A stretch of 64,000 nucleotides of DNA from Actinomycetota bacterium (GTDB lineage Bacteria; Actinomycetota; JAHEXW01): NCBI GenBank assembly GCA_025355855.1, contig JANXYU010000019.1, forward strand, positions 525 through 64,524, in the 5' to 3' direction. Each line of letters starts with the position of its first letter. The first letter of the stretch is position 1. A program made the position numbers and the translations under genes. Shown here one piece after another: positions 1 through 64,000 of this stretch. The notes beneath the pieces are model-generated. The model did not search any database, had not been told where the DNA came from, and saw only the letters and a list, made by a program, of their open reading frames with translations.

Positions 1-111
1 GAATGCTATGAAAACGCAAAGAAACAATCAAAAACCCATGAATTCTTTATGTCTATCTATACATTGCCCCAGATTCCTTCTGGGTTGTTAAAGAATTGGG
101 AGCAAACCTAA
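1..111 (+). CDS. Possible C-terminal fragment of an island gene (…ECYENAKKQSKTHEFFMSIYTLPQIPSGLLKNWEQT*)
   Basis: Frame open from window edge to TAA at 109-111; too short to identify. Confidence 0.3.
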   Translation, partial: ECYENAKKQSKTHEFFMSIYTLPQIPSGLLKNWEQT

Positions 112-244
112 CGGATTTCGAGTAATTTGTAGGTTCTTGCAGTTCAGTTAATTGATTAATTATCAACACTCCTTTAGATCCCGCCTCATTTACTTAATCA
201 GAGCTTTTGTTTGACTTTATTAGGAAATATTTGTCTATGAAGTA

Positions 245-273
245 TTGACCACGAGACAATGAAATGATACGAT
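245..273 (+). promoter_or_regulatory. Sigma70-type promoter for the hypothetical-xis-int unit
   Basis: TTGACC (245-250), 17 bp spacer, TACGAT (268-273). Confidence 0.6.
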
Positions 274-291
274 GCCATAGACCAAGAGACA
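247..291. repeat. 12-bp direct repeat GACCA(C/A)GAGACA, putative operator pair
   Basis: Copies at 247-258 and 280-291, 33 bp apart; first overlaps the -35, second the predicted +1. Confidence 0.55.
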
Positions 292-375
292 CTACTAGTA
301 AGCAATGGGCAGGATATTTCCCTAAAACATAAAGATCAAGATTCCTGGCAATTGAGGAAAGCGAGGAGGCGAGCG

Positions 376-555
376 ATGATGAATCTGCCTAAGCAACCAA
401 CTGCTGTCCCAAGTGACAACGATCTGATAATGCACGTTAGGGAGGAATTAATGCGAGCGTTCCGCTCAAGAAACAAGGGCAGCAGGGAAAATGAAAAAAC
501 TAATGAGATTACCGAACTGGTTGAATTCCTTAAAATTTTCGAAGAAGAAGACTAG
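376..555 (+). CDS. Small hypothetical protein of the integrated element
   Basis: SD GAGGAGG (363-369) before ATG 376; in frame with ORF 352..555. Confidence 0.55.
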   Translation: MMNLPKQPTAVPSDNDLIMHVREELMRAFRSRNKGSRENEKTNEITELVEFLKIFEEED

Positions 556-653
556 ATAGCTAAAAAGTCAAGAAAACTCAAAGTTAGGCAAAGGATCACT
601 ATGGGAATGCGTTTTGTAAAAGGATTAACGAAGCGAGGTATCGGAGGTGAAAA

Positions 654-881
654 ATGGAATGGAGTCAGACAGTAATCGAGTTTCCGGAGAAGAAGTACTA
701 CTACTGTATTGAGGAGGTAGTAGCTATGCTCCCGGTGTCAGTATTCTGGATATACAGACACACAAGCCTGGGGAATATACCGCACCATAAATTCTCAGGG
801 CGTCTACAGTTTTCCGAAGCTGATATTAAGGGGATAGAAGAGTTCGCTGCACGTGAAGCGAACCATCCCGACGCTGCATAG
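654..881 (+). CDS. Excisionase-like helix-turn-helix protein (HTH_17 type)
   Basis: IEEVVAMLPVSVFWIYRH…GNIPHHKFSGRLQF resembles xis HTH; SD GGAGGT; directly upstream of integrase. Confidence 0.75.
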   Translation: MEWSQTVIEFPEKKYYYCIEEVVAMLPVSVFWIYRHTSLGNIPHHKFSGRLQFSEADIKGIEEFAAREANHPDAA

Positions 882-896
882 GAGGGTGAACCAAGG

Positions 897-1964
897 ATGG
901 CTATTGTAAAGCGCGGCAAAAAATATCATGTGATTTGGAGGGATCCCAGTGGGAAGCAACGATCGCGGTCGGCTGGAAGCCTCAAACGGGACGCAGAAAG
1001 GATGCTGACCGAGATAAACCACGATATGATGACCGGACAATACGTTGATGTTAAGCCGATTGTATTCCGGGATTTTGTCGCGCTTTGGCTATCCCGTCAA
1101 AAGCCGAATGTTAAGCGAAGCTCATATCTAAAATATGAGAGCGTAATCAATACTGAACTCATGCCCCGATTCGGGGATTTGAAATTAGCAACGCTTGACG
1201 TTGGCAGGATTCAAGATTGGATTACCAGACTCTCAACTAGAGATTTATCTGCGAGTACGATAAATACGTATTACGCGGTATTGCGGAAAATGTTAGAAGA
1301 CGCCGTCAAATATGACTATATATACAGAAATCCCGCGGCCAAGGTTGATCGGCCGAAAATTCCAAAAAGCGAAATCATTTATCTAAAACCAAAAGAAATT
1401 GGGCGTCTCTTAAGAGCAGTAGAAGACCGACCGCTGGATCATGCGATTCTGTTTCTTCTTGCAATGACCGGACTAAGAATCGGGGAGGCTCTAGCGTTAA
1501 CATGGAGCGATATCGACCTTGTGACCCAGACGATAGCTGTCAATAAAACTACGCATGCTGGTGAGGTGTCGTCGCCGAAGACATCTGGCTCGAACAGGAA
1601 CGTACGATTCCCGGAGGTTTTAAAGACTGAACTGATGACCTTTACGCTCTCGCAATCAATCTCTCCGGGCGACCACGTCTTCTCTACGCGCAACGGGACC
1701 GCTCTCGATAGGAACCATGTAAGGAACCGGATACTGGCTCCTGCGTTGAAGAAAGCAGGCTTAAAACATGTTTCAGTGCACTCCCTGCGACATTCCTACG
1801 CGACAATCATGATAGATCACGGCGAAAACCTGAAATTCATTCAAAATCAACTCGGACATTCGTCAATGAGAGTGACATTTGACCGCTACGGACACTTGCT
1901 ACCTGCAGCAGGAGACGAAGCTATGAAGAGGTTGGATAGGATGGTTGATGATGAGTTCTGTTAG
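897..1964 (+). CDS. int: Tyrosine recombinase/phage-type integrase
   Basis: Arm-binding N-terminus; catalytic motifs TGLRIGE, HSLRH, LGH, RYGH intact. Confidence 0.95.
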   Translation: MAIVKRGKKYHVIWRDPSGKQRSRSAGSLKRDAERMLTEINHDMMTGQYVDVKPIVFRDFVALWLSRQKPNVKRSSYLKYESVINTELMPRFGDLKLATLDVGRIQDWITRLSTRDLSASTINTYYAVLRKMLEDAVKYDYIYRNPAAKVDRPKIPKSEIIYLKPKEIGRLLRAVEDRPLDHAILFLLAMTGLRIGEALALTWSDIDLVTQTIAVNKTTHAGEVSSPKTSGSNRNVRFPEVLKTELMTFTLSQSISPGDHVFSTRNGTALDRNHVRNRILAPALKKAGLKHVSVHSLRHSYATIMIDHGENLKFIQNQLGHSSMRVTFDRYGHLLPAAGDEAMKRLDRMVDDEFC

Positions 1965-1977
1965 CAAAATGTTAGCA
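1959..1977. repeat. Tandem TGTTAGCA-AAA-TGTTAGCA, putative integrase arm-type sites
   Basis: Two exact 8-mers 11 bp apart at the int stop, ~60 bp from the tRNA 3' end. Confidence 0.5.
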
Positions 1978-2035
1978 GTGGCACGTATCATGCCAATTAG
2001 AAATCGGCAAAACTTGATAATCTAGCAGATGAGAA

Positions 2036-2110
2036 TGGTGGGCGATGAAGGATTTGAACCTTCGACCTCTTCCGTGTCAGGGAAGCGCTCTCCCCCTGAG
2101 CTAATCGCCC
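2036..2110 (-). tRNA. tRNA-Val(GAC)
   Basis: Minus strand GGGCGATTAGCTCAGGGGGAGAGCGCTTCCCTGACACGGAAGAGGTCGAAGGTTCAAATCCTTCATCGCCCACCA: 7-bp acceptor stem, anticodon arm CTTCC-CTGACAC-GGAAG, T arm, encoded CCA. Confidence 0.97.
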
Positions 2111-2130
2111 TCAAGCAGGAATACTAGATA

Positions 2131-2159
2131 ATATTAAAGGAGGGCCGGGTTGTTAGCAA
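2131..2159 (-). promoter_or_regulatory. tRNA promoter
   Basis: Minus strand TTGCTA, 17 bp, TAATAT upstream of tRNA. Confidence 0.6.
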
Positions 2160-2193
2160 CCTGCGCCGTCATGATAGAGGCAGAAGAGGGCGT

Positions 2194-2985
2194 CTAGAGG
2201 TTGAAGAATTTCTCAGCGTTCGCGGTAGTGGCTTCCTCGATAACGTCCAAAGAGACCCCGCGATATTCGGCTAGTTTCCTGGCGATCTCGACGACGAAGG
2301 CGGGTTCATTGCGCCAACCGCGGTAGGGGGTCGGGGCGGCGAACGGGCAATCTGTCTCGATCATAAGCCGATCAATAGGAATACTGTTTACGATTTGTTC
2401 TCTTAGATGATCGTATCGAGCGCCGGACCCGGCACCTGACGCCCGGGGCTTGAACGTGATGACGCCTGTAAAGGACACATACAGCCCCGATTCGATCGCG
2501 TTGAGAGCGAATTCCGGCGAGCCGGAGAAGAAATGAATCACTGCGCGCAGATCTTTAAAGCGGTGCAAGATGTCCATTACGTCATCTTCCGCGTCGCGGG
2601 TGTGGATGATGACGGGCAGGTCATGGTCGCGGGCTAAATTGAGCTGGCGGACAAAAGCTTCTTTTTGCAGGGCCGGGCTGGTCTTGGATTTGAAATAGTC
2701 CAGGCCTATCTCGCCGACCGCGACCACGCGTCCGTCTTTTAGCATCTCACTCATCTCAGAGATGTTTTCTTCGGTGGCTTCCTGGGCATCGTGAGGATGG
2801 ATGCCGACCGTCGCGTAGATGGAACCGTAACTAGCGGCGAGATCGACTGAGGCGCGAGAACCCGCCATGTTCGCGCCGACATTAATAATTTTGCCCACGC
2901 CAGCCGTAGCCGCGCGCGAGATTATTTCATCGCGATCCTTGTTGAAATCCTCAAAATCCAGATGAGCGTGGGTATCGATAAACAT
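2194..2985 (-). CDS. tatD: TatD family metal-dependent DNase/hydrolase
   Basis: DTHAHL, GIHPH, VGEIGLDY, IHTRDA, ETDCPF motifs. Confidence 0.95.
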   Translation of the reverse strand: MFIDTHAHLDFEDFNKDRDEIISRAATAGVGKIINVGANMAGSRASVDLAASYGSIYATVGIHPHDAQEATEENISEMSEMLKDGRVVAVGEIGLDYFKSKTSPALQKEAFVRQLNLARDHDLPVIIHTRDAEDDVMDILHRFKDLRAVIHFFSGSPEFALNAIESGLYVSFTGVITFKPRASGAGSGARYDHLREQIVNSIPIDRLMIETDCPFAAPTPYRGWRNEPAFVVEIARKLAEYRGVSLDVIEEATTANAEKFFNL

Positions 2986-3043
2986 AGTGACAGTATAGTA
3001 TAGTGACGCTCTCGCTCCCAGGGTCTTTGCGCAGAGTCTCTAG

Positions 3044-4099
3044 TTAGGGTAAGAAATAAAAGGCGATTGCCAGAATGAGATACACGGCGCACAAAAGAAC
3101 GCCTTCCAGCCAGTTGGATTCCCCGTCGGTCGACACGAATTTGACCGCCAGCACGGCCAACAACACGGCCGCAACCTCGAACAACGAAAACGTAAGGTCC
3201 ATGGGCTTGGCCGTAAGGTAGCTGACGAAAACGAGCACCGGAGCGACAAAGAGCGCCATTTGCTGACTGCCGCCCAACGCGATCCCGAGGGTAACATCCA
3301 TCTGGTCTTTAGTGGCGAATGTAACGGCGCTGAAGTGCTCAACCGCGTTGCCGATGATGGCGACCAGGATAACGCCGACGAAAATCTGGCTCATCCCGGC
3401 GGCCGCCGCAGCCGGTTCGATGGCGCCGACCAAAAACTCGCTCATAAAAGCCAATGCGATGGCCGCGGCCAACAAAATGCCGACCGCCCGGCCGACGCTC
3501 CAGGTGTTCTTGCCCGGAGCTGCCTTCGCTTCTCCGGCGTAGAGGTGTTTATGTGTTTTAAAAGAGAAAAGGAGGCTGAAAACATATACGGTGAACAAAA
3601 CAATTGCTATGGTCAGAGACAGTTCATGTTCGCTATGAGCGGTCGCGCCGCCAGTAACATTATGAAACAACGCCGGGACGACTAGAGCGGTGGCGGACAA
3701 TAGTAACAGCGTAGAGCTGATTCCCGCAGCCGTCTTGTTAAAGGTCTGTTTTTCTTTTCTAAGTCCGCCAACTAGAAAGGCGGCGCCGGTGACGAGCAAC
3801 AGATTGCCGATTATAGCGCCTGTGATGCTGGCTTTGACGACATCGTGCAAACCGGCGCGCAAAGCGAAGAAGCAGATTATAAGCTCGGCTGCGTTTCCGA
3901 ACGTGGCGTTCAGAAAGCTGCCGACTCCGGCGCCGGTGCGCTCAGCCAGGTGTTCAGTGGCCGTGCCGATCAAACCAGCCAACGGTATGATTCCCAAGGC
4001 GGCAATAACAAAACGCGCGACCGGAGCGACGTGCGCCCATTCCGCGACAAAAGCCAGCGGTATGAAGATGAGTAGCAGGTAAACGGCTTTCTTAAGCAT
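3044..4099 (-). CDS. cax: Ca2+/H+ antiporter (CAX/ChaA family)
   Basis: Two alpha-repeats GNAAE and GNAVEH; many TM segments; ATG 4099 preferred over 4138. Confidence 0.92.
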   Translation of the reverse strand: MLKKAVYLLLIFIPLAFVAEWAHVAPVARFVIAALGIIPLAGLIGTATEHLAERTGAGVGSFLNATFGNAAELIICFFALRAGLHDVVKASITGAIIGNLLLVTGAAFLVGGLRKEKQTFNKTAAGISSTLLLLSATALVVPALFHNVTGGATAHSEHELSLTIAIVLFTVYVFSLLFSFKTHKHLYAGEAKAAPGKNTWSVGRAVGILLAAAIALAFMSEFLVGAIEPAAAAAGMSQIFVGVILVAIIGNAVEHFSAVTFATKDQMDVTLGIALGGSQQMALFVAPVLVFVSYLTAKPMDLTFSLFEVAAVLLAVLAVKFVSTDGESNWLEGVLLCAVYLILAIAFYFLP

Positions 4100-4159
4100 A
4101 CTGATATATTGTATAGTTAACTTTGCTAATTTACACATCGAGACGAGGATTCTAAGCGT

Positions 4160-5884
4160 ATGGAAGCATCTGAACTGGACATATTACGTCACTCGACCGC
4201 TCACGTCATGGCCCAGGCCGTGACGGAGCTGTTCGACGACGTAAAATTGGCGATCGGTCCAACCATCGAGGACGGATTTTACTACGACTTCGAGCTGGAG
4301 CATACTTTCACGCCTGACGACCTAATCAAGATTGAAGCCAGGATGAAGGAGATTGCTAAACGCAACCTGCCTATCGCGCGCGCCGAGATGTCTAGCGAAG
4401 ACGCTGAGATTTTGTTCACCGAACTACACCAGCCTTATAAAGTCGAGCTCATCCGGGATCTGCCGGGCGACTCGGTTACCGTATTTCGCCAGGGAGAGTT
4501 TGTCGACCTGTGCCGAGGACCCCACTGTTCTTACACTAAGAAGGTCAAGCACTATAAATTGTTGAGCCTGGCCGGAGCCTATTGGCGCGGCGACGAGACG
4601 AACGCTATGCTGCAGCGCATCTACGGCACCGCGTGGGGCACAGCCGACGAACTGGCGGCCTATCTGGTTCGCCTAGAAGAGATTGCCCAGCGGGATCACC
4701 GGAAGCTGGGACGGGAACTGGATCTGTTCAGCCTGCCCGAGGAGCTAGGTCCGGGCCTGGTCGTCTGGCACCCGAAGGGCGCGATCTTACGCGGCTTGAT
4801 CGAGGATTTCTTGAAAGAAGAGCACAAAAAACGCGGCTACGACTTTGTCGTGGGGCCGCATATCATGAAGACTTCCTTATGGAAAACAAGCGGTCATTAC
4901 CAGACTGGCTATCCGATGTATTTCTTCGACATAGAAGGCCAGGAATACGGTATCAAGCCGATGAACTGTCCGGCTCATATTTTAGTATACAAATCGCAAC
5001 CGCGCAGCTATCGCGCCCTGCCCCTGCGCTACTTTGAACTGGGGACGGTTTACCGACACGAGCGCAGCGGCGTTCTGCATGGTTTGTTGCGTGTCCGCGG
5101 TTTTACTCAAGACGACGCTCACATATTCTGCACTCGGGACCAGATGGAGGAAGAGATCATTGGCGTCCTTGACTTCGCTTTTCACTGCCTGAAAACATTC
5201 GGTTTCGCTGAATACGAAGTCATGTTGAGCACCAGGCCCGACGCGGATAAAACGGTGGGGACCGACGAGAACTGGGAATTGGCGACCAATGCTTTGGTCG
5301 CGGCGATGGAGCACCACAACCTCAAATATACGGTCGATCCCGGCGAGGGGACATTTTACGGACCGAAGATCGATGTGAAGCTAAAGGACGCACTGGGGCG
5401 TCTCTGGCAGGGCCCGACGATTCAGGTTGACCTAAACCTGCCGGAAAGATTTGACGCGGTCTACTATGGCGACGACAATGCCCAGCACCGGCCGGTCATG
5501 ATCCACCGGGTTGTCCTGGGCAGCATGGAGCGCTTCATCGGCGCGCTTATAGAGAACTATGGCGGGCAGTTCCCGCTGTGGTTGGCGCCTGTGCAGGCTA
5601 TTGTAGCTCCGGTAAGTGAAAAAGCCACTGACTATGCCGCGCGCGTTTTTCGACAGTTGAAAGACGCGGGGGTCCGAGTTGAACTGAATGACAAAAACGA
5701 GACGATATCGTCAAAGGTCCGCGACGCGCAAATGCAGAAAATACCTTTTACCCTGGTTGTCGGGGAAAACGAAGCGGCGGATGGCACAGTTGCCGTGCGC
5801 GACCGCGGCGGCAAAGATAGACGCGGCGTCAAGCCGGCCGACTTCATCGAGGAAATAGCCGCGGCCGTCCGCGACAGGAGCTAA
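4160..5884 (+). CDS. thrS: Threonine--tRNA ligase (no N-terminal TGS domain)
   Basis: HSTAH/DLCRGPH editing motifs, RDHRKLG, KPMNCP, QDDAHIF, FYGPKID, GSMERF, anticodon-binding C-terminus. Confidence 0.97.
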   Translation: MEASELDILRHSTAHVMAQAVTELFDDVKLAIGPTIEDGFYYDFELEHTFTPDDLIKIEARMKEIAKRNLPIARAEMSSEDAEILFTELHQPYKVELIRDLPGDSVTVFRQGEFVDLCRGPHCSYTKKVKHYKLLSLAGAYWRGDETNAMLQRIYGTAWGTADELAAYLVRLEEIAQRDHRKLGRELDLFSLPEELGPGLVVWHPKGAILRGLIEDFLKEEHKKRGYDFVVGPHIMKTSLWKTSGHYQTGYPMYFFDIEGQEYGIKPMNCPAHILVYKSQPRSYRALPLRYFELGTVYRHERSGVLHGLLRVRGFTQDDAHIFCTRDQMEEEIIGVLDFAFHCLKTFGFAEYEVMLSTRPDADKTVGTDENWELATNALVAAMEHHNLKYTVDPGEGTFYGPKIDVKLKDALGRLWQGPTIQVDLNLPERFDAVYYGDDNAQHRPVMIHRVVLGSMERFIGALIENYGGQFPLWLAPVQAIVAPVSEKATDYAARVFRQLKDAGVRVELNDKNETISSKVRDAQMQKIPFTLVVGENEAADGTVAVRDRGGKDRRGVKPADFIEEIAAAVRDRS

Positions 5885-5887
5885 AAC

Positions 5888-6355
5888 GTGGATAAGAAGA
5901 AGATCGATGAACTGATCTCAATCCTTAAAAAGAATGACTTAAGCGAAGTCACGGTTGAGGAGAATGGCGTGAAGATAACGGTCCGGCAGGGCGATATCAC
6001 TATAGTCGAAGGCGGGCCTGCGGGCGTACTGCCACACGTCGGCGGACACACCCCGAATGCCAAACCCGCGATTTCCGGGGAAGATGCCGCGCTGGCCGAG
6101 CTAGAAGCCAAATACGCGACCTTGGTCTCACCGATGGTGGGGACGTTTTACCGGGCGGCGGCTCCCGGCGCTGACGTCTTCATCGAAGAGGGAGACGTTT
6201 TCGAGGTCGGTCAAACATTGTGCGTTGTGGAAGCAATGAAATTAATGAATGATATTGTCGCTGACGAAGCAGGTCGGCTCATCAAGATCGCCGTCTCCGA
6301 CGGGAGTTCCGTGCAATTCGGGCAAACACTCTTGTTCTTTGAGCCCCTGGTTTAA
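5888..6355 (+). CDS. accB: Acetyl-CoA carboxylase biotin carboxyl carrier protein
   Basis: SPMVGTFY and EAMKLMN biotinylation motif. Confidence 0.95.
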   Translation: MDKKKIDELISILKKNDLSEVTVEENGVKITVRQGDITIVEGGPAGVLPHVGGHTPNAKPAISGEDAALAELEAKYATLVSPMVGTFYRAAAPGADVFIEEGDVFEVGQTLCVVEAMKLMNDIVADEAGRLIKIAVSDGSSVQFGQTLLFFEPLV

Positions 6356-6360
6356 CCGTT

Positions 6361-7707
6361 ATGTTTAAGCGAATCCTTATCGCCAACCGCGGCGAGATCG
6401 CTGTTAGAGTCATCAGAGCCTGTCGTGAGCTGGGAATAGAATCCGTCGCAGTGTATTCCACGGTTGACGCGAACAGCCTGCATGTCAGCGAGGCGGATAC
6501 CGCTATCTGCATCGGGCCCGGTCCGGCGGAAAAAAGCTATCTGAATATTCCAAGCATCATCGCGGCCGCCGAGGTTGCCGGCGCGGACGCCATTCACCCC
6601 GGGTATGGTTTCCTGGCTGAGAACGCCAGGTTCAGCGATATCTGTTCCACATGTGGAATCACGTTTATCGGACCGCCTCCCGATGTCATTGATCGCTTGG
6701 GTGACAAGGTTGCGGCGCGCACCATCATGGAAGACGCCGGCGTGCCGGTAATACCGGGGACTCGGGGTGCGGTTACCAAAGAACGGCAAGCTTTGACCTT
6801 CGCGGCCCAGGCTGGTTATCCGGTTATCGTGAAAGCGGCCGGCGGCGGCGGCGGACGCGGCATGCGCATCTGTTATACCGACAAAGAGCTAGCCCAGGGA
6901 TTTCAAACCGCGCAAGTCGAGGCGGGTACGTATTTCAAGAATCCGACGGTCTATGTAGAAAAATACATCCTCAACCCGCGGCACATCGAGTTCCAGATTC
7001 TGGCGGACCAGCACGGTAACGTTGTTCATGTGGGGGATCGTGATTGCAGTATTCAAAGGCGCCATCAAAAGCTGGTAGAGGAAGCGCCGTCGACTTTTAT
7101 CACTGCTAAAACAAGAGCGGCCATGGGGAAGATCGCTGTCAGGGCGACTGAGGCAGCGGCTTACGTGGGCGCGGGAACCATTGAGTTCCTGGTCGATGAG
7201 GCAGGCAAATACTATTTCATTGAAGCTAACACTAGAGTACAGGTTGAGCATTCCGTTACGGAAGCTGTTGCCGGTCTGGACATTATAAAGGAGCAGATAA
7301 GGATCGCGGAGGGAGAAAGACTGAGCGTCACGCAACGCGATATCAGTCTCTTTGGTTACGCGATGGAGTTCAGAATCAATGCCGAGGACCCCGCCAGCGA
7401 TTTCCGGCCGACTGGAGGGACAGTTGAATTCTTTAGTCCGCCGGGCGGACCGGGTGTACGGGTCGACACACATTTGTATTCCGGATACCGGGTACCGTCG
7501 GACTATGACAGCCTATTGGCCAAGCTGATAGTCTGGGGACGGGATCGGACGGAGACGATTGCCCGCGGCAAGCGGGCCTTGCGAGAAATGATCATCGAGG
7601 GCATGGCGACAACCATCCCGTTTCATTTATGGCTTTTGGAGCAGGAAGAATTTGTGTCCGGCCAGGCGACGACGAATTTTGTTGAGCAGCACTATAAGGG
7701 AGTGTGA
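6361..7707 (+). CDS. accC: Biotin carboxylase
   Basis: ANRGEIA, HPGYGFLAEN, GGGGRGMR, QRRHQK, RINAEDP. Confidence 0.97.
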   Translation: MFKRILIANRGEIAVRVIRACRELGIESVAVYSTVDANSLHVSEADTAICIGPGPAEKSYLNIPSIIAAAEVAGADAIHPGYGFLAENARFSDICSTCGITFIGPPPDVIDRLGDKVAARTIMEDAGVPVIPGTRGAVTKERQALTFAAQAGYPVIVKAAGGGGGRGMRICYTDKELAQGFQTAQVEAGTYFKNPTVYVEKYILNPRHIEFQILADQHGNVVHVGDRDCSIQRRHQKLVEEAPSTFITAKTRAAMGKIAVRATEAAAYVGAGTIEFLVDEAGKYYFIEANTRVQVEHSVTEAVAGLDIIKEQIRIAEGERLSVTQRDISLFGYAMEFRINAEDPASDFRPTGGTVEFFSPPGGPGVRVDTHLYSGYRVPSDYDSLLAKLIVWGRDRTETIARGKRALREMIIEGMATTIPFHLWLLEQEEFVSGQATTNFVEQHYKGV

Positions 7708-8012
7708 GCATGTCTGAAAACGATGAGATTGTTGTCGGCGACATGAAGATTGCCGAGAACGTTGTAGTAAAGATCGTCCGGGAAAGCGCGACCTCAGCCA
7801 CGGGCGTCTCACAGGTGCGTGAGATTGAAGTACTCCCCAAGGAAGGCGCCCTGGCCGTTAACCTGACGCTCTCCGTCGGCTATAAGACCATCTATCCCGA
7901 CGTTGCCGCTGAAGTCCAAAAGGTCGTCAAAACAGATATAAACCGAATGACCGGAGTCAAGGTGGACGACGTGAACGTGACTGTCGAACGCCTGGATTTC
8001 TCTAAGGAATAG
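7704..8012 (+). CDS. Asp23/Gls24 family protein
   Basis: IAENVV…A..A..V.GV…VQK.VK..I..MTG.KV..VNV.V pattern; typical position between accC and nusB. Confidence 0.85.
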   Translation: MSMSENDEIVVGDMKIAENVVVKIVRESATSATGVSQVREIEVLPKEGALAVNLTLSVGYKTIYPDVAAEVQKVVKTDINRMTGVKVDDVNVTVERLDFSKE

Positions 8013-8024
8013 GGGCTACTTCGA

Positions 8025-8429
8025 TTGAGCCGTCGCCATCGCGCCCGCAAGATAATTCTCGACGTCCTGTATCGCTTGGAAATTGACAAAGTCTCTCCGA
8101 GCGAGGTACTGGACGACTACCGGAAAGAAATGGCTAGCAAAGTGATAGACGAGTTCGTGGAGCGCGTTCTGGCGGGTGTGGTCGAGAAGATGCCTGAGTT
8201 GGATAAGATAATTGACGCGCACGCCGACAAATGGGCGTTGAAAAGGATGCCTATTTTGGATCGTAACATCTTGCGTCTGGGCGTCTACGAGCTAATGTAC
8301 GAAGACGATATACCCGCGAGCGTGACCATAAACGAAGCTGTTGAATTAGCCAATATGTATAGCACGGATGACTCGGGGCGTTTTGTTAACGGAATTCTAG
8401 GAAGGTTAGTTAAGGATGGCGAGGTTTGA
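8025..8429 (+). CDS. nusB: Transcription antitermination factor NusB
   Basis: RRHRAR N-terminus, DRNILRLG, INEAVELA, FVNGILG. Confidence 0.95.
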   Translation: MSRRHRARKIILDVLYRLEIDKVSPSEVLDDYRKEMASKVIDEFVERVLAGVVEKMPELDKIIDAHADKWALKRMPILDRNILRLGVYELMYEDDIPASVTINEAVELANMYSTDDSGRFVNGILGRLVKDGEV

Positions 8430-8653
8430 TGGCGGACAAGAAGAAGAACGTTAAAGACACGGAAGAATTTAAGGACGTCGAAGCGAAGGTTAAACGCTTA
8501 GAGAAGGAAGACCTGAAGGACTCGAAAAAGTTGGGGCACCTGAAGGATTTAGAGGCCAAGATCAAGCGGTTAGAAAAAGAAGACATCGACGCGTCCGAGG
8601 CGGCTGTGCTCATTGACGAATGCATCGGTCTGGCCGCGGAATGCGGCGAATGA
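8426..8653 (+). CDS. XseB (exonuclease VII small subunit)-like protein with internal duplication
   Basis: LEAKIKRLEKEDIDASEAAVLIDECIGLAAEC resembles XseB helices; sits in the xseB position before ispA. Confidence 0.5.
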   Translation: MMADKKKNVKDTEEFKDVEAKVKRLEKEDLKDSKKLGHLKDLEAKIKRLEKEDIDASEAAVLIDECIGLAAECGE

Positions 8654-9528
8654 GCCCTTACCCGGAAGGTGTTCGCCAGCGCGTCGAAGAAGCGCTGGCG
8701 GAATATTTCCCCGCGGTTGATACGTACCCAGAAATTTTATACCAGTCGATGCGATACAGCCTGTTCGCCGGAGGTAAGCGCTTTCGCCCGGTATTAACGG
8801 TTATCACCGCGGCCGTTTTTGGCGCCTCCCCGGAGACGGTTCTGCCTTGCGCCTGTGCCATTGAGTACATCCACACATATTCGCTGATTCATGATGACCT
8901 GCCCGCTATAGATAACGACGACCTGCGCCGAGGCCTACCCACCAACCACAAGAAGTTTGGGGAAGATATCGCCATTATGGCCGGTGACGCGTTATTTGCC
9001 GAGGCGTTTTCCCTTATCAGCCGGTTGCAGATGGCATCCGACCAGCGTAAAATAGTAGACGTAATCCGCGAGATCGCGGCCGCCAGCGGCCCCGCCGGAA
9101 TGGTCGGAGGACAAGTTGTCGATATGGCTTCGACGGGGAAACCGATCTCGCTGGAAACATTACGCTTCATTCACGCCCGGAAAACCGGGCGTTTGATTAC
9201 TGCCGCCGCCTGGTGCGGCGCTATCTTAGCAGGTGCAACGGACGATGAGTTGGAGACTGTCACACGCTACGGCAAGCATCTTGGGTTGGCGTTCCAAATA
9301 ACTGACGACATTCTGGACGAGACGGGCAGCGTCGAGGAGCTAGGGAAAACACCAGGACAAGACCAAACGCTTCATAAAGCGACGTATCCGGCGCTCGTCG
9401 GCCTGGAAGAATCAAAACGGCTGGCGTGTGACGAAACGACCGCGGCTATAGCCGTGGCGAACGCGCTCGGCGAGAGCGCCCATGCGCTGCGCGGGCTGGC
9501 CGAATTTGTAATCGAGCGAACAGGGTAG
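8650..9528 (+). CDS. ispA: Polyprenyl (farnesyl/geranylgeranyl) diphosphate synthase
   Basis: GGKRFRP, HDDLPAIDNDDLRRG, FQITDDILD; ATGA overlap with upstream stop. Confidence 0.95.
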   Translation: MSPYPEGVRQRVEEALAEYFPAVDTYPEILYQSMRYSLFAGGKRFRPVLTVITAAVFGASPETVLPCACAIEYIHTYSLIHDDLPAIDNDDLRRGLPTNHKKFGEDIAIMAGDALFAEAFSLISRLQMASDQRKIVDVIREIAAASGPAGMVGGQVVDMASTGKPISLETLRFIHARKTGRLITAAAWCGAILAGATDDELETVTRYGKHLGLAFQITDDILDETGSVEELGKTPGQDQTLHKATYPALVGLEESKRLACDETTAAIAVANALGESAHALRGLAEFVIERTG

Positions 9529-9534
9529 GCATAC

Positions 9535-11526
9535 ATGCCGGAAGACAAACTGTTAGCCACAATATCATCACCTGATGATCTAAAGAAGCTCACGTTGCCC
9601 GAGCTTGACCGGCTGGCAGCCGAGATTAGAAATAAAATGATTGGGGACGTCGCCAAAACGGGTGGTCATTTAGCCCCCAGTCTAGGCGTTGTCGAATTAA
9701 CGATCGCGCTTCACTATGTTTTTGACAGTCCTCACGACCCCATTGTCTGGGACGTCGGACACCAGTGCTATGTCCACAAAATGCTTACGGGACGGGCTGA
9801 TTCCTTCGATACAATCAGGCAGTATCAAGGTCTAAGCGGCTTTCCCAAACATAAAGAGAGTGAGCACGATATCGTCGACACCGGACACAGCTCAACCTCT
9901 ATTTCCTTTGCCGTTGGTTTGGCCGAGGCAATGAAAAGAACCGGCCAGACCGGTAAAGCGATCGCTGTGATCGGTGACGGAGCGATTGCGGCGGGCCTGG
10001 CCTATGAGGCCTTGAATCACGCCGGTCATCTCAAGAGTAACGTCCTGGTTGTCTTAAACGACAATGAGATGTCCATATCCCCTAGCGTCGGGGCCTTCGC
10101 CAGTTATTTGGCTCGCGTCCGTTTGGATCCCCGCTACCGGCGCGCGGAAGAGGGATTCGAGACGGATGTCAAGCGCATCCCGCGAATCGGTGAAAAAGTA
10201 TATGAGCTGGGGAAGCACGTCAAAAGCAGTATTAAGCAGATGGTCGTGCCTAGTATGATATTCGAAGAACTTGGTTTTACCTACGTCGGCCCGATCGACG
10301 GTCACAACATCGATCTGGTCGCCAAAAATCTGCGTCTGGCCAAGGGAATAAATACGCCGGTTCTCCTGCATGTAATAACGAAAAAGGGCAAAGGTTACGC
10401 GCCCGCCGAGGAAAATCCCAACCGGTTTCACGGAACCGGCTCGTTCGACGTGGTGACGGGTTTGCCGGTGGCCAAGAAAGATGCGCCGCCCGCTTACACA
10501 AAGGTATTTGGTGATGCGCTGGTCGAAATGGCGGACGCTGACGATAAGATTGCCGCGATTACGGCCGCTATGCCCAGCGGTACCGGACTTGACCGATTCG
10601 CCTCTGAATTCCCGGACCGTTTCTTTGATGTCGGGATCGCCGAACAACATGCCGTGGCTTTCGCATCAGCGCTGGCTCTCGGGGGTTTGAAGCCGGTCGT
10701 CGCAATTTACTCAACATTTCTGCAACGCGCTTATGACCAGGTTATACATGACGTATGCCTACAAGGGCAAAGCGTTGTTTTAGCCGTCGATCGGGCCGGC
10801 TTGGTCGGCGAAGACGGCCCGACACACCACGGTGTTTTTGACTTGTCTTATCTGCGCGCCGTTCCTGGTTTGACCGTGATGGCGCCCAAGGACGAGGCGG
10901 AGCTGCGCGATATGATTTACACGGCCTTAAGGATGGCAGGCCCGGTCGCGGTGCGGTATCCGCGTCGCGACGGCTTGGGCGTCGATATCAAACCAGCTCC
11001 CAAAGAGCTGCCGATAGGGCAAGCGGAAACATTGCGGGAAGGTGAAGACGTTGCCTTGATCGCGATAGGCACAATGGTTGACGCGGCTGTCCGGTCCGCC
11101 GAGCTGTTGGCAACACACGAGGTTTCGGCGACCGTAATAAACGCCCGGTTTGCCAAGCCTCTGGACACTAGGGTTATCATAGCAGCAGCGAATAAGCATA
11201 AAATGATCGTCACTTTGGAGGAAAACTCAGTCAATGGCGGTTTTGGCGAGGGCGTACTTAGTGTTCTGGCTGAGCACGACATCGAACGCGACACCCTAGT
11301 GCTCGGCCTGCCCGACGGATTTATAGAACACGGGCCGATTCCGAAACTGCTGGACCTGAACGGATTGAGTCCGGAAAAGATCGCGGCGTCGGTCATCGCG
11401 CGATTGGATCGCCAAAAACATCGGCCAGGATCAGCAGCCATCCTAAAAAATATACGCAACGCTATCAAATCAGGAATCAATGGGTCGAATGACAAAGACA
11501 CGCCTCGACGTTCTGCTCGTAGATAG
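9535..11526 (+). CDS. dxs: 1-deoxy-D-xylulose-5-phosphate synthase
   Basis: GGHLAPSLG, WDVGHQ, GDGA…LNDNEMSI, IAEQHAV, DRAGLVGEDGPTHHG. Confidence 0.97.
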   Translation: MPEDKLLATISSPDDLKKLTLPELDRLAAEIRNKMIGDVAKTGGHLAPSLGVVELTIALHYVFDSPHDPIVWDVGHQCYVHKMLTGRADSFDTIRQYQGLSGFPKHKESEHDIVDTGHSSTSISFAVGLAEAMKRTGQTGKAIAVIGDGAIAAGLAYEALNHAGHLKSNVLVVLNDNEMSISPSVGAFASYLARVRLDPRYRRAEEGFETDVKRIPRIGEKVYELGKHVKSSIKQMVVPSMIFEELGFTYVGPIDGHNIDLVAKNLRLAKGINTPVLLHVITKKGKGYAPAEENPNRFHGTGSFDVVTGLPVAKKDAPPAYTKVFGDALVEMADADDKIAAITAAMPSGTGLDRFASEFPDRFFDVGIAEQHAVAFASALALGGLKPVVAIYSTFLQRAYDQVIHDVCLQGQSVVLAVDRAGLVGEDGPTHHGVFDLSYLRAVPGLTVMAPKDEAELRDMIYTALRMAGPVAVRYPRRDGLGVDIKPAPKELPIGQAETLREGEDVALIAIGTMVDAAVRSAELLATHEVSATVINARFAKPLDTRVIIAAANKHKMIVTLEENSVNGGFGEGVLSVLAEHDIERDTLVLGLPDGFIEHGPIPKLLDLNGLSPEKIAASVIARLDRQKHRPGSAAILKNIRNAIKSGINGSNDKDTPRRSARR

Positions 11527-12322
11527 GGGACATTTCACCAGCCGGGAAGCGGCCCGACGGGCCGTGTTGGCCGGCCAGGTCAAAATAGGGGATGTCATCT
11601 ACGACAAACCTGGCGCAACCGTCGCTTTCGATTCCGTCTTGCAAGTCAAACCCTCTTCGCCTTATGTGTCTCGCGGCGCAGATAAGCTGATTCGCGCGCT
11701 CGACACTTTCTCAATTGTAGTGGCTGGCCGGACGGCGTTGGACGCGGGCGCTTCTACGGGCGGTTTTACCGACGTTCTTCTATCGCGCGGAGCGGCGCGG
11801 GTAATCGCTGTCGACGTCGGTTACGGTCAATTGGCATGGCGGTTGCGCAGCGACCCCCGAGTAGACGTATTTGAACGCGCGAATATCAGAGGCTTGAGTC
11901 TGGACGAACTCCCCGCCGTACCAGACCTGGTTGTCGCCGACTTGTCATTCATTTCGCTAACCAAAGTGGCGGCCAACCTGCTAGTGTTGTCGGCTGAGGG
12001 TTCCGACTATGTATTTCTGATAAAACCGCAGTTCGAGGCTGGTCGGGGGCAGGTCGGCAAAGGCGGTATAATAAGAGAAGCCCAGCGTCACGTGGCCATT
12101 TTGCGTGACGTGGTGGCGGCTTTGGCAGAATCGGGACTCGCCCTCGTCGGGTTGACCTACTCTCCGATAACCGGAGCGGACGGCAACATTGAGTTCCTAG
12201 CGCATTTAAGGCGCGAGGAACTCAAAAAAGTAAGAAGTTTAACAACTAAAATAGATGAGAAGACGTTGATTGACAAAATTGTGAATGAGGCTCATGAGGC
12301 TTTGAACACAAAAGGCAAGTGA
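11480..12322 (+). CDS. tlyA: TlyA rRNA 2'-O-methyltransferase
   Basis: S4 domain RLDVLLV, YVSRG, GASTGGFTD, DLSFISL, KPQFEAG, GNIEF. Confidence 0.95.
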   Translation: MGRMTKTRLDVLLVDRGHFTSREAARRAVLAGQVKIGDVIYDKPGATVAFDSVLQVKPSSPYVSRGADKLIRALDTFSIVVAGRTALDAGASTGGFTDVLLSRGAARVIAVDVGYGQLAWRLRSDPRVDVFERANIRGLSLDELPAVPDLVVADLSFISLTKVAANLLVLSAEGSDYVFLIKPQFEAGRGQVGKGGIIREAQRHVAILRDVVAALAESGLALVGLTYSPITGADGNIEFLAHLRREELKKVRSLTTKIDEKTLIDKIVNEAHEALNTKGK

Positions 12323-12340
12323 TACGGACGGTACGCATAA

Positions 12341-13981
12341 ATGCTGACAGACCTGCATATTAAGAACTTCGCCCTCATAGATGAGGCGCACATAAGATTC
12401 GAGCCCGGGCTAAACATTATGACGGGGGAGACCGGCGCCGGCAAAACAATCGTCCTGGAAGCGATGAATTTGTTGTTGGGCAAACGGGCTGACCCCGTTT
12501 TGATCGGCGTCTACGGCCACGAAGCAGTAGTTGAGGCCTCTCTGACGGCTCAAGAAGCGGAGATCGTCTTGGCCCGTTCCGTGACAACGTCCGGAAAAAA
12601 CAAATGCTATTTGAACGGTCACTTAGCAAATGTCGCGATGCTCGCGGAACGGGCCGGCGCGATGATTGACTTCCATGGCCAACATGAGCATCAGGCTTTG
12701 CTCCAGGTGGCAGCTCACATTGACTATTTGGATGGGTATGGCGGAGACTTTCTGATCGGTTCCCGTAAGGAATACGACACCGCCTATGCCGAGCTGAGCA
12801 AGATTGAGAGCCAACTGGAGAAAGTCACTTCCGCGGAGCGGGACCGTTTGGGTCGTCTCGACTTGACGCGCTTCCAGGTAGACGAGATCGAGCGCGCTGA
12901 TCTTAAACCCGACGAAGACATCGCTTTGGAACAGGAACTAGTGCTTTTACGAAGCTCCGAACGGCTCGCTCGGGGCATTACGACTGCCTTGGCGGCCTTG
13001 TCCGGCGAGGACGATAGTCCTGGCGGGGCGGCCTCCCTGGACGCCGCCGCGAAAGAGCTGGGCGCGCTCGCGTCAATCGACGACCGTTTGGCGGCAACGG
13101 CCGCCAGGCTGGCGAGCTTGTCGCTGGAAACGGCTGACGCGGCTGGCGATCTGGCCCGATATAGGTCAGAAATTGTTTTCGATCCCGCGCGGCTGGCGGA
13201 AGCTGACGGCCGGTTGGAGATGGTCAAAAACCTAAAGCGCAAGTATGGCGATAGCATTGAGGCAGTCCTTCTGTTTAAAGATAAAGCTAAACAAGAGCTT
13301 GATCTGATTGAGGATAGCGGCGCCAAGCTGGAGTCGCTCCAGACGCGGCAGAAAGAGCTTGAAGCAATCCTGCACGATCTAGCCGATCACCTAAGTGATC
13401 TCCGTCACCAAGCGGCGGTTGGCCTGGAGAAGACAGTAGAAGACGAGCTGGCAGACCTAAATCTGCCGGGCTGTCGTTTTAAGGTAGGGTTCGGCGACAC
13501 GCTGGATCTAACCCCGGCGGGTCGTGATAGAGTCGAGTTTCTGCTTAGCCCCAATATTGGGCAGGGCTTGAAGCCGCTGGCCAAGATCGCGTCCGGCGGC
13601 GAAGTGTCGCGCATCATGTTGGCTCTCAAAATAGCGTTCATAAAAGCGGATCCTGTACCCGTGCTCGTATTCGACGAGATCGATTCCGGGATCGGAGGCG
13701 AGACTGCCGCGGCCGTAGGAGCAAAGTTGAAGTTATTGGCCGCCGCGCACCAGGTTATTTGCATAACTCATCTGCCCCAGATAGCCGCTTACGGTGACGC
13801 GCATTTATACGTCGCCAAGGAAGTGCGCGATAAGATCACGGTTTCCAATGTAAAGACCTTAGACGAAGCTAGCCGCGTCGAGGAGCTGTCGCGCATGTTG
13901 ACCGGCGGCGCGTCCACTGCGGAAACATCCCGCCAACATGCCCGGGAGCTGTTGCAGGCGGCCCGGCAGAGACGGAACTAA
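12341..13981 (+). CDS. recN: DNA repair protein RecN
   Basis: GETGAGKT, SGGE.SR, FDEIDSG, ITHLPQIAA. Confidence 0.96.
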   Translation: MLTDLHIKNFALIDEAHIRFEPGLNIMTGETGAGKTIVLEAMNLLLGKRADPVLIGVYGHEAVVEASLTAQEAEIVLARSVTTSGKNKCYLNGHLANVAMLAERAGAMIDFHGQHEHQALLQVAAHIDYLDGYGGDFLIGSRKEYDTAYAELSKIESQLEKVTSAERDRLGRLDLTRFQVDEIERADLKPDEDIALEQELVLLRSSERLARGITTALAALSGEDDSPGGAASLDAAAKELGALASIDDRLAATAARLASLSLETADAAGDLARYRSEIVFDPARLAEADGRLEMVKNLKRKYGDSIEAVLLFKDKAKQELDLIEDSGAKLESLQTRQKELEAILHDLADHLSDLRHQAAVGLEKTVEDELADLNLPGCRFKVGFGDTLDLTPAGRDRVEFLLSPNIGQGLKPLAKIASGGEVSRIMLALKIAFIKADPVPVLVFDEIDSGIGGETAAAVGAKLKLLAAAHQVICITHLPQIAAYGDAHLYVAKEVRDKITVSNVKTLDEASRVEELSRMLTGGASTAETSRQHARELLQAARQRRN

Positions 13982-13985
13982 ACGC

Positions 13986-14783
13986 ATGGCGGCGCCCGAT
14001 GTAAAAGAGCATTTTCGAGTTTGGGGTCTATATTGGATAACGGCGGTTTTAACCGCGCTGGTGCTGGCTACCGTCGGCTGGCTGGTCTTCTTGACCGCGG
14101 ACGCGGTGGCGACGTGGAAGTCGGTCAAAGGGCCGACGACACTCGAGAGTCCACAGCTGGCGACGGCCGCGAAAACCCCTGAACAGCGAGCCGCTAACCT
14201 GATTTTGCCGTACGCAACCATCGATCAGTTGAACATGGCGCTCTATTTACCCAATGTCTACCGACACATAAGGGGTATCGGATTTCACGAATCGAGCCAT
14301 ACGCGAGCTTTTTCCATGAAGCCCAGTGGGCGGTTGCTGCAAAACGACAACGCTTGGGACCTCGAGGTCGAGCTAACCAGCCAGGCGCCTTTGCCCACGT
14401 ATTATATAATGGAGTCGCGGGGCGAATACGCCGCGGGAACCACTGTGGCTGACATCGCCATGGATCCCGGCACGCCCGTTTTTCCACCTATCAGCGGAAT
14501 AATTATTAAGATCGCGCCTATAGTCATCTATAACGAGTACCAAGATCAGCAGATCGAGATGCGCCCCGACGGCTATCCGAACGTCGTCGTTGCTTTCCTG
14601 CACGTCGATGACATTCGTGTTAGGGTAGGTGACCACGTAATTCAGGGCAAAACGAAGATCGGAATCCCTAAAGACTGGCGCGGCGTGATTCCCTCAGAGG
14701 TTGAGGACTATGTTAAACCGGCCATGCCGCATGTGCATATCCAGGTAAACACTCCGGCTCCGCCGGAAGCGCCGGTTCCCTAA
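13986..14783 (+). CDS. Membrane-anchored M23/LytM-like protein, first metal motif degenerate
   Basis: N-terminal TM helix; ADIAMDPGTPVFPPISG, FLHV…VRVGDHV.QG, PHVHIQV. Confidence 0.7.
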   Translation: MAAPDVKEHFRVWGLYWITAVLTALVLATVGWLVFLTADAVATWKSVKGPTTLESPQLATAAKTPEQRAANLILPYATIDQLNMALYLPNVYRHIRGIGFHESSHTRAFSMKPSGRLLQNDNAWDLEVELTSQAPLPTYYIMESRGEYAAGTTVADIAMDPGTPVFPPISGIIIKIAPIVIYNEYQDQQIEMRPDGYPNVVVAFLHVDDIRVRVGDHVIQGKTKIGIPKDWRGVIPSEVEDYVKPAMPHVHIQVNTPAPPEAPVP

Positions 14784-14790
14784 GGAGCAT

Positions 14791-15909
14791 ATGAAGTATA
14801 AAGGCATCGCGAAGATAGACAAAAAGACAAAAACACTCGTCAAACGCCTGAAGCCCGGCGATGTTGCGATTATCGACCACGATGACATCGACCGAGTCAC
14901 CGCGGAAGCGCTGGTCGAAACCCGTGTTGATGTGGTCGTCAATGCCGGCCGCAGTATTTCAGGACGCTACGCCAATTTGGGGCCGCTGATTATTACCGAG
15001 GCCGGAATATATTTGATCGACGCTGCCGGACCGGAATGCATGACGGCAATTAAGGAAGGCGACACGGTGAATATTAATCGCGACGCCGTTATCGTCAAAC
15101 AAAAAGTGGTCTGCCGCGGCTCCGTTCTCACTAAAGAAAAGGTAGAAGCTGCAATGGAGGCCGCGAAGGTCAACATGGCACACGAGCTGGAACTATTCGC
15201 GCAGAACACGCTGGAGTTTATAGAAAAAGAGAAGCATTTCTTCGAGGGCATGGACATGCCGCCGACAACCGTGTCGTTTAGCAAGCGGCATGCCTTGGTA
15301 GTCGCGCGCGGCTACGATTATAAGAAAGACCTGAAGGCGTTGCGCGCCTATATCAGCGAATTCAAACCTGTTTTATTGGGAGTCGATGGGGGGGCCGACG
15401 CTCTCTTAGACGCCGGTTATAAACCGGATATCATTATCGGTGACATGGACAGCGTTTCCGAGAAGGCGCTGATTGGCGTTGCGGAACTGATCGTCCATGC
15501 CTATCCGGATGGCAGGGCGCCGGGCGAAGAACGCCTGAACGCCCTGGGTCGCCAACATTTGATTTTTAAGAGCCCTGGAACCAGCGAAGATATTGCGATG
15601 ATGCTCGCCTACGATCAGGGGGCGGAGCTGATCGTCGCCGTCGGGTCGCACGCTAACATGGTCGAATTTCTTGATAAAGGACGCAAGGGCATGGCCAGCA
15701 CTTTCTTGGTACGTTTACGGATCGGGCCGGCTCTGGTTGACGCCAAAGGAGTAAACAAACTTTACCGGGCGACAGTTAAGCCGTCTTATTTGCTTGTTGT
15801 TGTTCTCGCGGCCATTTTCAGCCTGCTTTTGATTGCGCAAGCGTCACCGCAGTTGCGCAATCTGGCGCAACTACTATTTTTAAAGATCAGACTACTGTTA
15901 GGAATCTAG
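14791..15909 (+). CDS. steA: SteA-like cytokinetic ring protein
   Basis: TK.LVKRL.PGD.AIIDH.DIDRV.AE, SGRYANLGP, GVDGGADAL, HAYPDG.APG, DKGR.GMASTFL; C-terminal TM; follows recN. Confidence 0.92.
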   Translation: MKYKGIAKIDKKTKTLVKRLKPGDVAIIDHDDIDRVTAEALVETRVDVVVNAGRSISGRYANLGPLIITEAGIYLIDAAGPECMTAIKEGDTVNINRDAVIVKQKVVCRGSVLTKEKVEAAMEAAKVNMAHELELFAQNTLEFIEKEKHFFEGMDMPPTTVSFSKRHALVVARGYDYKKDLKALRAYISEFKPVLLGVDGGADALLDAGYKPDIIIGDMDSVSEKALIGVAELIVHAYPDGRAPGEERLNALGRQHLIFKSPGTSEDIAMMLAYDQGAELIVAVGSHANMVEFLDKGRKGMASTFLVRLRIGPALVDAKGVNKLYRATVKPSYLLVVVLAAIFSLLLIAQASPQLRNLAQLLFLKIRLLLGI

Positions 15910-15917
15910 GAGGATAT

Positions 15918-16781
15918 ATGTTCGATTTTAAATACCACATCGTCTCGCTGGTGGCTGTTTTTCTGGCCTTAGGGATCGGCGTGGTCATGGGTTCAATGAC
16001 CGCTGAGCGCGGCGTAGTGACGACCCAGGAGAAATCTCTGATAGCGACGATGGAAAAGGATTTTGAGAACCTGCGCGCGACGAACAAGGAGCAGGCCGCA
16101 ACGATTGCGGCCGAACTCGCCTATACCGACGCTAGCCTGCCCCTTCTGATTAAAGGCAAGTTAGCCGGCAAGAGCATCGCCATTGTGGTCACCGGTGATG
16201 TCGAAGCCCCGACTCTTAAGGGGCTAAAAGCCGCGCTGGAACAAGCAGGCGCAACTCAGGCGTCGGTCACGTATCTAGCCGCTCCGCTTGGGCTAGACAA
16301 CAAGGATGTTTTGGTCAAAGCCGCGACTCTGTTGGATGTGCCAGGGCAAAGCCAAACGGTTGTCAGCGGCAAGGCCCTAGCCGTTACAGCGCGCGCCATT
16401 GTCACCGGCTCTGACGGGACCACTCTTGCCGCGTTGGCTGACGCGGGCGTCATAAAGATCAGTGGGATTTATGCGTCGCCGGCCAACGGTGTCATCGTTA
16501 TAGGCGGTGCGGAAAACGGCAAGCATCTAAAGTTCGCCGAGTTGGACGCGCCACTGGTTAAAGCGTTCCAAGCCACTGGCTTGTCGCCGGTCGGAACAGA
16601 GTCGGCCACCGTTAAGAATTCATACATGAAGGATTACCAAACCCTAAATCTAAGCACCGTCGATAACCTTGACACCGCAGCCGGACAGGTTTCTGTCATT
16701 TTCGTTCTGGCTGGTGGACCTGGGCACTATGGCGCCAAAGCGACGGCCGATACAATAATGCCGACGCCCGTGAGCCCGTAG
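15918..16781 (+). CDS. steB: SteB/MctB family (DUF3186) protein
   Basis: DFKYHIVSLVAVFLALGIG, coiled coil, LSTVDN.D…GQ, HYG.K; follows steA. Confidence 0.9.
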   Translation: MFDFKYHIVSLVAVFLALGIGVVMGSMTAERGVVTTQEKSLIATMEKDFENLRATNKEQAATIAAELAYTDASLPLLIKGKLAGKSIAIVVTGDVEAPTLKGLKAALEQAGATQASVTYLAAPLGLDNKDVLVKAATLLDVPGQSQTVVSGKALAVTARAIVTGSDGTTLAALADAGVIKISGIYASPANGVIVIGGAENGKHLKFAELDAPLVKAFQATGLSPVGTESATVKNSYMKDYQTLNLSTVDNLDTAAGQVSVIFVLAGGPGHYGAKATADTIMPTPVSP

Positions 16782-16786
16782 GCAGT

Positions 16787-18202
16787 ATGCGAGTCGTTGC
16801 CCTGATTCCGGCATATAACGAGGCCGGCAAGGTGGGTCTGACAGTCGCCGCCCTGCGGGAAGCCGCGTTGGCCGATCAAATAATTGTCATTGACGATAAA
16901 TCTACCGACTCTACGGCGGAGGAAGCAGCCGCGGCCGGGGCTGATGTTATCCGCCTGACCAAGAATGTGGGCAAGGGCGGGGCGGTCAACCGTGGCCTGA
17001 AGGCAGCCGGGGATTATGACGTGGTCTTGTTGATCGACGCCGACGTGACTGCGACAGCGACCGAAGCCGGGAAATTACTTGCGCCGGTTCAAAAGGGCGA
17101 GACGGATATGGCTGTAGCTATTCTGTCGCGTCGAGAGGGAACAGGCGGTTTCGGTCTAGCTTTGGGGTTGGCGCGCCGGTTGATCAGGCGCCGCGGCGGT
17201 TTGGACGTAACTGCGCCGCTCAGCGGACAACGCGCTTTGACTAAAACGGCCGTTGCCGCGGCGACGCCCCTGGCTACCGATTATGGTTTAGAGACCGCCA
17301 TGACGATCGATGTTTTGCGGGCCGGCTTGCGGGTAACCGAGGTTCCGGCCGCCTTTACCCACTCCTATACCTATCGTGACATGGCAGGATTTCGTCATCG
17401 CGGCCGCCAGTTCTTGGATATTTTGAAGGTTATGTTTCGCTGGCCGCGGGGGAAGAACTACGCCGGTCAGATGATACCGACATCCGTTGGCGTCGTATTC
17501 GGTGGTGTCGCCGCGGTCGCTGGTTTATTGTGGCTTTTCACAGGGGCGCTGGGACAGAGCCCAACCGGGCGTTTTGTGACGGCGCTGTTTCTCTTGACGA
17601 TAAGTTTATGTGGGCTTGGTTGGGCGGACGATGTCTATGGCGGGCAGCAGGCGAAGGGATTCCGAGGCCACCTGCGAGAGTTACGGCGCGGCCGGATAAC
17701 GACCGGTTTGATCAAGGCTGGCGGGGCGGGTGTAGCAGCGATAATCGCGGTTTGGTATGTAACCGGGGAGCCTCTCAATCTTGGTACCATCGTGAATGGC
17801 GTGATCATAGCGCTGGCAGTAAACGCATTCAACCTCCTCGATCTTCGTCCCGGCAGAAGTCTTAAATGGTTTATGCTCGTGATCATTTTCCTGGCCGCAC
17901 TGTCAACGGGAGCTTGGGTTTGGCAACTGCCCGGCGTTTGGCTGATGTTGTTCACGGCTTTGGTTTTATTTCCCTTCGATCTGCGAGGCAAGCTGATGTT
18001 GGGTGACGCCGGTTCCAACGTGCTGGGCGGGGTGGTCGGTCTTTTAGCCGTTATCTGCTTAACCACTGGACCGAAGATTACTGTTGGGATTATTTTTCTA
18101 CTGGTTAACATCGTCAGCGAGCGTTGGTCATTTTCCCGGATTATCGCGGCGGTCGGCCCTCTGCGTTGGCTTGACGACCTTGGTCGGCCTCACGCTAAAT
18201 AA
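16787..18202 (+). CDS. Fusion: GT2 glycosyltransferase + MraY/WecA-like polyprenyl-phosphate transferase domain
   Basis: N-half IPAYNE, DDKSTD, GKGGA, DAD, LSGQR; C-half multi-TM with GWADD, NAFNLLDLRPG, MLGDAGS. Confidence 0.8.
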   Translation: MRVVALIPAYNEAGKVGLTVAALREAALADQIIVIDDKSTDSTAEEAAAAGADVIRLTKNVGKGGAVNRGLKAAGDYDVVLLIDADVTATATEAGKLLAPVQKGETDMAVAILSRREGTGGFGLALGLARRLIRRRGGLDVTAPLSGQRALTKTAVAAATPLATDYGLETAMTIDVLRAGLRVTEVPAAFTHSYTYRDMAGFRHRGRQFLDILKVMFRWPRGKNYAGQMIPTSVGVVFGGVAAVAGLLWLFTGALGQSPTGRFVTALFLLTISLCGLGWADDVYGGQQAKGFRGHLRELRRGRITTGLIKAGGAGVAAIIAVWYVTGEPLNLGTIVNGVIIALAVNAFNLLDLRPGRSLKWFMLVIIFLAALSTGAWVWQLPGVWLMLFTALVLFPFDLRGKLMLGDAGSNVLGGVVGLLAVICLTTGPKITVGIIFLLVNIVSERWSFSRIIAAVGPLRWLDDLGRPHAK

Positions 18203-18205
18203 TCC

Positions 18206-18235
18206 TTACAAACCTGTGCTGTATATCGCTATAAT
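18206..18235 (+). promoter_or_regulatory. Putative pyrG promoter
   Basis: TTACAA, 18 bp, TATAAT (18230-18235). Confidence 0.5.
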
Positions 18236-18251
18236 AGAAAAAACCATTTGT

Positions 18252-18270
18252 CCTGCCTACCGGCAGGCAG
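18252..18270. repeat. Short near-palindrome CCTGCCTACCGGCAGGCAG in pyrG leader
   Basis: CTGCCT…AGGCAG arms; followed by second hairpin TGCCCGCAGGGCA. Confidence 0.55.
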
Positions 18271-18297
18271 TTGCCCGCAGGGCATGAAGGGTGATAA

Positions 18298-21041
<2,744 letters not shown>

Positions 21042-21054
21042 GCGGAGGACCGCG

Positions 21055-22023
21055 ATGAACATTACAGCGAAAAACAAGGTAAAAATAATTCTTACAGTGA
21101 TTATAGTTATCCTGTTCGCGAGCTTCTTTTATGGTGGCTATCGCATCGGCCTAAACCAAGCGGTGACGACTTTCCCGGAGCCTGAAGAGGTATGGGCAAA
21201 AGAGCCAGGGGTGCGTATAGACGGGGCGACGGCTCCATCCGTAGTGCGTTTAGCGGACGGCACGTGGCGCATCTATTACACAGTAAAGGAAGGCATTGTC
21301 AGCGCCTTAAGCCAGGACGGCGTCCAATGGGTAAAAGACGAAGGTGTTCGCCTCGAAAACAAAAGCAAAGGTTCCGACCAGGCTCTTGTTAGCGGTCCCA
21401 CCCTTTTCACACTCAAAGACGGCGGTTTCAGAATGCTCTACGAGGGCAGTGACGCCAAGCAGAATACATTTGCTATTTTCAGCGCCCTCAGTACCGACGG
21501 TTTGGTTTGGACGCGAGAAAAAGGGGTCCGGCTGACCGACAAGAACCAGTTTGGCCAGGCCATAGCCGCCTCTCCCAACGTGGTGCGGACGGCCCAGGGA
21601 GAGCTGTTTTGCTACTATGGCGACGGAAACACGGTTAAGGCCGCCATATCTAAAGACCAAGGCGTCACGTGGTCAAAGCGGACTCTGACCGGTTTTCCGC
21701 AAGCTAGCGTCGACCCTTCGGTAATCATCATGACCGATGGCGTCTGGCGGATGTATTTCGCGGTCAGCGAGTCAACGGATCATCTTCTCAACAGCCGCAT
21801 AATGAGTGCTCGCAGTACGAACGGGCTAGACTGGAGCGTGGAAAAAGGGGCGCGCGTCGTCGCCGACAAAAAAGCGACGCAGGTATTGGATCCCGACATC
21901 ATCATGGTTAGTATGGGCAAGATGCGCCTCTATTACGTGCAGTTGGATAAGGGCGTTATCGATGGAAAAGGCGCGAACTCGCCAGTTCTCTCCATTAGAA
22001 GCGCGATCCTGGAGCTGAAGTAG
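21055..22023 (+). CDS. Membrane-anchored beta-propeller (glycoside hydrolase/sialidase-like) protein
   Basis: SD GGAGG; TM helix; repeated P.vv…G.wr.yY…SalS.DG..W..E.GvR blades. Confidence 0.7.
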   Translation: MNITAKNKVKIILTVIIVILFASFFYGGYRIGLNQAVTTFPEPEEVWAKEPGVRIDGATAPSVVRLADGTWRIYYTVKEGIVSALSQDGVQWVKDEGVRLENKSKGSDQALVSGPTLFTLKDGGFRMLYEGSDAKQNTFAIFSALSTDGLVWTREKGVRLTDKNQFGQAIAASPNVVRTAQGELFCYYGDGNTVKAAISKDQGVTWSKRTLTGFPQASVDPSVIIMTDGVWRMYFAVSESTDHLLNSRIMSARSTNGLDWSVEKGARVVADKKATQVLDPDIIMVSMGKMRLYYVQLDKGVIDGKGANSPVLSIRSAILELK

Positions 22024-23112
22024 ATGGCCTCGTATAGGACGGGCAAGGTTACCAGAATAGTTGAAACTCAACCTGACCTCGTTCGGCTGCAGGTCGAGGT
22101 CAAAGGAGCCGAGCGTCGCGCCATCGCCTATACCGGCCTGGTCGGCGAGGTTGCAGTCGGCGACTCGGTCATCATCAACACTACCGCTGGCGAGCTCGGC
22201 CTAGGGAGCGGAGGTTGGGATATCATCGTTTGGAATCTGGAGACGGCGGAGCTAGATATTGATAACCCGGGCCATATCATGAAGCTGAGATACACACCGC
22301 AGCAGTTTAACGTCCTGGCGGTTGAAGAAGCAGCCAGTCCTATGGCTGCCGCTATCGCTGGACCGGTAGACCTAGGCGGAATGCCTGTTATCGCGGGTAC
22401 GATCCTCAGCCAATTGGCGCCGGCAGCCGCCGTCCTTAACCGGCAGACCGCGGGTCACGCCAAAGTCGCCTACATAATGACCGATCGCGCTTGCTTGCCC
22501 CTCGCCCTTAGTGACCAAGTCAGGGACTTAAAGAGCAAAGGGTTGATTGACGCCACGATTACTATCGGGCAGGCGTTTGGCGGCGATCTGGAGGCCGTCA
22601 ACCTGTTCAGCGGGCTGGCGGCGGCCAAAAAAGTTGTCGGGGCGGACGTCGCCATCGTGACCATGGGCGTCGGCGTCGTCGGAACCGGGTCCTATCTGGG
22701 ATTTTCCGGCATCGAACAGGGGGAGATCATCAACGCCGTCGCGGCCATGGGCGGACGGCCGATAGCGATTCCTAGGATCATGTTCGGCGACGCGCGGCCG
22801 CGTCATCGAGGCCTAAGCGCCCAAACGGTAGCCGCGCTAGGTTTGGCGGCTCTAGAAACGTGTGATATCGCCGTTCCCCGAATGGATCCAGACAAGATGA
22901 CGAAGGTAACGCAGGCCCTGGAAACATCAGGACTGGCGGCTAAACATCGGGTGAGGATCGTCGCGGCTGACGAAACCGCAGAGGCCCTTGAGGCCTTCGA
23001 TCTGTCTCCCACCACGATGGGCCGCGACTTCGCGTCCGAACCGGAATTCTTCCGGGCGGCGGGGTCGGCAGGGTATTTGGCGGCCGAGATAGTTAAGGCG
23101 CGACACGCATGA
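22024..23112 (+). CDS. DUF3866 family protein
   Basis: NTTA..LGLGSGG, GHIMKLRYTP.Q, GQAFGGDLEAVN, RHRG.S; usual position before NUDIX-xerD. Confidence 0.85.
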   Translation: MASYRTGKVTRIVETQPDLVRLQVEVKGAERRAIAYTGLVGEVAVGDSVIINTTAGELGLGSGGWDIIVWNLETAELDIDNPGHIMKLRYTPQQFNVLAVEEAASPMAAAIAGPVDLGGMPVIAGTILSQLAPAAAVLNRQTAGHAKVAYIMTDRACLPLALSDQVRDLKSKGLIDATITIGQAFGGDLEAVNLFSGLAAAKKVVGADVAIVTMGVGVVGTGSYLGFSGIEQGEIINAVAAMGGRPIAIPRIMFGDARPRHRGLSAQTVAALGLAALETCDIAVPRMDPDKMTKVTQALETSGLAAKHRVRIVAADETAEALEAFDLSPTTMGRDFASEPEFFRAAGSAGYLAAEIVKARHA

Positions 23113-23660
23113 AACGATATGAAATCATTGGCAGCCGCGTCGTATACAAAGGGTCAATACTCACACTGCGCGTCGACGACGTCCGGATGCCCTCCGGCCG
23201 GGTCGCGGAAAGAGAGATTGTGACTCATAGCGGGGCGGTCGGAATAGTCCCCCTGACGGACAAGGGTGAGATAATCATGGTAAACCAGTACCGCCACGCC
23301 GTCTCGGCCAGTCTCAAAGAGATTCCGGCTGGCAAGCTTGATCCTGGTGAAACGCCGGAGGCATGCGCCCGGCGAGAGCTTATCGAGGAGACCGGCTTCG
23401 CACCGGGGCGCCTGGTTCATTTGACCACCTTTTATACCACGCCCGGCTACAGTAACGAGATATTTCACCTGTTCGTCGCGGACGAGCTGAAGCCGGAATC
23501 TTCCGACCTAACCGAAGAGGAAATCGAGAGCATCGAATATTTAAGTCTCGCCGAAGCGGTAAGTCAGATAGACAGCGGCGTAATCGAGGACGGCAAAACC
23601 GTTGCCGCCATCGGCTTAGTCAAGATTTGGCTGGATTCAGGCGGGCATGGCCCGGCGTAA
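23109..23660 (+). CDS. nudF: NUDIX hydrolase (ADP-ribose pyrophosphatase-like)
   Basis: PAGKLDPGETPEACARRELIEETG Nudix box; QYRH; DGKT. Confidence 0.9.
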   Translation: MKRYEIIGSRVVYKGSILTLRVDDVRMPSGRVAEREIVTHSGAVGIVPLTDKGEIIMVNQYRHAVSASLKEIPAGKLDPGETPEACARRELIEETGFAPGRLVHLTTFYTTPGYSNEIFHLFVADELKPESSDLTEEEIESIEYLSLAEAVSQIDSGVIEDGKTVAAIGLVKIWLDSGGHGPA

Positions 23661-24620
23661 ATGAGCGGTCAGCCGCCTCCTTCGCCGATTCCCGCGGCGC
23701 TTAGCGACAGGGTCAGGGAATATCTGAGCTATTTAGGGGTGGAGCGCGGTCTGTCTCGCAACACAATCGCCGCCTACACGCGCGATCTAACCCGATTCAC
23801 TGCTTGGCTGGTCGGTCAGGGTATTGTCGACTTTAAGGACGTGACGTCAGCCGATTGTCTTAGCTTCTCAGCCGCCTTGGCCGACGGCATCTTCACGGCG
23901 AACCACAGTCAATTAGCGGTTACGTCCGTGGGGCGGGCGCAGGCCGCGTTGCGCGGTTTTTTTAAGTTCTTAGTGCGCGAGGGCTATCAGACTAACGATC
24001 CCATGAGCCGGGTATTGAACGTTAAGCCGGGACGCCGGCTGCCCAAGGCGATATCGATCGAAGACATTGCCGCGATTCTTGACGGCAATTTTAACCCTGA
24101 CCCCGCCGGACGCCGCGACAAGGCCATTCTTGAGCTTATGTACGCGGCGGGGCTGCGCATCTCCGAAACGGCCGGCGTAACAATGGGAGACATTGACTTG
24201 GAGGATGGATTCGTGCGCGTTACCGGTAAGGGCTCCAAGGAACGTATGATACCAGTCGGCGGGGGCGCCGTGCGCGCCATCGGTTCGTATCTTGTCGACG
24301 GCCGCGGCCGCCTAGTTATGCAAATACGCGATGACCATTTGTTTCTGAGTACGCGCGGCCGAGGATTGTCGCGCCAGTCGATCTGGAACATCGTCAAGAA
24401 GTACGCCGCCCGCGCTCATGTTAAAGGTGTAACGCCGCATACTCTGCGCCACAGTTTTGCTACGCACATGCTTAAAGGGGGCGCTGACCTGCGGGCCGTT
24501 CAGGAGATGCTGGGTCACGTGTCTATCTCGACTACGCAAGTCTACACGCACGTCGCAAAAGATCATCTAAAAGAGGAATACCTAAGCACCCACCCGAGAG
24601 CGCATGACCCGAAAGCATAA
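23661..24620 (+). CDS. xerD: Chromosomal tyrosine recombinase XerD
   Basis: ERGLSRNT..AY.RDL, GLRISE, GKGSKER, PHTLRHSFATH, QEMLGH, TQVY; nudF-xerD-deoB context. Confidence 0.93.
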   Translation: MSGQPPPSPIPAALSDRVREYLSYLGVERGLSRNTIAAYTRDLTRFTAWLVGQGIVDFKDVTSADCLSFSAALADGIFTANHSQLAVTSVGRAQAALRGFFKFLVREGYQTNDPMSRVLNVKPGRRLPKAISIEDIAAILDGNFNPDPAGRRDKAILELMYAAGLRISETAGVTMGDIDLEDGFVRVTGKGSKERMIPVGGGAVRAIGSYLVDGRGRLVMQIRDDHLFLSTRGRGLSRQSIWNIVKKYAARAHVKGVTPHTLRHSFATHMLKGGADLRAVQEMLGHVSISTTQVYTHVAKDHLKEEYLSTHPRAHDPKA

Positions 24621-24669
24621 GTCGCGGCGCTCGAGTCGCGAACCTGGACAGGCGCAAAACGGAGCACAA

Positions 24670-25848
24670 ATGATCAAACGAGTATTTATACTGGTCTTTG
24701 ACAGTCTTGGCGTTGGCGCGCTGCCGGACGCGGCAGACTATGGCGATGCTGGCGCAAACACTCTCGGCCATGTCACCGCGGCCGCCGGCGGGCTGACTCT
24801 GCCGACACTGCAATCACTTGGACTCGGCAATATTATAGAGTTAGAAGGCGTGCCTCCTGCCGATAAGCCAGTCGCAGCCTTCGGCCGGCTGACGGAAATA
24901 AGCCACGGCAAGGACACTACGGTGGGTTTGTGGGAGATGATGGGTGTCGCGACAAAAACGCCATATCCCGTATTTCCGCAAGGCTTCCCGCCAGACGTCG
25001 TAGACCGATTCGTTACGGCGACCGGCTGCGGAGGGATTCTGGGCAACAAGGCGGCCAGCGGTACTGAGATCATTGATGAATTAGGTGCTGAGCATATCAA
25101 GACCGGCCAGCCGATCATTTATACCTCAGGAGATAGCGTCTGGCAGGTCGCAGCGCATGAATCAGTAGTGCCGATTGAGCGGCTATATGAAATGTGCTTG
25201 ACCGCGCGTGGCATTCTGACCGGCTCGTTGGGCGTCGATCGCGTTATCGCGCGCCCCTTTACCGGAGAACCCGGCTCCTTTGTCCGCACTGCGGGTCGGA
25301 AAGACTTCGGGTTGGCGCCGGCGGCAAAGATGACACTCGATTACGCGGCGGCGGCCGATGTAGACGTCGTGGGCATAGGCAAAGTAAGTGATGTCTTCAG
25401 CGGGCGCGGCATTAAAACATCGATAAAGACAAAAGACAATGCGGCTGGACTGGCGGAGACGACGCGGCTGGCGCGAGAGGCCGGGAACGGCATAGTATTC
25501 ACGATTCTGGGTGATTTCGACACCCTCTGGGGACATCGGAACGATATAGCGGGGTACTCTAAAGGTTTAGTTGAGGCTGACAAAAAGCTGGCTGACCTGT
25601 TGGCGTCTCTTAGCGCGAGTGACGCGCTTATAATTGTTGCTGACCACGGGTGTGACCCAACCCTTCCGGGCACCGATCACACTCGTGAATACGTGCCGCT
25701 CTTGGTTTACGGTGAACTTATAAAGAAAGGCGTATCGCTTGGCACGCGAAGCTCGATGTCTGATGTAGGAAAGACAATTGCTGACCTATTGGGCTTTCCC
25801 GCACCCGTTTCGGGTATATCCTTTGCCGCCGATATTCTAAAGTCGTAA
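24670..25848 (+). CDS. deoB: Phosphopentomutase
   Basis: DSLGVG.LPDA..YGD, GKDT, YTSGDSV, DFDTLWGHRND, ADHGCDP, HTREYVP. Confidence 0.95.
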   Translation: MIKRVFILVFDSLGVGALPDAADYGDAGANTLGHVTAAAGGLTLPTLQSLGLGNIIELEGVPPADKPVAAFGRLTEISHGKDTTVGLWEMMGVATKTPYPVFPQGFPPDVVDRFVTATGCGGILGNKAASGTEIIDELGAEHIKTGQPIIYTSGDSVWQVAAHESVVPIERLYEMCLTARGILTGSLGVDRVIARPFTGEPGSFVRTAGRKDFGLAPAAKMTLDYAAAADVDVVGIGKVSDVFSGRGIKTSIKTKDNAAGLAETTRLAREAGNGIVFTILGDFDTLWGHRNDIAGYSKGLVEADKKLADLLASLSASDALIIVADHGCDPTLPGTDHTREYVPLLVYGELIKKGVSLGTRSSMSDVGKTIADLLGFPAPVSGISFAADILKS

Positions 25849-25860
25849 GGAGGTGTAAAT

Positions 25861-27084
25861 ATGCCGTCAGTGATAACGCAACTCGTTATGGGTTATACGC
25901 GCGGGGACGTTGCGGACGAGGCGATGACGGCGTGGCTGCGCGAGGTTTGCCTCAAAGGATTGTCGTACGAGGATACGCGGGAGCTGACGCAAGCAATGGT
26001 AGACTCCGGCGAGACTGTCGATCTAAGCGGCATCTCGGGTTTTAAGGCGGACAAACACTCTACAGGTGGAGTCGGAGACAAAACCACATTGGTCGTCGCT
26101 CCTTTGGCAGCGGCTTGCGGGGTTAAGATTGCCAAGATGAGCGGGCGGGCTCTCGGCCATACCGGGGGGACCCTCGATAAACTGGAGGCGATTCCTGGTT
26201 TCCGCGTCGACCTTAGCCGTCAGAAGTTCATTGACCAGGTAAAAGAGATTGGTGTCGCCATCGTCAGCCAAAGCGACCAGCTCGTGCCGGCGGACAAGTT
26301 GATATATGCCCTGAGGGACAAGACGGACACCGTGGCCAGCCTGCCATTGATCGCTTCCAGCGTAATGAGTAAAAAAATCGCGGCCGGCGCCGAATACGTC
26401 GTTCTAGACATCAAAGCCGGAAACGGCGCATTTATGCCAGATACAACGACCGCGCGGCGTTTGGCCGATGTTTGCGTTCGCCTTGGACGTGACGCCGGTC
26501 TGGCGGTTACAGCGCTAATCACCGATATGGACCAACCGCTCGGCTTGGCTATCGGCAACAGGCTAGAGGTGCGAGAAGCAATAAACGTGCTCGCCGGACA
26601 GGGTCCTACCGACGTTATCGAATTATCTTCCGCGATTGTCGCTTTAATGGTGGCGCGGGCCGGGCTGGCCCCGTCCGTTACCAAAGCCAGGGCGCTCGTC
26701 GACGATACCTTGGCGGCGGGCGCCGGCCTGAGAAAGTTTGGCGAACTAATCGCTGCTCAGGGTGGTGATGCCCGCGTACTCGACAATCCCGACAGCCTGA
26801 TGGAGGCTTCGGGGCGGGCGTCCGCACTGGCCACAGCCGGAGGTTACGTGATCGGGTTTTCGACCGCTGAAATCGGCCGCCTGGTCAAAAAGGGCGAAGG
26901 CTTAACGTTGCTTGCCAAGATCGGGACCGTGGTCGCGCCTGGCGACGCTCTCGCCAAAATCTACGCGCCAAACGAAGCCGCTGCGGAAATCATTGCGCGG
27001 CGGTTAGCGCCACTCATAGCAATCGGTCCGCGTTGTCCGCGCCGCCGCCCCTTGGTGCTCGATAGAGCCGGTACTGCTCCGTGA
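25861..27084 (+). CDS. pdp: Pyrimidine-nucleoside/thymidine phosphorylase
   Basis: DKHSTGGVGDK, KMSGRALGHTGGTLDKLE, SVMSKKIA. Confidence 0.93.
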   Translation: MPSVITQLVMGYTRGDVADEAMTAWLREVCLKGLSYEDTRELTQAMVDSGETVDLSGISGFKADKHSTGGVGDKTTLVVAPLAAACGVKIAKMSGRALGHTGGTLDKLEAIPGFRVDLSRQKFIDQVKEIGVAIVSQSDQLVPADKLIYALRDKTDTVASLPLIASSVMSKKIAAGAEYVVLDIKAGNGAFMPDTTTARRLADVCVRLGRDAGLAVTALITDMDQPLGLAIGNRLEVREAINVLAGQGPTDVIELSSAIVALMVARAGLAPSVTKARALVDDTLAAGAGLRKFGELIAAQGGDARVLDNPDSLMEASGRASALATAGGYVIGFSTAEIGRLVKKGEGLTLLAKIGTVVAPGDALAKIYAPNEAAAEIIARRLAPLIAIGPRCPRRRPLVLDRAGTAP

Positions 27085-27096
27085 TAAACTAGTGAG

Positions 27097-28377
27097 ATGA
27101 ATATCGCGCCTCGTATAAACGAACTGCTGCCAGCAGAGATCAGGGACTTATTGTTCTTGATCGGCGCGTTGGCGGACCGCGAAGACCGGGAGGTATTTCT
27201 AGTCGGCGGGATGGTTCGGGATATTATCATGGGCCGCGGGACAGTTGATGTCGACGTCGTAGTCAACGGTGACGGTCCCTCGTTCGCCGCGGCGTTGGCA
27301 ACCCTGACGGGCGGTTCGATTGTTTTGCATGACCGTTTCGGCACATCCGTGTTGATTTTGCCTGATAAGCGCCGCGTGGACGTGGCAACGGCGCGCACTG
27401 AAACCTACAGCGCCGCGGCTGCCTTGCCGGACGTGTCGTTCACCGTTATCGATTATGATCTGGAACGCCGAGACTTCAGCGTAAACGCTATCGCGGTCGC
27501 CTTAGCCAGTGGAGAGTTTGGCGAGATTTTGGACCCATTCTACGGTCAGGCGGACATTGCCGCCGGCGTCATCCGCGTTCTGCACGATGGCAGTTTTGTC
27601 GACGATCCGACCCGTATTTGGCGCGCCGCGCGGTTTGAACAACGCTTTCATTTCCACATTGATCAGACAACCGAGAAACTTTTGCGAGCCGCCGTAAGGG
27701 GAGATATCCTCAACCAGGTTTCTGGGACGCGGATTCGAAACGAGGTCAAAGCGCTGTTTGAAGAACGCGAGCCGAGCGCGACAGTAGGCCGCCTGCAGGA
27801 CTTTGGCGTTTGGGAAGCTCTGGTACCGGGCCTCCACGTCGGCGCGGAGGCGGTCCGAATCGTGGGCGCGATCGCTTCGACGGGAGAGACGTTGTCGGTC
27901 TGGCTGAAACCGGACTGGCGTGTGTTTAACGCGTATCTAATGGGCCTGGCAGTGGACGGTTCGGCTGAGGCGGCGCGAGGTTTGACGCAACGTCTGGGGT
28001 TGTCTCAGCACAGCCGGCGCGCCGTCATTGGGGCTGTATCCGGTAGGCGGCAGGTGCTGTCTGATCTTGATAAAAAGTCTAAGGCAAGCACCGTGCATCG
28101 AGCCCTTGCCAGCTATAGCGACGCGGCGCTTGTGTTTTTTTACGCGGCCGGAAAGGAAGGTGTTCGCGGCAACATCGAGCGGTTCTTAGTCAACCGCCAG
28201 ATCAAGTCGTTGATTAGCGGCCGCGACCTGACGCGTCTTGGCTACCGGCCCAGCGCGATATTTACGTCCGTATTGGAAGACGTTAGAGCTGCTCAGCTGG
28301 ACGGCGTTGTCACGACCGTGACTGAGGCCAGGTCCCTGGCCCAACACCTTATGGATTCACGCAAATCAAATGGTTAG
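27097..28377 (+). CDS. cca: tRNA nucleotidyltransferase (class II CCA/A-adding family)
   Basis: VGG.VRD…DVDV, RRDFSVNA, DDPTRI.RA.RF. Confidence 0.88.
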   Translation: MNIAPRINELLPAEIRDLLFLIGALADREDREVFLVGGMVRDIIMGRGTVDVDVVVNGDGPSFAAALATLTGGSIVLHDRFGTSVLILPDKRRVDVATARTETYSAAAALPDVSFTVIDYDLERRDFSVNAIAVALASGEFGEILDPFYGQADIAAGVIRVLHDGSFVDDPTRIWRAARFEQRFHFHIDQTTEKLLRAAVRGDILNQVSGTRIRNEVKALFEEREPSATVGRLQDFGVWEALVPGLHVGAEAVRIVGAIASTGETLSVWLKPDWRVFNAYLMGLAVDGSAEAARGLTQRLGLSQHSRRAVIGAVSGRRQVLSDLDKKSKASTVHRALASYSDAALVFFYAAGKEGVRGNIERFLVNRQIKSLISGRDLTRLGYRPSAIFTSVLEDVRAAQLDGVVTTVTEARSLAQHLMDSRKSNG

Positions 28378-28390
28378 AGTCAGGAGATAA

Positions 28391-29053
28391 ATGAACGTTG
28401 CCAACATCACGGACATTGTAATCAAGATCTTAGTCTTGCTCACAGCTGTAGTTGTGCATGAATACTCACACGGCCGCATGGCGGAGGCGATGGGCGACTC
28501 TACCGCGCGGCGGGCCGGACGGTTGACGTTGAATCCGTTGCCGCATTTAGATCCCTTCTATTCCGTGATCTTGCCATTGTTCTTGATCATCAGCGGTTCG
28601 CCGGTTCTTTTTGCGGCCGCCAAACCGGTGCCGATCAATCCGCTGATGTTTCGGCACCGCCGCAGCGGCCTGTTTTGGGTCGGCCTGGCTGGTCCCGCCT
28701 CAAACCTAGTGATGGCTTTCGTCGCCGGGGCGATGCTGGGCGCAACCTGGTCATGGGCGCCGGCGATCGCGGTAAAGTTCCTGGGGAGCTTCGTGACCAT
28801 TAATTGCTTATTGGCGGTGTTCAACTTGATACCCCTGCCGCCGCTGGACGGCAGCCGTCTGGCCGAAGCGGTCATGCCGCGTGAGTGGGTCCGCGGCTAT
28901 ACGGCCATTGAGCCTTTCGGCATCTTCATTATTTTTGGCCTGTTCTTCCTCGTCCCTCGATTTTTTGAAGCTGTCATCCTGCCGGTGGTGAACTTCCTGG
29001 CGACTATGTTTACTGTCTGGCCCCAGGCGCTCGCCAAGTTGTTGGGGTTCTAA
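28391..29053 (+). CDS. Site-2 protease (M50) family
   Basis: HEYSH, NLIPLPPLDG. Confidence 0.93.
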   Translation: MNVANITDIVIKILVLLTAVVVHEYSHGRMAEAMGDSTARRAGRLTLNPLPHLDPFYSVILPLFLIISGSPVLFAAAKPVPINPLMFRHRRSGLFWVGLAGPASNLVMAFVAGAMLGATWSWAPAIAVKFLGSFVTINCLLAVFNLIPLPPLDGSRLAEAVMPREWVRGYTAIEPFGIFIIFGLFFLVPRFFEAVILPVVNFLATMFTVWPQALAKLLGF

Positions 29054-29057
29054 AGAG

Positions 29058-29561
29058 ATGCTAAAGCGCGTGCGCCAGTTCATCAGGGGGATGTTTGCGA
29101 GGCTGGTTGAAAACGACTATACTTTCATAGCGGATTACCTGACCAAACCCGAATTCGCGTTGTTTAAAACGATGTCCCGTTACGATCAGAAACATGCCTT
29201 GAACGTGGCGCGGTATTTGGCTGAGGACGGCGCCGGAACGCCTCTGGTTCGCGCGGGTCTGCTGCACGATATCGGTAAGGCTGAATGTCCGGAACTGACT
29301 CTAATCAGGCGCAGCGTGGCCGTGTTTTTAGAATGGCAGGCGCCCGCGGAAGCGGTTGTGCTGGCCGAAAAGGGCCGCGGAAGACTGGCCCGAGCGATGT
29401 CGGTCCACCGTGATCATCCGGCGCTGGGCGCGGCCAAACTTGACAGCCTGAATGTCGACGGTTATATCGTAGCGCTGGTCCGGTGGCACCAAAACGGGGA
29501 GGCGGCTCCGGAAGCCGAGGCCGACCTGGAGCTCTTGCGAGCCGCTGACGAACTTTTCTAG
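29058..29561 (+). CDS. HD domain protein
   Basis: DQKH, LLHDIGK, HP..GA, WHQ, AAD. Confidence 0.85.
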   Translation: MLKRVRQFIRGMFARLVENDYTFIADYLTKPEFALFKTMSRYDQKHALNVARYLAEDGAGTPLVRAGLLHDIGKAECPELTLIRRSVAVFLEWQAPAEAVVLAEKGRGRLARAMSVHRDHPALGAAKLDSLNVDGYIVALVRWHQNGEAAPEAEADLELLRAADELF

Positions 29562-29569
29562 GGGGATAC

Positions 29570-30556
29570 TTGAAGGACAAAAAGAGGCTGCTGACCGGAT
29601 ATCGACCGACGGGACGGATGCACCTAGGCCATTTCGAGGGCAATCTGAAGAACATGTTGGCGGCCCAGGATCAACACGAGTGCTTCTTCTTTATCGCCGA
29701 CTGGCATGCTTTGACGACGAAATACAAAGACGTTTCCTCGCTGAAGAGCGATACGGCCGACATGGTTATCGACTGGCTGGCCATGGGTCTCGATTCAGAT
29801 AAATGCAGTATCTATCGCCAATCAGACCTACCTGAGATAGCCGAATTCAACCTGTATTTATCCATGATCACTCCCCTGGGTTGGCTGGAGCGCAATACTA
29901 CATATAAAGATCAGCTGCGCGAATTGGGAGCGCGCTTGGTCGCGACCTACGGATTCCTAGGCTACCCGGTTCTGCAGGCGGCCGATATCCTGATTATGCA
30001 CGCCGACCTCGTGCCGGTAGGCGAAGACCAGTTGCCTCATCTCGAGCTGGCCCGCGAGATCGCCCGCCGGTTTAACCATTACTACGGCGCCTACCTCAAA
30101 GAACCCCAGGCGGTTCTATCGGCTTCTCCTAAGGTTCCCGGTCTGGACGGACGCAAGATGAGCAAGAGCTATGACAACGCGATATTCTTAAGTGACGAAC
30201 CGGAAGTCATAACCAAGAAGGTCCGGATGATGGTAACCGACCCTGCGCGCCTGCGCGCGGACGACCCGGGACATCCCGAGGTCTGCAGCGTTTTCGCCGC
30301 CCAGAAGATATTCGATGCGGACGCGGCGGTTGCCATAGAACCGGCTTGCCGGGCGGGCGAGATCGGTTGCAGCGCGTGTAAAGCACGCCTGGCGGAGAAG
30401 TTGAGCGCGACGTTGGCTCCCTTCCGGGCCAAAAGGGCCGAGATTCTGCGCGACCCCAGCGTCGTCAACGACGTTCTAAGCGCCGGACTGGCCAAAGCGA
30501 AACCCGTCGCCGAGGCGACTCTGTTGGAAGTAAGGAAGCGATTGAACATCGGGTAG
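29570..30556 (+). CDS. trpS: Tryptophan--tRNA ligase
   Basis: TGYRPTG.MHLGH, YPVLQAADIL, VPVGEDQ, KMSKS. Confidence 0.97.
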   Translation: MKDKKRLLTGYRPTGRMHLGHFEGNLKNMLAAQDQHECFFFIADWHALTTKYKDVSSLKSDTADMVIDWLAMGLDSDKCSIYRQSDLPEIAEFNLYLSMITPLGWLERNTTYKDQLRELGARLVATYGFLGYPVLQAADILIMHADLVPVGEDQLPHLELAREIARRFNHYYGAYLKEPQAVLSASPKVPGLDGRKMSKSYDNAIFLSDEPEVITKKVRMMVTDPARLRADDPGHPEVCSVFAAQKIFDADAAVAIEPACRAGEIGCSACKARLAEKLSATLAPFRAKRAEILRDPSVVNDVLSAGLAKAKPVAEATLLEVRKRLNIG

Positions 30557-30608
30557 GCGTCAACCTTCAGGTCGACGCCCGAGTGCCGGTCTAAAGACCG
30601 GCACCTAC
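30553..30608. repeat. REPIN-like pair of inverted GTAG-type REP palindromes
   Basis: + GTAG-GCGTCAACCT-TC-AGGTCGACGC; - GTAG-GTGCCGGTCT-TT-AGACCGGCAC; 4-nt spacer. Confidence 0.75.
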
Positions 30609-30621
30609 ATTTTGGTGACTT

Positions 30622-31395
30622 ATGGATAACTTGGCCTATAAAATCGAATTAGAAGTCTACGAAGGGCCTTTCGACCTGCTGTTAGAACTGATTCTAAAGC
30701 AGGAAGTGGATATCTATGAGGTGCCGATAGCGGCCATTACCGACGGCTATCTGAAATACATTACCAAGATGCCGGAGCTTAATCTGGATGTGACCAGTGA
30801 ATTTCTAGTCATCGCGGCAACCTTGCTGGAATTGAAATCATACGCGCTGCTGCCCGTCGACGAGGCGGAAGAGATCGCTATCATCCGCAGCGAGATGGAG
30901 ACGCGGGACAGTCTCATCGAGCACCTGATCGACTATATGACATTCCAGGGTGTGACCGTGGCGATGGCCGGGAAAGTGGAGGAACAAAGCTACCGCTATC
31001 CGCGCATCGCTCAACCGGAAGAAGACTATGCTGATCTGGCGCCGGATTTTCTGGCCGGCATTCGCCTGACTGATCTGTCGAGCCTGGCCCAAGAACTTTT
31101 GGGAACCAAGCCGATGCTGCTGGTCGATACATCGCACATGGCCTTGTACAACATATCGATTTCGGAGAAAGCGCATGATATGGTCGAACTTCTCAAGGCC
31201 AAACCAAGTGGTTCCTTCCGGGAGCTTTGCGAGCAGGCCGAAAGCAAGATCGAGAAGATCGTAGTTTTCCTTGCCTTGTTGGAGTTGTTTAAAAGAGGAG
31301 TTATCGGGGTCAGTCAGGCGCGTGTCTTCGGCGATATCCGGGTCAAATTGGTGGATGAGACGATGATTAACTGGAATAAATGGAACGAAGAATGA
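30622..31395 (+). CDS. scpA: Segregation and condensation protein A
   Basis: EGPFDLLL.LI, FLVIAATLL.LKS..LLP, FLALLEL. Confidence 0.95.
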   Translation: MDNLAYKIELEVYEGPFDLLLELILKQEVDIYEVPIAAITDGYLKYITKMPELNLDVTSEFLVIAATLLELKSYALLPVDEAEEIAIIRSEMETRDSLIEHLIDYMTFQGVTVAMAGKVEEQSYRYPRIAQPEEDYADLAPDFLAGIRLTDLSSLAQELLGTKPMLLVDTSHMALYNISISEKAHDMVELLKAKPSGSFRELCEQAESKIEKIVVFLALLELFKRGVIGVSQARVFGDIRVKLVDETMINWNKWNEE

Positions 31396-32021
31396 GCGAG
31401 GGGCAAATGGAACTTAAGTCGATACTAGAATCACTGTTATTCGTGACCGACGAGCCGCTGGCTGTCAAAAAGCTGGCAGAATTGACAGGCCGCCCAGACG
31501 CTGAGGTTAAAGAGGCCTTAACGGACCTGAAAGAAGACCTTGTCAGCCAGGGACGGGGGATTCGTCTTAAGGCGATCGCCGGCGGTTACCGGTTGTTTAC
31601 GGACACCAAAAACCGAGTGTACGTAGAGAAGCTGGTCTTGTCCTCCGACTTTCGCAGGCTGACCCAAGCGGGATTGGAAACGCTGGCTATCGTTGCTTAT
31701 CGTCAGCCGATCACGCGCGGTGAGATAGCCGGAATCAGAGGCGTCAGCGTTGATTCTGTTTTGGCGAATTTGATTGCCAAAGGTCTCGTCAAAGAGGTAG
31801 GCAAGGAAGACGTGCCCGGTCATCCGACCCTTTACGGCACCACTGAACGCTTTCTAGAAAGCTTCGGCCTCGAGGGCTTGAACGAACTTCCCGAACTTGA
31901 AGGGTTCGAACCGGACGAAGAAACCCAGCGAAAAATTAGGTTCCGCCTCGCCGGGACAACACCCGAAGCGGATATGACGGAGACCGAAGCGACCGAGCCT
32001 GACGCGCCGGCGCCCGCCTGA
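31392..32021 (+). CDS. scpB: Segregation and condensation protein B
   Basis: LETLAIVAYRQPITR.EI..IRGV, LYGTT..FL..FGL..L.ELP; ATGA overlap with scpA. Confidence 0.95.
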   Translation: MSEGQMELKSILESLLFVTDEPLAVKKLAELTGRPDAEVKEALTDLKEDLVSQGRGIRLKAIAGGYRLFTDTKNRVYVEKLVLSSDFRRLTQAGLETLAIVAYRQPITRGEIAGIRGVSVDSVLANLIAKGLVKEVGKEDVPGHPTLYGTTERFLESFGLEGLNELPELEGFEPDEETQRKIRFRLAGTTPEADMTETEATEPDAPAPA

Positions 32022-32027
32022 ACGCCT

Positions 32028-33008
32028 ATGCCGACATTCGGATTAGAGGAAGAAGTCTTTGTCGTCGAGCCCGAAAAGCCTTCTCTAAAATCTCTTTACT
32101 ACCTGTCTAAGCTGTTGTGGCGTAATCCGCGCCGGCACTATCGTTTAACCGCGTCGAATTTCAGCCGGGGTCCGGACGTCAAGCAGGCCTTGATGAGCGG
32201 CGTCGAAGTCGCGACCGAGGTCCACAACGATCCCGCCAGTCTGGTAGACGACCTTAGGGAACGACGCGGCGAACTGGCGTCCGTGGCCGAAGGCCTAATC
32301 GCGCCGATCGGTCACTTGGTCAATCTCAGCACCCCGTCAAACGTCTGCGCTCTTCAGCTGCACGTCGGGGGGGTTCCTAACATCGAAACTGTCTATCAAA
32401 ATCTCGGCCACTTCCTGCCCATCTTGACGCTCATCACGATAAACGCGCCATTTGCCGGGGGCACCTACTACGGCCAGTCGTTCAGGCTGGCCCACGGTTA
32501 TTCAATCGGGCCGTTGCGACCCGACCCGACCGACCGGTTTCAGGACATGATAATCACCAAAAGGCTGGGAACCGTGGAGCTCCGGGCCTTTGATCCGTGT
32601 TGGGACTTGGAACGCGTGCGAGTTTTGGCGCGGGCGGTGGCCGCTATCGCGGCTTTAGACAAGCCGCTGGCTTTTGACCGCGCCCTATATAACAAGGGGC
32701 GGATCGCGCTTGCCGAACGCGGTTTCGTACCAGAGTTACGTCCTTTGTATAATGAGTTGAGCTTGATTGCTGACGTCCCGGAGGAAATGTTGATCCGGAC
32801 TGCGTCAGATGAGGTCAAAGAGTTTTGCCAGGCACACGGCACTGTCGCGGCCTACAGCGCGCTGGATAACGGCTACAGAAACGGCATTTTCGCCGCCGCT
32901 CCGGTACCAGAGAATAAGGCGGCTCTTCTGAAATCAATGGCTGGCCTCGCGGGCTACTACGTGCCCAAGTTGCCTTACGTAACGTGGAAGTATCTTAAAG
33001 AGAAGTAA
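32028..33008 (+). CDS. Glutamate-cysteine ligase (GCS2)-like carboxylate-amine ligase, divergent
   Basis: FGLEEE, VEVAT, LQLHVG, NAPF, S.R, GTVELRAFD. Confidence 0.7.
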   Translation: MPTFGLEEEVFVVEPEKPSLKSLYYLSKLLWRNPRRHYRLTASNFSRGPDVKQALMSGVEVATEVHNDPASLVDDLRERRGELASVAEGLIAPIGHLVNLSTPSNVCALQLHVGGVPNIETVYQNLGHFLPILTLITINAPFAGGTYYGQSFRLAHGYSIGPLRPDPTDRFQDMIITKRLGTVELRAFDPCWDLERVRVLARAVAAIAALDKPLAFDRALYNKGRIALAERGFVPELRPLYNELSLIADVPEEMLIRTASDEVKEFCQAHGTVAAYSALDNGYRNGIFAAAPVPENKAALLKSMAGLAGYYVPKLPYVTWKYLKEK

Positions 33009-33009
33009 A

Positions 33010-33177
33010 GGCAAGGCCCTGGATTATAGGGATTATAAGGAGTATAGAGAGCATGAAAAACATTGTTTTTGCGAGGCTGGGTTTTGGCCGCGGCAATCTC
33101 AGCGAGGCGGGTGCCGTCCAATGAAACCAACCACAATGATCCCCATAATCCTTATACTCTCAATAATCCTCCTTGCC
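33010..33177. repeat. Long imperfect inverted repeat built of 9-mer units, right arm inside psd N-terminus
   Basis: 33010-33054 (GGCAAGG…GGATTATAG GGATTATAA GGAGTATAG AGAGCAT) complementary to 33136-33177 (ATGATCCCCATAATCCTTATACTCTCAATAATCCTCCTTGCC). Confidence 0.75.
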
Positions 33178-33825
33178 GTCCTTTACCTGCTCAACCGTTT
33201 TGTCTGGTTCTACCGCGACCCTGTCCGGCAGGCCGACGCGACCGGACGCGTTGTCATCAGCCCCGCCGACGGCCAGGTCGTGTACATTAAGAAATTTGTT
33301 GACGGCGCTGTGGCTAGCGAGAAACTCGGCCGGCAAATCAAACTTGACGAGCTTACCGACCTAAAATTGCCGGAACACAGCCAAGGCTGGATAATAGGCA
33401 TCTACATGTCGCCGTTTGATGTTCATTTCAACTACGCGCCTTTGCCCGGCAAGATTAAATCGATTGCTTACACGAAGGCCAGCGCGAACCTGCCTATGGT
33501 TGACCTTTGGGAATATATTCGGTATAGTTTTTTGCGCCAAGCCGTTGACAACTTTGCCGAGCGTTTTCACCTGACCAACGAGCGTAACAGCCTCTTGGTT
33601 GAGGGCCCGGGCTTCGACTACGCGGTTATCGAGATTGCCGACAAGTTCGTCAACAAAATCTCTTGCTACGTGCGAGAAGACATGACTGTCAAGGCAGGCG
33701 CCAAGGTCGGGTTTATCGACCGCGGCAGTCAGGTTGACCTCATAATATACAAGACTGACATCGACTTCCAAGTCAAGACGGGACAGCAGGTATATGGCGC
33801 GAAGACGATTCTCGCAACTTACTAG
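33121..33825 (+). CDS. psd: Phosphatidylserine decarboxylase-like pyruvoyl enzyme (divergent)
   Basis: FYRDP.R, SPADG, YMSPFDVH, NERN, RGSQVD self-cleavage motif. Confidence 0.8.
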   Translation: MKPTTMIPIILILSIILLAVLYLLNRFVWFYRDPVRQADATGRVVISPADGQVVYIKKFVDGAVASEKLGRQIKLDELTDLKLPEHSQGWIIGIYMSPFDVHFNYAPLPGKIKSIAYTKASANLPMVDLWEYIRYSFLRQAVDNFAERFHLTNERNSLLVEGPGFDYAVIEIADKFVNKISCYVREDMTVKAGAKVGFIDRGSQVDLIIYKTDIDFQVKTGQQVYGAKTILATY

Positions 33826-35026
33826 TTTCTTCTGGCAGAACGCCGCTGTCATCGGCATTACCATGTCGACGACCCTTATATTCGCGTTCGCGACCCTCTA
33901 TTTACGCGAAGAAATGCATGTTTCCAACTTCATGGTCGGCGTAGCGGTCAGCCTGTCGCATATTATATCCGTCGTATTTTCACCCCTGGTAGGGACTTTG
34001 TCGGATCGGGCGCAAACGCCATGGGGACGCCGCCGTCCGTTCTTGGTCGGCGGAGCTATAGCGGCGGGGATATTCTTGTTCATCATGCCGCACGTCCTGA
34101 ACTACTGGCTTTTCCTGCTTGTTGTGAGCTTGTTCTTTGTTTTCAGCATCGGCTATCAGATTCCGTTCTACGCGTTGATACCGGAGATCGCTCCGGAAGG
34201 ACAGCGCGGTGTCTATTCGACATTTACCGGGTTGCTGCGCCTGGCCGGGGCTGGCATAGTGATGGGCGTCGGCGGTTGGTTGTGGGCTAAATCGCCCGCG
34301 TGGCCTTTCAATGTAACGGCGATCGCCGTGATGTTGACGGCGTTTGTGACCGCCGCCGCGATTCCCGAAGAGCCAAAGCGGCTGTTGCCGCATGACGAGA
34401 GAATCGACATCTACCGAAACTTCCGGCTGTATCTAAAGGAATTAGTCGCCCAGCATCAGATATTCCTGTTCTTCGGGGCGCAGTTCTTTTGGTGGATGGG
34501 CCTCGGCGCCATCCTGCCTTTCGCGACAATCATGCTCAAGGAACTATATGGAGTTAACGTGTCTGAGCTGATGAAGGTCACCCCGTTGGTTTTGGTGGGC
34601 GGCGGCCTTCTAGTCGGGACAATTGTCGGGGCGGGTGTTTTGGGCGATCGGTGGGGTCAAAGACGCGTCATCATGCTGGGCTTAAGTGTGTTGGTTGTTG
34701 GTTGCCTGCTGGCGATCGCCGGCCGCAGCTTGCCGATCGTCTATCTGGCGGCTTTCACTGTGGTTATCGGAGCGTCGCCCCTATTTACGGCGCCGTTCGC
34801 GATGCTGGCCGACCTTATTCCGCGGGGCCGGGAAGGCGAATTCTACGGTTTGGATACCATATCCATTACTCTTAGCCAGGTACCCGCCGCTTTACTAGGC
34901 GGGGCAATCATTGACGGTTTTGGGTATCCGGCGATATTTGCGTTCGTGTCTGTCTGCGCGGTTGTTGCCATAGTTCTGATGTGGCGTGTCGGATTACCGA
35001 AAAAGCGCCGGCCGAGCGTGTCTTAA
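33794..35026 (+). CDS. MFS transporter
   Basis: ~12 TM; GTLSDR…WGRRRPF and GVLGDRWGQRR loops. Confidence 0.9.
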   Translation: MARRRFSQLTSFFWQNAAVIGITMSTTLIFAFATLYLREEMHVSNFMVGVAVSLSHIISVVFSPLVGTLSDRAQTPWGRRRPFLVGGAIAAGIFLFIMPHVLNYWLFLLVVSLFFVFSIGYQIPFYALIPEIAPEGQRGVYSTFTGLLRLAGAGIVMGVGGWLWAKSPAWPFNVTAIAVMLTAFVTAAAIPEEPKRLLPHDERIDIYRNFRLYLKELVAQHQIFLFFGAQFFWWMGLGAILPFATIMLKELYGVNVSELMKVTPLVLVGGGLLVGTIVGAGVLGDRWGQRRVIMLGLSVLVVGCLLAIAGRSLPIVYLAAFTVVIGASPLFTAPFAMLADLIPRGREGEFYGLDTISITLSQVPAALLGGAIIDGFGYPAIFAFVSVCAVVAIVLMWRVGLPKKRRPSVS

Positions 35027-35093
35027 ACAGTAAAAGTCATCCCTCCAAGGTGTAATGATATACTTAAAAGGTTAACTACACAGGAGGAAAACC

Positions 35094-35435
35094 ATGGCTG
35101 ACTGCGTTTTTTGTAAGATCGTGGCCAAAACCATTCCGGCCGACATCGTTTTTGTGGGCGCTACCGTTATTGCGTTTCGAGATATCACACCCAAAGCACC
35201 GGTTCATGTTGTCATAATCCCGAAGAAACACATCAATCCTCTGGAAGACCTGGATGAGGAAGACATTGTCATGATTCCCGAAATATACATGGCGGCTCGT
35301 ACGATCGCGGCCGATGAGGGCATTGACGTTTCCGGCTACCGGGTCTTAACCAACCATGGCCCCGATTCCGGCCAAGAGGTCGAGCACATGCACTGGCATC
35401 TGTTGGGCGGACACCGGCTCGGCGATATTGGCTAG
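35094..35435 (+). CDS. hit: Histidine triad nucleotide-binding protein (HINT)
   Basis: CVFCKI, GQEVEHMHWHLLGG. Confidence 0.95.
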   Translation: MADCVFCKIVAKTIPADIVFVGATVIAFRDITPKAPVHVVIIPKKHINPLEDLDEEDIVMIPEIYMAARTIAADEGIDVSGYRVLTNHGPDSGQEVEHMHWHLLGGHRLGDIG

Positions 35436-35463
35436 CGGCTTAAAGCCGCGAGAGGACATGTGA

Positions 35464-37953
35464 ATGAAGGCTGTCATTATGGCCGGGGGAGAGGGTACTC
35501 GCCTAAGGCCATTGACCAGTAACCAACCCAAACCGATGGTGCCGGTTATCAACCGGCCCGTGATGGAATACATCATCGAGCTCCTAAAGAGCCACGGCAT
35601 CACGGACATCATCGCTACACTGCAGTTCTTGCCCGCGCTGGTGCGCAATTATTTCGGCGACGGCCAGGACCTGGGCGTTAACATGGCTTACAGTACTGAG
35701 GACAAACCGCTCGGCACAGCCGGCAGCGTCAAGAAGGTCGAGCAGTATTTAGACAGCACTTTTGTGGTTATTTCGGGCGACGCAATGACCGATATAGATT
35801 TGACAGCGGCCGTTGCGTTCCACAAAAAGAATCGCGCCCTGGCGACACTGGTATTAAAAAGCGTACCTAATCCTCTGCAGTTCGGCGTGGTTATTACCGA
35901 CGACGACGGCCGGATTCAGAGGTTCGTCGAGAAACCGAACTGGAGCCAAGTCTTCAGCGACACGGTCAATACCGGGATTTATATCCTGGAACCGGCGATC
36001 TTTAACCACATCCCAGCCGACCAGTCATTTGATTTCTCTAAAGATTTGTTTCCGAAACTGCTCAAAGGCCGCAAGCGCTTATTCGGCTACGTCGCCGACG
36101 GCTACTGGCAGGATATCGGCAGTATCGAACAATATATGCAAGTAACCCAGGACCTTTTGCGAGGAGCGGCTGTTTTTCAGCCGGATGGGTTCAAGTTGGG
36201 CCGCAGCGTTTGGTTAGACGGCGGCGCGCAAGTCGATCCGCAAGCCAGCCTGCGCGGACCGATCGTTATCGGCAAAAACGCCAAGATAGAGGCGGGAGCA
36301 AGAATCAGACCGTACTCAGTCATCGGCAGCAACACAATCGTCAAAACCGGAGCTTTCGTCAGCCGAGCGGTAGTCGGCGACAACTGTTATGTCGGGGCCG
36401 GGGCTGAATTGCGCGGTTGCGCCATCGGACGGACCTGTGACATCAAACGTAACGCGCGCATCGGTGAAGGTGTGGCCATCGGCGACAACTGCAGTATCGG
36501 CAACGATGCCGTGATCAGCCCGAATGTACGCATCTATCCATTTAAGACCGTTGAGCCGGGGGCCGCGGTTAGCGCCTCGATAATCTGGGAAACGCGCGGG
36601 GCGCGGTCACTATTCGGACGCCAGGGTATTGCGGGTTTGATCAACATCGATATTACGCCGCGGATGGCGATGCGCATCGCCGGCGCCTATGGTTCCGCGA
36701 TACCGGCCGGTTCGACGGTAACCGTCGGCAGCGATCAAGTGAGGTCTTGCGACATAATGCGCCAGGCAGTCATAGCCGGCCTTAACTCTACGGGCGTTAA
36801 TGTCTGGGACTTAGACAACATGCCCGCGGGCGTCAGCCGGTTTGCCATTATTAACGATCATCTGGCCGGCGGCGTGGATATAAGACTTTCTCGTGACGAC
36901 GCGCAGAGCCTCGAGTTCGACTTTTTCGATTCCAACGGTATTAATATCAGCGAGGACATGCAGGGTCGGATTGAAAAGAATTTCTATCGCGACGATTTCC
37001 GGCGGGCCTTTCATAACGAGATGGGCGATGTAGTCTATCCTCCTCACACGGCCGAGAATTACATTAACAACGCGCTGCACAAACTAGACGGGGAATTGAT
37101 TCGCAAAGCGCGATTGAAGTTGGTTGTCGATTACGGTTTTGGGCGGTCGATCAAAGTAGGGCCGGAGCTTCTCGGACGCCTAGGCGTTGGCGTTATCGCC
37201 TTAAACGGTATGGGCGCGGCTCGTCCGGCGCTTGATAGAGACGAAATCGAGCGATCTTTGCGGCAAGTCTCTCAGAGCGTACGCGCGCTAAAAGCTGACT
37301 TGGGTGTAATCATCGACGGCCCGAGCGAACGCGTCATATTCGTCGACGAGAAAGGTCAGAGAATCGGACAGTCGGCTGCGTTGATAATGATGCTCAAACT
37401 GGTCTGCGAAGACAAGGGAGCGGGTACAGTGGTGTTGCCGATGAGTGTTACTCAGGCAGCTGACGATATCGCCGCTCTCTATGGTTGCGAAGTCAAACGA
37501 GTGCGCATCAGCCCGGCCGCGCTCATGGAAGCCGCGCTAGACGAACACGTTATTTTCGCCGGCGCCGAGGGCGGCGGCTATATCTTCCCCGACATGGTTC
37601 CGGCTTACGCGGCGTTAACCAGCCTCGGAAAACTTTTGGAGATCATGGCGCGCAAACGCCGGCCGCTTAGCGTATTAGCCGGCCAGGTACCCCGTTATCA
37701 CGTTCAGCATCGTCAGGAGGTCTGCGCCTGGGACCGCAAAGGTTATGTCATGCGGCAGATGATGGACGCGACCCGTGGCCGCAAGGTCGAGCTGATCGAC
37801 GGTATCAAAGTATACACACCGACGGGTTGGGCTTTAATGCTGCCTGACCCCGTCGAACCGGTTTGCCATATCTATGTCGAGGGCGACACGGAGCAACACG
37901 CGGAGGCCATCGCGTCGCGTTACGCCGCCCTGATTCGCAAACACCGGGCATAA
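35464..37953 (+). CDS. Mannose-1-phosphate guanylyltransferase with hexapeptide repeats and degenerate phosphohexomutase domain
   Basis: MAGGEGTRLRPLT…PKP, EKP, hexapeptide repeats, LFG..GI.G..N. Confidence 0.9.
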   Translation: MKAVIMAGGEGTRLRPLTSNQPKPMVPVINRPVMEYIIELLKSHGITDIIATLQFLPALVRNYFGDGQDLGVNMAYSTEDKPLGTAGSVKKVEQYLDSTFVVISGDAMTDIDLTAAVAFHKKNRALATLVLKSVPNPLQFGVVITDDDGRIQRFVEKPNWSQVFSDTVNTGIYILEPAIFNHIPADQSFDFSKDLFPKLLKGRKRLFGYVADGYWQDIGSIEQYMQVTQDLLRGAAVFQPDGFKLGRSVWLDGGAQVDPQASLRGPIVIGKNAKIEAGARIRPYSVIGSNTIVKTGAFVSRAVVGDNCYVGAGAELRGCAIGRTCDIKRNARIGEGVAIGDNCSIGNDAVISPNVRIYPFKTVEPGAAVSASIIWETRGARSLFGRQGIAGLINIDITPRMAMRIAGAYGSAIPAGSTVTVGSDQVRSCDIMRQAVIAGLNSTGVNVWDLDNMPAGVSRFAIINDHLAGGVDIRLSRDDAQSLEFDFFDSNGINISEDMQGRIEKNFYRDDFRRAFHNEMGDVVYPPHTAENYINNALHKLDGELIRKARLKLVVDYGFGRSIKVGPELLGRLGVGVIALNGMGAARPALDRDEIERSLRQVSQSVRALKADLGVIIDGPSERVIFVDEKGQRIGQSAALIMMLKLVCEDKGAGTVVLPMSVTQAADDIAALYGCEVKRVRISPAALMEAALDEHVIFAGAEGGGYIFPDMVPAYAALTSLGKLLEIMARKRRPLSVLAGQVPRYHVQHRQEVCAWDRKGYVMRQMMDATRGRKVELIDGIKVYTPTGWALMLPDPVEPVCHIYVEGDTEQHAEAIASRYAALIRKHRA

Positions 37954-37967
37954 AAGGAATGATCTAG

Positions 37968-39365
37968 ATGCTTAAATTCGGCACTGACGGCTGGAGAGCC
38001 ATAATCGCCGAGGAATTCACATTTCACAACCTGCGCTTGGTCACTAGGGCGGTGGCTGATTACCTCAAAAGTAAGACGGACGCGCCAACGGTCGTGATTG
38101 GTTACGACAACCGTTTCATGGGCGCGGAATACGCCGCCGCTGTCGCCGAGACAATGGCCGCTTGCGGTGTGCGCGCCATCCTGGGAGACCAGGCATACCC
38201 GACGCCCGTCGTTGCGTATGCGGTGCGAGAGTTCAAGGCCACTGGCGGCGTCATGCTTACCGCCAGCCATAATCCATATTATTACAACGGCTTTAAGTTC
38301 ATCCCCGATTACGCGGGACCGGCCACTGGCGAGATTACCTCCGCGATCGAGCGCAACATCGCGAGTCTTACGGGAGGAGCTCCGGCGCCGCGGGCTGAGG
38401 AACGGGTCGACATTGCCATAACGACGCTGGATTCCGCCTATCGCGTCCACCTTCTCGACTTTATTGACACCAAATCAATTCGCGCGGCGAAAATATCGGC
38501 CGGAATCGATCCCTATTATGGAGCTGGCCTGAACCTTATGCCCGCGCTGGCCCGGGAGGCCGGTTTGGCCGCCACCGTTATTCACGATTCAATCGATCCT
38601 CTCTTCGGCGGCACATTACCCGACCCATCCGAGGCGAATTTGACCGAACTGAGAAGCTTGGTGAAAGAGAATGGTCTGGATATGGGTTTGGCTCTGGACG
38701 GCGACGCCGATCGGTTCGGAGTCATCACGAGCGACGGGCGCTATCTAACCCCTAACCAGGTCGTGGCGATTATCCTGCTTCATATGGTTAAAAACCGGGG
38801 CGCCCAAGGCGCGGCAGTTCGTACTGTCGCCACAACGCACTTAATCGACGCGGTCGCGGCCGCCTACAATATCGAGGTCGTCGAAACACCGGTAGGATTT
38901 AAATATGTCGGAGCCGTCATGCGGCAACGTTCGGTCATAATCGGCGGCGAAGAAAGCGGAGGCTTAAGTGTACTCGGTCATATACCGGAAAAGGATGGCC
39001 TCTTGGCCAACCTATTGCTAGCTGAAATGGTCGCGAGGGAGGGCCGGTCGCTGGCCGACATATGGGATGGCATCCGAGCTGACTTTGGCGACTATTTCAA
39101 TACCCGGTTGGACATCGAATATCCCCAGACCAAGATGGCCGCTTTACTAAAAGGTCTAGCTTCAGCGCCGCCCAAAGTACTGGCCGGGCTGAATGTAACC
39201 GGCGTGAATCGTACCGATGGCGTTAAATTATTGTTGGCAGGCGATGCTTGGCTGCTGGTTCGTCCTTCGGGAACCGAGCCGTTGATCCGTGCTTATATCG
39301 AAGCTAAATCTCATAAGAAATTGATCGCATTGGAAAGCGCGGTGCGGGAGATGCTCCAAAAATGA
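37968..39365 (+). CDS. Phosphoglucomutase/phosphomannomutase
   Basis: FGTDGWR, TASHNP, DGDADR, GGEESGG, RPSGTEP. Confidence 0.95.
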   Translation: MLKFGTDGWRAIIAEEFTFHNLRLVTRAVADYLKSKTDAPTVVIGYDNRFMGAEYAAAVAETMAACGVRAILGDQAYPTPVVAYAVREFKATGGVMLTASHNPYYYNGFKFIPDYAGPATGEITSAIERNIASLTGGAPAPRAEERVDIAITTLDSAYRVHLLDFIDTKSIRAAKISAGIDPYYGAGLNLMPALAREAGLAATVIHDSIDPLFGGTLPDPSEANLTELRSLVKENGLDMGLALDGDADRFGVITSDGRYLTPNQVVAIILLHMVKNRGAQGAAVRTVATTHLIDAVAAAYNIEVVETPVGFKYVGAVMRQRSVIIGGEESGGLSVLGHIPEKDGLLANLLLAEMVAREGRSLADIWDGIRADFGDYFNTRLDIEYPQTKMAALLKGLASAPPKVLAGLNVTGVNRTDGVKLLLAGDAWLLVRPSGTEPLIRAYIEAKSHKKLIALESAVREMLQK

Positions 39366-41227
39366 TAGAGCGCCGCCCGCCTCGTAAGCTGACATTTAGT
39401 AAACTAACCGGTGGACTAGTATTGTTGATCATCTCATCCTTCGCATTGTCCGTCCACGGCCTTACGGCTTTCGCGTTTGCCGATTACGCCAACACCTACA
39501 AAAAGATTCACTACGGCGTAAGTGTTTATGGCCAGGACCTAACCGGCCTATCTGCTCATGATGCTCAGGCTCAACTTGAGCCCAAGGTAACTGCTGCGGT
39601 TAAGAAGAATCTGACAATCAAAGACAAAGGCCGGCAGTGGCCGGTCGAACCCGTTTTCGCCAAACCCAAACCCGACACGGCGGCTGGCGTCGCGCTGGCG
39701 TATCACGCCGGCCGAGCAGGCGGTATTTTAACACAGCTTAAAGATCGCGCTTGGCTATACGTCAAACCGATAGACCTGACCATTCCAACAGCCATGGTCG
39801 ACGGCTACGCGATCATAACCGCTGGCAAGGTCGCCTCTGTTATAGACAAACCGGCGGCGGACGCGACCGTTGAAATAAAAGGGCAGACCGCGACGGTTCG
39901 GCGCGCCAAGAATGGCTGGGAGGTTAAACAAGGGGCGCTCGCGGAGCGCATCAAAACACGCTTAGCTGATTTCTCGACCCGGACGATTAGCGTGCCGCAG
40001 GGTGTAGCCCTGGTGAAGGTGCATGATGACGACGCCGACGCGGCACGCGCGGTGGCTCTGAAAATGATGCGTGCCCCGATTGATTACACGATAAACAACA
40101 AAAGTTACACGATAGAAAAGGACAAGATAGGCGCTTTGATCGGCTTCAAGCCTGAGGTAAAGAAGAAGCGGCAAGGCGGTCGGGCGGTAGCTGACACGGT
40201 TCTGACCGCTGTGATAGACCGGGCCAAACTAGAAAAGTATTTTGCGCCTCTGCGTGACGAGTTCGAGATAAAACCGGTCAACGCGCGATTCGAGGCCGCT
40301 GAGGGCAGCGTGACAATAGTGCCAGGCGTAAACGGCCTGGTGATCGATCTCGACGCAGCGGTGGCCGATCTACGCAAAGTTGCCCTGGCGTCCGCCCCGC
40401 GCCATGCCGACCTGAAAATGAAACCGGTCGAGCCGGAGATCTCAACTGCCAAAGCCGAGGGCATGGGAATCAAGGAACGAGTCAGCGTGCACACAGAGTA
40501 TTTTGATTACACCGCCAACCGATCGACGAATATCGGCAAGCTGGCCGACGCTCTTAACGATACTCTGGTGGCGCCGGGAGAAACCTGGTCTATCAACGCG
40601 GCTACCGGACCGCGTACGGCCGCGATGGGCTATACGGAGGCGCCGGTCATCGTCAACGGCCAGCTATCGCCGGACATCGGCGGGGGCATCTGCAACGTCT
40701 CAACCACCTTTTTCAACACCGCGTTTTTCGGCGGTTATGAGATCGTCGAGAGATATCCGCACGACTTCTATATCAGCCATTATCCAGACGGCCGTGACGC
40801 CAGTATTTACTACGACGGCGGCATGGATTTCAAATTCAAGAACGATACGGCTTATTACATTTTGATTAAGACGGATCACAGCGATTCTTCCGTAACCATA
40901 GCCTTCTACAGTACGAAGACCGATGTCGAGGTTTCTTATACGGATACCGGCTTTACAAACATCGTGCCTTACGGGATGGTTTACAAAGACGAACCGACGA
41001 TTCCGACGGGCTACGAAGCAGACGCTGACATGGGTTATGGCGTCGATGGACGGGACATCACGGTCTCACGCACCGTAAAAAAGGGTGGGCAAGTGACGCG
41101 CCAAGACAAATTCGCCAGTCACTACGAACCCAAACAACGGCTGATTCTAAAAGGAACAGGCCCGGCACTAGCGCCTGGAACGCCTCCGCCACCCGGGGTG
41201 CGGCCGTTCGGACAGACGCCTCAATAG
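39362..41227 (+). CDS. VanW family protein with peptidoglycan-binding and G5-like regions
   Basis: N-terminal TM; R.TNI, PGETWS.N, GGGICNVSTT, ERYPH, GRDA, DFKFKN. Confidence 0.88.
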   Translation: MIERRPPRKLTFSKLTGGLVLLIISSFALSVHGLTAFAFADYANTYKKIHYGVSVYGQDLTGLSAHDAQAQLEPKVTAAVKKNLTIKDKGRQWPVEPVFAKPKPDTAAGVALAYHAGRAGGILTQLKDRAWLYVKPIDLTIPTAMVDGYAIITAGKVASVIDKPAADATVEIKGQTATVRRAKNGWEVKQGALAERIKTRLADFSTRTISVPQGVALVKVHDDDADAARAVALKMMRAPIDYTINNKSYTIEKDKIGALIGFKPEVKKKRQGGRAVADTVLTAVIDRAKLEKYFAPLRDEFEIKPVNARFEAAEGSVTIVPGVNGLVIDLDAAVADLRKVALASAPRHADLKMKPVEPEISTAKAEGMGIKERVSVHTEYFDYTANRSTNIGKLADALNDTLVAPGETWSINAATGPRTAAMGYTEAPVIVNGQLSPDIGGGICNVSTTFFNTAFFGGYEIVERYPHDFYISHYPDGRDASIYYDGGMDFKFKNDTAYYILIKTDHSDSSVTIAFYSTKTDVEVSYTDTGFTNIVPYGMVYKDEPTIPTGYEADADMGYGVDGRDITVSRTVKKGGQVTRQDKFASHYEPKQRLILKGTGPALAPGTPPPPGVRPFGQTPQ

Positions 41228-41245
41228 AAAAGGAAGGACAAGCCA

Positions 41246-42418
41246 GTGATTGAAGAGTCAGCGCGCTTAATGCCGATTACCAGCGGCATCTTCTCGACCA
41301 TTTCGGCGGCCATTGGCGAGACAGAGGCCGGGGGCCGTGACGTCATTAATTTGGGGATCGGCAGCCCTGACTTGCCGCCCGCCCCGCATGTCGTGGAGCG
41401 TCTGCGGGAAGAGCTGTACGTTCGAGAGAATTACGATTACGGTTCGTCACAAGGCCTGCCTGAGTTACGCGGCGCCGTAGCCGCCTGGTACGCTCGCCGG
41501 TTCGGGGTCGACCTGGATCCCGCGCTTGAGACGCTCGTTCTGATGGGCTCCCATGACGGTTTAGCGCATGTGCCGTTAGCGTTTCTCAATCCTGGCGACG
41601 TCGCCTTGATACCCAGCCCCCATTACCCGGTTTATAAGGTTGGCGCCCAACTGGCGCAGGCCGAGATCGTCGACATGCCGCTGACAGCTGCCAATGACTG
41701 GCTCCCGGACCTCGATGCTATTCGCGCCGACGTCAAGGCCAGAGCCAAGCTTATGCTGCTTAATTATCCCAATAATCCGGTGGCGGCCATCGCTGACCTG
41801 GCCTTTATGGAACGAGCGGTTGCGTTCGCCCGTGAAAACAATATTCTGCTGGTACATGACGCGGCCTATTCGGAACTTGCGCTGGCCGACGACGTTCCGC
41901 CCAGCATTCTACAGGTACCGGGGGCCAAAGAAGTGGCAATCGAGTTTCATTCCGTCTCCAAAACATATAACATCGCGGGTTGCCGGCTTGGCTTTGTCGT
42001 CGGCAACGCTTTGGCAATCGGCGTACTAGCCAAGCTAAAAAGCAACCTTGACTATGGCGTTTTCAAAGCGATTCAACAGGCCGGCGTGGCCGCATTGTTG
42101 GGCCCGCAAGAGATAGTGGCTTCGAATCGAAGAACCTATAAGAAACGCATGAACGTCTTCCGCGAGGGCGCGGCGCGAGCCGGTTGGCACATTCCACAAT
42201 CTCCGGCTACGATGTTTTTGTGGGCTCCGATTCCGGACAACATTTTGGCCGTCGATTTTGCCTTGACGCTGATCCGCAAGGCGGGAGTGGCGGTCATCCC
42301 GGGCACAGCGTTTGGAAAACACGGGGAAGGATACGTGCGTATCGCCATGGTTACGTCAGAAGACAGATTACGCGAGGCGGCCAGGCGTTTGTCAGACGCC
42401 GGCCTGCGATTTAGCTAA
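41246..42418 (+). CDS. Class I/II PLP aminotransferase (LL-diaminopimelate aminotransferase-like)
   Basis: NLGIGSPD, NYPNNP, HDAAY, SVSKTYNIAG.RLG, GEGYVR. Confidence 0.88.
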   Translation: MIEESARLMPITSGIFSTISAAIGETEAGGRDVINLGIGSPDLPPAPHVVERLREELYVRENYDYGSSQGLPELRGAVAAWYARRFGVDLDPALETLVLMGSHDGLAHVPLAFLNPGDVALIPSPHYPVYKVGAQLAQAEIVDMPLTAANDWLPDLDAIRADVKARAKLMLLNYPNNPVAAIADLAFMERAVAFARENNILLVHDAAYSELALADDVPPSILQVPGAKEVAIEFHSVSKTYNIAGCRLGFVVGNALAIGVLAKLKSNLDYGVFKAIQQAGVAALLGPQEIVASNRRTYKKRMNVFREGAARAGWHIPQSPATMFLWAPIPDNILAVDFALTLIRKAGVAVIPGTAFGKHGEGYVRIAMVTSEDRLREAARRLSDAGLRFS

Positions 42419-42426
42419 GGACGGAT

Positions 42427-42822
42427 ATGCCGCTGACCATTGGAATCAAAGGGTTGAACAGTGAGGTCAAGACAAGCGCTGCCGAAGCGTTGATTGCCGC
42501 ATTGACGGCGCGCGGCCATAACGTCGGGGCGATCAAGAGCCATACGCACGGCGGATTTGATTTTGATAGACCGGGCAAGGCCAGTTACCGGCATCGGACG
42601 GCGGGCGCGGTAGAGACAGTCATGTCTAGCCCCGAGGTCCTGGCTGACGTGCGCTATCGGGCGGCGACCCCGAGTTTGGTTGAGGCCTTATCCAGGTTCA
42701 GCCCCGCTGTCGATGTCATCGTCTGCGACGGTTTTGCCGACCAGGCGGATATGACCGAGACGGCGCCATTTACCAACCTGGGCGAAATCGTTGACCGGGC
42801 AGAACATGCCTTGACTAGATAG
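42427..42822 (+). CDS. mobB: MobB-like protein, short and degenerate
   Basis: VGAIK.H.HG.FDFDRPGK.SYRH..AGA; DVIVCDGF; Walker A degenerate. Confidence 0.7.
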   Translation: MPLTIGIKGLNSEVKTSAAEALIAALTARGHNVGAIKSHTHGGFDFDRPGKASYRHRTAGAVETVMSSPEVLADVRYRAATPSLVEALSRFSPAVDVIVCDGFADQADMTETAPFTNLGEIVDRAEHALTR

Positions 42823-42838
42823 AAAAAGGAGCGAGCCC

Positions 42839-43270
42839 GTGGCATTCGCAAGCGGCGCGGCGGACATAGAATTTGCTACCGGCGGCAATGATGAGGTTGT
42901 TGACATTACGGCGCGAGTCGCGCGCGCCGTGTCTGAGTTCGGCCTGGCTGAAGGGATTGCGACGGTGTTTGTCATCGGCTCGACAGCCTCGGTAACAACC
43001 CTGGAATTTGAACCTGGGCTGGAAACTGACATAAAGGAATGGTTGCGCGGCCTGGCGCCCGCGGGCGGCTGGCAACACGACGCGGCCTGGAGCGAAGCCA
43101 ACGGCCAAAGCCATTTGCGCGCCAGTATTATCGGTCCCTCATTAACGGTTCCGGTTGGCGCAGGACTGCCGATTCTTGGAACGTGGCAGCAGATCGTTGT
43201 CATCGACCACGACGTTAAGCCGCGCCGCCGGCGTGTCGTCGTGCAGATGATCGGGGAGATGGCCAAATGA
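42839..43270 (+). CDS. yjbQ: YjbQ/UPF0047 family protein
   Basis: GSTA.VTT.EFEPGL..D, NG.SHLRAS..GPS, LGTWQQI. Confidence 0.92.
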   Translation: MAFASGAADIEFATGGNDEVVDITARVARAVSEFGLAEGIATVFVIGSTASVTTLEFEPGLETDIKEWLRGLAPAGGWQHDAAWSEANGQSHLRASIIGPSLTVPVGAGLPILGTWQQIVVIDHDVKPRRRRVVVQMIGEMAK

Positions 43271-43806
43271 TCTTTAACTCTGGCTATACCGAGATCGAGG
43301 TCAAGAAAGGCGACCTGACCCGGGAATCGGCTGACGCGATCGTCAATGCGGCAAATGCCACGCTGGTCATGGGAGGCGGGGTGGCGGCGGCTATCCGCGA
43401 ATTGGGAGGCAGACGCATCCAAGAAGAAGCAGCCGAGAAAGGCCCGATCGAGATAGGCGGAGCGGTTGAAACGAACGCGGGCAACCTGTACGCTCGCTAC
43501 GTCATTCACGGCGCCGTCATGGGCCCGGATTTTCGCACCGATGCTCGCCGCATCAGACAGACGATGGAAAGCGTTTTCGACCTGGCCGACTCTCTGGCGA
43601 TCGAAACAATCGCATTTCCGGCCTTCGGAACCGGCGTGGGACGTTTTCCGCCCGCCGACGCGGCCCGAGTCATGCTGTCCGTTTTGCAGGAGCGGATAGA
43701 GTCGGGCTGCGGCTTGCATAAGGTGATTTTTGTTTTGTGGACCGACGAGATTCTTGATATATTTTTAGACCAGGCCCGACAACTATTCGGAGAACCGGTT
43801 TCTTAA
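43267..43806 (+). CDS. Macro domain protein
   Basis: GDLT…DAIVNAAN..L.MGGGVA.AI, AFPAFGTGVG. Confidence 0.93.
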   Translation: MIFNSGYTEIEVKKGDLTRESADAIVNAANATLVMGGGVAAAIRELGGRRIQEEAAEKGPIEIGGAVETNAGNLYARYVIHGAVMGPDFRTDARRIRQTMESVFDLADSLAIETIAFPAFGTGVGRFPPADAARVMLSVLQERIESGCGLHKVIFVLWTDEILDIFLDQARQLFGEPVS

Positions 43807-43835
43807 AGAACCGCACATCACGAGGGAAGACGACA

Positions 43836-44320
43836 ATAAAACGCACAGGCCAACTTACCGCAGTCCTAATTCTGACCTTTCTTTTGTTTGCGGTCGCGGG
43901 TTGCGGGCAAATGGACAAACAAGAACTCGCCTATCGTAATGCCTATAAATCGGTGTGGGAAAAAATGTGGCCACGGTGACCGCCGCCCAGAAAAAAGCGG
44001 ACGCCGCCTACGCAGCGGGAAATATCGACGCGGTTGTTGCCGCCTATAAGAGCCTGACAGCTGCCTATACGGCCGGCAAAAAAGATCTTGCCAAGCACGA
44101 ACCGTTGCCTGCCTATAAAAAACTGCAAACGGCAACAGGTGATTATTTTACGGCTGGCGAAGTCTATTACGGCAAACTGTTATCCTTGGTGGAGGCGACG
44201 GGCGGCAACTACAGCGATACTCAGACCGCGGCGCTAAAGGCCAGCGAACAGCGACTCTCTTCAGCGACGGTTAAGGTTGAATCGGAACTGAAGAGAATGC
44301 GCTTCACCCTCCAGAAATAG
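43836..44320 (+). pseudogene. Frameshifted lipoprotein gene
   Basis: ATA-initiated signal peptide KRTGQLTAVLILTFLLFAVAGC (lipobox) stops at TGA 43977-43979; continues in the -1 frame (ORF 43955..44320) across A6 run 43960-43965. Confidence 0.7.
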
Positions 44321-44426
44321 ACTAGGCATTCCGAGTGTCTTAACTAGGTCATCCCCTCGGTTACAGCCAACCTTCTGCCCGCTAATATTGTTTTAGAAGA
44401 CGCGGAAAACGGGTTCTGGAGGAAGA

Positions 44427-44954
44427 ATGGACGAGACAATGACATTGGCTGGCGCCGGTACGTTGGTACTGCAATGGGAGCTGACCATCTCTAGGATTAT
44501 TGACGCCCCGCGAGAAGTTGTCTTTAAGGCCTGGACCGATCCTGAGATGCTCAAGAAGTGGTGGGGACCGAAAGAGTTTACGGTGCCTTTCGCGACGATT
44601 GACCCGCACGTGGGCGGGAAGTACCTGTTCGACATGCGAGGGCCTGACGGCCGGGATTATTGGAGCACGGGCGTTTACCAGGAAATCACGTTCCCCGAAA
44701 AAATCGTGGCCAGTGATAGCTTCGCCGACGCCGACGGAAATGTTATGCCGGCCTCTGCCTACGGCTTGAGCGCTGACTATCCACGTTACCTTATGTTGAC
44801 GGTTACATTTGACGAGATTGGCGGCGCGACCATGCTGACAATCAAGCATTCCGGCACCCCGGCGGCTGATAATGACAACGAGCGGCCGGCCTGGAATCAG
44901 TCTTTGGATAAGCTCGAGGAACTACTTGAGAACCAGCTGGCCGGCCGAGAATAG
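44427..44954 (+). CDS. SRPBCC/AHSA1 domain protein
   Basis: ISRIIDAPREVVFKAWTDPE..KKWWGP, D..VGG.Y, WNQSLDKL. Confidence 0.92.
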   Translation: MDETMTLAGAGTLVLQWELTISRIIDAPREVVFKAWTDPEMLKKWWGPKEFTVPFATIDPHVGGKYLFDMRGPDGRDYWSTGVYQEITFPEKIVASDSFADADGNVMPASAYGLSADYPRYLMLTVTFDEIGGATMLTIKHSGTPAADNDNERPAWNQSLDKLEELLENQLAGRE

Positions 44955-45076
44955 CTAAATCAATCCAGGCGGGATTCTTCGAGGACGTCGTTGAGCAAAG
45001 CAGTCTGGCCTGATATCACTTCCACGGCTTGCGCAGCTCTGGCAACCAAATAGCATTAATCTTTCGCCACCTAACT

Positions 45077-45120
45077 AAACAGGCTGCGGGCGGTTAGAAA
45101 GCGCTCGCAGCCTGTTTTTT
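45077..45120 (+). terminator. Rho-independent terminator
   Basis: Stem CAGGCTGCGGGCG / CGCTCGCAGCCTG followed by T6. Confidence 0.8.
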
Positions 45121-45210
45121 ATAGCCTGACCGTTGATCTGGCCGGCGAATACTAAACCTAGGCCAATACCTGGGTGCAAGTATTGCCCAGCTTAAGTTAC
45201 GGTTTGTGGT

Positions 45211-46737
45211 ATGGAAAAGCAGCTCGGCACGGGTATAAAACCCGGACATCAGAACTCATATTGGCTTGCCAGCACGCCGCGCAGTGACTATGCCGCCTTG
45301 TCAGGCGACGTTAAAGTCGACGTCGTGGTTGTCGGCGGCGGCATAACCGGACTGTTGATCGCTGACCGGCTCAAGACAGCCGGAAAAACGGTCGCGGTTT
45401 TAGAAAGGCGTCGTATCGCGGAGAGCGTGACCGGGCATACGACAGCCAAGATAACGTCATTGCACGGAATGGAGCTGGAGACACTCGCTCGGCATTTTCA
45501 TATTGATGAAGTGCACCAGCACGCCATGCTTAACCAAGCCGCGGTCGAGGAATTCGCGAAGTTGGTTAAAAGCCGGTCAATTGATTGCGATTTCCAGCGG
45601 ACCGACGCCTACATTTATACCGAAGATGACAAAACCCTAGGCGACATGGAACGTGAAGCGGACATGGCTGGCGAACTGGGCTTGCCAGTTGACTTTGTCC
45701 ACAAGACTCCGTTGGGGTTTGCTGTAGACGGCGCGGTGCGAGCCAAAGCGCAAGCCCAATTTCATCCGCGGAAGTTTCTATTGGCATTGGCCGAATCGAT
45801 CAATGGCGGGGGCAGCAAGATATACGAGAACTCTTCAGCCATCAGGATCGACGACCGAACTGCCACGGTATCAACGGCCGCCGGGACTGTGCAAGGCGCC
45901 GCCGTTGTGATAGCGACCCACTACCCGATGCGGGACAAAGGTCTGTTCATCTCGAAACTATATCCCTTTATGGCGCATGCGGTTGGTTTACGCGCTGGCG
46001 ACGATATATTACCGGGCATCTATTACACGGAAGATGAGGGGCAAAGGTCGATAAGAACTCAGGCCACAGAACACGGGCCTTTGCTGATCGTCGGCGGCGG
46101 TCATCACCGCAGCGGTCAAATGCCGGATGAACTGGCCGACATTCGCGCGATTGAATCTTACGCGCGGGCGCGATTCGCGGCAGCCAAAACAAAATATTTC
46201 TGGTCAACGTTGGACTACTATACTGCAGACGGCTTCCCATATATCGGCCGGTCGCCGGGGGACGACAACACGTTTTTAGCAACCGGATTTGGCGGTTGGG
46301 GAATGACGCAGAGCATGGTCGCAGCAACTATGATAAGAGACTTGATTATAAACAAGTCACACCCGGCGGCTGATATGTACGCTCCGAACCGGCTGAAACC
46401 GACAGCGGCTATGGTCATGGGCGGTCTGAATGTTACCGAACAGTTTGTCGAAGGATTTGTCACAGAACATCGGCATCGGAGGCCCGCGGACTTGGCCAAG
46501 GGCGAAGCGGCCGTCTTCGAATCCGACGAAGCTCCAATGGCGGCTTTCAAAGATGACAAGGGCGATATTCACGCTGTCCGTCCCGCCTGTACGCATCTAA
46601 AATGTGTTGTCCATTGGAATAATGCCGAACTAACCTGGGATTGTCCTTGTCATGGGTCTCGTTTCACTGTGGACGGCGAAGTTATCCATACGCCCGCGCC
46701 CGGGCGGCTAAAAAAGATCTTTACGTCAGATAAATAG
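45211..46737 (+). CDS. FAD-dependent oxidoreductase with C-terminal Rieske [2Fe-2S] domain (YhfW-like)
   Basis: GGGITG, TGHTTAKIT, CTHLKC and WDCPCHGSRF. Confidence 0.93.
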   Translation: MEKQLGTGIKPGHQNSYWLASTPRSDYAALSGDVKVDVVVVGGGITGLLIADRLKTAGKTVAVLERRRIAESVTGHTTAKITSLHGMELETLARHFHIDEVHQHAMLNQAAVEEFAKLVKSRSIDCDFQRTDAYIYTEDDKTLGDMEREADMAGELGLPVDFVHKTPLGFAVDGAVRAKAQAQFHPRKFLLALAESINGGGSKIYENSSAIRIDDRTATVSTAAGTVQGAAVVIATHYPMRDKGLFISKLYPFMAHAVGLRAGDDILPGIYYTEDEGQRSIRTQATEHGPLLIVGGGHHRSGQMPDELADIRAIESYARARFAAAKTKYFWSTLDYYTADGFPYIGRSPGDDNTFLATGFGGWGMTQSMVAATMIRDLIINKSHPAADMYAPNRLKPTAAMVMGGLNVTEQFVEGFVTEHRHRRPADLAKGEAAVFESDEAPMAAFKDDKGDIHAVRPACTHLKCVVHWNNAELTWDCPCHGSRFTVDGEVIHTPAPGRLKKIFTSDK

Positions 46738-46764
46738 GCCCGCAAAGAAGAAAGGGCTTGATCA

Positions 46765-48009
46765 ATGGCAAGCAAAAAGAAGAATCGCTTCCAACGCTAC
46801 TTGATGACATTGAAGAACGGGGTAATATCGGGGGCAGCCGATAACGATCCGTCCGGCATTGTAACGTACACGCAAGCGGGCGCGCTGGCCGGGCTAACTC
46901 AGCTATGGTTGATTTTCATAATGACGCCCATGCTGATCGTCGTCCAGGACATGGCCGCCAGGTTGGGTGTTGTCGCCAAGAAGGGCCTCAACGTTATCAT
47001 TAAGGACCGCTTCAGCAAATACATCGCGTGGCCGGCACTGGTGATTTTAATTGTCTGTAATACAGCCACTATCGGCGCGGACATGGCAGCTATTGCCGCT
47101 ATCATCGAACAATTCACCGGCATCCATTTCTTGTGGTTCGTCGTGCCTATCGGAATCCTGTTTTATTACATGCTGGTCAAACAAAGCTACAAGATGACCT
47201 CTTTGTTGCTGTACATAGTCGCACCGGTGTTGCTGGTCTACGTCATAGTCGCTTTCATGTCCCATCCCGCCTGGCTATCGGTAATCAAAGCCACCTTCAC
47301 ACCAACGATCAAATTTGACGCCGCGTTTATTTCGTCCGCGGTTGGCTTGCTGGGTACAACTATCACGCCCTTTCTGATCTACTGGCAGGCCAGGGAGGAA
47401 ATTGAAGAGGAAAAACATGTTGCGCAAGAGGTCGAAGAGAGGACTGGCGTAAGGTTCGGCATGATATATTCCAACGTGGTAGCCTATTTCGTCGTTTTGA
47501 CCAGCGGTTTGGTATTGCATGGGCATATCCGGGGCAATATCAACACTTGGGGTCCGGCCGACGCGGCCGCGGCGCTAAAGCCATTAGTCGGTTCCGCTAG
47601 TTCAATTTTATTTGCTTTAGGGATTGTCGCGGCCGGTGTAATGGCGGTTCCAGTCTTGGCAATGGTCAATTCGTATACGGTGGAAGAAACAGTGCGGGGG
47701 AAAGAACAGGGGATGGAGCAGAAACCCAGCCGCGCAAAGCGATTCTACGGCGTTATTGCTTTATCCTTAGCGGCCGGCGCCACCCTCAGTCTATTCGGCG
47801 TCAAGCCCATGGCCATGCTCTACTATTCCCAGGTTCTGAATGGTTGCCTTATGCCGGTTCTGCTCCTGTTGCTGGTTATTGTTACGAGCGACAAAACATT
47901 TATGGGCGAGCATGCCAACGGTTGGCCGACGAAAATTATAGCCTGGCTGACCGTTGCGTTCATGACCGTTTTCGCCCTAACATTAATCTATAAGCTGATC
48001 TTCGGGTAA
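46765..48009 (+). CDS. Nramp-related divalent metal transporter
   Basis: AADNDPSGI.TY.QAGA, GTTITP; multiple TM helices. Confidence 0.88.
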   Translation: MASKKKNRFQRYLMTLKNGVISGAADNDPSGIVTYTQAGALAGLTQLWLIFIMTPMLIVVQDMAARLGVVAKKGLNVIIKDRFSKYIAWPALVILIVCNTATIGADMAAIAAIIEQFTGIHFLWFVVPIGILFYYMLVKQSYKMTSLLLYIVAPVLLVYVIVAFMSHPAWLSVIKATFTPTIKFDAAFISSAVGLLGTTITPFLIYWQAREEIEEEKHVAQEVEERTGVRFGMIYSNVVAYFVVLTSGLVLHGHIRGNINTWGPADAAAALKPLVGSASSILFALGIVAAGVMAVPVLAMVNSYTVEETVRGKEQGMEQKPSRAKRFYGVIALSLAAGATLSLFGVKPMAMLYYSQVLNGCLMPVLLLLLVIVTSDKTFMGEHANGWPTKIIAWLTVAFMTVFALTLIYKLIFG

Positions 48010-48036
48010 CCGGGAGAAAGGCAGAACGCTGCCCTG

Positions 48037-48261
48037 CTAATGTGGCTTGTGATTGCCCTGACCGTCGTAATCGCGGTGCTTAGTCCGCCCGTCCTGGTCG
48101 CGCACCCGCATGTGGTGACCAGGCTCATACTTGCTATTTTCCAAAGCCGTGGGACTGGCGATGTCGCTCTTGTCCTCGTTTGTAACTTTGGCTTTCTCTC
48201 TCTCTTCTTCAGTTTCAAACGATTTTCTTTTACGATCACTCAGAGTCTTTTTGCCGGTCAT
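48037..48261 (-). CDS. Small hydrophilic hypothetical protein
   Basis: SD AAAGGAGG before ATG 48261; charged 74-aa product. Confidence 0.65.
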   Translation of the reverse strand: MTGKKTLSDRKRKSFETEEEREKAKVTNEDKSDIASPTALENSKYEPGHHMRVRDQDGRTKHRDYDGQGNHKPH

Positions 48262-48334
48262 AATTCCTCCTTTAGATGTCTTCATTAACTTGTAACACGA
48301 GACATGACCGGAGGCCACTAGGTTAAGAACTAGG

Positions 48335-49570
48335 TTAATTTCTCTGCCAGATCTCTCTGAACCCGAGTCGGCGCCCGTACTCCAACGCTCCGTAGCGGAA
48401 GGAGCGAGCGGCGAACGGGATGGCCAGACTTATGCTGGCCAGTATGACCGCCAATGACCCAATAGCTTCAGCAGGTGAAAGAGCACCAACAGTATTGAGC
48501 AGGAGAGCCGTCGTAGGCGCCGTCAGCGGGAAATAGGTAAAAATGGTAACCATGGGCGCGTGCGGTGAGTTAATAATCAGAGGGACGATATATATCGGCA
48601 CATAAGCCCAGATCATAGCGATACCTAGAAATCGGCCCGCTTCGTTGGCGTTGGGGAACATGGCGCCCAAGCCCACAACAAGTGTCGTGAAAAATATGAA
48701 CCCTCCAATGAAGAAGGCCAGCGCCCACAAAAGCTTTTCAGGGTCGAGCGGTATCTGTGCCAAAGAAACGCCGCCGGGAAGAGTCAGGGTTTTCGGAAAC
48801 AACAAGAGGTATATGATTAGAGGTATAGCGATCACAGAGACCTGGATTAGGCCAAGCGAAATAATCGAAAGTATTTTTCCCCAGACCAACGTTCTGGCAC
48901 GCGCGCATGTAAGCAAAATCTCCGCGGTCCGGTTCTCTTTCTCTTCCGTCGTGCTAGAGATCATCGTGGCCGATAGCAGAATGACTATTGTCAGGAAAAA
49001 CACCATAAACGCTCCAGGCGCGACCATTTGGGCCAAAGCGTTGTATGAACGTCCGTCTCGATACGTCACAGCTGTTACGGCTGGTGGTTGCTGTAGGATT
49101 TGCAGTGCTTGCCGGTCAGAAATGTCGCGCGCGATGGTGGTTACAATGCTTTGACGCAGCAACTGCACTGCGGCCGAGTTGTATGACGGCGAGAAGGTAA
49201 TGCCCATATCGCGCGCGTATACCTTTACACCGCCGCGAACCAGGTCATGAGGATAATATAGAAACGCGTCAAGCCGACCGGACTTGACTGCCGCGATACC
49301 GGTCGCGATGTTTGGTTCCAAAGCGATCTTGCGGGATTGCAGTAGTCGTTTATTCAATAACCCGGAATCATCGAGAACGGCAATTTTGGCTATTCGGGCG
49401 TAAGCGGCGGCTTGCTCTTGTCCGGCGTTCTTGCCGCCTTGGTTAGATAGATAACTGATGCCGATAATGGTCAGCATAATCAAAGGCGGAGCAAAAGAGG
49501 TGAACCAAAACGCCTTTTTCTTGAGCGTACGGATCACATCGAACCGTACGACGTCGCGCACCCGCCCCAC
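48335..49570 (-). CDS. ABC-2 type exporter permease (NatB/YhaP-like)
   Basis: TM, extracellular loop, EEKENRT.EILL…GKIL, C-terminal TMs. Confidence 0.9.
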   Translation of the reverse strand: MGRVRDVVRFDVIRTLKKKAFWFTSFAPPLIMLTIIGISYLSNQGGKNAGQEQAAAYARIAKIAVLDDSGLLNKRLLQSRKIALEPNIATGIAAVKSGRLDAFLYYPHDLVRGGVKVYARDMGITFSPSYNSAAVQLLRQSIVTTIARDISDRQALQILQQPPAVTAVTYRDGRSYNALAQMVAPGAFMVFFLTIVILLSATMISSTTEEKENRTAEILLTCARARTLVWGKILSIISLGLIQVSVIAIPLIIYLLLFPKTLTLPGGVSLAQIPLDPEKLLWALAFFIGGFIFFTTLVVGLGAMFPNANEAGRFLGIAMIWAYVPIYIVPLIINSPHAPMVTIFTYFPLTAPTTALLLNTVGALSPAEAIGSLAVILASISLAIPFAARSFRYGALEYGRRLGFREIWQRN

Positions 49571-49572
49571 GT

Positions 49573-50304
49573 CTAGCTCGCTCCCTTTTGATGCAGGGAG
49601 AGGAATATATCGTTCAAGGCGCGTCCGCCAAATTGTTTCTTAACGTCATCTACATGGCCGTATACAGCACGAACACCGTCTTTGAGAATAAGGATGCGTT
49701 CGCACAATTGCTCAACCTCATCTAGGCGGTGCGTTACCAAGATGACCGTCGCTCCCCGATCGCGATGTTGTGTGACGAGGTCAAGGAGGAGCGCGCGATT
49801 AACCGGATCCAATGCCTCCGTCGGCTCGTCTAAAACAAGTAAGGCCGGGTCGTGAATTATGGTCGATCCGAGTTGGACCTTTTGTTGCTCGCCGCCGGAC
49901 AATGTGGCAAATCGCGCCTTAGCCTTGCCGGCCAGATCAACCTGTTTCAGGTATTTCAGTGCGCGCGTTTTGGCATCTGTCCAGTTTAAGCCGTGCATGA
50001 CGCCGAAATAAGTCAACGTGTCCAGAATGGGTTCATTTCGGTAAAGGCCCCGCTGTTCCGGCAGGTATCCAAGCATTGCAGCCATAGAAGGTGAATACCG
50101 AGTTCCGGCCACCATTAAGGTGCCTGCCGTCGGTTGCAGTATATTCAGCAAAGCACGTATCGTCGTCGTCTTGCCAGCGCCGTTAGCGCCAAGGAAGCCA
50201 AATATCTCGCCTTTATTGACAGAGAACGAAAGGTCATGAATGATCTCTTTGTCTCCGAAGCGCATTTGGAAAGCCTCGACGTCAACAATCGTCTCGGTAT
50301 GCAT
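49573..50304 (-). CDS. ABC transporter ATP-binding protein
   Basis: GANGAGKTT, LSGGEQQK, LVLDEP, TH; ATG 50304 lies 6 nt after TATAAT. Confidence 0.93.
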   Translation of the reverse strand: MHTETIVDVEAFQMRFGDKEIIHDLSFSVNKGEIFGFLGANGAGKTTTIRALLNILQPTAGTLMVAGTRYSPSMAAMLGYLPEQRGLYRNEPILDTLTYFGVMHGLNWTDAKTRALKYLKQVDLAGKAKARFATLSGGEQQKVQLGSTIIHDPALLVLDEPTEALDPVNRALLLDLVTQHRDRGATVILVTHRLDEVEQLCERILILKDGVRAVYGHVDDVKKQFGGRALNDIFLSLHQKGAS

Positions 50305-50393
50305 GCGCCTATTATATACGAATGACAATGGCTGGTATTGGACAAGCGCGGGAATGAAACCTTAGCTATAACCTGGATTTAGGAGGCATCTAA

Positions 50394-51104
50394 GTGGCAG
50401 AGCATATTGGGGCTTGCGCTGAATGCGGAGCGATGATGACAGAGGGCGCGACATTCTGCGGCTTATGTGGAGCGCCGGTCGGCGTCGCTACCGCAGAGCC
50501 GGATCTTGTCAAAACGCCGATCGAGCCGGAGAACCGGACGCGCGAAGAACTTGAATACGAGAGACAGAAGGCCGAACTGCTGGCCAGGATGGGCGGGTCA
50601 AGAGCGGCTCGACCTGAACGTACACCCGCGGTCAAGACGAAGAACAAGAGGCAAGACATCATGATTGCCATAGGCGCTGCGGTGCTTTTGATTGTTTGCC
50701 TAGGAACCTTTACAGGCATTGTCTCGTTGAAATATTATCGTCTAAACACCCAGGACAAGCCCGTTATGGCAAAAGTGATGGATCAGGAGATGCGCGCCCT
50801 AGTTGCCAGAGATACGGAGACCGCGCTCGGGTATTTCGCCGCCAACAGTTATAAGACGATCACCGAACTTGACTCTTTCTTAAAAGAAAGTAATTAGGAA
50901 GTGCTGGCCGCATATGGCGGGTTGACGGTTACAAAGGTCATGTCGTTCTCGATAGTGCCCAAAGCCGATGAGGTCGCGACCGCGGAGGGTAAGCTGAACT
51001 ACAATGACTGCTGTACCGGCACATTCACCACGATATTTCAAAAGGAAAGCGGGCAATGGAAGCTTATCAATTTTGTCCTAGCCGTAAAGCCCGCTGGCGG
51101 GTGA
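50394..51104 (+). pseudogene. Zinc-ribbon/TM/extracytoplasmic-domain protein interrupted by an in-frame TAG
   Basis: CAECG…CGLCG and TM helix; ORFs 50394..50897 and 50901..51104 share a frame, separated by TAG 50895-50897. Confidence 0.65.
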
Positions 51105-51146
51105 CAAGGCTAGACAAAAGCCAGTTGGCTTTTACGCGGCAACTAA

Positions 51147-51371
51147 CTACATCTTCAAAAACGCCATAAGTTCGTAGACCACAAACGCTGGCCAGACCAG
51201 GGCCTTCAGAACTCCAAGGCAACCGGCCAAAAATGACGTCGCATGCACGATATAGTAGACCAAGGCGCCGATGAATCCCAAACCATATAATCCGCCGGAC
51301 GCTCCCGCACCGGCCGCGTTGCCCGATCTTCCCTTTGATTGACAATTCGACGGCGTGTTTTCCATATCCAT
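51147..51371 (-). CDS. Small membrane hypothetical protein
   Basis: SD AGGAGG; GLYGLGFIGALVYYI…GVLKALVWPAF two-helix pattern. Confidence 0.75.
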   Translation of the reverse strand: MDMENTPSNCQSKGRSGNAAGAGASGGLYGLGFIGALVYYIVHATSFLAGCLGVLKALVWPAFVVYELMAFLKM

Positions 51372-51457
51372 GTATCCTCCTAACTTGCTTGCGACCGAAT
51401 ACTCCCTGTCGTTTAAACCGTGCTAGCATTAGCATACAGTAGAGCAAAGGAGAAACT

Positions 51458-51886
51458 ATGATCTTAGATGACATTAAGACTATCGCCGCGGCATCCGGTG
51501 GAGAAGTGACCGACAGGAAAGGCGCCTATTCGCTGCGGATTACCGTAGCGGAACGGAAATCCTTCCTATCGAAAACCAAACTCGAATATATCGCGAGCTT
51601 CAGAATCGACGATGCCGCCAAGACGATTCATTTCTCTGAGATGTTGAAAGAAGCAGGCTCAGGTCTTTCATCCGGCAGCGGCGACATGAGCCCGGGATTC
51701 GGCTTCAAAACCGAAACTTATAAGACCGGGGGTGGCCCGCGCGAGGGGTCGATAAACGAGCAGTCAGACCTGTTCGGCAAGAAATATTCCTACTCTTTTG
51801 ATTTCCAAACCATTAGGCCAAAGATAGAAGGCCAGGCGACCTCGGCGGGTTACACGTTCGAATACCAGATTCGGCCGGTTCGTTAA
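51458..51886 (+). CDS. Hypothetical protein
   Basis: SD AAGGAG; 142-aa ORF abutting the next gene. Confidence 0.75.
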   Translation: MILDDIKTIAAASGGEVTDRKGAYSLRITVAERKSFLSKTKLEYIASFRIDDAAKTIHFSEMLKEAGSGLSSGSGDMSPGFGFKTETYKTGGGPREGSINEQSDLFGKKYSYSFDFQTIRPKIEGQATSAGYTFEYQIRPVR

Positions 51887-51888
51887 CC

Positions 51889-52680
51889 ATGATGAAAGGG
51901 GCGATTCTCTATTATTCCGGCACGGGCAACACGGAACTGGCTTGCCAGTATATCGTCAACCATACTAAGAACGTTGAATTTGAGATGGTCAACGCGATAA
52001 AGGACAAGGCGCCGGATTTAACCGGCTACGACCTGGTCGGGTTCGCGGCGTTCGCGGACTTCTTAGTCCCATCCGTTGTATATCAGAAATTTATCGATGA
52101 TTTGCCGGCGCAAGATGACAAACCGGCGTTCGTGTTCAATACATACGGGATGAGCAGCGGGCAGACGCTTAGAATCTTGGATAGGAAGGTAACCGACAGA
52201 GGTTTCCGCGTGGTCGCCGGCCATTCACTTCACATGCCGGAGAGCTTTCCGCCGATGATTGCCAGGCGACTTGGTAACGAAAACGCGCCAAGCGACAAAG
52301 AGTTTAGAGCGTTTCAGACGTTCGCGGCTGAAATCGATCACATCGCGTTCAGGCTGTCCGAAGGCACTATCGTGCCGGCTAAAAGCATTGACCTAGGCGC
52401 GATGGATAAGGTGATGCGCTATCCCAAAAGCATGGCTAAGCGCATGATGGGAGCAAAAGCCGTAGACCCTAACCTATGTACCGGCTGCGCGACTTGTGCC
52501 AATGTTTGTCCCAAAGGAGCAATAACTGTCGCTGGGCAACCTTCATTCGACGAGACCGAATGCGCCTATTGCTGGGCGTGTTATAACCAATGCCTATATG
52601 GGGCCATCTACACGAAGAAATATAAAGATAAAGGACGATACACAGGTCCGAGCGCGCGTCTCCGAGCCAAGTTTATATAA
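51889..52680 (+). CDS. EFR1-family flavodoxin-like/4Fe-4S ferredoxin fusion
   Basis: YYSGTGNT; CTGCATCANVCP and CAYCWACYNQC. Confidence 0.9.
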   Translation: MMKGAILYYSGTGNTELACQYIVNHTKNVEFEMVNAIKDKAPDLTGYDLVGFAAFADFLVPSVVYQKFIDDLPAQDDKPAFVFNTYGMSSGQTLRILDRKVTDRGFRVVAGHSLHMPESFPPMIARRLGNENAPSDKEFRAFQTFAAEIDHIAFRLSEGTIVPAKSIDLGAMDKVMRYPKSMAKRMMGAKAVDPNLCTGCATCANVCPKGAITVAGQPSFDETECAYCWACYNQCLYGAIYTKKYKDKGRYTGPSARLRAKFI

Positions 52681-52708
52681 TCGGCCGGAGAATATCAGGC
52701 GCAAACCT

Positions 52709-53005
52709 TTATTCCACGTCCTTCTTCATCTGATCGAATTCCTCTTTTGTGATCTCACCCTTGGCGTAGCGCTTTTTCAAAATCGATAGAGCCTTGCCAT
52801 CGTCGTCCATCATGCCGGGTCCGCCCATCATTCCATGTCCGCCCATCATACCGGGACCCATGTGGTCATGCCGCGAACCGTGGCGCGTCGTCGCAACAGC
52901 CCACCAGAGCAGGACCAGTAAGCCCGCCAAGAAAAGCAGCGCAAAGAACCCCATAGCCAACATTCCGATAATGCTTCCGCCGTCCCCGTAACCATTTCCG
53001 TACAT
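52709..53005 (-). CDS. SHOCT domain membrane protein with Met/Gly/His-rich linker
   Basis: TM helix; ALSILKKRYAKGEITKEEFDQMKK. Confidence 0.85.
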   Translation of the reverse strand: MYGNGYGDGGSIIGMLAMGFFALLFLAGLLVLLWWAVATTRHGSRHDHMGPGMMGGHGMMGGPGMMDDDGKALSILKKRYAKGEITKEEFDQMKKDVE

Positions 53006-53139
53006 CAAAACCAATCGCCTCGCTTTCGTATTCTTTGTACTTGCATAAGTCTTCTCAAGTCTATCTTGGGTGATTGCGGCCGGGCACTAGCAAAAGACCT
53101 AGTTAGAGTTCGACGTGTCGTGAGGAAGAAAACGGCAGG

Positions 53140-53730
53140 CTAGCGCTGGCCGGCGAGGCATTCGGCCTGAGCCAGGTCGGCGGCGGTGTTGACGTTAAAG
53201 AACGACAGGCCATCGGGATCGAGTTCGCTGATGGCCGCGTCGACGAGGTATAAGACGTCGGCGTCGGGGAAGAAGCTGTTGACCTTGAGGTGGCCAAGCG
53301 TAATCTGTTTTTCAATAGCGGGCAGGCAGCTCGTGGCGTAAGCGGCGATGGCCGGATGAGCGCGGTCTTTATATTCAGGGACAACCGCGTCGTGGCCGGC
53401 CAGCTGGTCTAAAAGAAAGTGGAGTAATTCAGGTTTTAAAAAGGGCGCGTCGCACGGCAACAGCAGGTTATCCCGGTCGGATGTTGCCAAAAGGCCTGTA
53501 TAAAGCCCGCCTAACGGTCCCAGATTCGGAGTCTCATCGCGTCTGATCTCGGCGCGGCCTGCCAAAGCCTCATATTTGTCAGGTTCATTGGCAACAACAA
53601 AGACTTCGCCCGGCAATCCGTCGGCCGCGTCTAGCACACGCGTGATTAACGCAACTCCTCCGACTGTCTGCCACGCCTTGTCGCGCCCCAGTCGACGACT
53701 TTGACCGCCGGCCAATATTATTACCGCCAT
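53140..53730 (-). CDS. mobA: Molybdenum cofactor guanylyltransferase
   Basis: ILAGGQSRRLGRDKA, GPLGGL, PCDAP, FFNVNT..DL; SD GGAGG before ATG 53730. Confidence 0.93.
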   Translation of the reverse strand: MAVIILAGGQSRRLGRDKAWQTVGGVALITRVLDAADGLPGEVFVVANEPDKYEALAGRAEIRRDETPNLGPLGGLYTGLLATSDRDNLLLPCDAPFLKPELLHFLLDQLAGHDAVVPEYKDRAHPAIAAYATSCLPAIEKQITLGHLKVNSFFPDADVLYLVDAAISELDPDGLSFFNVNTAADLAQAECLAGQR

Positions 53731-53851
53731 GCGTCTCCTCCCAGGCAAGCCAACCAGCCAGATTATACCATTCAAAACGAACTGGACCGGGCGCGGTTAT
53801 GTGCTAAGATTGTCTTAATGATGTAACTTGTGTTACGGAGGTAGGATTCGT

Positions 53852-54226
53852 ATGTTCGGTTTAGGTATGCCTGAAATCATCGTTATTCTGGTTATCGCGC
53901 TAATAATTTTCGGTCCCACGAAGTTGCCTGAAGTAGCGCGCGGCATCGGCAAAGGCATTCGGGAGTTTAAGGATATGACAATGGGCGTCGAGCAGTCTAT
54001 GAAGGACGAGTTCGAGGCCATTATTAAGGACGGGGAAGAGGCGCCGAGTTCAGCCGATAAGGCGGCGCCGGCCGGCAATGCAACGACTCCAGAGACTACA
54101 GCCGCCGCCGACGCGAAGGCTTGGGCTGCCGATCTGCAGAAACAGGCAGACGCTGCCAAAGCGGACGAAACAAAACCGGACGAGCCGGTCAAACCGGACG
54201 AAAAGACCGGCGACAAGACTAGCTGA
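53852..54226 (+). CDS. tatA: Twin-arginine translocase TatA/B subunit
   Basis: MFGLGMPEIIVILVIALIIFGPTKLPEVARGIGKGIREFK. Confidence 0.92.
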   Translation: MFGLGMPEIIVILVIALIIFGPTKLPEVARGIGKGIREFKDMTMGVEQSMKDEFEAIIKDGEEAPSSADKAAPAGNATTPETTAAADAKAWAADLQKQADAAKADETKPDEPVKPDEKTGDKTS

Positions 54227-54231
54227 CAACC

Positions 54232-54340
54232 GAATAATGACGGGAGCTGCGTTTTTAGGGCGGCTGAGAGGATGCGGGAAGTATTGTTTGGGCGCATCGA
54301 CCGTAGTACTTGATCCGGGTAATGCCGGCGTTAAGGAAAA
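54232..54340 (+). ncRNA. TPP riboswitch aptamer
   Basis: GGGAGC…GCTGAGAG…GACCGT…CTTGATCCGGGTAATGCCGGCGTTAAGGAA upstream of thi genes. Confidence 0.93.
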
Positions 54341-54351
54341 GATCACAAGAG

Positions 54352-54389
54352 GACCTCATCCCGTAAGCAGGATGGGGTTTTTTCTTTTT
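54352..54389 (+). terminator. Riboswitch expression-platform terminator
   Basis: GACCTCATCC / GGATGGGGTT stem followed by T-rich tract just before the thiM SD. Confidence 0.8.
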
Positions 54390-54400
54390 GAGGAGCGATT

Positions 54401-55228
54401 ATGAATCAGGAGCAATGGGGAGCGAAAGCCGCGTCAATTTTAGGTCGAGTCCGCCGGGTTAAACCTTTAGTGCATCACATTACCAATCTTGTCGTAATGA
54501 ACGAGACGGCCAACATAACATTGTGCGCCGGGGGATTGCCGGTCATGGCACACGCCGACGCTGAGGTCGAGGAAATGGTCGCGGCCGCCGGCGCGCTCGT
54601 TTTGAATATCGGAACGCTGACGCCGGAATTGGTCGAGACCATGATCAAGGCTGGCGCCAAGGCCAATAGTCTGGGTATCCCCGTAGTGCTTGATCCTGTG
54701 GGAGCGGGCGCGACCCGGTTGCGGACCGAGAGTGCTACGAAGATACTGGAGCGGCTAGATGTGGCGATTGTCCGAGCCAATACGGCCGAAGCGGCCGTAT
54801 TGGCCGGTCTGGACGCCAATATTCGGGGGGTTGAGTCGGTCGGTGGCGTCGCCCCGGACGTGGCAGCGGCCTCCTTGGCGCGTCGGTACGGTTGCGTGGC
54901 GGCGGTAACCGGAGAGGTTGACTTCATTAGCGACGGTGACAAAATGGTCACGGTTACAAACGGCAGCCCCATGATGGCAACCGTCACCGGTACGGGATGC
55001 ATGGCCAGCGCGGTCGTCGCCCTGTTCGCCGCGGTTGAAGACGATAAGATAGAAGCAGCCGCCAGCGCACTCGCGGCCTACGGTCTGGCGGGCTTCGTCG
55101 CCGCGCACACGGCCAAAGGCCCCGGCACTTTTCATGTTGGTCTCTACGACGCCGTCGCCGGCCTGACGGAGGACGCGTTGCGCGTCGGCGCGCGCATCAA
55201 GGAAGAGCCAAGTAATGCGCCTGCCTGA
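54401..55228 (+). CDS. thiM: Hydroxyethylthiazole kinase
   Basis: PLVHHITN.V, NIGTL, LDPVGAGAT, TGTGC. Confidence 0.95.
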   Translation: MNQEQWGAKAASILGRVRRVKPLVHHITNLVVMNETANITLCAGGLPVMAHADAEVEEMVAAAGALVLNIGTLTPELVETMIKAGAKANSLGIPVVLDPVGAGATRLRTESATKILERLDVAIVRANTAEAAVLAGLDANIRGVESVGGVAPDVAAASLARRYGCVAAVTGEVDFISDGDKMVTVTNGSPMMATVTGTGCMASAVVALFAAVEDDKIEAAASALAAYGLAGFVAAHTAKGPGTFHVGLYDAVAGLTEDALRVGARIKEEPSNAPA

Positions 55229-55844
55229 TCTAAGAGTCTATGTGATAACGGCTAATATGCCGGAGTTGGGGAGAACGCACTGTGACGTCGCTACAGCGGC
55301 GGCGCGCGGCGGCGCGACCGTGATTCAATTTCGGGATAAAACCTTAGATGACCGAGCTTTCGCTGAGGAAGCCCGGCGTGTCGGCGAGATAGCGCAGGCG
55401 GCCGGCGCTCTCTTTATAGTTAATGACCGCGTCAACGCCGCTGTCTCGGTTGGGGCTGACGGCGTTCACATAGGACAGACCGACGACTGCTACGAGGCTG
55501 TGCGGGAGATTGTCGGACCGAAGATGATTATCGGCGTGTCAGCGACCGATCTGACTGAAGCGAGACAAGCAGCCCAGGCAGGCGCCGACTATGTCGGATT
55601 CGGGCCAATCTTCGCTACGACGAGCAAGAATGACGCGGCGCCGCCAGTCGGGTTGGCAGGGTTGGCGAATATAGTTTCCGAGATCAAACAGCCGGTGGTA
55701 GCCATCGGCGGAATGAATAGAGATAATATCGGAGCGGTAATTGCCGCGGGAGCGGCGGGTGCCGCGCATGTCGCGGCCATCGCGGGAGCGACGAATATGG
55801 TCGCGGCGGTCCGTGCCTTACGACTAGCTTGGGAGAGCCAATGA
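55215..55844 (+). CDS. thiE: Thiamine-phosphate synthase
   Basis: QFRDK, VNDR, DGVHIGQ.D, GPIFATTSK, VAIGG. Confidence 0.95.
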   Translation: MRLPDLRVYVITANMPELGRTHCDVATAAARGGATVIQFRDKTLDDRAFAEEARRVGEIAQAAGALFIVNDRVNAAVSVGADGVHIGQTDDCYEAVREIVGPKMIIGVSATDLTEARQAAQAGADYVGFGPIFATTSKNDAAPPVGLAGLANIVSEIKQPVVAIGGMNRDNIGAVIAAGAAGAAHVAAIAGATNMVAAVRALRLAWESQ

Positions 55845-57142
55845 GTTTGTTAGAAGAGCTGAAGGTTGGAAACATCACATCAGATATTGAGCAGGTCGCT
55901 GCGGCCGAAAAGGTCGACGCGGTAAAACTGGCGGCTGATGTAGCTGCGGGGAAAACGGTTATCTGCAAAAGCCGTCGCCGGCCGAAGGTGACGCCGCTGG
56001 GGGTCGGTCTTGGTCTGCGCACTAAGGTAAACGCCAATATTGGCACATCGGATACCTTGAGCAGCATCGACGAGGAACTGGAAAAGCTGGATATCGCAGT
56101 TCGCGCGGGTGCCGACGCTGTCATGGACCTATCGACCGGAGGAGACGTCTATGGCACTCTGGATAAGATTTTGGCGCATTCGACCGTTGCTATCGGGACA
56201 GTGCCGATCTATGGAGCCGCTGTCGCTGCCATCGAACGGCGCGGCAGCATAGTCGACATGACTGAGGATGATCTGTTTGAGGCGGTCGCGGAACATTGCC
56301 GTCGGGGCGCGGATTTCATCACGGTTCATTGCGGTGTGACTCGCGCGGCCGTTGACGCGTTATCAAAAGAGCGCCGGGTCACCGACGTCGTTAGCCGCGG
56401 CGGAGCTCTTTTAACCGGCTGGATGCTGCATAACGACCGGGAAAACCCTCTATACGCCAACTATGACCGCCTGCTGGCCATCGCCAAGGAATATGAGACT
56501 GTCCTCAGCCTGGGCGACGGCATGCGGCCGGGATGTATCGCCGACGCGACAGACCTCGCGCAGTTAACTGAGCTAAAGACCCTGGGTGAGCTGGCCCGAC
56601 GGGCCAAATCGGCCGGAGTCCAGGCGATGATTGAAGGCCCCGGGCATGTGCCGTTGGATCAGATTGAGACGAATATTAAACTGGAGAAGGAATATTGTGA
56701 CGGCGCGCCGTTCTATGTTTTAGGACCACTGGTCACGGACGTGGCGCCGGGATACGACGAGATAACCGCCGCTATTGGCGGGGCCATTGCCGCGGCCGCC
56801 GGCGCTGACTTCTTATGTTATGTCACACCTCGGGAGCACCTAGGCCTGCCCACGGCGTCCGACGTTCATCGAGGCGTTATTGCCAGCCGGATTGCGGCGC
56901 ATGCCGCTGACATTGTCAAAGGCGTGGCGGGGGCCGCCGACTGGGACCTGCAAATGGCGCGCGCTCGCAAAGCGTTGGATTGGGAAGGTCAGATCGCCCT
57001 GTCTATCGATCCGCCGCACGCCGCCGCGATGCGGGCTGAACGGATTCTGCAGGATGGGGAGACGTGCACGATGTGCGGCAAGCTGTGCGCGATGAAGGTC
57101 GTTGGCGAGTATCTGGATAGCCCGGGCGGAGAAACGTGTTAG
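55829..57142 (+). CDS. thiC: Phosphomethylpyrimidine synthase
   Basis: TKVNANIGTS, MDLSTGG, VSRGG, SLGDGMRPG, EGPGH, CTMCGKLC. Confidence 0.96.
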   Translation: MGEPMSLLEELKVGNITSDIEQVAAAEKVDAVKLAADVAAGKTVICKSRRRPKVTPLGVGLGLRTKVNANIGTSDTLSSIDEELEKLDIAVRAGADAVMDLSTGGDVYGTLDKILAHSTVAIGTVPIYGAAVAAIERRGSIVDMTEDDLFEAVAEHCRRGADFITVHCGVTRAAVDALSKERRVTDVVSRGGALLTGWMLHNDRENPLYANYDRLLAIAKEYETVLSLGDGMRPGCIADATDLAQLTELKTLGELARRAKSAGVQAMIEGPGHVPLDQIETNIKLEKEYCDGAPFYVLGPLVTDVAPGYDEITAAIGGAIAAAAGADFLCYVTPREHLGLPTASDVHRGVIASRIAAHAADIVKGVAGAADWDLQMARARKALDWEGQIALSIDPPHAAAMRAERILQDGETCTMCGKLCAMKVVGEYLDSPGGETC

Positions 57143-58149
57143 TCAAAGAGCTCGGCGAGTTCGGGCTGATCGACTATATCGACGCACTGATCAGAAAAGC
57201 GGACGGCGGCTCCAAAAAAGTCGCGTTGGGCATCGGAGACGACTCTGCGGTCGTCGACGCGCCCCTCGGCGCCAAAATGTTATTAACCACGGATACGATG
57301 GTCGAGAATGTCCATTTCAACAGGCGCTACGTCAAACCCGCGGATATCGGCTATAAAGCCATGGCAGTCAGCGTAAGCGATATCGCCGCTATGGCCGGAA
57401 CCCCGGAATATGCCCTCGTGACGCTGGGCCTGACCGCGGAGGCCGAGGTAGAATTCGTCGCCGGCGTTTATCACGGCCTGATTGACGCGGCGAAAGCTTT
57501 TGGCATTTCAATAGTTGGCGGAGACATGACAAAATCAAACCGGTTTTTCGTCACCGTAGCGTTGACGGGACGGGCGGAAGCGGGGCTAACCAGGCGCCGC
57601 TCCGATGCTAAAGTCGGTGATGCGATCATGGTGACCGGTTCGTTGGGCGGATCAGCCGCGGCTCTTAAACTCTTGAAAGAAGGTGCAAAACCGATGCGCG
57701 GCTGGTTAGCGCACTTGGCTGCCCGGCACACGAGGCCGACGCCGCGGATAACGGAAGCGAGAGCGGCCGCCGCAGCGGGCGCTCGGGCGATGCAGGACAT
57801 AAGCGATGGGTTACTGGCCGATCTTGCTCATATCTGTAGTGCGAGCGGCCTGGGCGCTCGCCTTGATTCAATGGCGGTTCCCGTATTCCCTGAAGCGGCG
57901 AAAGCCGGGTTTAAAGCAGTGGATGCGCAAAGACTGGCAATCACGGGGGGCGAGGACTACGAGCTGCTTTTTACGGCTCCTCCGGCCAAGGTCGACGCCA
58001 TCATCGCGGCGATAGCCCAGGTCGGAGAGACACCCGTAACCGTTGTCGGCACCATGTTTTCGGGCGCAGCCGAAGTCATTGTCGCCGGCCATGAAGGAAA
58101 ACCAATGGTCATGAAGAGGCGAGGCTATGACCACTTCCAGAACGGTTAA
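57136..58149 (+). CDS. thiL: Thiamine-monophosphate kinase
   Basis: GEFGLI, GIGDDSA, SDIAAM, DISDGL..DL.H, GGEDYELLF. Confidence 0.95.
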   Translation: MLVKELGEFGLIDYIDALIRKADGGSKKVALGIGDDSAVVDAPLGAKMLLTTDTMVENVHFNRRYVKPADIGYKAMAVSVSDIAAMAGTPEYALVTLGLTAEAEVEFVAGVYHGLIDAAKAFGISIVGGDMTKSNRFFVTVALTGRAEAGLTRRRSDAKVGDAIMVTGSLGGSAAALKLLKEGAKPMRGWLAHLAARHTRPTPRITEARAAAAAGARAMQDISDGLLADLAHICSASGLGARLDSMAVPVFPEAAKAGFKAVDAQRLAITGGEDYELLFTAPPAKVDAIIAAIAQVGETPVTVVGTMFSGAAEVIVAGHEGKPMVMKRRGYDHFQNG

Positions 58150-58915
58150 GACATTCATCGCGGCAGGCGGCCTCGATCCCAGCGCCGGCGCCGGATTAGC
58201 CGCCGATTTGGCGGCCGCGTGGAGCTTTGGCGTCATCGCGTTGCCAATCGCTACGGCCCTGACTGTCCAAAACTCTCAGCAAGCGAGAGCGTCATACCCG
58301 GTCAATGTGGCCGTCGTGAGGGAGCAACTGGAGACGGTCTATGAAGACTTTCAACCGTCAATACTAAAGACGGGCCTGGTCGGGTCGGCTTTATTAGCAG
58401 TCGCACTGGCCGAGTTTGCGAGCTCCCGCGGTTTGCGGCTAGTCGTCGATCCCGTCCTGCGCGCCTCGTCCGGGCTTGACCTGGCTGATCAGGCTGCCTT
58501 AGCGGCTATCAAGACTACTCTTGTCCCGAACGCATTTGTGTTAACCCCGAACGCGATGGAGGCGGCGTCGTTAACGGGTTTAACCGTCACATCCTTGGCT
58601 GAAGCCGCGGCGGCGGCCCGCCAACTTTACCAGACAGGCGTGTCTAACGTTCTCATAACGGGGGGACATCTCACAACAGGCGACGAGGTAATCGACACAC
58701 TGTATAATGAAAACGGCGTCAGCACCTTTAAGTCGCCGCGTTCGTGCGGCAATGTCAGAGGAACGGGTTGCGCTTTAGCGTCGGCGGTTGCGGCGCGGCT
58801 GGCGCTGGGCGACGACGTTACCGTGGCGATAATCGCGGCTCGCGCCTACGTGGCTCGAGTAATAGAGCAGGCCGTGCCAGCCGGACAAGGATCTCGCCAG
58901 GGTTTACCGGGGTAG
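58127..58915 (+). CDS. thiD: Hydroxymethylpyrimidine/phosphomethylpyrimidine kinase
   Basis: GLDPSAGAGL.ADL, TALTVQN, VVDPV, TPN..EA, GTGC. Confidence 0.9.
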   Translation: MTTSRTVKTFIAAGGLDPSAGAGLAADLAAAWSFGVIALPIATALTVQNSQQARASYPVNVAVVREQLETVYEDFQPSILKTGLVGSALLAVALAEFASSRGLRLVVDPVLRASSGLDLADQAALAAIKTTLVPNAFVLTPNAMEAASLTGLTVTSLAEAAAAARQLYQTGVSNVLITGGHLTTGDEVIDTLYNENGVSTFKSPRSCGNVRGTGCALASAVAARLALGDDVTVAIIAARAYVARVIEQAVPAGQGSRQGLPG

Positions 58916-58944
58916 ACGCGAACTTAAGCTAGCGAAAGGCAAAA

Positions 58945-60204
58945 ATGGCGGAAGAAACATACGACATCACTTTGTTCGTCGACGGCGGGTCGCGCGGCAA
59001 TCCCGGTCCGGCCGGTATCGGAGCCGTTATCGTTCGAGACGGCCGCGCCCCGGCCACTGTATCCGAATTCATCGGGGAAGCGACCAACAACGAGGCCGAA
59101 TATCAGGCCTTGATCGCCGGTCTCAAGAAAGCCGCCGAACTATCTTCCGGCAGCATTCATGTAAAGGCCGACAGCCTGCTAATGGTCAAACAGCTACTTG
59201 GACACTATAAGATAAAGAGCGATCAACTACGGCCTTTGCATGCGGAGGCGGCCGCCCTGCTCAAAACCTTTGCACGGGTCGGCATCGAGCATATACCTCG
59301 AGAGGCCAACGCAGCCGCTGATAAGCTGGTCAACGCGGCGCTGGATAAAGCCACCGGCAAGACAAAAAAGCTTAAACCGGCGGCTAAGCCAATAGTCGAA
59401 TCATCCGTGATCACGTTCCTTTCGGATTTTGGCCATCGGGACGCCTGGACCGCTATCGTGAAAAATACAATGAAAAATATCAACCCGCATGCTGATGTCC
59501 TAAGTATCACCCACGACATTGAGTCCTTTGATGTCCGCCAAGGCGCCTTCGTGTTGGAAACAGCAGTCGCGGATATAAACGCGGCCGTCCATCTAGCGGT
59601 TGTTGACCCCGCTGTAGGAGCCGGCCGGGACCTGATCATCCAAACCAAACGGGGCGATTACCTGGTAGGTCCGGATAACGGCTTGTTGCTGCCGGCGGCA
59701 ACCCGTTTAGGGGGCATTGAGTCCGCGTACGTGATACGAGCCGACGACTCGGCCGCGCCGCCCTGTCCGACATTTCACGCGCGTGACATATTCGCTTTAG
59801 CAGCCGCCGCTCTGGCGGCTGGCGAGGAACCCGGCCTGTTGGCCGACCTTATCGATCCCGTTTCGCTGGCGCCTGCTCCTTACGGTTACGCGACAGTCGT
59901 CGACGGCCAGATAGACGTGGAAATAATTAACATTGACGGATTTGGCACACTGCGCTTAAACGTTGAGGAAGAGGTGGCCCAATCAGCCGGATATTCGCCG
60001 CCGGCGCTCGTCGGGCTTACCTTGGAGGACGCACAACTAGAGCTAAACCTGGGCCGGACATTTACTGACGTAGGGCAAAACGAAATGCTGTTGCTTTTCG
60101 ACTCGAGCGGGTATCTTTGCGTCGCTGTGAACCGCGGTTCGGCGGCGGCCGTTCTCAACGCGACTGCCGGAGACAAAGCGACGTTGCGGCTACTTAAATC
60201 CTAG
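58945..60204 (+). CDS. Fusion: ribonuclease HI + SAM hydrolase/halogenase (DUF62) domain
   Basis: DGGSRGNPG, TNNEAEY, ADS.L, N..AD; then LSDFG..D, VVDPAVG..R, GPDNGLL, TFHARDIF, IDGFG, AVNRGSA. Confidence 0.88.
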   Translation: MAEETYDITLFVDGGSRGNPGPAGIGAVIVRDGRAPATVSEFIGEATNNEAEYQALIAGLKKAAELSSGSIHVKADSLLMVKQLLGHYKIKSDQLRPLHAEAAALLKTFARVGIEHIPREANAAADKLVNAALDKATGKTKKLKPAAKPIVESSVITFLSDFGHRDAWTAIVKNTMKNINPHADVLSITHDIESFDVRQGAFVLETAVADINAAVHLAVVDPAVGAGRDLIIQTKRGDYLVGPDNGLLLPAATRLGGIESAYVIRADDSAAPPCPTFHARDIFALAAAALAAGEEPGLLADLIDPVSLAPAPYGYATVVDGQIDVEIINIDGFGTLRLNVEEEVAQSAGYSPPALVGLTLEDAQLELNLGRTFTDVGQNEMLLLFDSSGYLCVAVNRGSAAAVLNATAGDKATLRLLKS

Positions 60205-60220
60205 GTACGGAGGCTGACTT

Positions 60221-61108
60221 ATGGATGCCGATCTGGACCGCTATCTGGACTACCTAAAGAGTCAGCATCGCTATTCGCCCCGGACAGTCGAAGCGTTCGG
60301 TCGAGACATCAAAACCTTCTTAAGCTTTTTTAAAAAAAACGGGACAGCCGACTTGGCCGAGGTCGACTATCGGCTGTTGCGCCGCTATCTGGCATATTGT
60401 GACACCCTCCGCCTGCAAAAAACGACAATCGCGAGACGGTTGTCTGCCATAAGGTCATTTCTGCGCTTTCTGTGCAATGAGGGCTCGCTCGAATCAAACG
60501 CCGCGCTTCTGGTAAGCTTCCCGAAGAGCGGCTCGACGCTGCCCAAAGTCTTGAGCCGTGACGAGGTTGAGCGCCTGTTGGCCAAACCGCCGATCGAGCT
60601 TAGAGACGGTCTGCGTAACCGGGCGATCATGGAGCTGCTCTACGCTACCGGATTACGGGTCAGCGAACTCGCCGGATTGTCTTTGTCTGATATCGATTTT
60701 CCCGCTCGCGAAATTCGAATAATCGGTAAAGGGGACAAAGAAAGAATCGTATTTTTTACGCCGGTAGCCGATCGTGCTTTGGCCGAATATCTAGCCATAG
60801 GCCGGGTCGACCAAGGGGAAGACAAGTCAGGCGGCGCAGTCTTTCTCAATGATCGCGCCCGGCGCTTGAGTGTGCGCAGTATCCAGAATGTCGTTGACCG
60901 GGCGGCCGGGGCAGGTCGCGTGGGGCGTCATGTCAGCCCTCATATGCTGCGCCATTCCTTCGCGACTCATCTGCTGGAGGAGGGGGCTGATTTGCGAACT
61001 ATCCAGGAGCTTTTAGGCCATGCGGATTTGTCGACTACGCAGATTTACACCCACCTGGACAAAAAGCGTCTGAAGGCCGTCTATCGGCAGGCGCACCCCC
61101 GCGCTTAG
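60221..61108 (+). CDS. xerC: Chromosomal tyrosine recombinase XerC
   Basis: TGLRVSE, GKGDKER, PHMLRHSFATH, QELLGH, TQIYTH, AHPRA. Confidence 0.9.
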   Translation: MDADLDRYLDYLKSQHRYSPRTVEAFGRDIKTFLSFFKKNGTADLAEVDYRLLRRYLAYCDTLRLQKTTIARRLSAIRSFLRFLCNEGSLESNAALLVSFPKSGSTLPKVLSRDEVERLLAKPPIELRDGLRNRAIMELLYATGLRVSELAGLSLSDIDFPAREIRIIGKGDKERIVFFTPVADRALAEYLAIGRVDQGEDKSGGAVFLNDRARRLSVRSIQNVVDRAAGAGRVGRHVSPHMLRHSFATHLLEEGADLRTIQELLGHADLSTTQIYTHLDKKRLKAVYRQAHPRA

Positions 61109-61152
61109 GAGGCTTTAAGACACAGCCAACACGGTTGTAGTATCCTTTATCC

Positions 61153-61935
61153 ATGAGCCAAACCCCGGCGGATGAACACAGCAAAATAATGGAGCTCTGG
61201 CGCCAATATAAAGAAGTAGGCACCCAGGAGCTGCGAGACAAACTTATCCTTCATTACGCGCCACTCGTGAAGTATGTCGCCGGGCGGCTGTACGTCAAAG
61301 TTCCCTCGAATGTCGATCACGGAGACCTGGTCAGCTCCGGTATATTTGGTTTGATTGACGCGATCGACAAGTTCGATCTCTCCAAGAATATCAAATTTGA
61401 GACGTACGCTATTGCCCGTATCAAGGGTGCCATAATCGACGAACTGCGCGCTCTTGACTGGATCCCGCGCTCGGTACGTTTTAAAGCCAAAGAATTGGAA
61501 CGGGCCTACCAAGAGCTCGAAGGCCGTCTAAAGCGCTCGCCAACAGATGAGGAAGTCTGCAAAGAGCTAGGCATTACAAAAGATAAACTGCACGACACGA
61601 TCACGCAGATCGGCAACACCGCAGTCGTCGCGCTCGACGACACTTTCACGGTCGGTAAAGACATGGATGGACGGGTCGGCTTGATAGACATCATTGAGGA
61701 CGAGAGCAGCGCCGAACCCGCCGCGACGTTCGAGATTGAAGAGATGAAAACGTTGTTGGCTCAATCTATCGATCGCTTGCCCGAGCGGGAAAAAACCGTA
61801 GTCGCACTGTATTACTACGAAGGCTTGACATTGAAGGAGATCGGCGAAGTCCTCGGGGTCACTGAATCCCGTGTTTCCCAGATGCACACCAAGGCAATTC
61901 TGCAGCTCAAGGCCAAACTCAAGCAATTCGTGTAA
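61153..61935 (+). CDS. whiG: FliA/WhiG family sigma factor
   Basis: [61 protein letters not shown]. Confidence 0.9.
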
Positions 61936-61957
61936 GTAGCGCTTATCTTCCCCCATA

Positions 61958-62037
61958 TGATAAACTAGTCGTTGCGCCTTTTTGCCTAATCAAGAGGGCG
62001 CGTCTATTATTTTCGAAACCAAGGAGGTGAAAGAAAA
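61958..62037 (+). promoter_or_regulatory. rpsB extended -10 promoter and leader hairpin
   Basis: TGaTAAACT (61958-61966); 11-bp stem 61974-61984/61991-62001; SD AAGGAGG. Confidence 0.5.
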
Positions 62038-62796
62038 TTGGCAATTATCTCGATGAAGAGCCTGCTCGAAGCCGGTGTCCACTTCGGTCATCAAACCCGC
62101 CGCTGGAATCCGAAGATGAAGAAATATGTCTTTACGGAGCGTAACGGGATTCACATTATCGATTTGGAACAATCACTGGGCTATATCGAAAAGGCATACG
62201 GATTCGTTAAGGATGTGTCGGGTAAGGGCGGCAAAATCCTGTTCGTCGGCACCAAGAAACAGGCTCAGGAAGGCGTAAAAGACCAGGCAGACCGGTCTGA
62301 AATGCCTTATGTCAACCAGCGTTGGCTGGGTGGCACCCTGACCAACTTCACCACCATCAAGGAAAGATTGCGCCGGCTGGAAGAGCTGGAACGCAAGGAT
62401 GAAAACGACGACTGGGACGGACTGCCGAAAAAGACGATCCTGCACCTAAAGCGCGAAAAGGAAAAGCTGGCCGCGAGTATCGGCGGGTTACGCAGGATGA
62501 GTAAATTACCTGAAGCCATGTTCGTTATCGACGGCCGCAAAGAGGTCCTCGCCATAAAGGAGGCCCGTAAGCTCGGTATCCCGATCATTGGATTGATCGA
62601 TACCAACAGCGACCCGGATGACGTAGATTACATCATTCCGGGCAACGACGATGCCATCCGCTCGGTTAACTTGATTGCGCGGGTCATGGCAGACGCCGTG
62701 CTGGACGGTACGGCCGGCAGCCAGGCCGCGCAGGCGGTGGCCGCCCAAGAAGCGGTCGCGGCGGCGGACGCGGCGGTTCCGGCAGCAGAAGTTTAA
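62038..62796 (+). CDS. rpsB: 30S ribosomal protein S2
   Basis: [37 protein letters not shown]. Confidence 0.98.
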
Positions 62797-62810
62797 GGAG
62801 GAACAAGATA

Positions 62811-63344
62811 GTGGTAACAGTAGACGACGTCAAGAGCCTGCGTGAGGCAACGGGTGCCGGGGTCATGGAGTGCAAGAAGGCTCTAGCCGAGTGCCAGGGC
62901 GACGCGACGCAAGCGGTCAAATGGCTGCAGGAAAAAGGCATGTCAAAAGCAGCCAAGCGCAGCGGCCGCGAAGCTAGCGAAGGCTTAGTCGAAGCATACA
63001 TTCACAACGCGGGTCGTTTGGGCGTGTTGGTTGAAATCAATTGCGAGACCGATTTTGTCGCCCGCAACGAGCAGTTCCAAGAGTTCGCGCACAGCATCGC
63101 CATGCACATCGCGGCGGCCGGACCGGCCTATGTCACTGAGGACGACGTCCCGGTAGACTTGCTCGACGGTCTGGACGATGCGGAAAAGGACGCGTTCCTG
63201 AAGGAGAAAGTTCTGTTCAACCAGGGCTTTATCCGCGACGAGTCCACTCCGGTCGGACAGGTTGTGACCGATCTCATCGCCAAAACGGGGGAGAATATCG
63301 TTATCCGCCGTTTTGCTCGGTTCGGGCTGGGTCAGGAAAGATAA
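62811..63344 (+). CDS. tsf: Elongation factor Ts (short form)
   Basis: LREATGAGVMECKKAL, NCETDFVA, GENIVIRRFARF. Confidence 0.96.
   Translation: MVTVDDVKSLREATGAGVMECKKALAECQGDATQAVKWLQEKGMSKAAKRSGREASEGLVEAYIHNAGRLGVLVEINCETDFVARNEQFQEFAHSIAMHIAAAGPAYVTEDDVPVDLLDGLDDAEKDAFLKEKVLFNQGFIRDESTPVGQVVTDLIAKTGENIVIRRFARFGLGQER

Positions 63345-64000
<656 letters not shown>

Follow-up and report, generated by a model that had tools for sequence, protein, structure and literature searches.

The psd-pssA operon of the short type, found in Actinomycetota and other bacteria, joins a membrane-anchored pyruvoyl proenzyme with D-x-H and G-S motifs to the gene presumed to make its substrate, the two lying directly side by side. 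An order of ligation followed by decarboxylation is known from CoaB-CoaC, in which a nucleotide-driven ligation of an amino acid to an acceptor is followed by loss of the carboxylate, leaving an amine-type end group. CoaB-CoaC uses a flavin rather than a pyruvoyl cofactor, its folds are unrelated to those of the proteins described below, and its amino acid is attached through the alpha-amine, a linkage that is unusable for a pyruvoyl enzyme. Fungal members of the PSD family act on free amino acids, tryptophan in the case of PsiD and arginine in the case of the A. oryzae arginine decarboxylase (ADC), as reported (PMC11929908, PMC12904898), indicating that the family reaches beyond phosphatidylserine. 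For E. coli PSD, PMC7952604 gives the conserved Gly-Ser pair as the self-cleavage site and D90/D142-H144-S254 as the catalytic residues.

Here we describe an actinobacterial locus in which a Psd-family gene lies beside a gene for a putative ligase; the whole stretch of DNA analysed, 64,000 nucleotides, is referred to as the window. Where the psd-pssA operon has a CDP-alcohol transferase, this Psd has as its partner a GCS2-fold ligase that is predicted to be soluble and to depend on ATP. The likeness to CoaB-CoaC would be one of outline, with amino-acid ligation coming first and decarboxylation second. With PsiD and the A. oryzae ADC the window Psd has its fold and pyruvoyl family in common, but these are long soluble fungal enzymes, whereas the window Psd is short, bacterial and predicted to be anchored by a transmembrane (TM) helix. 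A literature search found no description of this ligase-Psd pair.

Layout of the locus and the two core proteins

Three co-oriented genes follow scpB (31380-32021), and their open reading frames lie exactly where the sequence-only reading had placed them (Table 1). They encode a ligase assigned to the YbdK/GCS2 fold, a Psd-family pyruvoyl decarboxylase and an MFS transporter. The ligase gene starts 6 nt after the scpB stop, and the MFS reading frame overlaps the 3' end of Psd by 32 nt. Just downstream in the window lie genes for an NTP-transferase/PGM fusion, a PGM/PMM and a VanW/PG-binding protein.

Table 1. Features of the locus, numbered from the first nucleotide of the window.
Feature	Position	Strand	Basis
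scpA-scpB, upstream neighbours within the window's class only	30622..32021	+	PF02616, PF04079
Ligase, predicted compact divergent GCS2/YbdK-fold ATP-dependent carboxylate-amine ligase	32028..33008	+	ORF, 326 aa
Psd-family pyruvoyl decarboxylase proenzyme, ligase-linked clade	33121..33825	+	ORF, 234 aa; PF02666
Psd predicted N-terminal transmembrane anchor, residues 6-24	33136..33192	+	Hydropathy and AF2 helix
Psd clade-specific insert region, residues 123-150	33487..33570	+	Alignment
Psd G202-S203, predicted self-cleavage site and pyruvoyl origin	33724..33729	+	Invariant motif
MFS transporter, lineage-specific third gene	33794..35026	+	ORF, 410 aa; MFS_1/MFS_2

The window ligase matched no Pfam family at E<=0.01, PF04107 (GCS2) included, and scored 33.1 bits on the YbdK-family model TIGR02050, below the curated cut-off of 176.4; some of its homologues match PF04107 weakly (21-26 bits). 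Its AF2 model (pLDDT 94.9, pTM 0.93) has YbdK 1r8g as the best PDB match (Foldseek E 1.6e-11, TM 0.62-0.66), with 1tt4 also at the top and further fold matches to GCL, GshF, GS, Dop and GmaS (7cqn/9qur), so that the protein is predicted to have a GS/GCL-type fold. Among 24 homologues, 31 residues are invariant, including the predicted catalytic acid/His/Arg set (E7/E8/E9, E60, H112 and R179-L-x-T-x-E184-x-R186-x-x-D189), which bears out the earlier claim that the GCS2 motifs are kept; with the family profile, the stretches around H112 and R179-D189 can be aligned to 1tt4. The YbdK-like fold together with these conserved residues implies ATP-dependent acyl-phosphate chemistry. The fold and the acid/His/Arg residues are common to YbdK/GCS2 and glutamate-cysteine ligases (1r8g, 1tt4, 2gwc, 1v4g). 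On the other hand, the window ligase is ~16-17% identical to YbdK and ~40 residues shorter, has aromatic/basic N-proximal and C-terminal segments of its own, and belongs to a closed, compact family tied to a Psd gene (a search of 1.84 billion representatives at E<=1e-3 gave 57 clusters at 50% identity). No TM segment was found in it, and the amphipathic moment of the aromatic/basic segments is only moderate (0.13-0.45); the membrane association that had been proposed is not supported.

The decarboxylase matches PF02666 over residues 25-231 (E 3.3e-37; 128.5 bits, cut-off 22), and falls below the cut-off of all 14 matching NCBIfam Psd/Asd models (best NF003685, 119.5 bits vs 183). D100-V-H102, N153-E-R-N156 and R201-G-S-Q-V-D206, the last including G202-S203, are invariant in a 24-sequence alignment; the DVH, NERN and GS motifs are thus retained, as had been noted. 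By analogy with E. coli PSD, D100, H102, G202 and S203 are the predicted catalytic and cleavage residues. Foldseek matches of the AF2 model include E. coli PSD (7cnx/6l06), PsiD (8x4q/8zia) and the A. oryzae ADC (9jer/9jf5). The N-terminus is hydrophobic throughout the alignment (in the window protein, Kyte-Doolittle 19-residue mean 3.04 from residue 6; AF2 helix 3-30), and the protein is predicted to be membrane-anchored by this helix.

The window Psd is only 23-28% identical to pssA-linked Psds, from which it also differs by an insert and by clade-specific substitutions. The insert is real, as the sequence-only reading held, but its length is ~19-20 rather than ~25 residues; it is present in 7/7 ligase-linked Psds and missing from the 7/7 other actinobacterial Psds aligned. 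N123, P125, M126, D128, E131, Y132, L138, R139, F145 and H150 of this region are invariant in the 24 sequences, and the model, whose core has pLDDT >85, falls below 50 at residues 125-149. Among the 63 ligase-linked Psds that cover the respective regions, the insert core motif PMxDxxEY and RGSQ each occur in 62; DVHxN[YF], RGSQ and IAD[KR][FY]V, present in 62-63 of them, are absent from the seven other Psds.

Conservation of the pair and its neighbourhood

We surveyed 102 loci with 91 distinct ligase sequences, 84 of which loci were testable for Psd. A same-strand Psd lies downstream of the ligase in 69 of the 84, and the distance between HSP ends is <=265 nt in 63 of these. Note that many true gaps are near zero or negative, because the Psd HSP begins near residue 25; an instance is L069, where Psd opens at 5978, before the ligase closes at 5981. 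The conserved unit is therefore ligase plus Psd, and it extends across bacterial phyla, at least Actinomycetota, Caldisericota and Armatimonadota-type lineages. The predicted co-occurrence of the Psd insert with the ligase was borne out: in several phyla the insert-bearing Psd keeps its synteny with the ligase.

Gain and loss of one gene go with gain and loss of the other. Among 81 Caldisericota genomes, 10 hold the ligase, the same 10 hold PF02666, with the genes adjacent in each, and 71 hold neither; among 301 Actinomycetota genomes, the ligase occurs in nine, eight of them with Psd, although such counts, being taken from related genomes, overstate independent events. In the ninth, G004 (91% complete), the ligase lies 266 nt from a contig end. 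All five genomes of the window's class carry the ligase, and carriers have small genomes (1.3-2.2 Mb). Over the two phylum samples, the ligase is present in 18/18 genomes that have the ligase-linked kind of Psd; the check for the insert covered G001 and G003 of the window's own class, G022, G106, G239 and G291, and, of the ten Caldisericota genomes, one (locus L009).

The ligase also occurs without Psd: 15 of the 84 loci lack it, most of them from three clades with good support, and four genomes of 0.8-1.3 Mb, of unstated completeness, have the ligase and zero PF02666 matches. The ligase must then have some function independent of the decarboxylase. In G022 the two genes are on separate contigs and non-adjacent, and in L042, a 69%-identical relative, no Psd was found within 3.4 kb downstream. 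That the ligase is seen without Psd, while in the two phylum samples this kind of Psd was never seen without the ligase, fits a ligase that acts first.

The MFS gene is a member of MFS_1 (E 1.4e-37, 129.9 bits) and MFS_2 (E 3.6e-24, 85.5 bits), both above cut-off. It passed the cut-off of none of 25 NCBIfam subfamilies (best GPH, 58.9 vs 231), and its PDB sequence matches, SLC45A4 and GlcP, are weak. It adjoins or overlaps Psd in L041 and in three genomes (G001, G002 and G003) whose matches begin at query residue 1; no MFS gene was seen beside the pair at the examined loci outside the window's class. Its proposed membership of the module is thus confined to that class, and the unit that is conserved more widely does not include it.

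Upstream, the order trpS-scpA-scpB-ligase is shared by L004, L019, L021-L023 and L041-L044, and purF, rpoD or a polysaccharide deacetylase takes this place in other lineages. In L007, L011, L013, L014 and L054 the ligase is preceded, immediately or at a short distance, by a PF01522 polysaccharide deacetylase; such neighbours occur mainly in ligase clades without Psd. Downstream of the pair, 24 loci, all from one clade, have a gene for a GT2 glycosyltransferase of ~220 aa, which shares the strand of the pair in 21 and is accompanied by a small TM/coiled-coil protein in 16.

pssA and other Psd partners

The sequence-only reading had noted that short Psd genes commonly neighbour pssA and had called for a genome-wide search for this gene. 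In the window's genome, which is 91% complete, the search gave no recognisable pssA. The genome has only two CDP-alcohol transferases (PF01066), scoring best as pgsA (166 bits) and as pgsA/ClsA-like (99.9/97.6 bits); on the pssA model TIGR00473 they reach 26 and 20 bits, respectively, against a cut-off of 107. It holds cdsA and no PLD-family (PLDc_2) protein. Among the 301 Actinomycetota, 44 genomes have Psd, and in 30 of these pssA (>=97 bits) lies directly beside it; none of the 30 has the ligase. Psd goes with the ligase in eight further genomes and with an ATP-grasp ligase in three. The pssA model scored at most ~35 bits in the nine actinobacterial ligase genomes, and pssA was found at E<=1e-12 in 0/81 Caldisericota genomes. 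In the samples searched, the ligase-Psd pair and pssA are mutually exclusive.

Caldisericota carriers have cdsA (5/5) and no PF01066 enzyme (0/5), and must therefore use CDP-DAG via some unrecognised enzyme. Candidates for a non-canonical PS synthase are the second CDP-alcohol transferase in Actinomycetota, which is present in 4/4 other actinobacterial carriers searched, and two unassigned PLD-domain proteins (627-629 aa) of the Caldisericota genome G305. At E<=1e-25, this transferase has homologues in 14/301 genomes, 7 of them without Psd, and G022, G239 and G291, which have both ligase and Psd, gave no match at this threshold.

The three ATP-grasp cases (G161, G093 and G201, all pssA-less Actinomycetota) have a 403-409-aa ligase gene directly upstream of Psd and GT2 or GT1 neighbours. 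Like the window pair, they place a predicted ATP-dependent, acyl-phosphate-forming ligase directly before a membrane Psd in a genome without pssA. Their ligase superfamily is unrelated to the GCS2-fold ligase, however, and their Psds lack the insert, retain canonical motifs and have glycosyltransferase neighbours. By analogy, these pairs presumably share a ligate-then-decarboxylate logic with the window pair.

A possible two-step unit and its alternatives

The pair is kept across phyla in genomes without the usual serine-lipid synthase, and its product is therefore probably a membrane head group ending in an amine, made by a route not yet described. We tentatively favour, at a little short of an even chance, the reading that ligase and Psd form one two-step unit, ligation then decarboxylation, that replaces PssA and Psd. 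The soluble or peripheral ligase would spend ATP on coupling an amino acid to an acceptor in the membrane, presumably a lipid, leaving the alpha-amino and alpha-carboxyl groups free. The most natural bond for a GCS2 fold would be an amide through the side chain, for instance of the gamma-glutamyl or beta-aspartyl type; alternatively, a side-chain amine (Lys, Orn or Dap type) could be joined to an acceptor carboxylate. From family chemistry, the anchored pyruvoyl enzyme would then form a Schiff base with the free amine and remove the alpha-carboxylate, giving a primary-amine head group with a PE-like role as neutral or positive surface charge. In the window's class the MFS protein, apparently translationally coupled to Psd, would probably flip or export the product or import a precursor. 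Step order, amino acid, acceptor and MFS role in this scheme are all inferred. Synteny, co-occurrence, exclusivity with pssA, the ligase-without-Psd asymmetry, ATP-grasp convergence, intact catalytic residues and a distinct Psd clade count for the unit; the Psd-less ligase clades, the G022 and L042 exceptions, the ligase's lack of a TM segment, the glycan-related neighbours and the candidates for a non-canonical PS synthase count against it. The earlier proposal is partly supported: a ligase that feeds the pyruvoyl enzyme fits the pssA exclusivity and the ATP-grasp pairs, but in view of the Psd-less clades it is not supported as stated.

Recurrent neighbours (GT2, polysaccharide deacetylases, and the window's sugar-nucleotide enzymes and VanW protein) suggest glycans as much as lipids. 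The same unit might act on a sugar instead of a membrane phospholipid, for which a uronic acid or amino sugar in a lipid-linked glycan, glycolipid, wall polymer or lipid II is a candidate, and yield an amine-ended cell-envelope decoration. The GT2 genes with their small TM/coiled-coil companion, the deacetylase, which frees a sugar amine, in five loci, the genes downstream in the window and the GT2/GT1 neighbours of the ATP-grasp pairs all point this way. We nevertheless consider it unlikely, since the usual setting of the pair is not a polysaccharide cluster but housekeeping genes (scpAB, purF, rpoD, trpS), the deacetylases belong chiefly to Psd-less clades, GT2 is limited to one clade, and the carriers' genomes are small.

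Ordinary PE synthesis, in which some PS synthase that escaped recognition supplies phosphatidylserine while the ligase, a YbdK-like housekeeping enzyme, only co-travels, would explain why Psd retains every family catalytic residue and its anchor and why the ligase also occurs without Psd. The second CDP-alcohol transferase, of uncertain specificity, and the cdsA-positive, PF01066-negative Caldisericota carriers leave room for such a synthase. That transferase, however, reaches just 20 bits on the pssA model, has homologues in genomes without Psd and, at the threshold used, is missing from three genomes with ligase and Psd. In two phyla the pair comes and goes as one unit, its genes frequently overlapping or abutting; the Psd insert and substitutions are invariant and found only where the ligase is present, and an independent ATP-grasp ligase holds the same position in other pssA-less genomes. 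We consider this reading quite improbable. We regard as very unlikely a reversed order, in which Psd would decarboxylate a free amino acid and the ligase would join the resulting amine to a carboxylate, for example the gamma-carboxyl of glutamate, to give a soluble amide that the MFS protein exports or whose precursor it imports. Soluble amino-acid decarboxylases do share the PSD fold (PsiD, A. oryzae ADC), amine-acylating GS/GCL-superfamily enzymes such as GmaS are among the ligase's fold matches, the ligase has no membrane segment, a Psd-less ligase could draw amines from other sources, and in L105 a gamma-glutamyltranspeptidase gene lies directly upstream of a Psd-less ligase. Against this stand the conserved TM anchor and the fact that Psd is closer to the short Psd/Asd type found in membranes than to the long forms that are soluble; moreover, the insert-type Psd is never seen without the ligase while the ligase is seen without Psd, and a decarboxylase-first order most simply predicts the opposite.

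Taken further, the two-step ligation-decarboxylation unit could be a pssA-independent route to a membrane amino-lipid, either a new lipid class or the product of a GCS2-fold phosphatidylserine synthase, a proposal that we consider possible but doubtful. In the former case, side-chain ligation and pyruvoyl decarboxylation may give a head group that is either an acyl-diamine or an amide of the beta-alanyl or gamma-aminobutyryl kind. In the latter, more radical case, the ligase may activate phosphatidate instead of a carboxylate in an ATP-driven reaction and so feed the PE pathway without PssA. If true, pairing a ligase with a Psd-family decarboxylase would be a general, repeatedly invented way to amine head groups, of which the ATP-grasp-Psd pairs would be a second instance.

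The locus in the window and its two enzymes

The three co-oriented reading frames that a sequence-only reading had placed after scpB were borne out, namely a ligase of the YbdK/GCS2 fold, a PF02666 pyruvoyl decarboxylase (Psd) and an MFS transporter (see the table). trpS and scpA/scpB immediately precede the trio, with 6 nt between the scpB stop and the ligase start, a 112-nt spacer between ligase and Psd, and a 32-nt overlap of the Psd 3' end with the MFS gene. Downstream of the trio come a gene of the HIT family, the NTP-transferase/phosphomutase fusion, a further phosphomutase and a VanW-type gene. In a promoter/terminator scan, terminator-like sites were not commoner than in shuffles, and folding of the ligase-Psd spacer gave nothing notable (z = 0.87).

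Coordinates of the features described in the text
Sequence	Feature	Coordinates	Length	Remark
Window	Ligase	32028-33008	326 aa	Co-oriented with Psd and MFS
Window	Psd	33121-33825	234 aa	Co-oriented with ligase and MFS
Window	Psd insert	33487-33570		Residues 123-150
Window	MFS transporter	33794-35026	410 aa	Co-oriented with ligase and Psd
Window	NTP-transferase/phosphomutase fusion	35464-37953	829 aa	Sugar-1-phosphate nucleotidyltransferase, left-handed beta-helix, phosphoglucomutase/phosphomannomutase
Window	Separate PGM/PMM	37968-39365		After the fusion
Window	VanW/PG-binding protein	39362-41227		After the separate PGM/PMM
L016	Hydrophobic protein	1793-2239	~148 aa	Between purF and ligase
L008	Hydrophobic protein	4799-5248	~148 aa	Between purF and ligase
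L068	TM/coiled-coil protein	1955-2383	140-170 aa	
L069	TM/coiled-coil protein	6762-7283	140-170 aa	
L069	GT2 glycosyltransferase	7296-7964	~220 aa	
L042	Reading frame judged spurious	6061-6879		3' of Psd-less ligase
L007	PF01522 polysaccharide deacetylase	5168-5848		Immediately upstream of ligase
L011	PF01522 polysaccharide deacetylase	1476-2159		Immediately upstream of ligase
L013	PF01522 polysaccharide deacetylase	2373-3089		Immediately upstream of ligase
L105	Gamma-glutamyltranspeptidase	3292-4887		Directly upstream of Psd-less ligase homologue
L035 (G161)	ATP-grasp ligase and Psd	797-2879		
L037 (G093)	ATP-grasp ligase and Psd	953-3009		
G201:C511	ATP-grasp ligase and Psd	6473-8441		
L034 (G145)	Long Psd form	1755-3062	435 aa	Adjoining enoyl-CoA hydratase
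L036 (G237)	PSDC (PF12588) + PSD protein	740-2605	621 aa	
L136 (G305)	PLD-domain protein	1192-3081	627-629 aa	
L138 (G305)	PLD-domain protein	1162-3045	627-629 aa	

The ligase gave zero Pfam matches at E ≤ 0.01 and scored only 33 bits on the YbdK family model (cut-off 176). A search of all 1.84 billion representatives returned 57 clusters at E ≤ 1e-3 (36 at E ≤ 1e-30), and the weak tail that followed consisted of ordinary GCS2 proteins; the family is sharply bounded. Nearly all members are 326-335 aa long, and their sources are metagenome-assembled genomes labelled Actinomycetota, Coriobacteriia, Armatimonadetes and others. Across 24 aligned members 31 residues are invariant, and the catalytic motifs listed in the sequence-only reading (E-E-E, E60, H112, R179...E184-x-R186...D189) held without exception in this alignment. 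The AF2 model (pLDDT 94.9, pTM 0.93) was closest to the YbdK structures 1r8g and 1tt4, followed by glutamate-cysteine ligases, glutamine synthetases and Dop. Given the invariant residues and the confident YbdK-like model, the protein is predicted to be an ATP-dependent carboxylate-amine-type ligase that is still intact; it belongs to a subfamily of its own, with YbdK and GCL as its closest known relatives. A Pup-ligase/Dop-type function is unlikely, Dop being a distant fold match only. The two aromatic/basic segments singled out in the sequence-only reading are conserved and just moderately amphipathic, and no transmembrane segment was found in the ligase, so membrane binding is a possibility. 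Searches at E ≤ 0.001 found no fused or longer ligase forms, which is weak evidence, and P0141 (514 aa) and P0143 (431 aa) carry N-terminal extensions with no Pfam match. The ESM Atlas yielded automatic YbdK/GCS2 labels only.

Psd matched PF02666 with an E-value of 3.3e-37 but fell below the cut-off of every NCBIfam Psd/Asd model; a TM helix lies at its N-terminus. In a 24-sequence alignment, D100-V-H102, N-E-R-N and R-G202-S203-Q-V-D do not vary. We compared seven ligase-linked Psds with seven further actinobacterial ones, five of them linked to pssA and two to an ATP-grasp ligase: the former share an extra segment of ~19-20 residues together with the substitutions DVHFNY, IADKFVNKI and RGSQ, none of which was found in the latter. 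Among the 63 ligase-linked Psds covering the region, the insert core PMxDxxEY occurred in 62, the three other clade signatures in 62-63 each, and NERN in 51. The insert is nearly invariant over 24 homologues and is also the sole part of the Psd AF2 model with pLDDT below 50, which would fit a segment that orders solely upon meeting a partner, substrate or membrane. The model matched E. coli PSD and, more weakly, two soluble enzymes of the PSD family, PsiD and the A. oryzae arginine decarboxylase. For the E. coli enzyme alone, it is stated that Tyr-137, Ser-166 and the backbone of Val-167 bind the lipid phosphate, and that His-144 recognises the carboxylate (PMC7952604). A complex prediction for the ligase and Psd residues 25-234, with alignments as input and without controls, scored 0.00 and has no bearing either way.

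Association of the ligase with Psd

We collected 102 ligase loci with 91 distinct ligase sequences, 14 of the loci coming from species genomes (L004-L017), eight from genomes of relatives and 80 from metagenomes; the window's own locus (L020) is excluded, and L018, with 28% identity over 147 residues and no tblastn match at 1e-5, was left out of all counts. A locus was testable when its contig extended at least 900 nt past the ligase or a Psd was seen, leaving 84 testable loci and 18 that could not be judged. Psd lay downstream on the same strand in 69 of the 84 and was not seen there in the other 15. L006, which stems from a MAG record for Slackia heliotrinireducens, shows the pair. The distance between the two matches was at most 265 nt in 63 of these 69, several with overlapping reading frames, and in the other six one gene intervened (599-1126 nt). 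In a quick maximum-likelihood tree (IQ-TREE), the Psd-less loci fell mostly into three well-supported clades and two singletons. Note that one singleton, L073, may be a false negative, since it was scored with just 1105 nt downstream and the Psd of its nearest relatives lies ~1.1 kb downstream. The frame found 3' of the Psd-less ligase of L042 was judged spurious; it is Arg/Ser/Val-rich and has no Pfam match.

Other neighbours vary by lineage: the window's class has scpAB, Coriobacteriia-type loci have purF together with a small membrane protein, and the Psd-less clades have dnaG-rpoD or polysaccharide deacetylase. One large metagenome clade has the pair followed by a small TM/coiled-coil protein and then a GT2 gene. 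The hydrophobic protein beside purF, which has no Pfam match, was seen in L016, L008 and 18 further Coriobacteriia-type loci. The TM/coiled-coil protein, also without a Pfam match, combines a TM helix at its N-terminus with a charged, coiled-coil-like tail and was seen in L068, L069 and 14 further loci; the glycosyltransferase after it was seen in L069 and 23 further loci.

At the genome level, the ligase was present in 5/5 genomes of the window's class and in 9 of 301 evenly drawn Actinomycetota genomes, all of 1.3-1.8 Mb. A Psd-family gene was found in 44 of the 301 and in eight of the nine ligase-bearing genomes, the exception being G004 (91% complete), whose ligase is at a contig end. Of the eight genomes with both genes, six have them adjacent; in G001 they occupy two contig ends and are compatibly oriented, and in G022 they are on separate contigs. 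A pssA match of at least 97 bits was found in 30 of the 44 Psd genomes (26 above cut-off), always within ~200 nt of the Psd match. None of these 30 has the ligase, and ligase genomes scored at most ~35 bits on the pssA model. Six Psd genomes (G161, G093, G201, G145, G237 and G005) have neither strong pssA nor ligase; note that the count of 44 and the sixth of these cases rest partly on G005, an unpublished genome. The pssA tallies also take in unpublished G021, G049, G081, G087, G119, G147, G173, G225, G238 and G267, none of which is among the 30 strong-pssA or nine ligase genomes.

The pssA-less genomes G161, G093 and G201 encode a 403-409-aa ATP-grasp ligase immediately upstream of Psd, which is a second ligase-Psd pairing with a ligase unrelated to the GCS2-fold one. 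The ATP-grasp protein gives weak ATPgrasp_Ter/CPSase ("carbamoyl phosphate synthase-like") matches, GT2/GT1 genes are close by, and its paired Psd is short and canonical-looking. The long Psd form of G145 and the PSDC-containing protein of G237 also occur without pssA.

In Caldisericota (81 genomes around that of L009), the ligase was present in 10 genomes and PF02666 in exactly the same 10, adjacent to the ligase each time, 71 genomes having neither; no pssA was detected in the 81 at E ≤ 1e-12. As related genomes are not independent, all these co-occurrence counts describe a pattern rather than a statistical test.

The association is one-sided. The genomes of L007, L010, L011 and L012 (G301-G304; 0.8-1.3 Mb, completeness not given) carry the ligase with no PF02666 match, so the ligase product must be useful by itself in some lineages. 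The reverse case, Psd of this kind without the ligase, was seen in no genome: all 18 such genomes in the two phylum samples hold the ligase, the insert itself having been verified in only part of them. A role for the ligase as a Psd maturation factor, comparable to PanZ for PanD, was rejected as the main idea because its catalytic set is full and it is present in genomes without any Psd. A polysaccharide deacetylase gene lies next to the ligase in L007, L011 and L013. The gamma-glutamyltranspeptidase gene of L105, a single case, hints at gamma-glutamyl chemistry.

Phosphatidylserine source and transporter

We looked for a conventional source of phosphatidylserine (PS) in the window's genome (91% complete). 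It has cdsA just past the window end, a clear pgsA, and a second CDP-alcohol transferase with pgsA/ClsA-like scores and just 20 bits on the pssA model; PLD-family proteins were not found in this genome. Homologues of the second transferase (E ≤ 1e-25) occurred in 14 of the 301 Actinomycetota genomes, seven of them without Psd, and three ligase-plus-Psd genomes had no match at this threshold, indicating that this transferase is not specifically tied to Psd. A role as cardiolipin synthase fits it better, one as PS synthase being possible but less likely. Five Caldisericota carriers (G305, G326, G343, G348 and G382) all have cdsA, and none has a PF01066 CDP-alcohol phosphatidyltransferase. G305 holds two tandem PLD-domain proteins without an NCBIfam match, and also a NucT-like nuclease; an unconventional PS synthase is possible there.

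In G001, G002 and G003 the MFS gene adjoins Psd or overlaps it; among them is a genome from a different family of the same order (56% identity), and matches beginning at residue 1 support the annotated start of the gene. It was not found in G004 or G022 at E ≤ 1e-20. Outside the window's class, no MFS gene was seen next to the pair among the 80 metagenome or 14 species-genome loci (L004 being cut), and the sole metagenome locus with it, L041, is identical in sequence to G003. No subfamily assignment was reached. We treat the transporter as a lineage-specific accessory that, judging from its position only, is possibly a product flippase/exporter or a precursor importer.

Candidate reaction and its significance

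GCS2/GCL enzymes turn a carboxylate into an activated acyl phosphate, from which it is passed on to an amine. The substrate of a pyruvoyl decarboxylase requires a free alpha-amine and alpha-carboxylate for the Schiff-base mechanism (PMC7952604). A pathway joining both would have the ligase attach an amino acid by its side chain. Glu (gamma-carboxyl) or Asp (beta-carboxyl) would be coupled to an amine on the acceptor; alternatively, Lys, Orn or Dap would be coupled by the side-chain amine to a carboxylate on the acceptor. Psd would then trim the alpha-carboxylate to leave a primary amine. We infer that the ligase step precedes the decarboxylase step because the ligase occurs without Psd and Psd of this kind was never seen without the ligase. 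In a bolder variant, the ligase would activate phosphatidate and itself make PS. The separate recruitment of an ATP-grasp ligase next to Psd in other pssA-less genomes supports, by analogy, a general ligase-Psd logic and leans toward ordinary carboxylate-amine chemistry. We favour a membrane lipid as the acceptor on three grounds: Psd is membrane-anchored, the pair sits in a housekeeping context in small genomes, and the ligase occupies the position that pssA has in other genomes. Glycosyltransferase, deacetylase and sugar-nucleotide genes nearby make a lipid-linked sugar a serious competitor.

Psd is regarded as the second half of a fixed pathway, in which CDP-diacylglycerol is converted to PS by PssA and then to phosphatidylethanolamine (PE) by Psd. 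The closest known system is the short-type psd-pssA operon; here, a distinct Psd clade is partnered with an ATP-dependent ligase instead of PssA. The available text of a late-2026 review on prokaryotic membrane biogenesis gives the PssA-Psd route alone (PMC13691511), and a full-text search, subscription journals being outside its scope, turned up no literature in which a GCS2 or ATP-grasp ligase is connected to a Psd-family gene. Neither the enzyme families nor the two-gene logic is new, but the ligase partner is undescribed, and the product of the pair is very probably undescribed as well. Carriers of the ligase-tied Psd clade belong to several phyla and are anaerobes with small genomes, most of them uncultured. 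For Adlercreutzia spp., an example of lipid lists among relatives, the unidentified lipids in the available text comprise phospholipids, glycolipids and a single aminolipid, and PE is not listed (PMC8549271). If the proposal is true, the automatic labels "phosphatidylserine decarboxylase" and "YbdK" would mask a different head-group chemistry, genome-based calls of PE presence or absence in these lineages would be wrong, and the pair would give a way to investigate by experiment the amino-, phospho- and glycolipids that are routinely reported as unidentified in relatives.

Follow-up and report, generated by a model that had tools for sequence, protein, structure and literature searches.

The 64,000-nucleotide stretch of DNA analysed here (the window) encodes a protein in which an RNase HI is followed, in the same reading frame, by a SAM hydrolase (SAMH) of the DUF62 family, and this fusion, as observed in its architecture, residue conservation, distribution and gene order, is real and has been kept throughout the lineage. 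Judged from its sequence, the protein is probably bifunctional, with two complete enzymes on one chain that most likely work independently of each other. The features concerned are the following.

58127..58915, + strand: thiD (phosphomethylpyrimidine kinase), the last gene of a thiM-thiE-thiC-thiL-thiD run, ending 29 nt 5′ of the fusion gene
58945..60204, + strand: fusion gene, RNase HI plus SAM hydrolase, 419 aa plus stop, ATG start, without internal stop
58963..59355, + strand: RNase HI domain of the Rv2228c-N / LC11 / Halobacterium type, residues 7-137, assigned by Pfam, PDB sequence matches and fold
59356..59400, + strand: Lys-rich flexible linker, residues 138-152, pLDDT ~57 at residues 141-150 versus >90 on either side
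59410..59832, + strand: SAM_HAT_N domain, residues 156-296, carrying D161-F162-G163, D221, R228, N245 and H278
59920..60177, + strand: SAM_HAT_C domain, residues 326-411, with the invariant D386-S387-S388
60221..61108, + strand: xerC/xerD-type tyrosine recombinase gene, starting 16 nt 3′ of the fusion gene and syntenic in 4/4 class relatives

The initial annotation had described a single uninterrupted open reading frame of 419 aa, which is what the sequence contains, and all of the motifs it singled out (DGG, EAE, ADS, AD, the Lys-rich linker, VVDPAVGAGR and TFHARD) were found. Pfam searches and alignments agreed with its assignment of the two halves to RNase HI and a DUF62 SAM hydrolase, both with intact sets of catalytic residues. 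The AF2 model of the fusion protein had a mean pLDDT of 94.9, with low values in the linker only, and in Foldseek searches the two halves matched solved structures separately with TM (target) values of 0.89 to 0.94; none of the structure matches was a solved chain spanning both domains. Complex prediction for the RNase H domain (residues 1-140) with the SAMH module (residues 153-419), using a 17-row alignment, returned a score of 0.00, which speaks neither for nor against docking. In the 1.34-Mb, 91%-complete genome, the fusion gene provides the sole RNase HI (RVT_3) match and the sole SAM_HAT match.

The N-terminal domain, predicted to be active, is the only type-1 RNase H of this organism. 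It matched Pfam RVT_3 (PF13456) at residues 12-132 with 78.1 bits (cut-off, 21.6) and RNase_H (PF00075) at residues 7-132 with 43.3 bits (cut-off, 25.8). Its carboxylates D13 (in DGG), E52 (EAEY), D76 (ADS) and D126 (AAD) conform to the DEDD active-site rule of type-1 RNase H, as given in PMC9719913, and are invariant in the alignment of the fused homologues (17/17). D76 aligns to the sole residue (D to N) that distinguishes the apo form of LC11-RNase H1 (3u3g) from its substrate complex (4h8k). By sequence, the PDB matches of this half were 3hst (9e-29), 3u3g (5.7e-27) and 4e19 (1.4e-25), and by fold, with domain pLDDT >90, TM (target) was 0.92 to 0.94 for 3hst and 0.94 for 4e19. The compact fold and the DEDD residues are shared with the Halobacterium (4e19), Sulfolobus tokodaii (2ehg) and LC11 (3u3g, 4h8k) enzymes, and archaeal-type RNase HI showed 43-45% identity and an rmsd of 0.8-1.9 Å relative to the predicted model; these enzymes, which lack a basic protrusion, are single-domain or carry short extensions only, unlike the fusion.

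The same N-terminal RNase HI subtype, with 3hst as the best PDB match, occurs in the Rv2228c / MSMEG_4305 (RnhC) / SCO2299 group (PRK07238). Proteins of this type resemble the fusion in design, in that a small-molecule enzyme is attached C-terminally via a variable linker, and in gene position, behind a CT398-like zinc-ribbon gene, whereas their C-terminal part is a His_Phos_1 phosphatase instead of a DUF62 SAM hydrolase. PRK07238 was also the best NCBIfam match of the fusion protein (2.3e-42), covering profile positions 8-140 of 378 only, with 145.7 bits versus a cut-off of 326. Pfam detected no His_Phos_1 domain in the fusion protein, and the only His_Phos_1 protein of the genome is a separate 218-aa frame elsewhere.

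The C-terminal half matched Pfam SAM_HAT_N at residues 156-296 (138.8 bits; cut-off, 26.3) and SAM_HAT_C at residues 326-411 (57.8 bits; cut-off, 25.5), and the nearest stand-alone actinobacterial homologues were 45-47% identical. The nearest known SAM hydrolases are PH0463 (1wu8, 2wr8), the TM homologue (2zbu), MJ1651 (2f4n, 22uy), StDUF62, SaciSAMH and HvSAMH, with which the fusion shares the two-domain fold (TM [target], 0.89-0.90), the Asp-Arg-His triad and the DFG, PDNG and DSS motifs; these enzymes are stand-alone proteins of ~260-280 aa, while the fusion adds a 150-residue N-terminal RNase HI plus linker. The triad is intact, with D221 and R228 in VVDPAVGAGR and H278 in TFHARD. According to PMC10491745, it is the hallmark of DUF62 hydrolases, activates water and is absent from halogenases. 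The top PDB sequence scores went to the halogenases SalL (4e-33), ClA1 (2.5e-31) and ClA2 and the fluorinase FlA. Since the positions of D221, R228 and H278 are occupied by Tyr, Thr/His and Tyr in SalL and ClA1, we rejected the reading as a SAM-dependent halogenase; the NCBIfam fluorinase equivalog was not reached either (50.8 bits versus a cut-off of 400). The module would thus hydrolyse SAM to adenosine and methionine via its water-activating triad. Judging from characterised homologues, its preferred substrate is probably the inactive (R)-sulfonium epimer. DUF62 homologues are described as selecting (R)-SAM in a preprint (bioRxiv 10.1101/2025.08.29.672840), and one paper expresses doubt as to whether a DUF62 enzyme has the hydrolysis of (R)-SAM as its physiological role (PMC12120602).

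The fusion was present in all five species genomes of the organism's class (5/5), which excludes the possibility, raised in the initial annotation, that relatives uniformly have two separate genes. Altogether, 17 full-length fused proteins, with identity down to 42%, were recovered from NCBI, JGI, ENA and Logan assemblies, and this retention led us to reject a recent chance fusion. Among 15 outgroup genomes with both genes, none had them joined or adjacent, and the two with both on the same contig had them 11 kb and 160 kb apart. At E<=1e-60, matches to both domains among 401 genomes of the phylum came from the 5 class genomes only. The best 150 matches among 1.84 billion representatives included 3 fused proteins, and the 37 long or multi-stretch matches checked were all tandem RNase H or SAM_HAT alone. 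A contig search for related loci gave two distant stand-alone SAMH loci (Patescibacteria and Woesearchaeota) and no fused relative, and the ESM Atlas gave no usable match to the fusion. An RNase H-SAM hydrolase fusion was not found in the literature, as judged mostly by title and abstract; PMC7736814, retrieved as a DUF62/ribonuclease H paper, was rejected because the match is to DUF626.

A single origin of the fusion is compatible with the AU test (p = 0.637), in which the constrained tree was better by 9.2 lnL (43 rows, comprising 15 of the 17 fused and 28 stand-alone sequences; LG+G4); free trees placed the fused rows in two clades, across weakly supported branches. A CT398-like zinc-ribbon gene lies directly 5′ of the RNase HI gene at 19/20 outgroup loci and in 3/4 class relatives (G002, G003 and G004), where it encodes 233-237 aa and stands between thiD and the fusion, and therefore this gene, not the thi operon, is the ancestral partner. 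Since the RNase HI half keeps this phylum-wide position, the SAMH was probably appended once, to the 3′ end of the RNase HI gene. In this scenario, the ancestor of the class, a group of Actinomycetota with small genomes, would have gained a SAMH gene in frame behind RNase HI, the second gene of the pair that it forms phylum-wide with the CT398-like zinc-ribbon gene, every sampled descendant would have inherited the fusion, and the window's genus would later have lost the zinc-ribbon gene, leaving the fusion directly behind thiD. Other partners of the outgroup RNase HI were His_Phos_1 (2/20), PTPS (1/20) and an N-terminal NIF3 (1/20). That actinobacterial RNase HI is usually fused to a CobC-like phosphatase, as the initial annotation stated, agrees with the His_Phos_1 domain carried by RNase HI of large-genome Actinomycetota, and the SAM hydrolase partner in this class extends these known fusions.

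These data suggested that the fusion looks like another unrelated partner gained by a fusion-prone RNase H, rather than a new coupled mechanism. A precedent is M. smegmatis MSMEG_4305/RnhC, whose CobC/acid-phosphatase and RNase H modules are reported to be independent in vivo (PMC7466739; bioRxiv 10.1101/2022.11.09.515703). Because both domains are the only ones of their kind in the genome, the fusion could not be split without cost, which explains its retention without proving independence. Alternatively, retention to 42% identity together with a short basic linker could reflect selection for linkage itself and not neutrality. The set of RNase HI partners (CobC-type phosphatase, SAMH, PTPS and NIF3) is usable to ask whether drift, or recruitment and oligomerisation, lies behind such fusions.

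DUF62 enzymes are homotrimers with active sites between protomers (PMC12120602), and because of these interfacial sites the fusion protein is expected to form a trimer with three tethered RNase HI domains. The DUF62 half might then serve mainly to trimerise RNase HI, perhaps in a ligand-dependent manner, and the trimer with its Lys-rich linkers would provide multivalent affinity for DNA or hybrids, replacing a free C-terminal docking tail. Oligomerisation of RNase H through a DUF62 trimer is plausible by homology; that it is the main role of the module we consider rather unlikely. For StDUF62, PMC12120602 describes adenosine as moving the monomer/trimer equilibrium to the trimer, and RNase HI of this subtype, as described for the Halobacterium enzyme, has no basic protrusion with which to bind its substrate (PMC9719913).

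The linker itself (KATGKTKKLKPAAKP in the window protein) carries a net positive charge (+1 to +6) in 17/17 fused proteins, with a length of 14-22 aa and a mean of 17 aa containing 5.7 K+R and 1.7 D+E. In many sampled relatives outside the class, the C-terminal tail of RNase HI is free and often acidic, where the fusion has its short basic linker. A Q-x-[ST/E]-[LI]-x motif, which may bind the sliding clamp, going by its consensus, forms the C-terminus in 8 of the 16 RNase HI genes of the outgroup that are unfused. Two more end in hydrophobic-F after acidic residues, and neither ending occurs in any of the fused proteins. Weighing against trimerisation as the main role, the interface and oligomer are predicted by homology, clamp binding by the tail is putative, the RNase H-CobC precedent is one of independent domains, and the phosphatase, PTPS and NIF3 partners share no obvious logic, though some of these families are oligomeric.

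An extended form of this idea, in which metabolites acting on DUF62 switch the organism's only RNase HI into a trimer, is a speculation to which we give little credence. Here, trimers would form on binding of adenosine or (R)-SAM, the trimer and its basic linkers would give a multivalent grip on R-loops or primers, a possible clamp-binding tail would have been given up, and hybrid removal would respond to SAM or methylation status. The initial annotation had likewise proposed that SAM status is coupled to R-loop processing, and our analysis lends this no support. Coupling of the halves, if true, would for the first time tie SAM quality control to the processing of RNA:DNA hybrids, and it would be relevant to the debate over what DUF62 enzymes do physiologically.

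Another explanation is that the SAMH half cleans up SAM by-products for ThiC, the fusion gene being part of the thi operon. The product of thiC is a radical-SAM enzyme, and the thiM-thiE-thiC-thiL-thiD-...-fusion order is kept class-wide. The gap to thiD, which ends at 58915, is indeed 29 nt, as first described, and since no terminator-like site was found within it, co-transcription of the fusion with the thi operon is possible. However, thiD directly adjoins the fusion in the window's genus only (G000 and G001), and the proposed link to thiC, weak for this reason, was not supported, given the CT398-like gene that intervenes in the three other class relatives. In addition, no thi or xerC homologue was found within the 1.5-2 kb flanks of 15 outgroup SAMH loci and 27 further loci. 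The thi genes are preceded by a TPP-riboswitch-like element plus a terminator hairpin, the TPP match being below the Rfam threshold (Rfam at the gathering threshold gave nothing in 40000-64000), and it would be unusual for the only RNase HI of a genome to be controlled by such an element alone. We regard a dedicated role in support of ThiC as very unlikely.

Equally improbable, in our estimation, is that one half is catalytically dead and persists as a pseudo-enzyme scaffold or remnant. The triad His is replaced by Asn or Asp in 4/17 fused proteins, so SAM hydrolysis is perhaps not uniformly kept, and the (R)-SAM hydrolase equivalogs NF058624 and NF053629, which are narrow models of distant lineages, were not reached, with scores far under the cut-offs (130.8 versus 350 and 117.9 versus 470, respectively). 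On the other hand, every checked catalytic and ligand-binding residue is present in the window protein, neither domain has a second copy in the genome, and the stand-alone homologues, with the triad Asp in 195/199 and the His in 174/199, vary at the His position too (~10%).

An assembly or gene-calling artefact, such as a frameshift or a chimeric contig joining two genes, can practically be dismissed, because the same in-frame architecture recurs in the genomes of four other species and in 17 full-length proteins from separate sources, giving independent support to the junction. No frameshift in the linker, a possibility raised at the outset, was seen in the Logan contigs either: a 28,229-nt contig (runs X1/X2) was identical over 58000-61000 without an indel, although X1/X2 possibly stem from the source sample itself and so are not independent, and small contigs of X3/X4 spanned 58609-59031 and 59401-59557 without bridging the linker. 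The DNA runs containing window positions 57500-61200 were four, all from one study. In public records, one fused homologue is named "SAM-dependent chlorinase/fluorinase" and others plain "SAM hydrolase", labels that hide the organism's only RNase HI; the triad speaks against the former.

The initial annotation described one 419-aa frame joining RNase HI to a DUF62 SAM hydrolase, and this frame and every motif named for it were recovered from the ORF list, the Pfam search and a motif check. The gene lies between thiD, whose stop codon is 29 nt upstream, and a recombinase gene that begins 16 nt past its end:

58127..58915, + strand, thiD
58945..60204, + strand, fusion gene, single ORF of 419 aa with an ATG start
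60221..61108, + strand, tyrosine recombinase gene (xerC)

The encoded protein gave the following Pfam matches, each above the curated cut-off:

residues 7-132, RNase_H
residues 12-132, RVT_3
residues 156-296, SAM_HAT_N
residues 326-411, SAM_HAT_C

The RNase H carboxylates were located at D13 (DGG), E52 (EAEY), D76 (ADS) and D126 (AAD), and the SAM hydrolase triad at D221...R228 (VVDPAVGAGR) and H278 (TFHARD), with the Lys-rich linker confirmed between both halves. The junction was checked for a frameshift against a 28,229-nt Logan contig (sequencing runs X1/X2), which was identical over 58000-61000 without any indel; these runs possibly represent the source sample, and the identity was not counted as independent support. 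Judged by sequence on the testable criteria, the protein is a type-1 RNase H joined to a DUF62 SAM hydrolase. Assignments to the RNase H/acid-phosphatase equivalog and to the halogenases were also tried, and both failed.

The top PDB sequence matches of the SAM hydrolase half were the chlorinases SalL and ClA1, followed by DUF62 proteins of Thermotoga, Pyrococcus (PH0463), Methanocaldococcus (MJ1651, deposited as '(R)-S-adenosyl-L-methionine hydrolase') and Thermus. In the printed alignments the chlorinases differ from the fusion protein, having Tyr at D221, Thr or His at R228 and Tyr at H278. According to a review (PMC10491745), strict conservation of the His-Arg-Asp triad is seen only in DUF62 hydrolases, in which it activates the nucleophilic water, and halogenases are without it. 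Among 199 stored proteins of 240-300 aa, a set filtered by length only that may contain a few non-SAM hydrolases, the triad Asp was present in 195 and the His in 174, the remaining proteins having mostly Q, D or E at the His position. The H278 column of the 17 aligned full-length fused proteins holds His in 13, Asn in three (P0012, P0014 and P0015) and Asp in one (P0018); these four proteins retain the Asp and Arg, and stand-alone homologues vary at the triad His too (~10%). A preprint (bioRxiv 10.1101/2025.08.29.672840) describes the inactive (R)-sulfonium epimer as the form that characterised DUF62 homologues hydrolyse, and reports that deletion of a homologue raises the epimer share in archaeal cells. 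Passages of another study (PMC12120602) place DUF62 active sites between the protomers of a trimer, report that adenosine shifts StDUF62 towards the trimer, and question a physiological role for StDUF62 in (R)-SAM hydrolysis.

Among solved structures, the RNase HI half matched the N-domain of Rv2228c best by sequence (3hst, 9e-29), and LC11-RNase H1 (3u3g/4h8k), Halobacterium RNase HI (4e19) and Sulfolobus tokodaii RNase HI (2ehg) were also matched; the predicted half aligned to solved relatives with TM (target) values of 0.88-0.94. Over the aligned region, 3u3g and the substrate complex 4h8k differ at a single residue, the counterpart of D76, which is Asp in the former and Asn in the latter; a catalytic role of D76 fits this comparison. 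Enzymes of this subtype are described in PMC9719913 as being without the basic protrusion and catalytic His of E. coli-type enzymes. The fusion is the sole RVT_3/RNase_H match and the sole SAM_HAT_N match in its genome, which carries an RNase HII gene on another contig.

The whole protein was modelled with AlphaFold2 from an alignment of 106 rows, to which the fused proteins contributed 17, stand-alone SAM hydrolases 72 and stand-alone RNase H 5, the remaining 12 being outgroup RNase HI of published genomes. The model reached a mean pLDDT of 94.9 and a pTM of 0.72, with pLDDT above 90 in both domains versus 57 in the linker block 141-150, which fits two rigid modules joined by a flexible tether. 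A structure search with this model found no solved chain spanning both modules. The linker is 14-22 aa long with a net charge of +1 to +6 in all 17 full-length fused proteins.

Among the best 120 matches of a word-indexed protein search, 19 proteins (P0001-P0019, 43-100% identity) carried both Pfam sets, and P0020 and lower-ranked matches were stand-alone SAM hydrolases of ~270 aa. P0017 (308 aa) and P0019 (312 aa), both without SAM_HAT_C, are probably cut proteins and were excluded from the alignment of 17, whose members share 42-81% identity with the protein studied here. All four RNase H carboxylates are invariant in this alignment (17/17), as are D161-F162-G163, D221, N245, R280 and D386-S387-S388. 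The possibility that relatives would all carry separate genes, raised in the initial annotation, is contradicted by the class, since all five of its species genomes contain the fusion as one open frame matched over residues ~3-416. Outside the class, 15 of 36 other phylum genomes had a SAM hydrolase and a strong RNase HI match (13 without the unpublished G005 and G021), and the two were joined in none; they share a contig in only two, 11.3 kb (G019) and 160 kb (G022) apart. An even draw of 401 phylum genomes at E<=1e-60, a threshold that could miss a much more diverged fusion, gave 13 matching genomes, and both domains were spanned only in the five of the class, the remaining eight matching at residues ~149-414 only. 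An exhaustive search of 1.84 billion cluster representatives covered both domains in three of the best 150 matches (P0010, the cut P0017 and P0018). Each of 37 long or multi-stretch representative hits scanned with Pfam had either SAM_HAT alone or tandem RNase H, in some cases accompanied by SAP, Cauli_VI or RVT_1. Because of these genome and representative searches, we regard the fusion as rare and confined to one lineage as far as sampled. It is already in public databases under partial names: one homologue is recorded as 'MAG: SAM-dependent chlorinase/fluorinase [Actinomycetota bacterium]', and IMG lists a second one as 'S-adenosylmethionine hydrolase/ribonuclease HI'. The literature searched for SAM hydrolase or DUF62 with RNase H gave no description of this architecture.

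In a 96-row tree of the SAM hydrolase module, the fused rows formed two well-supported clades (11 and 6 rows), and the branches between them had SH-aLRT values of only 81-82. On a reduced set of 15 fused rows (near-duplicates P0006 and P0015 dropped) and 28 stand-alone rows under LG+G4, the tree with the fused rows forced together had a lnL 9.2 above the free search and a p-AU of 0.637; therefore, a single fusion event is not rejected, and it would be the simplest reading, short of proof.

The order thiM-thiE-thiC-thiL-thiD ... fusion-xerC-sigma factor-rpsB-tsf-pyrH is common to all four class relatives, the contig of G001, from the same genus, stopping at thiD. The thiD-fusion spacing in G001 is likewise 29 nt. 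In the other relatives G002-G004, thiD and the fusion are separated by a 233-237-aa gene whose product is CT398-like and coiled-coil, and has a C4 zinc ribbon in two of these genomes:

L027:7300-8010, CT398-like gene
L028:9212-9910, CT398-like gene
L029:4581-5291, CT398-like gene

A CT398-like gene also lies directly upstream of RNase HI at 19 of 20 outgroup loci, the exception being a NIF3-RNase HI fusion. Thus, gene order suggests that the RNase HI half keeps its ancestral, phylum-wide position and that the SAM hydrolase module was added at the RNase HI 3' end. No CT398-like homologue, Zn_ribbon_9 match or NIF3 match was found in the genome under study (91% complete), which looks as if a partner gene that is widely conserved elsewhere had been lost at the level of the genus. 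The 29-nt gap to thiD stated in the initial annotation is real, but the adjacency would be a secondary result of this loss, limited to the genus. Neither thi nor xerC homologues were found in the flanks of 15 outgroup SAM hydrolase loci or of 27 further RNase HI and SAM hydrolase loci.

In 16 of the 20 outgroup RNase HI genes, Pfam shows nothing beyond the RNase HI itself. Two, from 7.5-8.5-Mb genomes, carry a C-terminal His_Phos_1 and represent the classical Rv2228c architecture, in agreement with the CobC-like phosphatase partner cited in the initial annotation. Two others have different partners:

L047:1995-2786, + strand, G022, RNase HI with a C-terminal 6-pyruvoyl-tetrahydropterin synthase (PTPS/QueD-like)
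L031:867-2414, + strand, G032, NIF3 (DUF34) in frame before RNase HI

Two M. smegmatis studies (PMC7466739; bioRxiv 10.1101/2022.11.09.515703) conclude that in this classical fusion the phosphatase module and the RNase H module work independently of each other, and one of them proposes its fixation by drift. Three points make it most likely that RNase HI and SAM hydrolase are independent activities on one polypeptide: the precedent just described, the range of partners seen, and the small size of the class genomes (1.3-1.8 Mb).

The 16 unfused outgroup RNase HI often end in a short motif: eight have a Q-x-[ST/E]-[LI]-x C-terminus, often closing an acidic tail (e.g., QDSLF, QESLF and QTSLFE), and two more end in hydrophobic-Phe (loci L032, L034, L037, L040, L042, L043, L046, L048, L033 and L036; L033 and L036, one of each kind, are from unpublished genomes). 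This motif presumably resembles the bacterial sliding-clamp (beta-clamp)-binding consensus. A limited literature search found no paper on such a tail, and the fused proteins are without either ending. If a docking tail was lost, an RNase HI that is trimeric and held on basic tethers might make up for it.

Upstream, the thi cluster is flanked by the following:

53140-53775, - strand, MobA-like nucleotidyltransferase gene
53828-54226, + strand, TatA/B/E-family gene
54230-54354, + strand, TPP-riboswitch-like element ahead of thiM
54348-54383, terminator-like hairpin with a U-run, directly after this element

The MobA-like and TatA/B/E-family genes are syntenic in G002 and G003. The riboswitch-like element scored 46.7 bits (E 6.4e-8), below the Rfam gathering score of 54.3 and hence unreported at that threshold, and its P3 region has an unusually long insertion.
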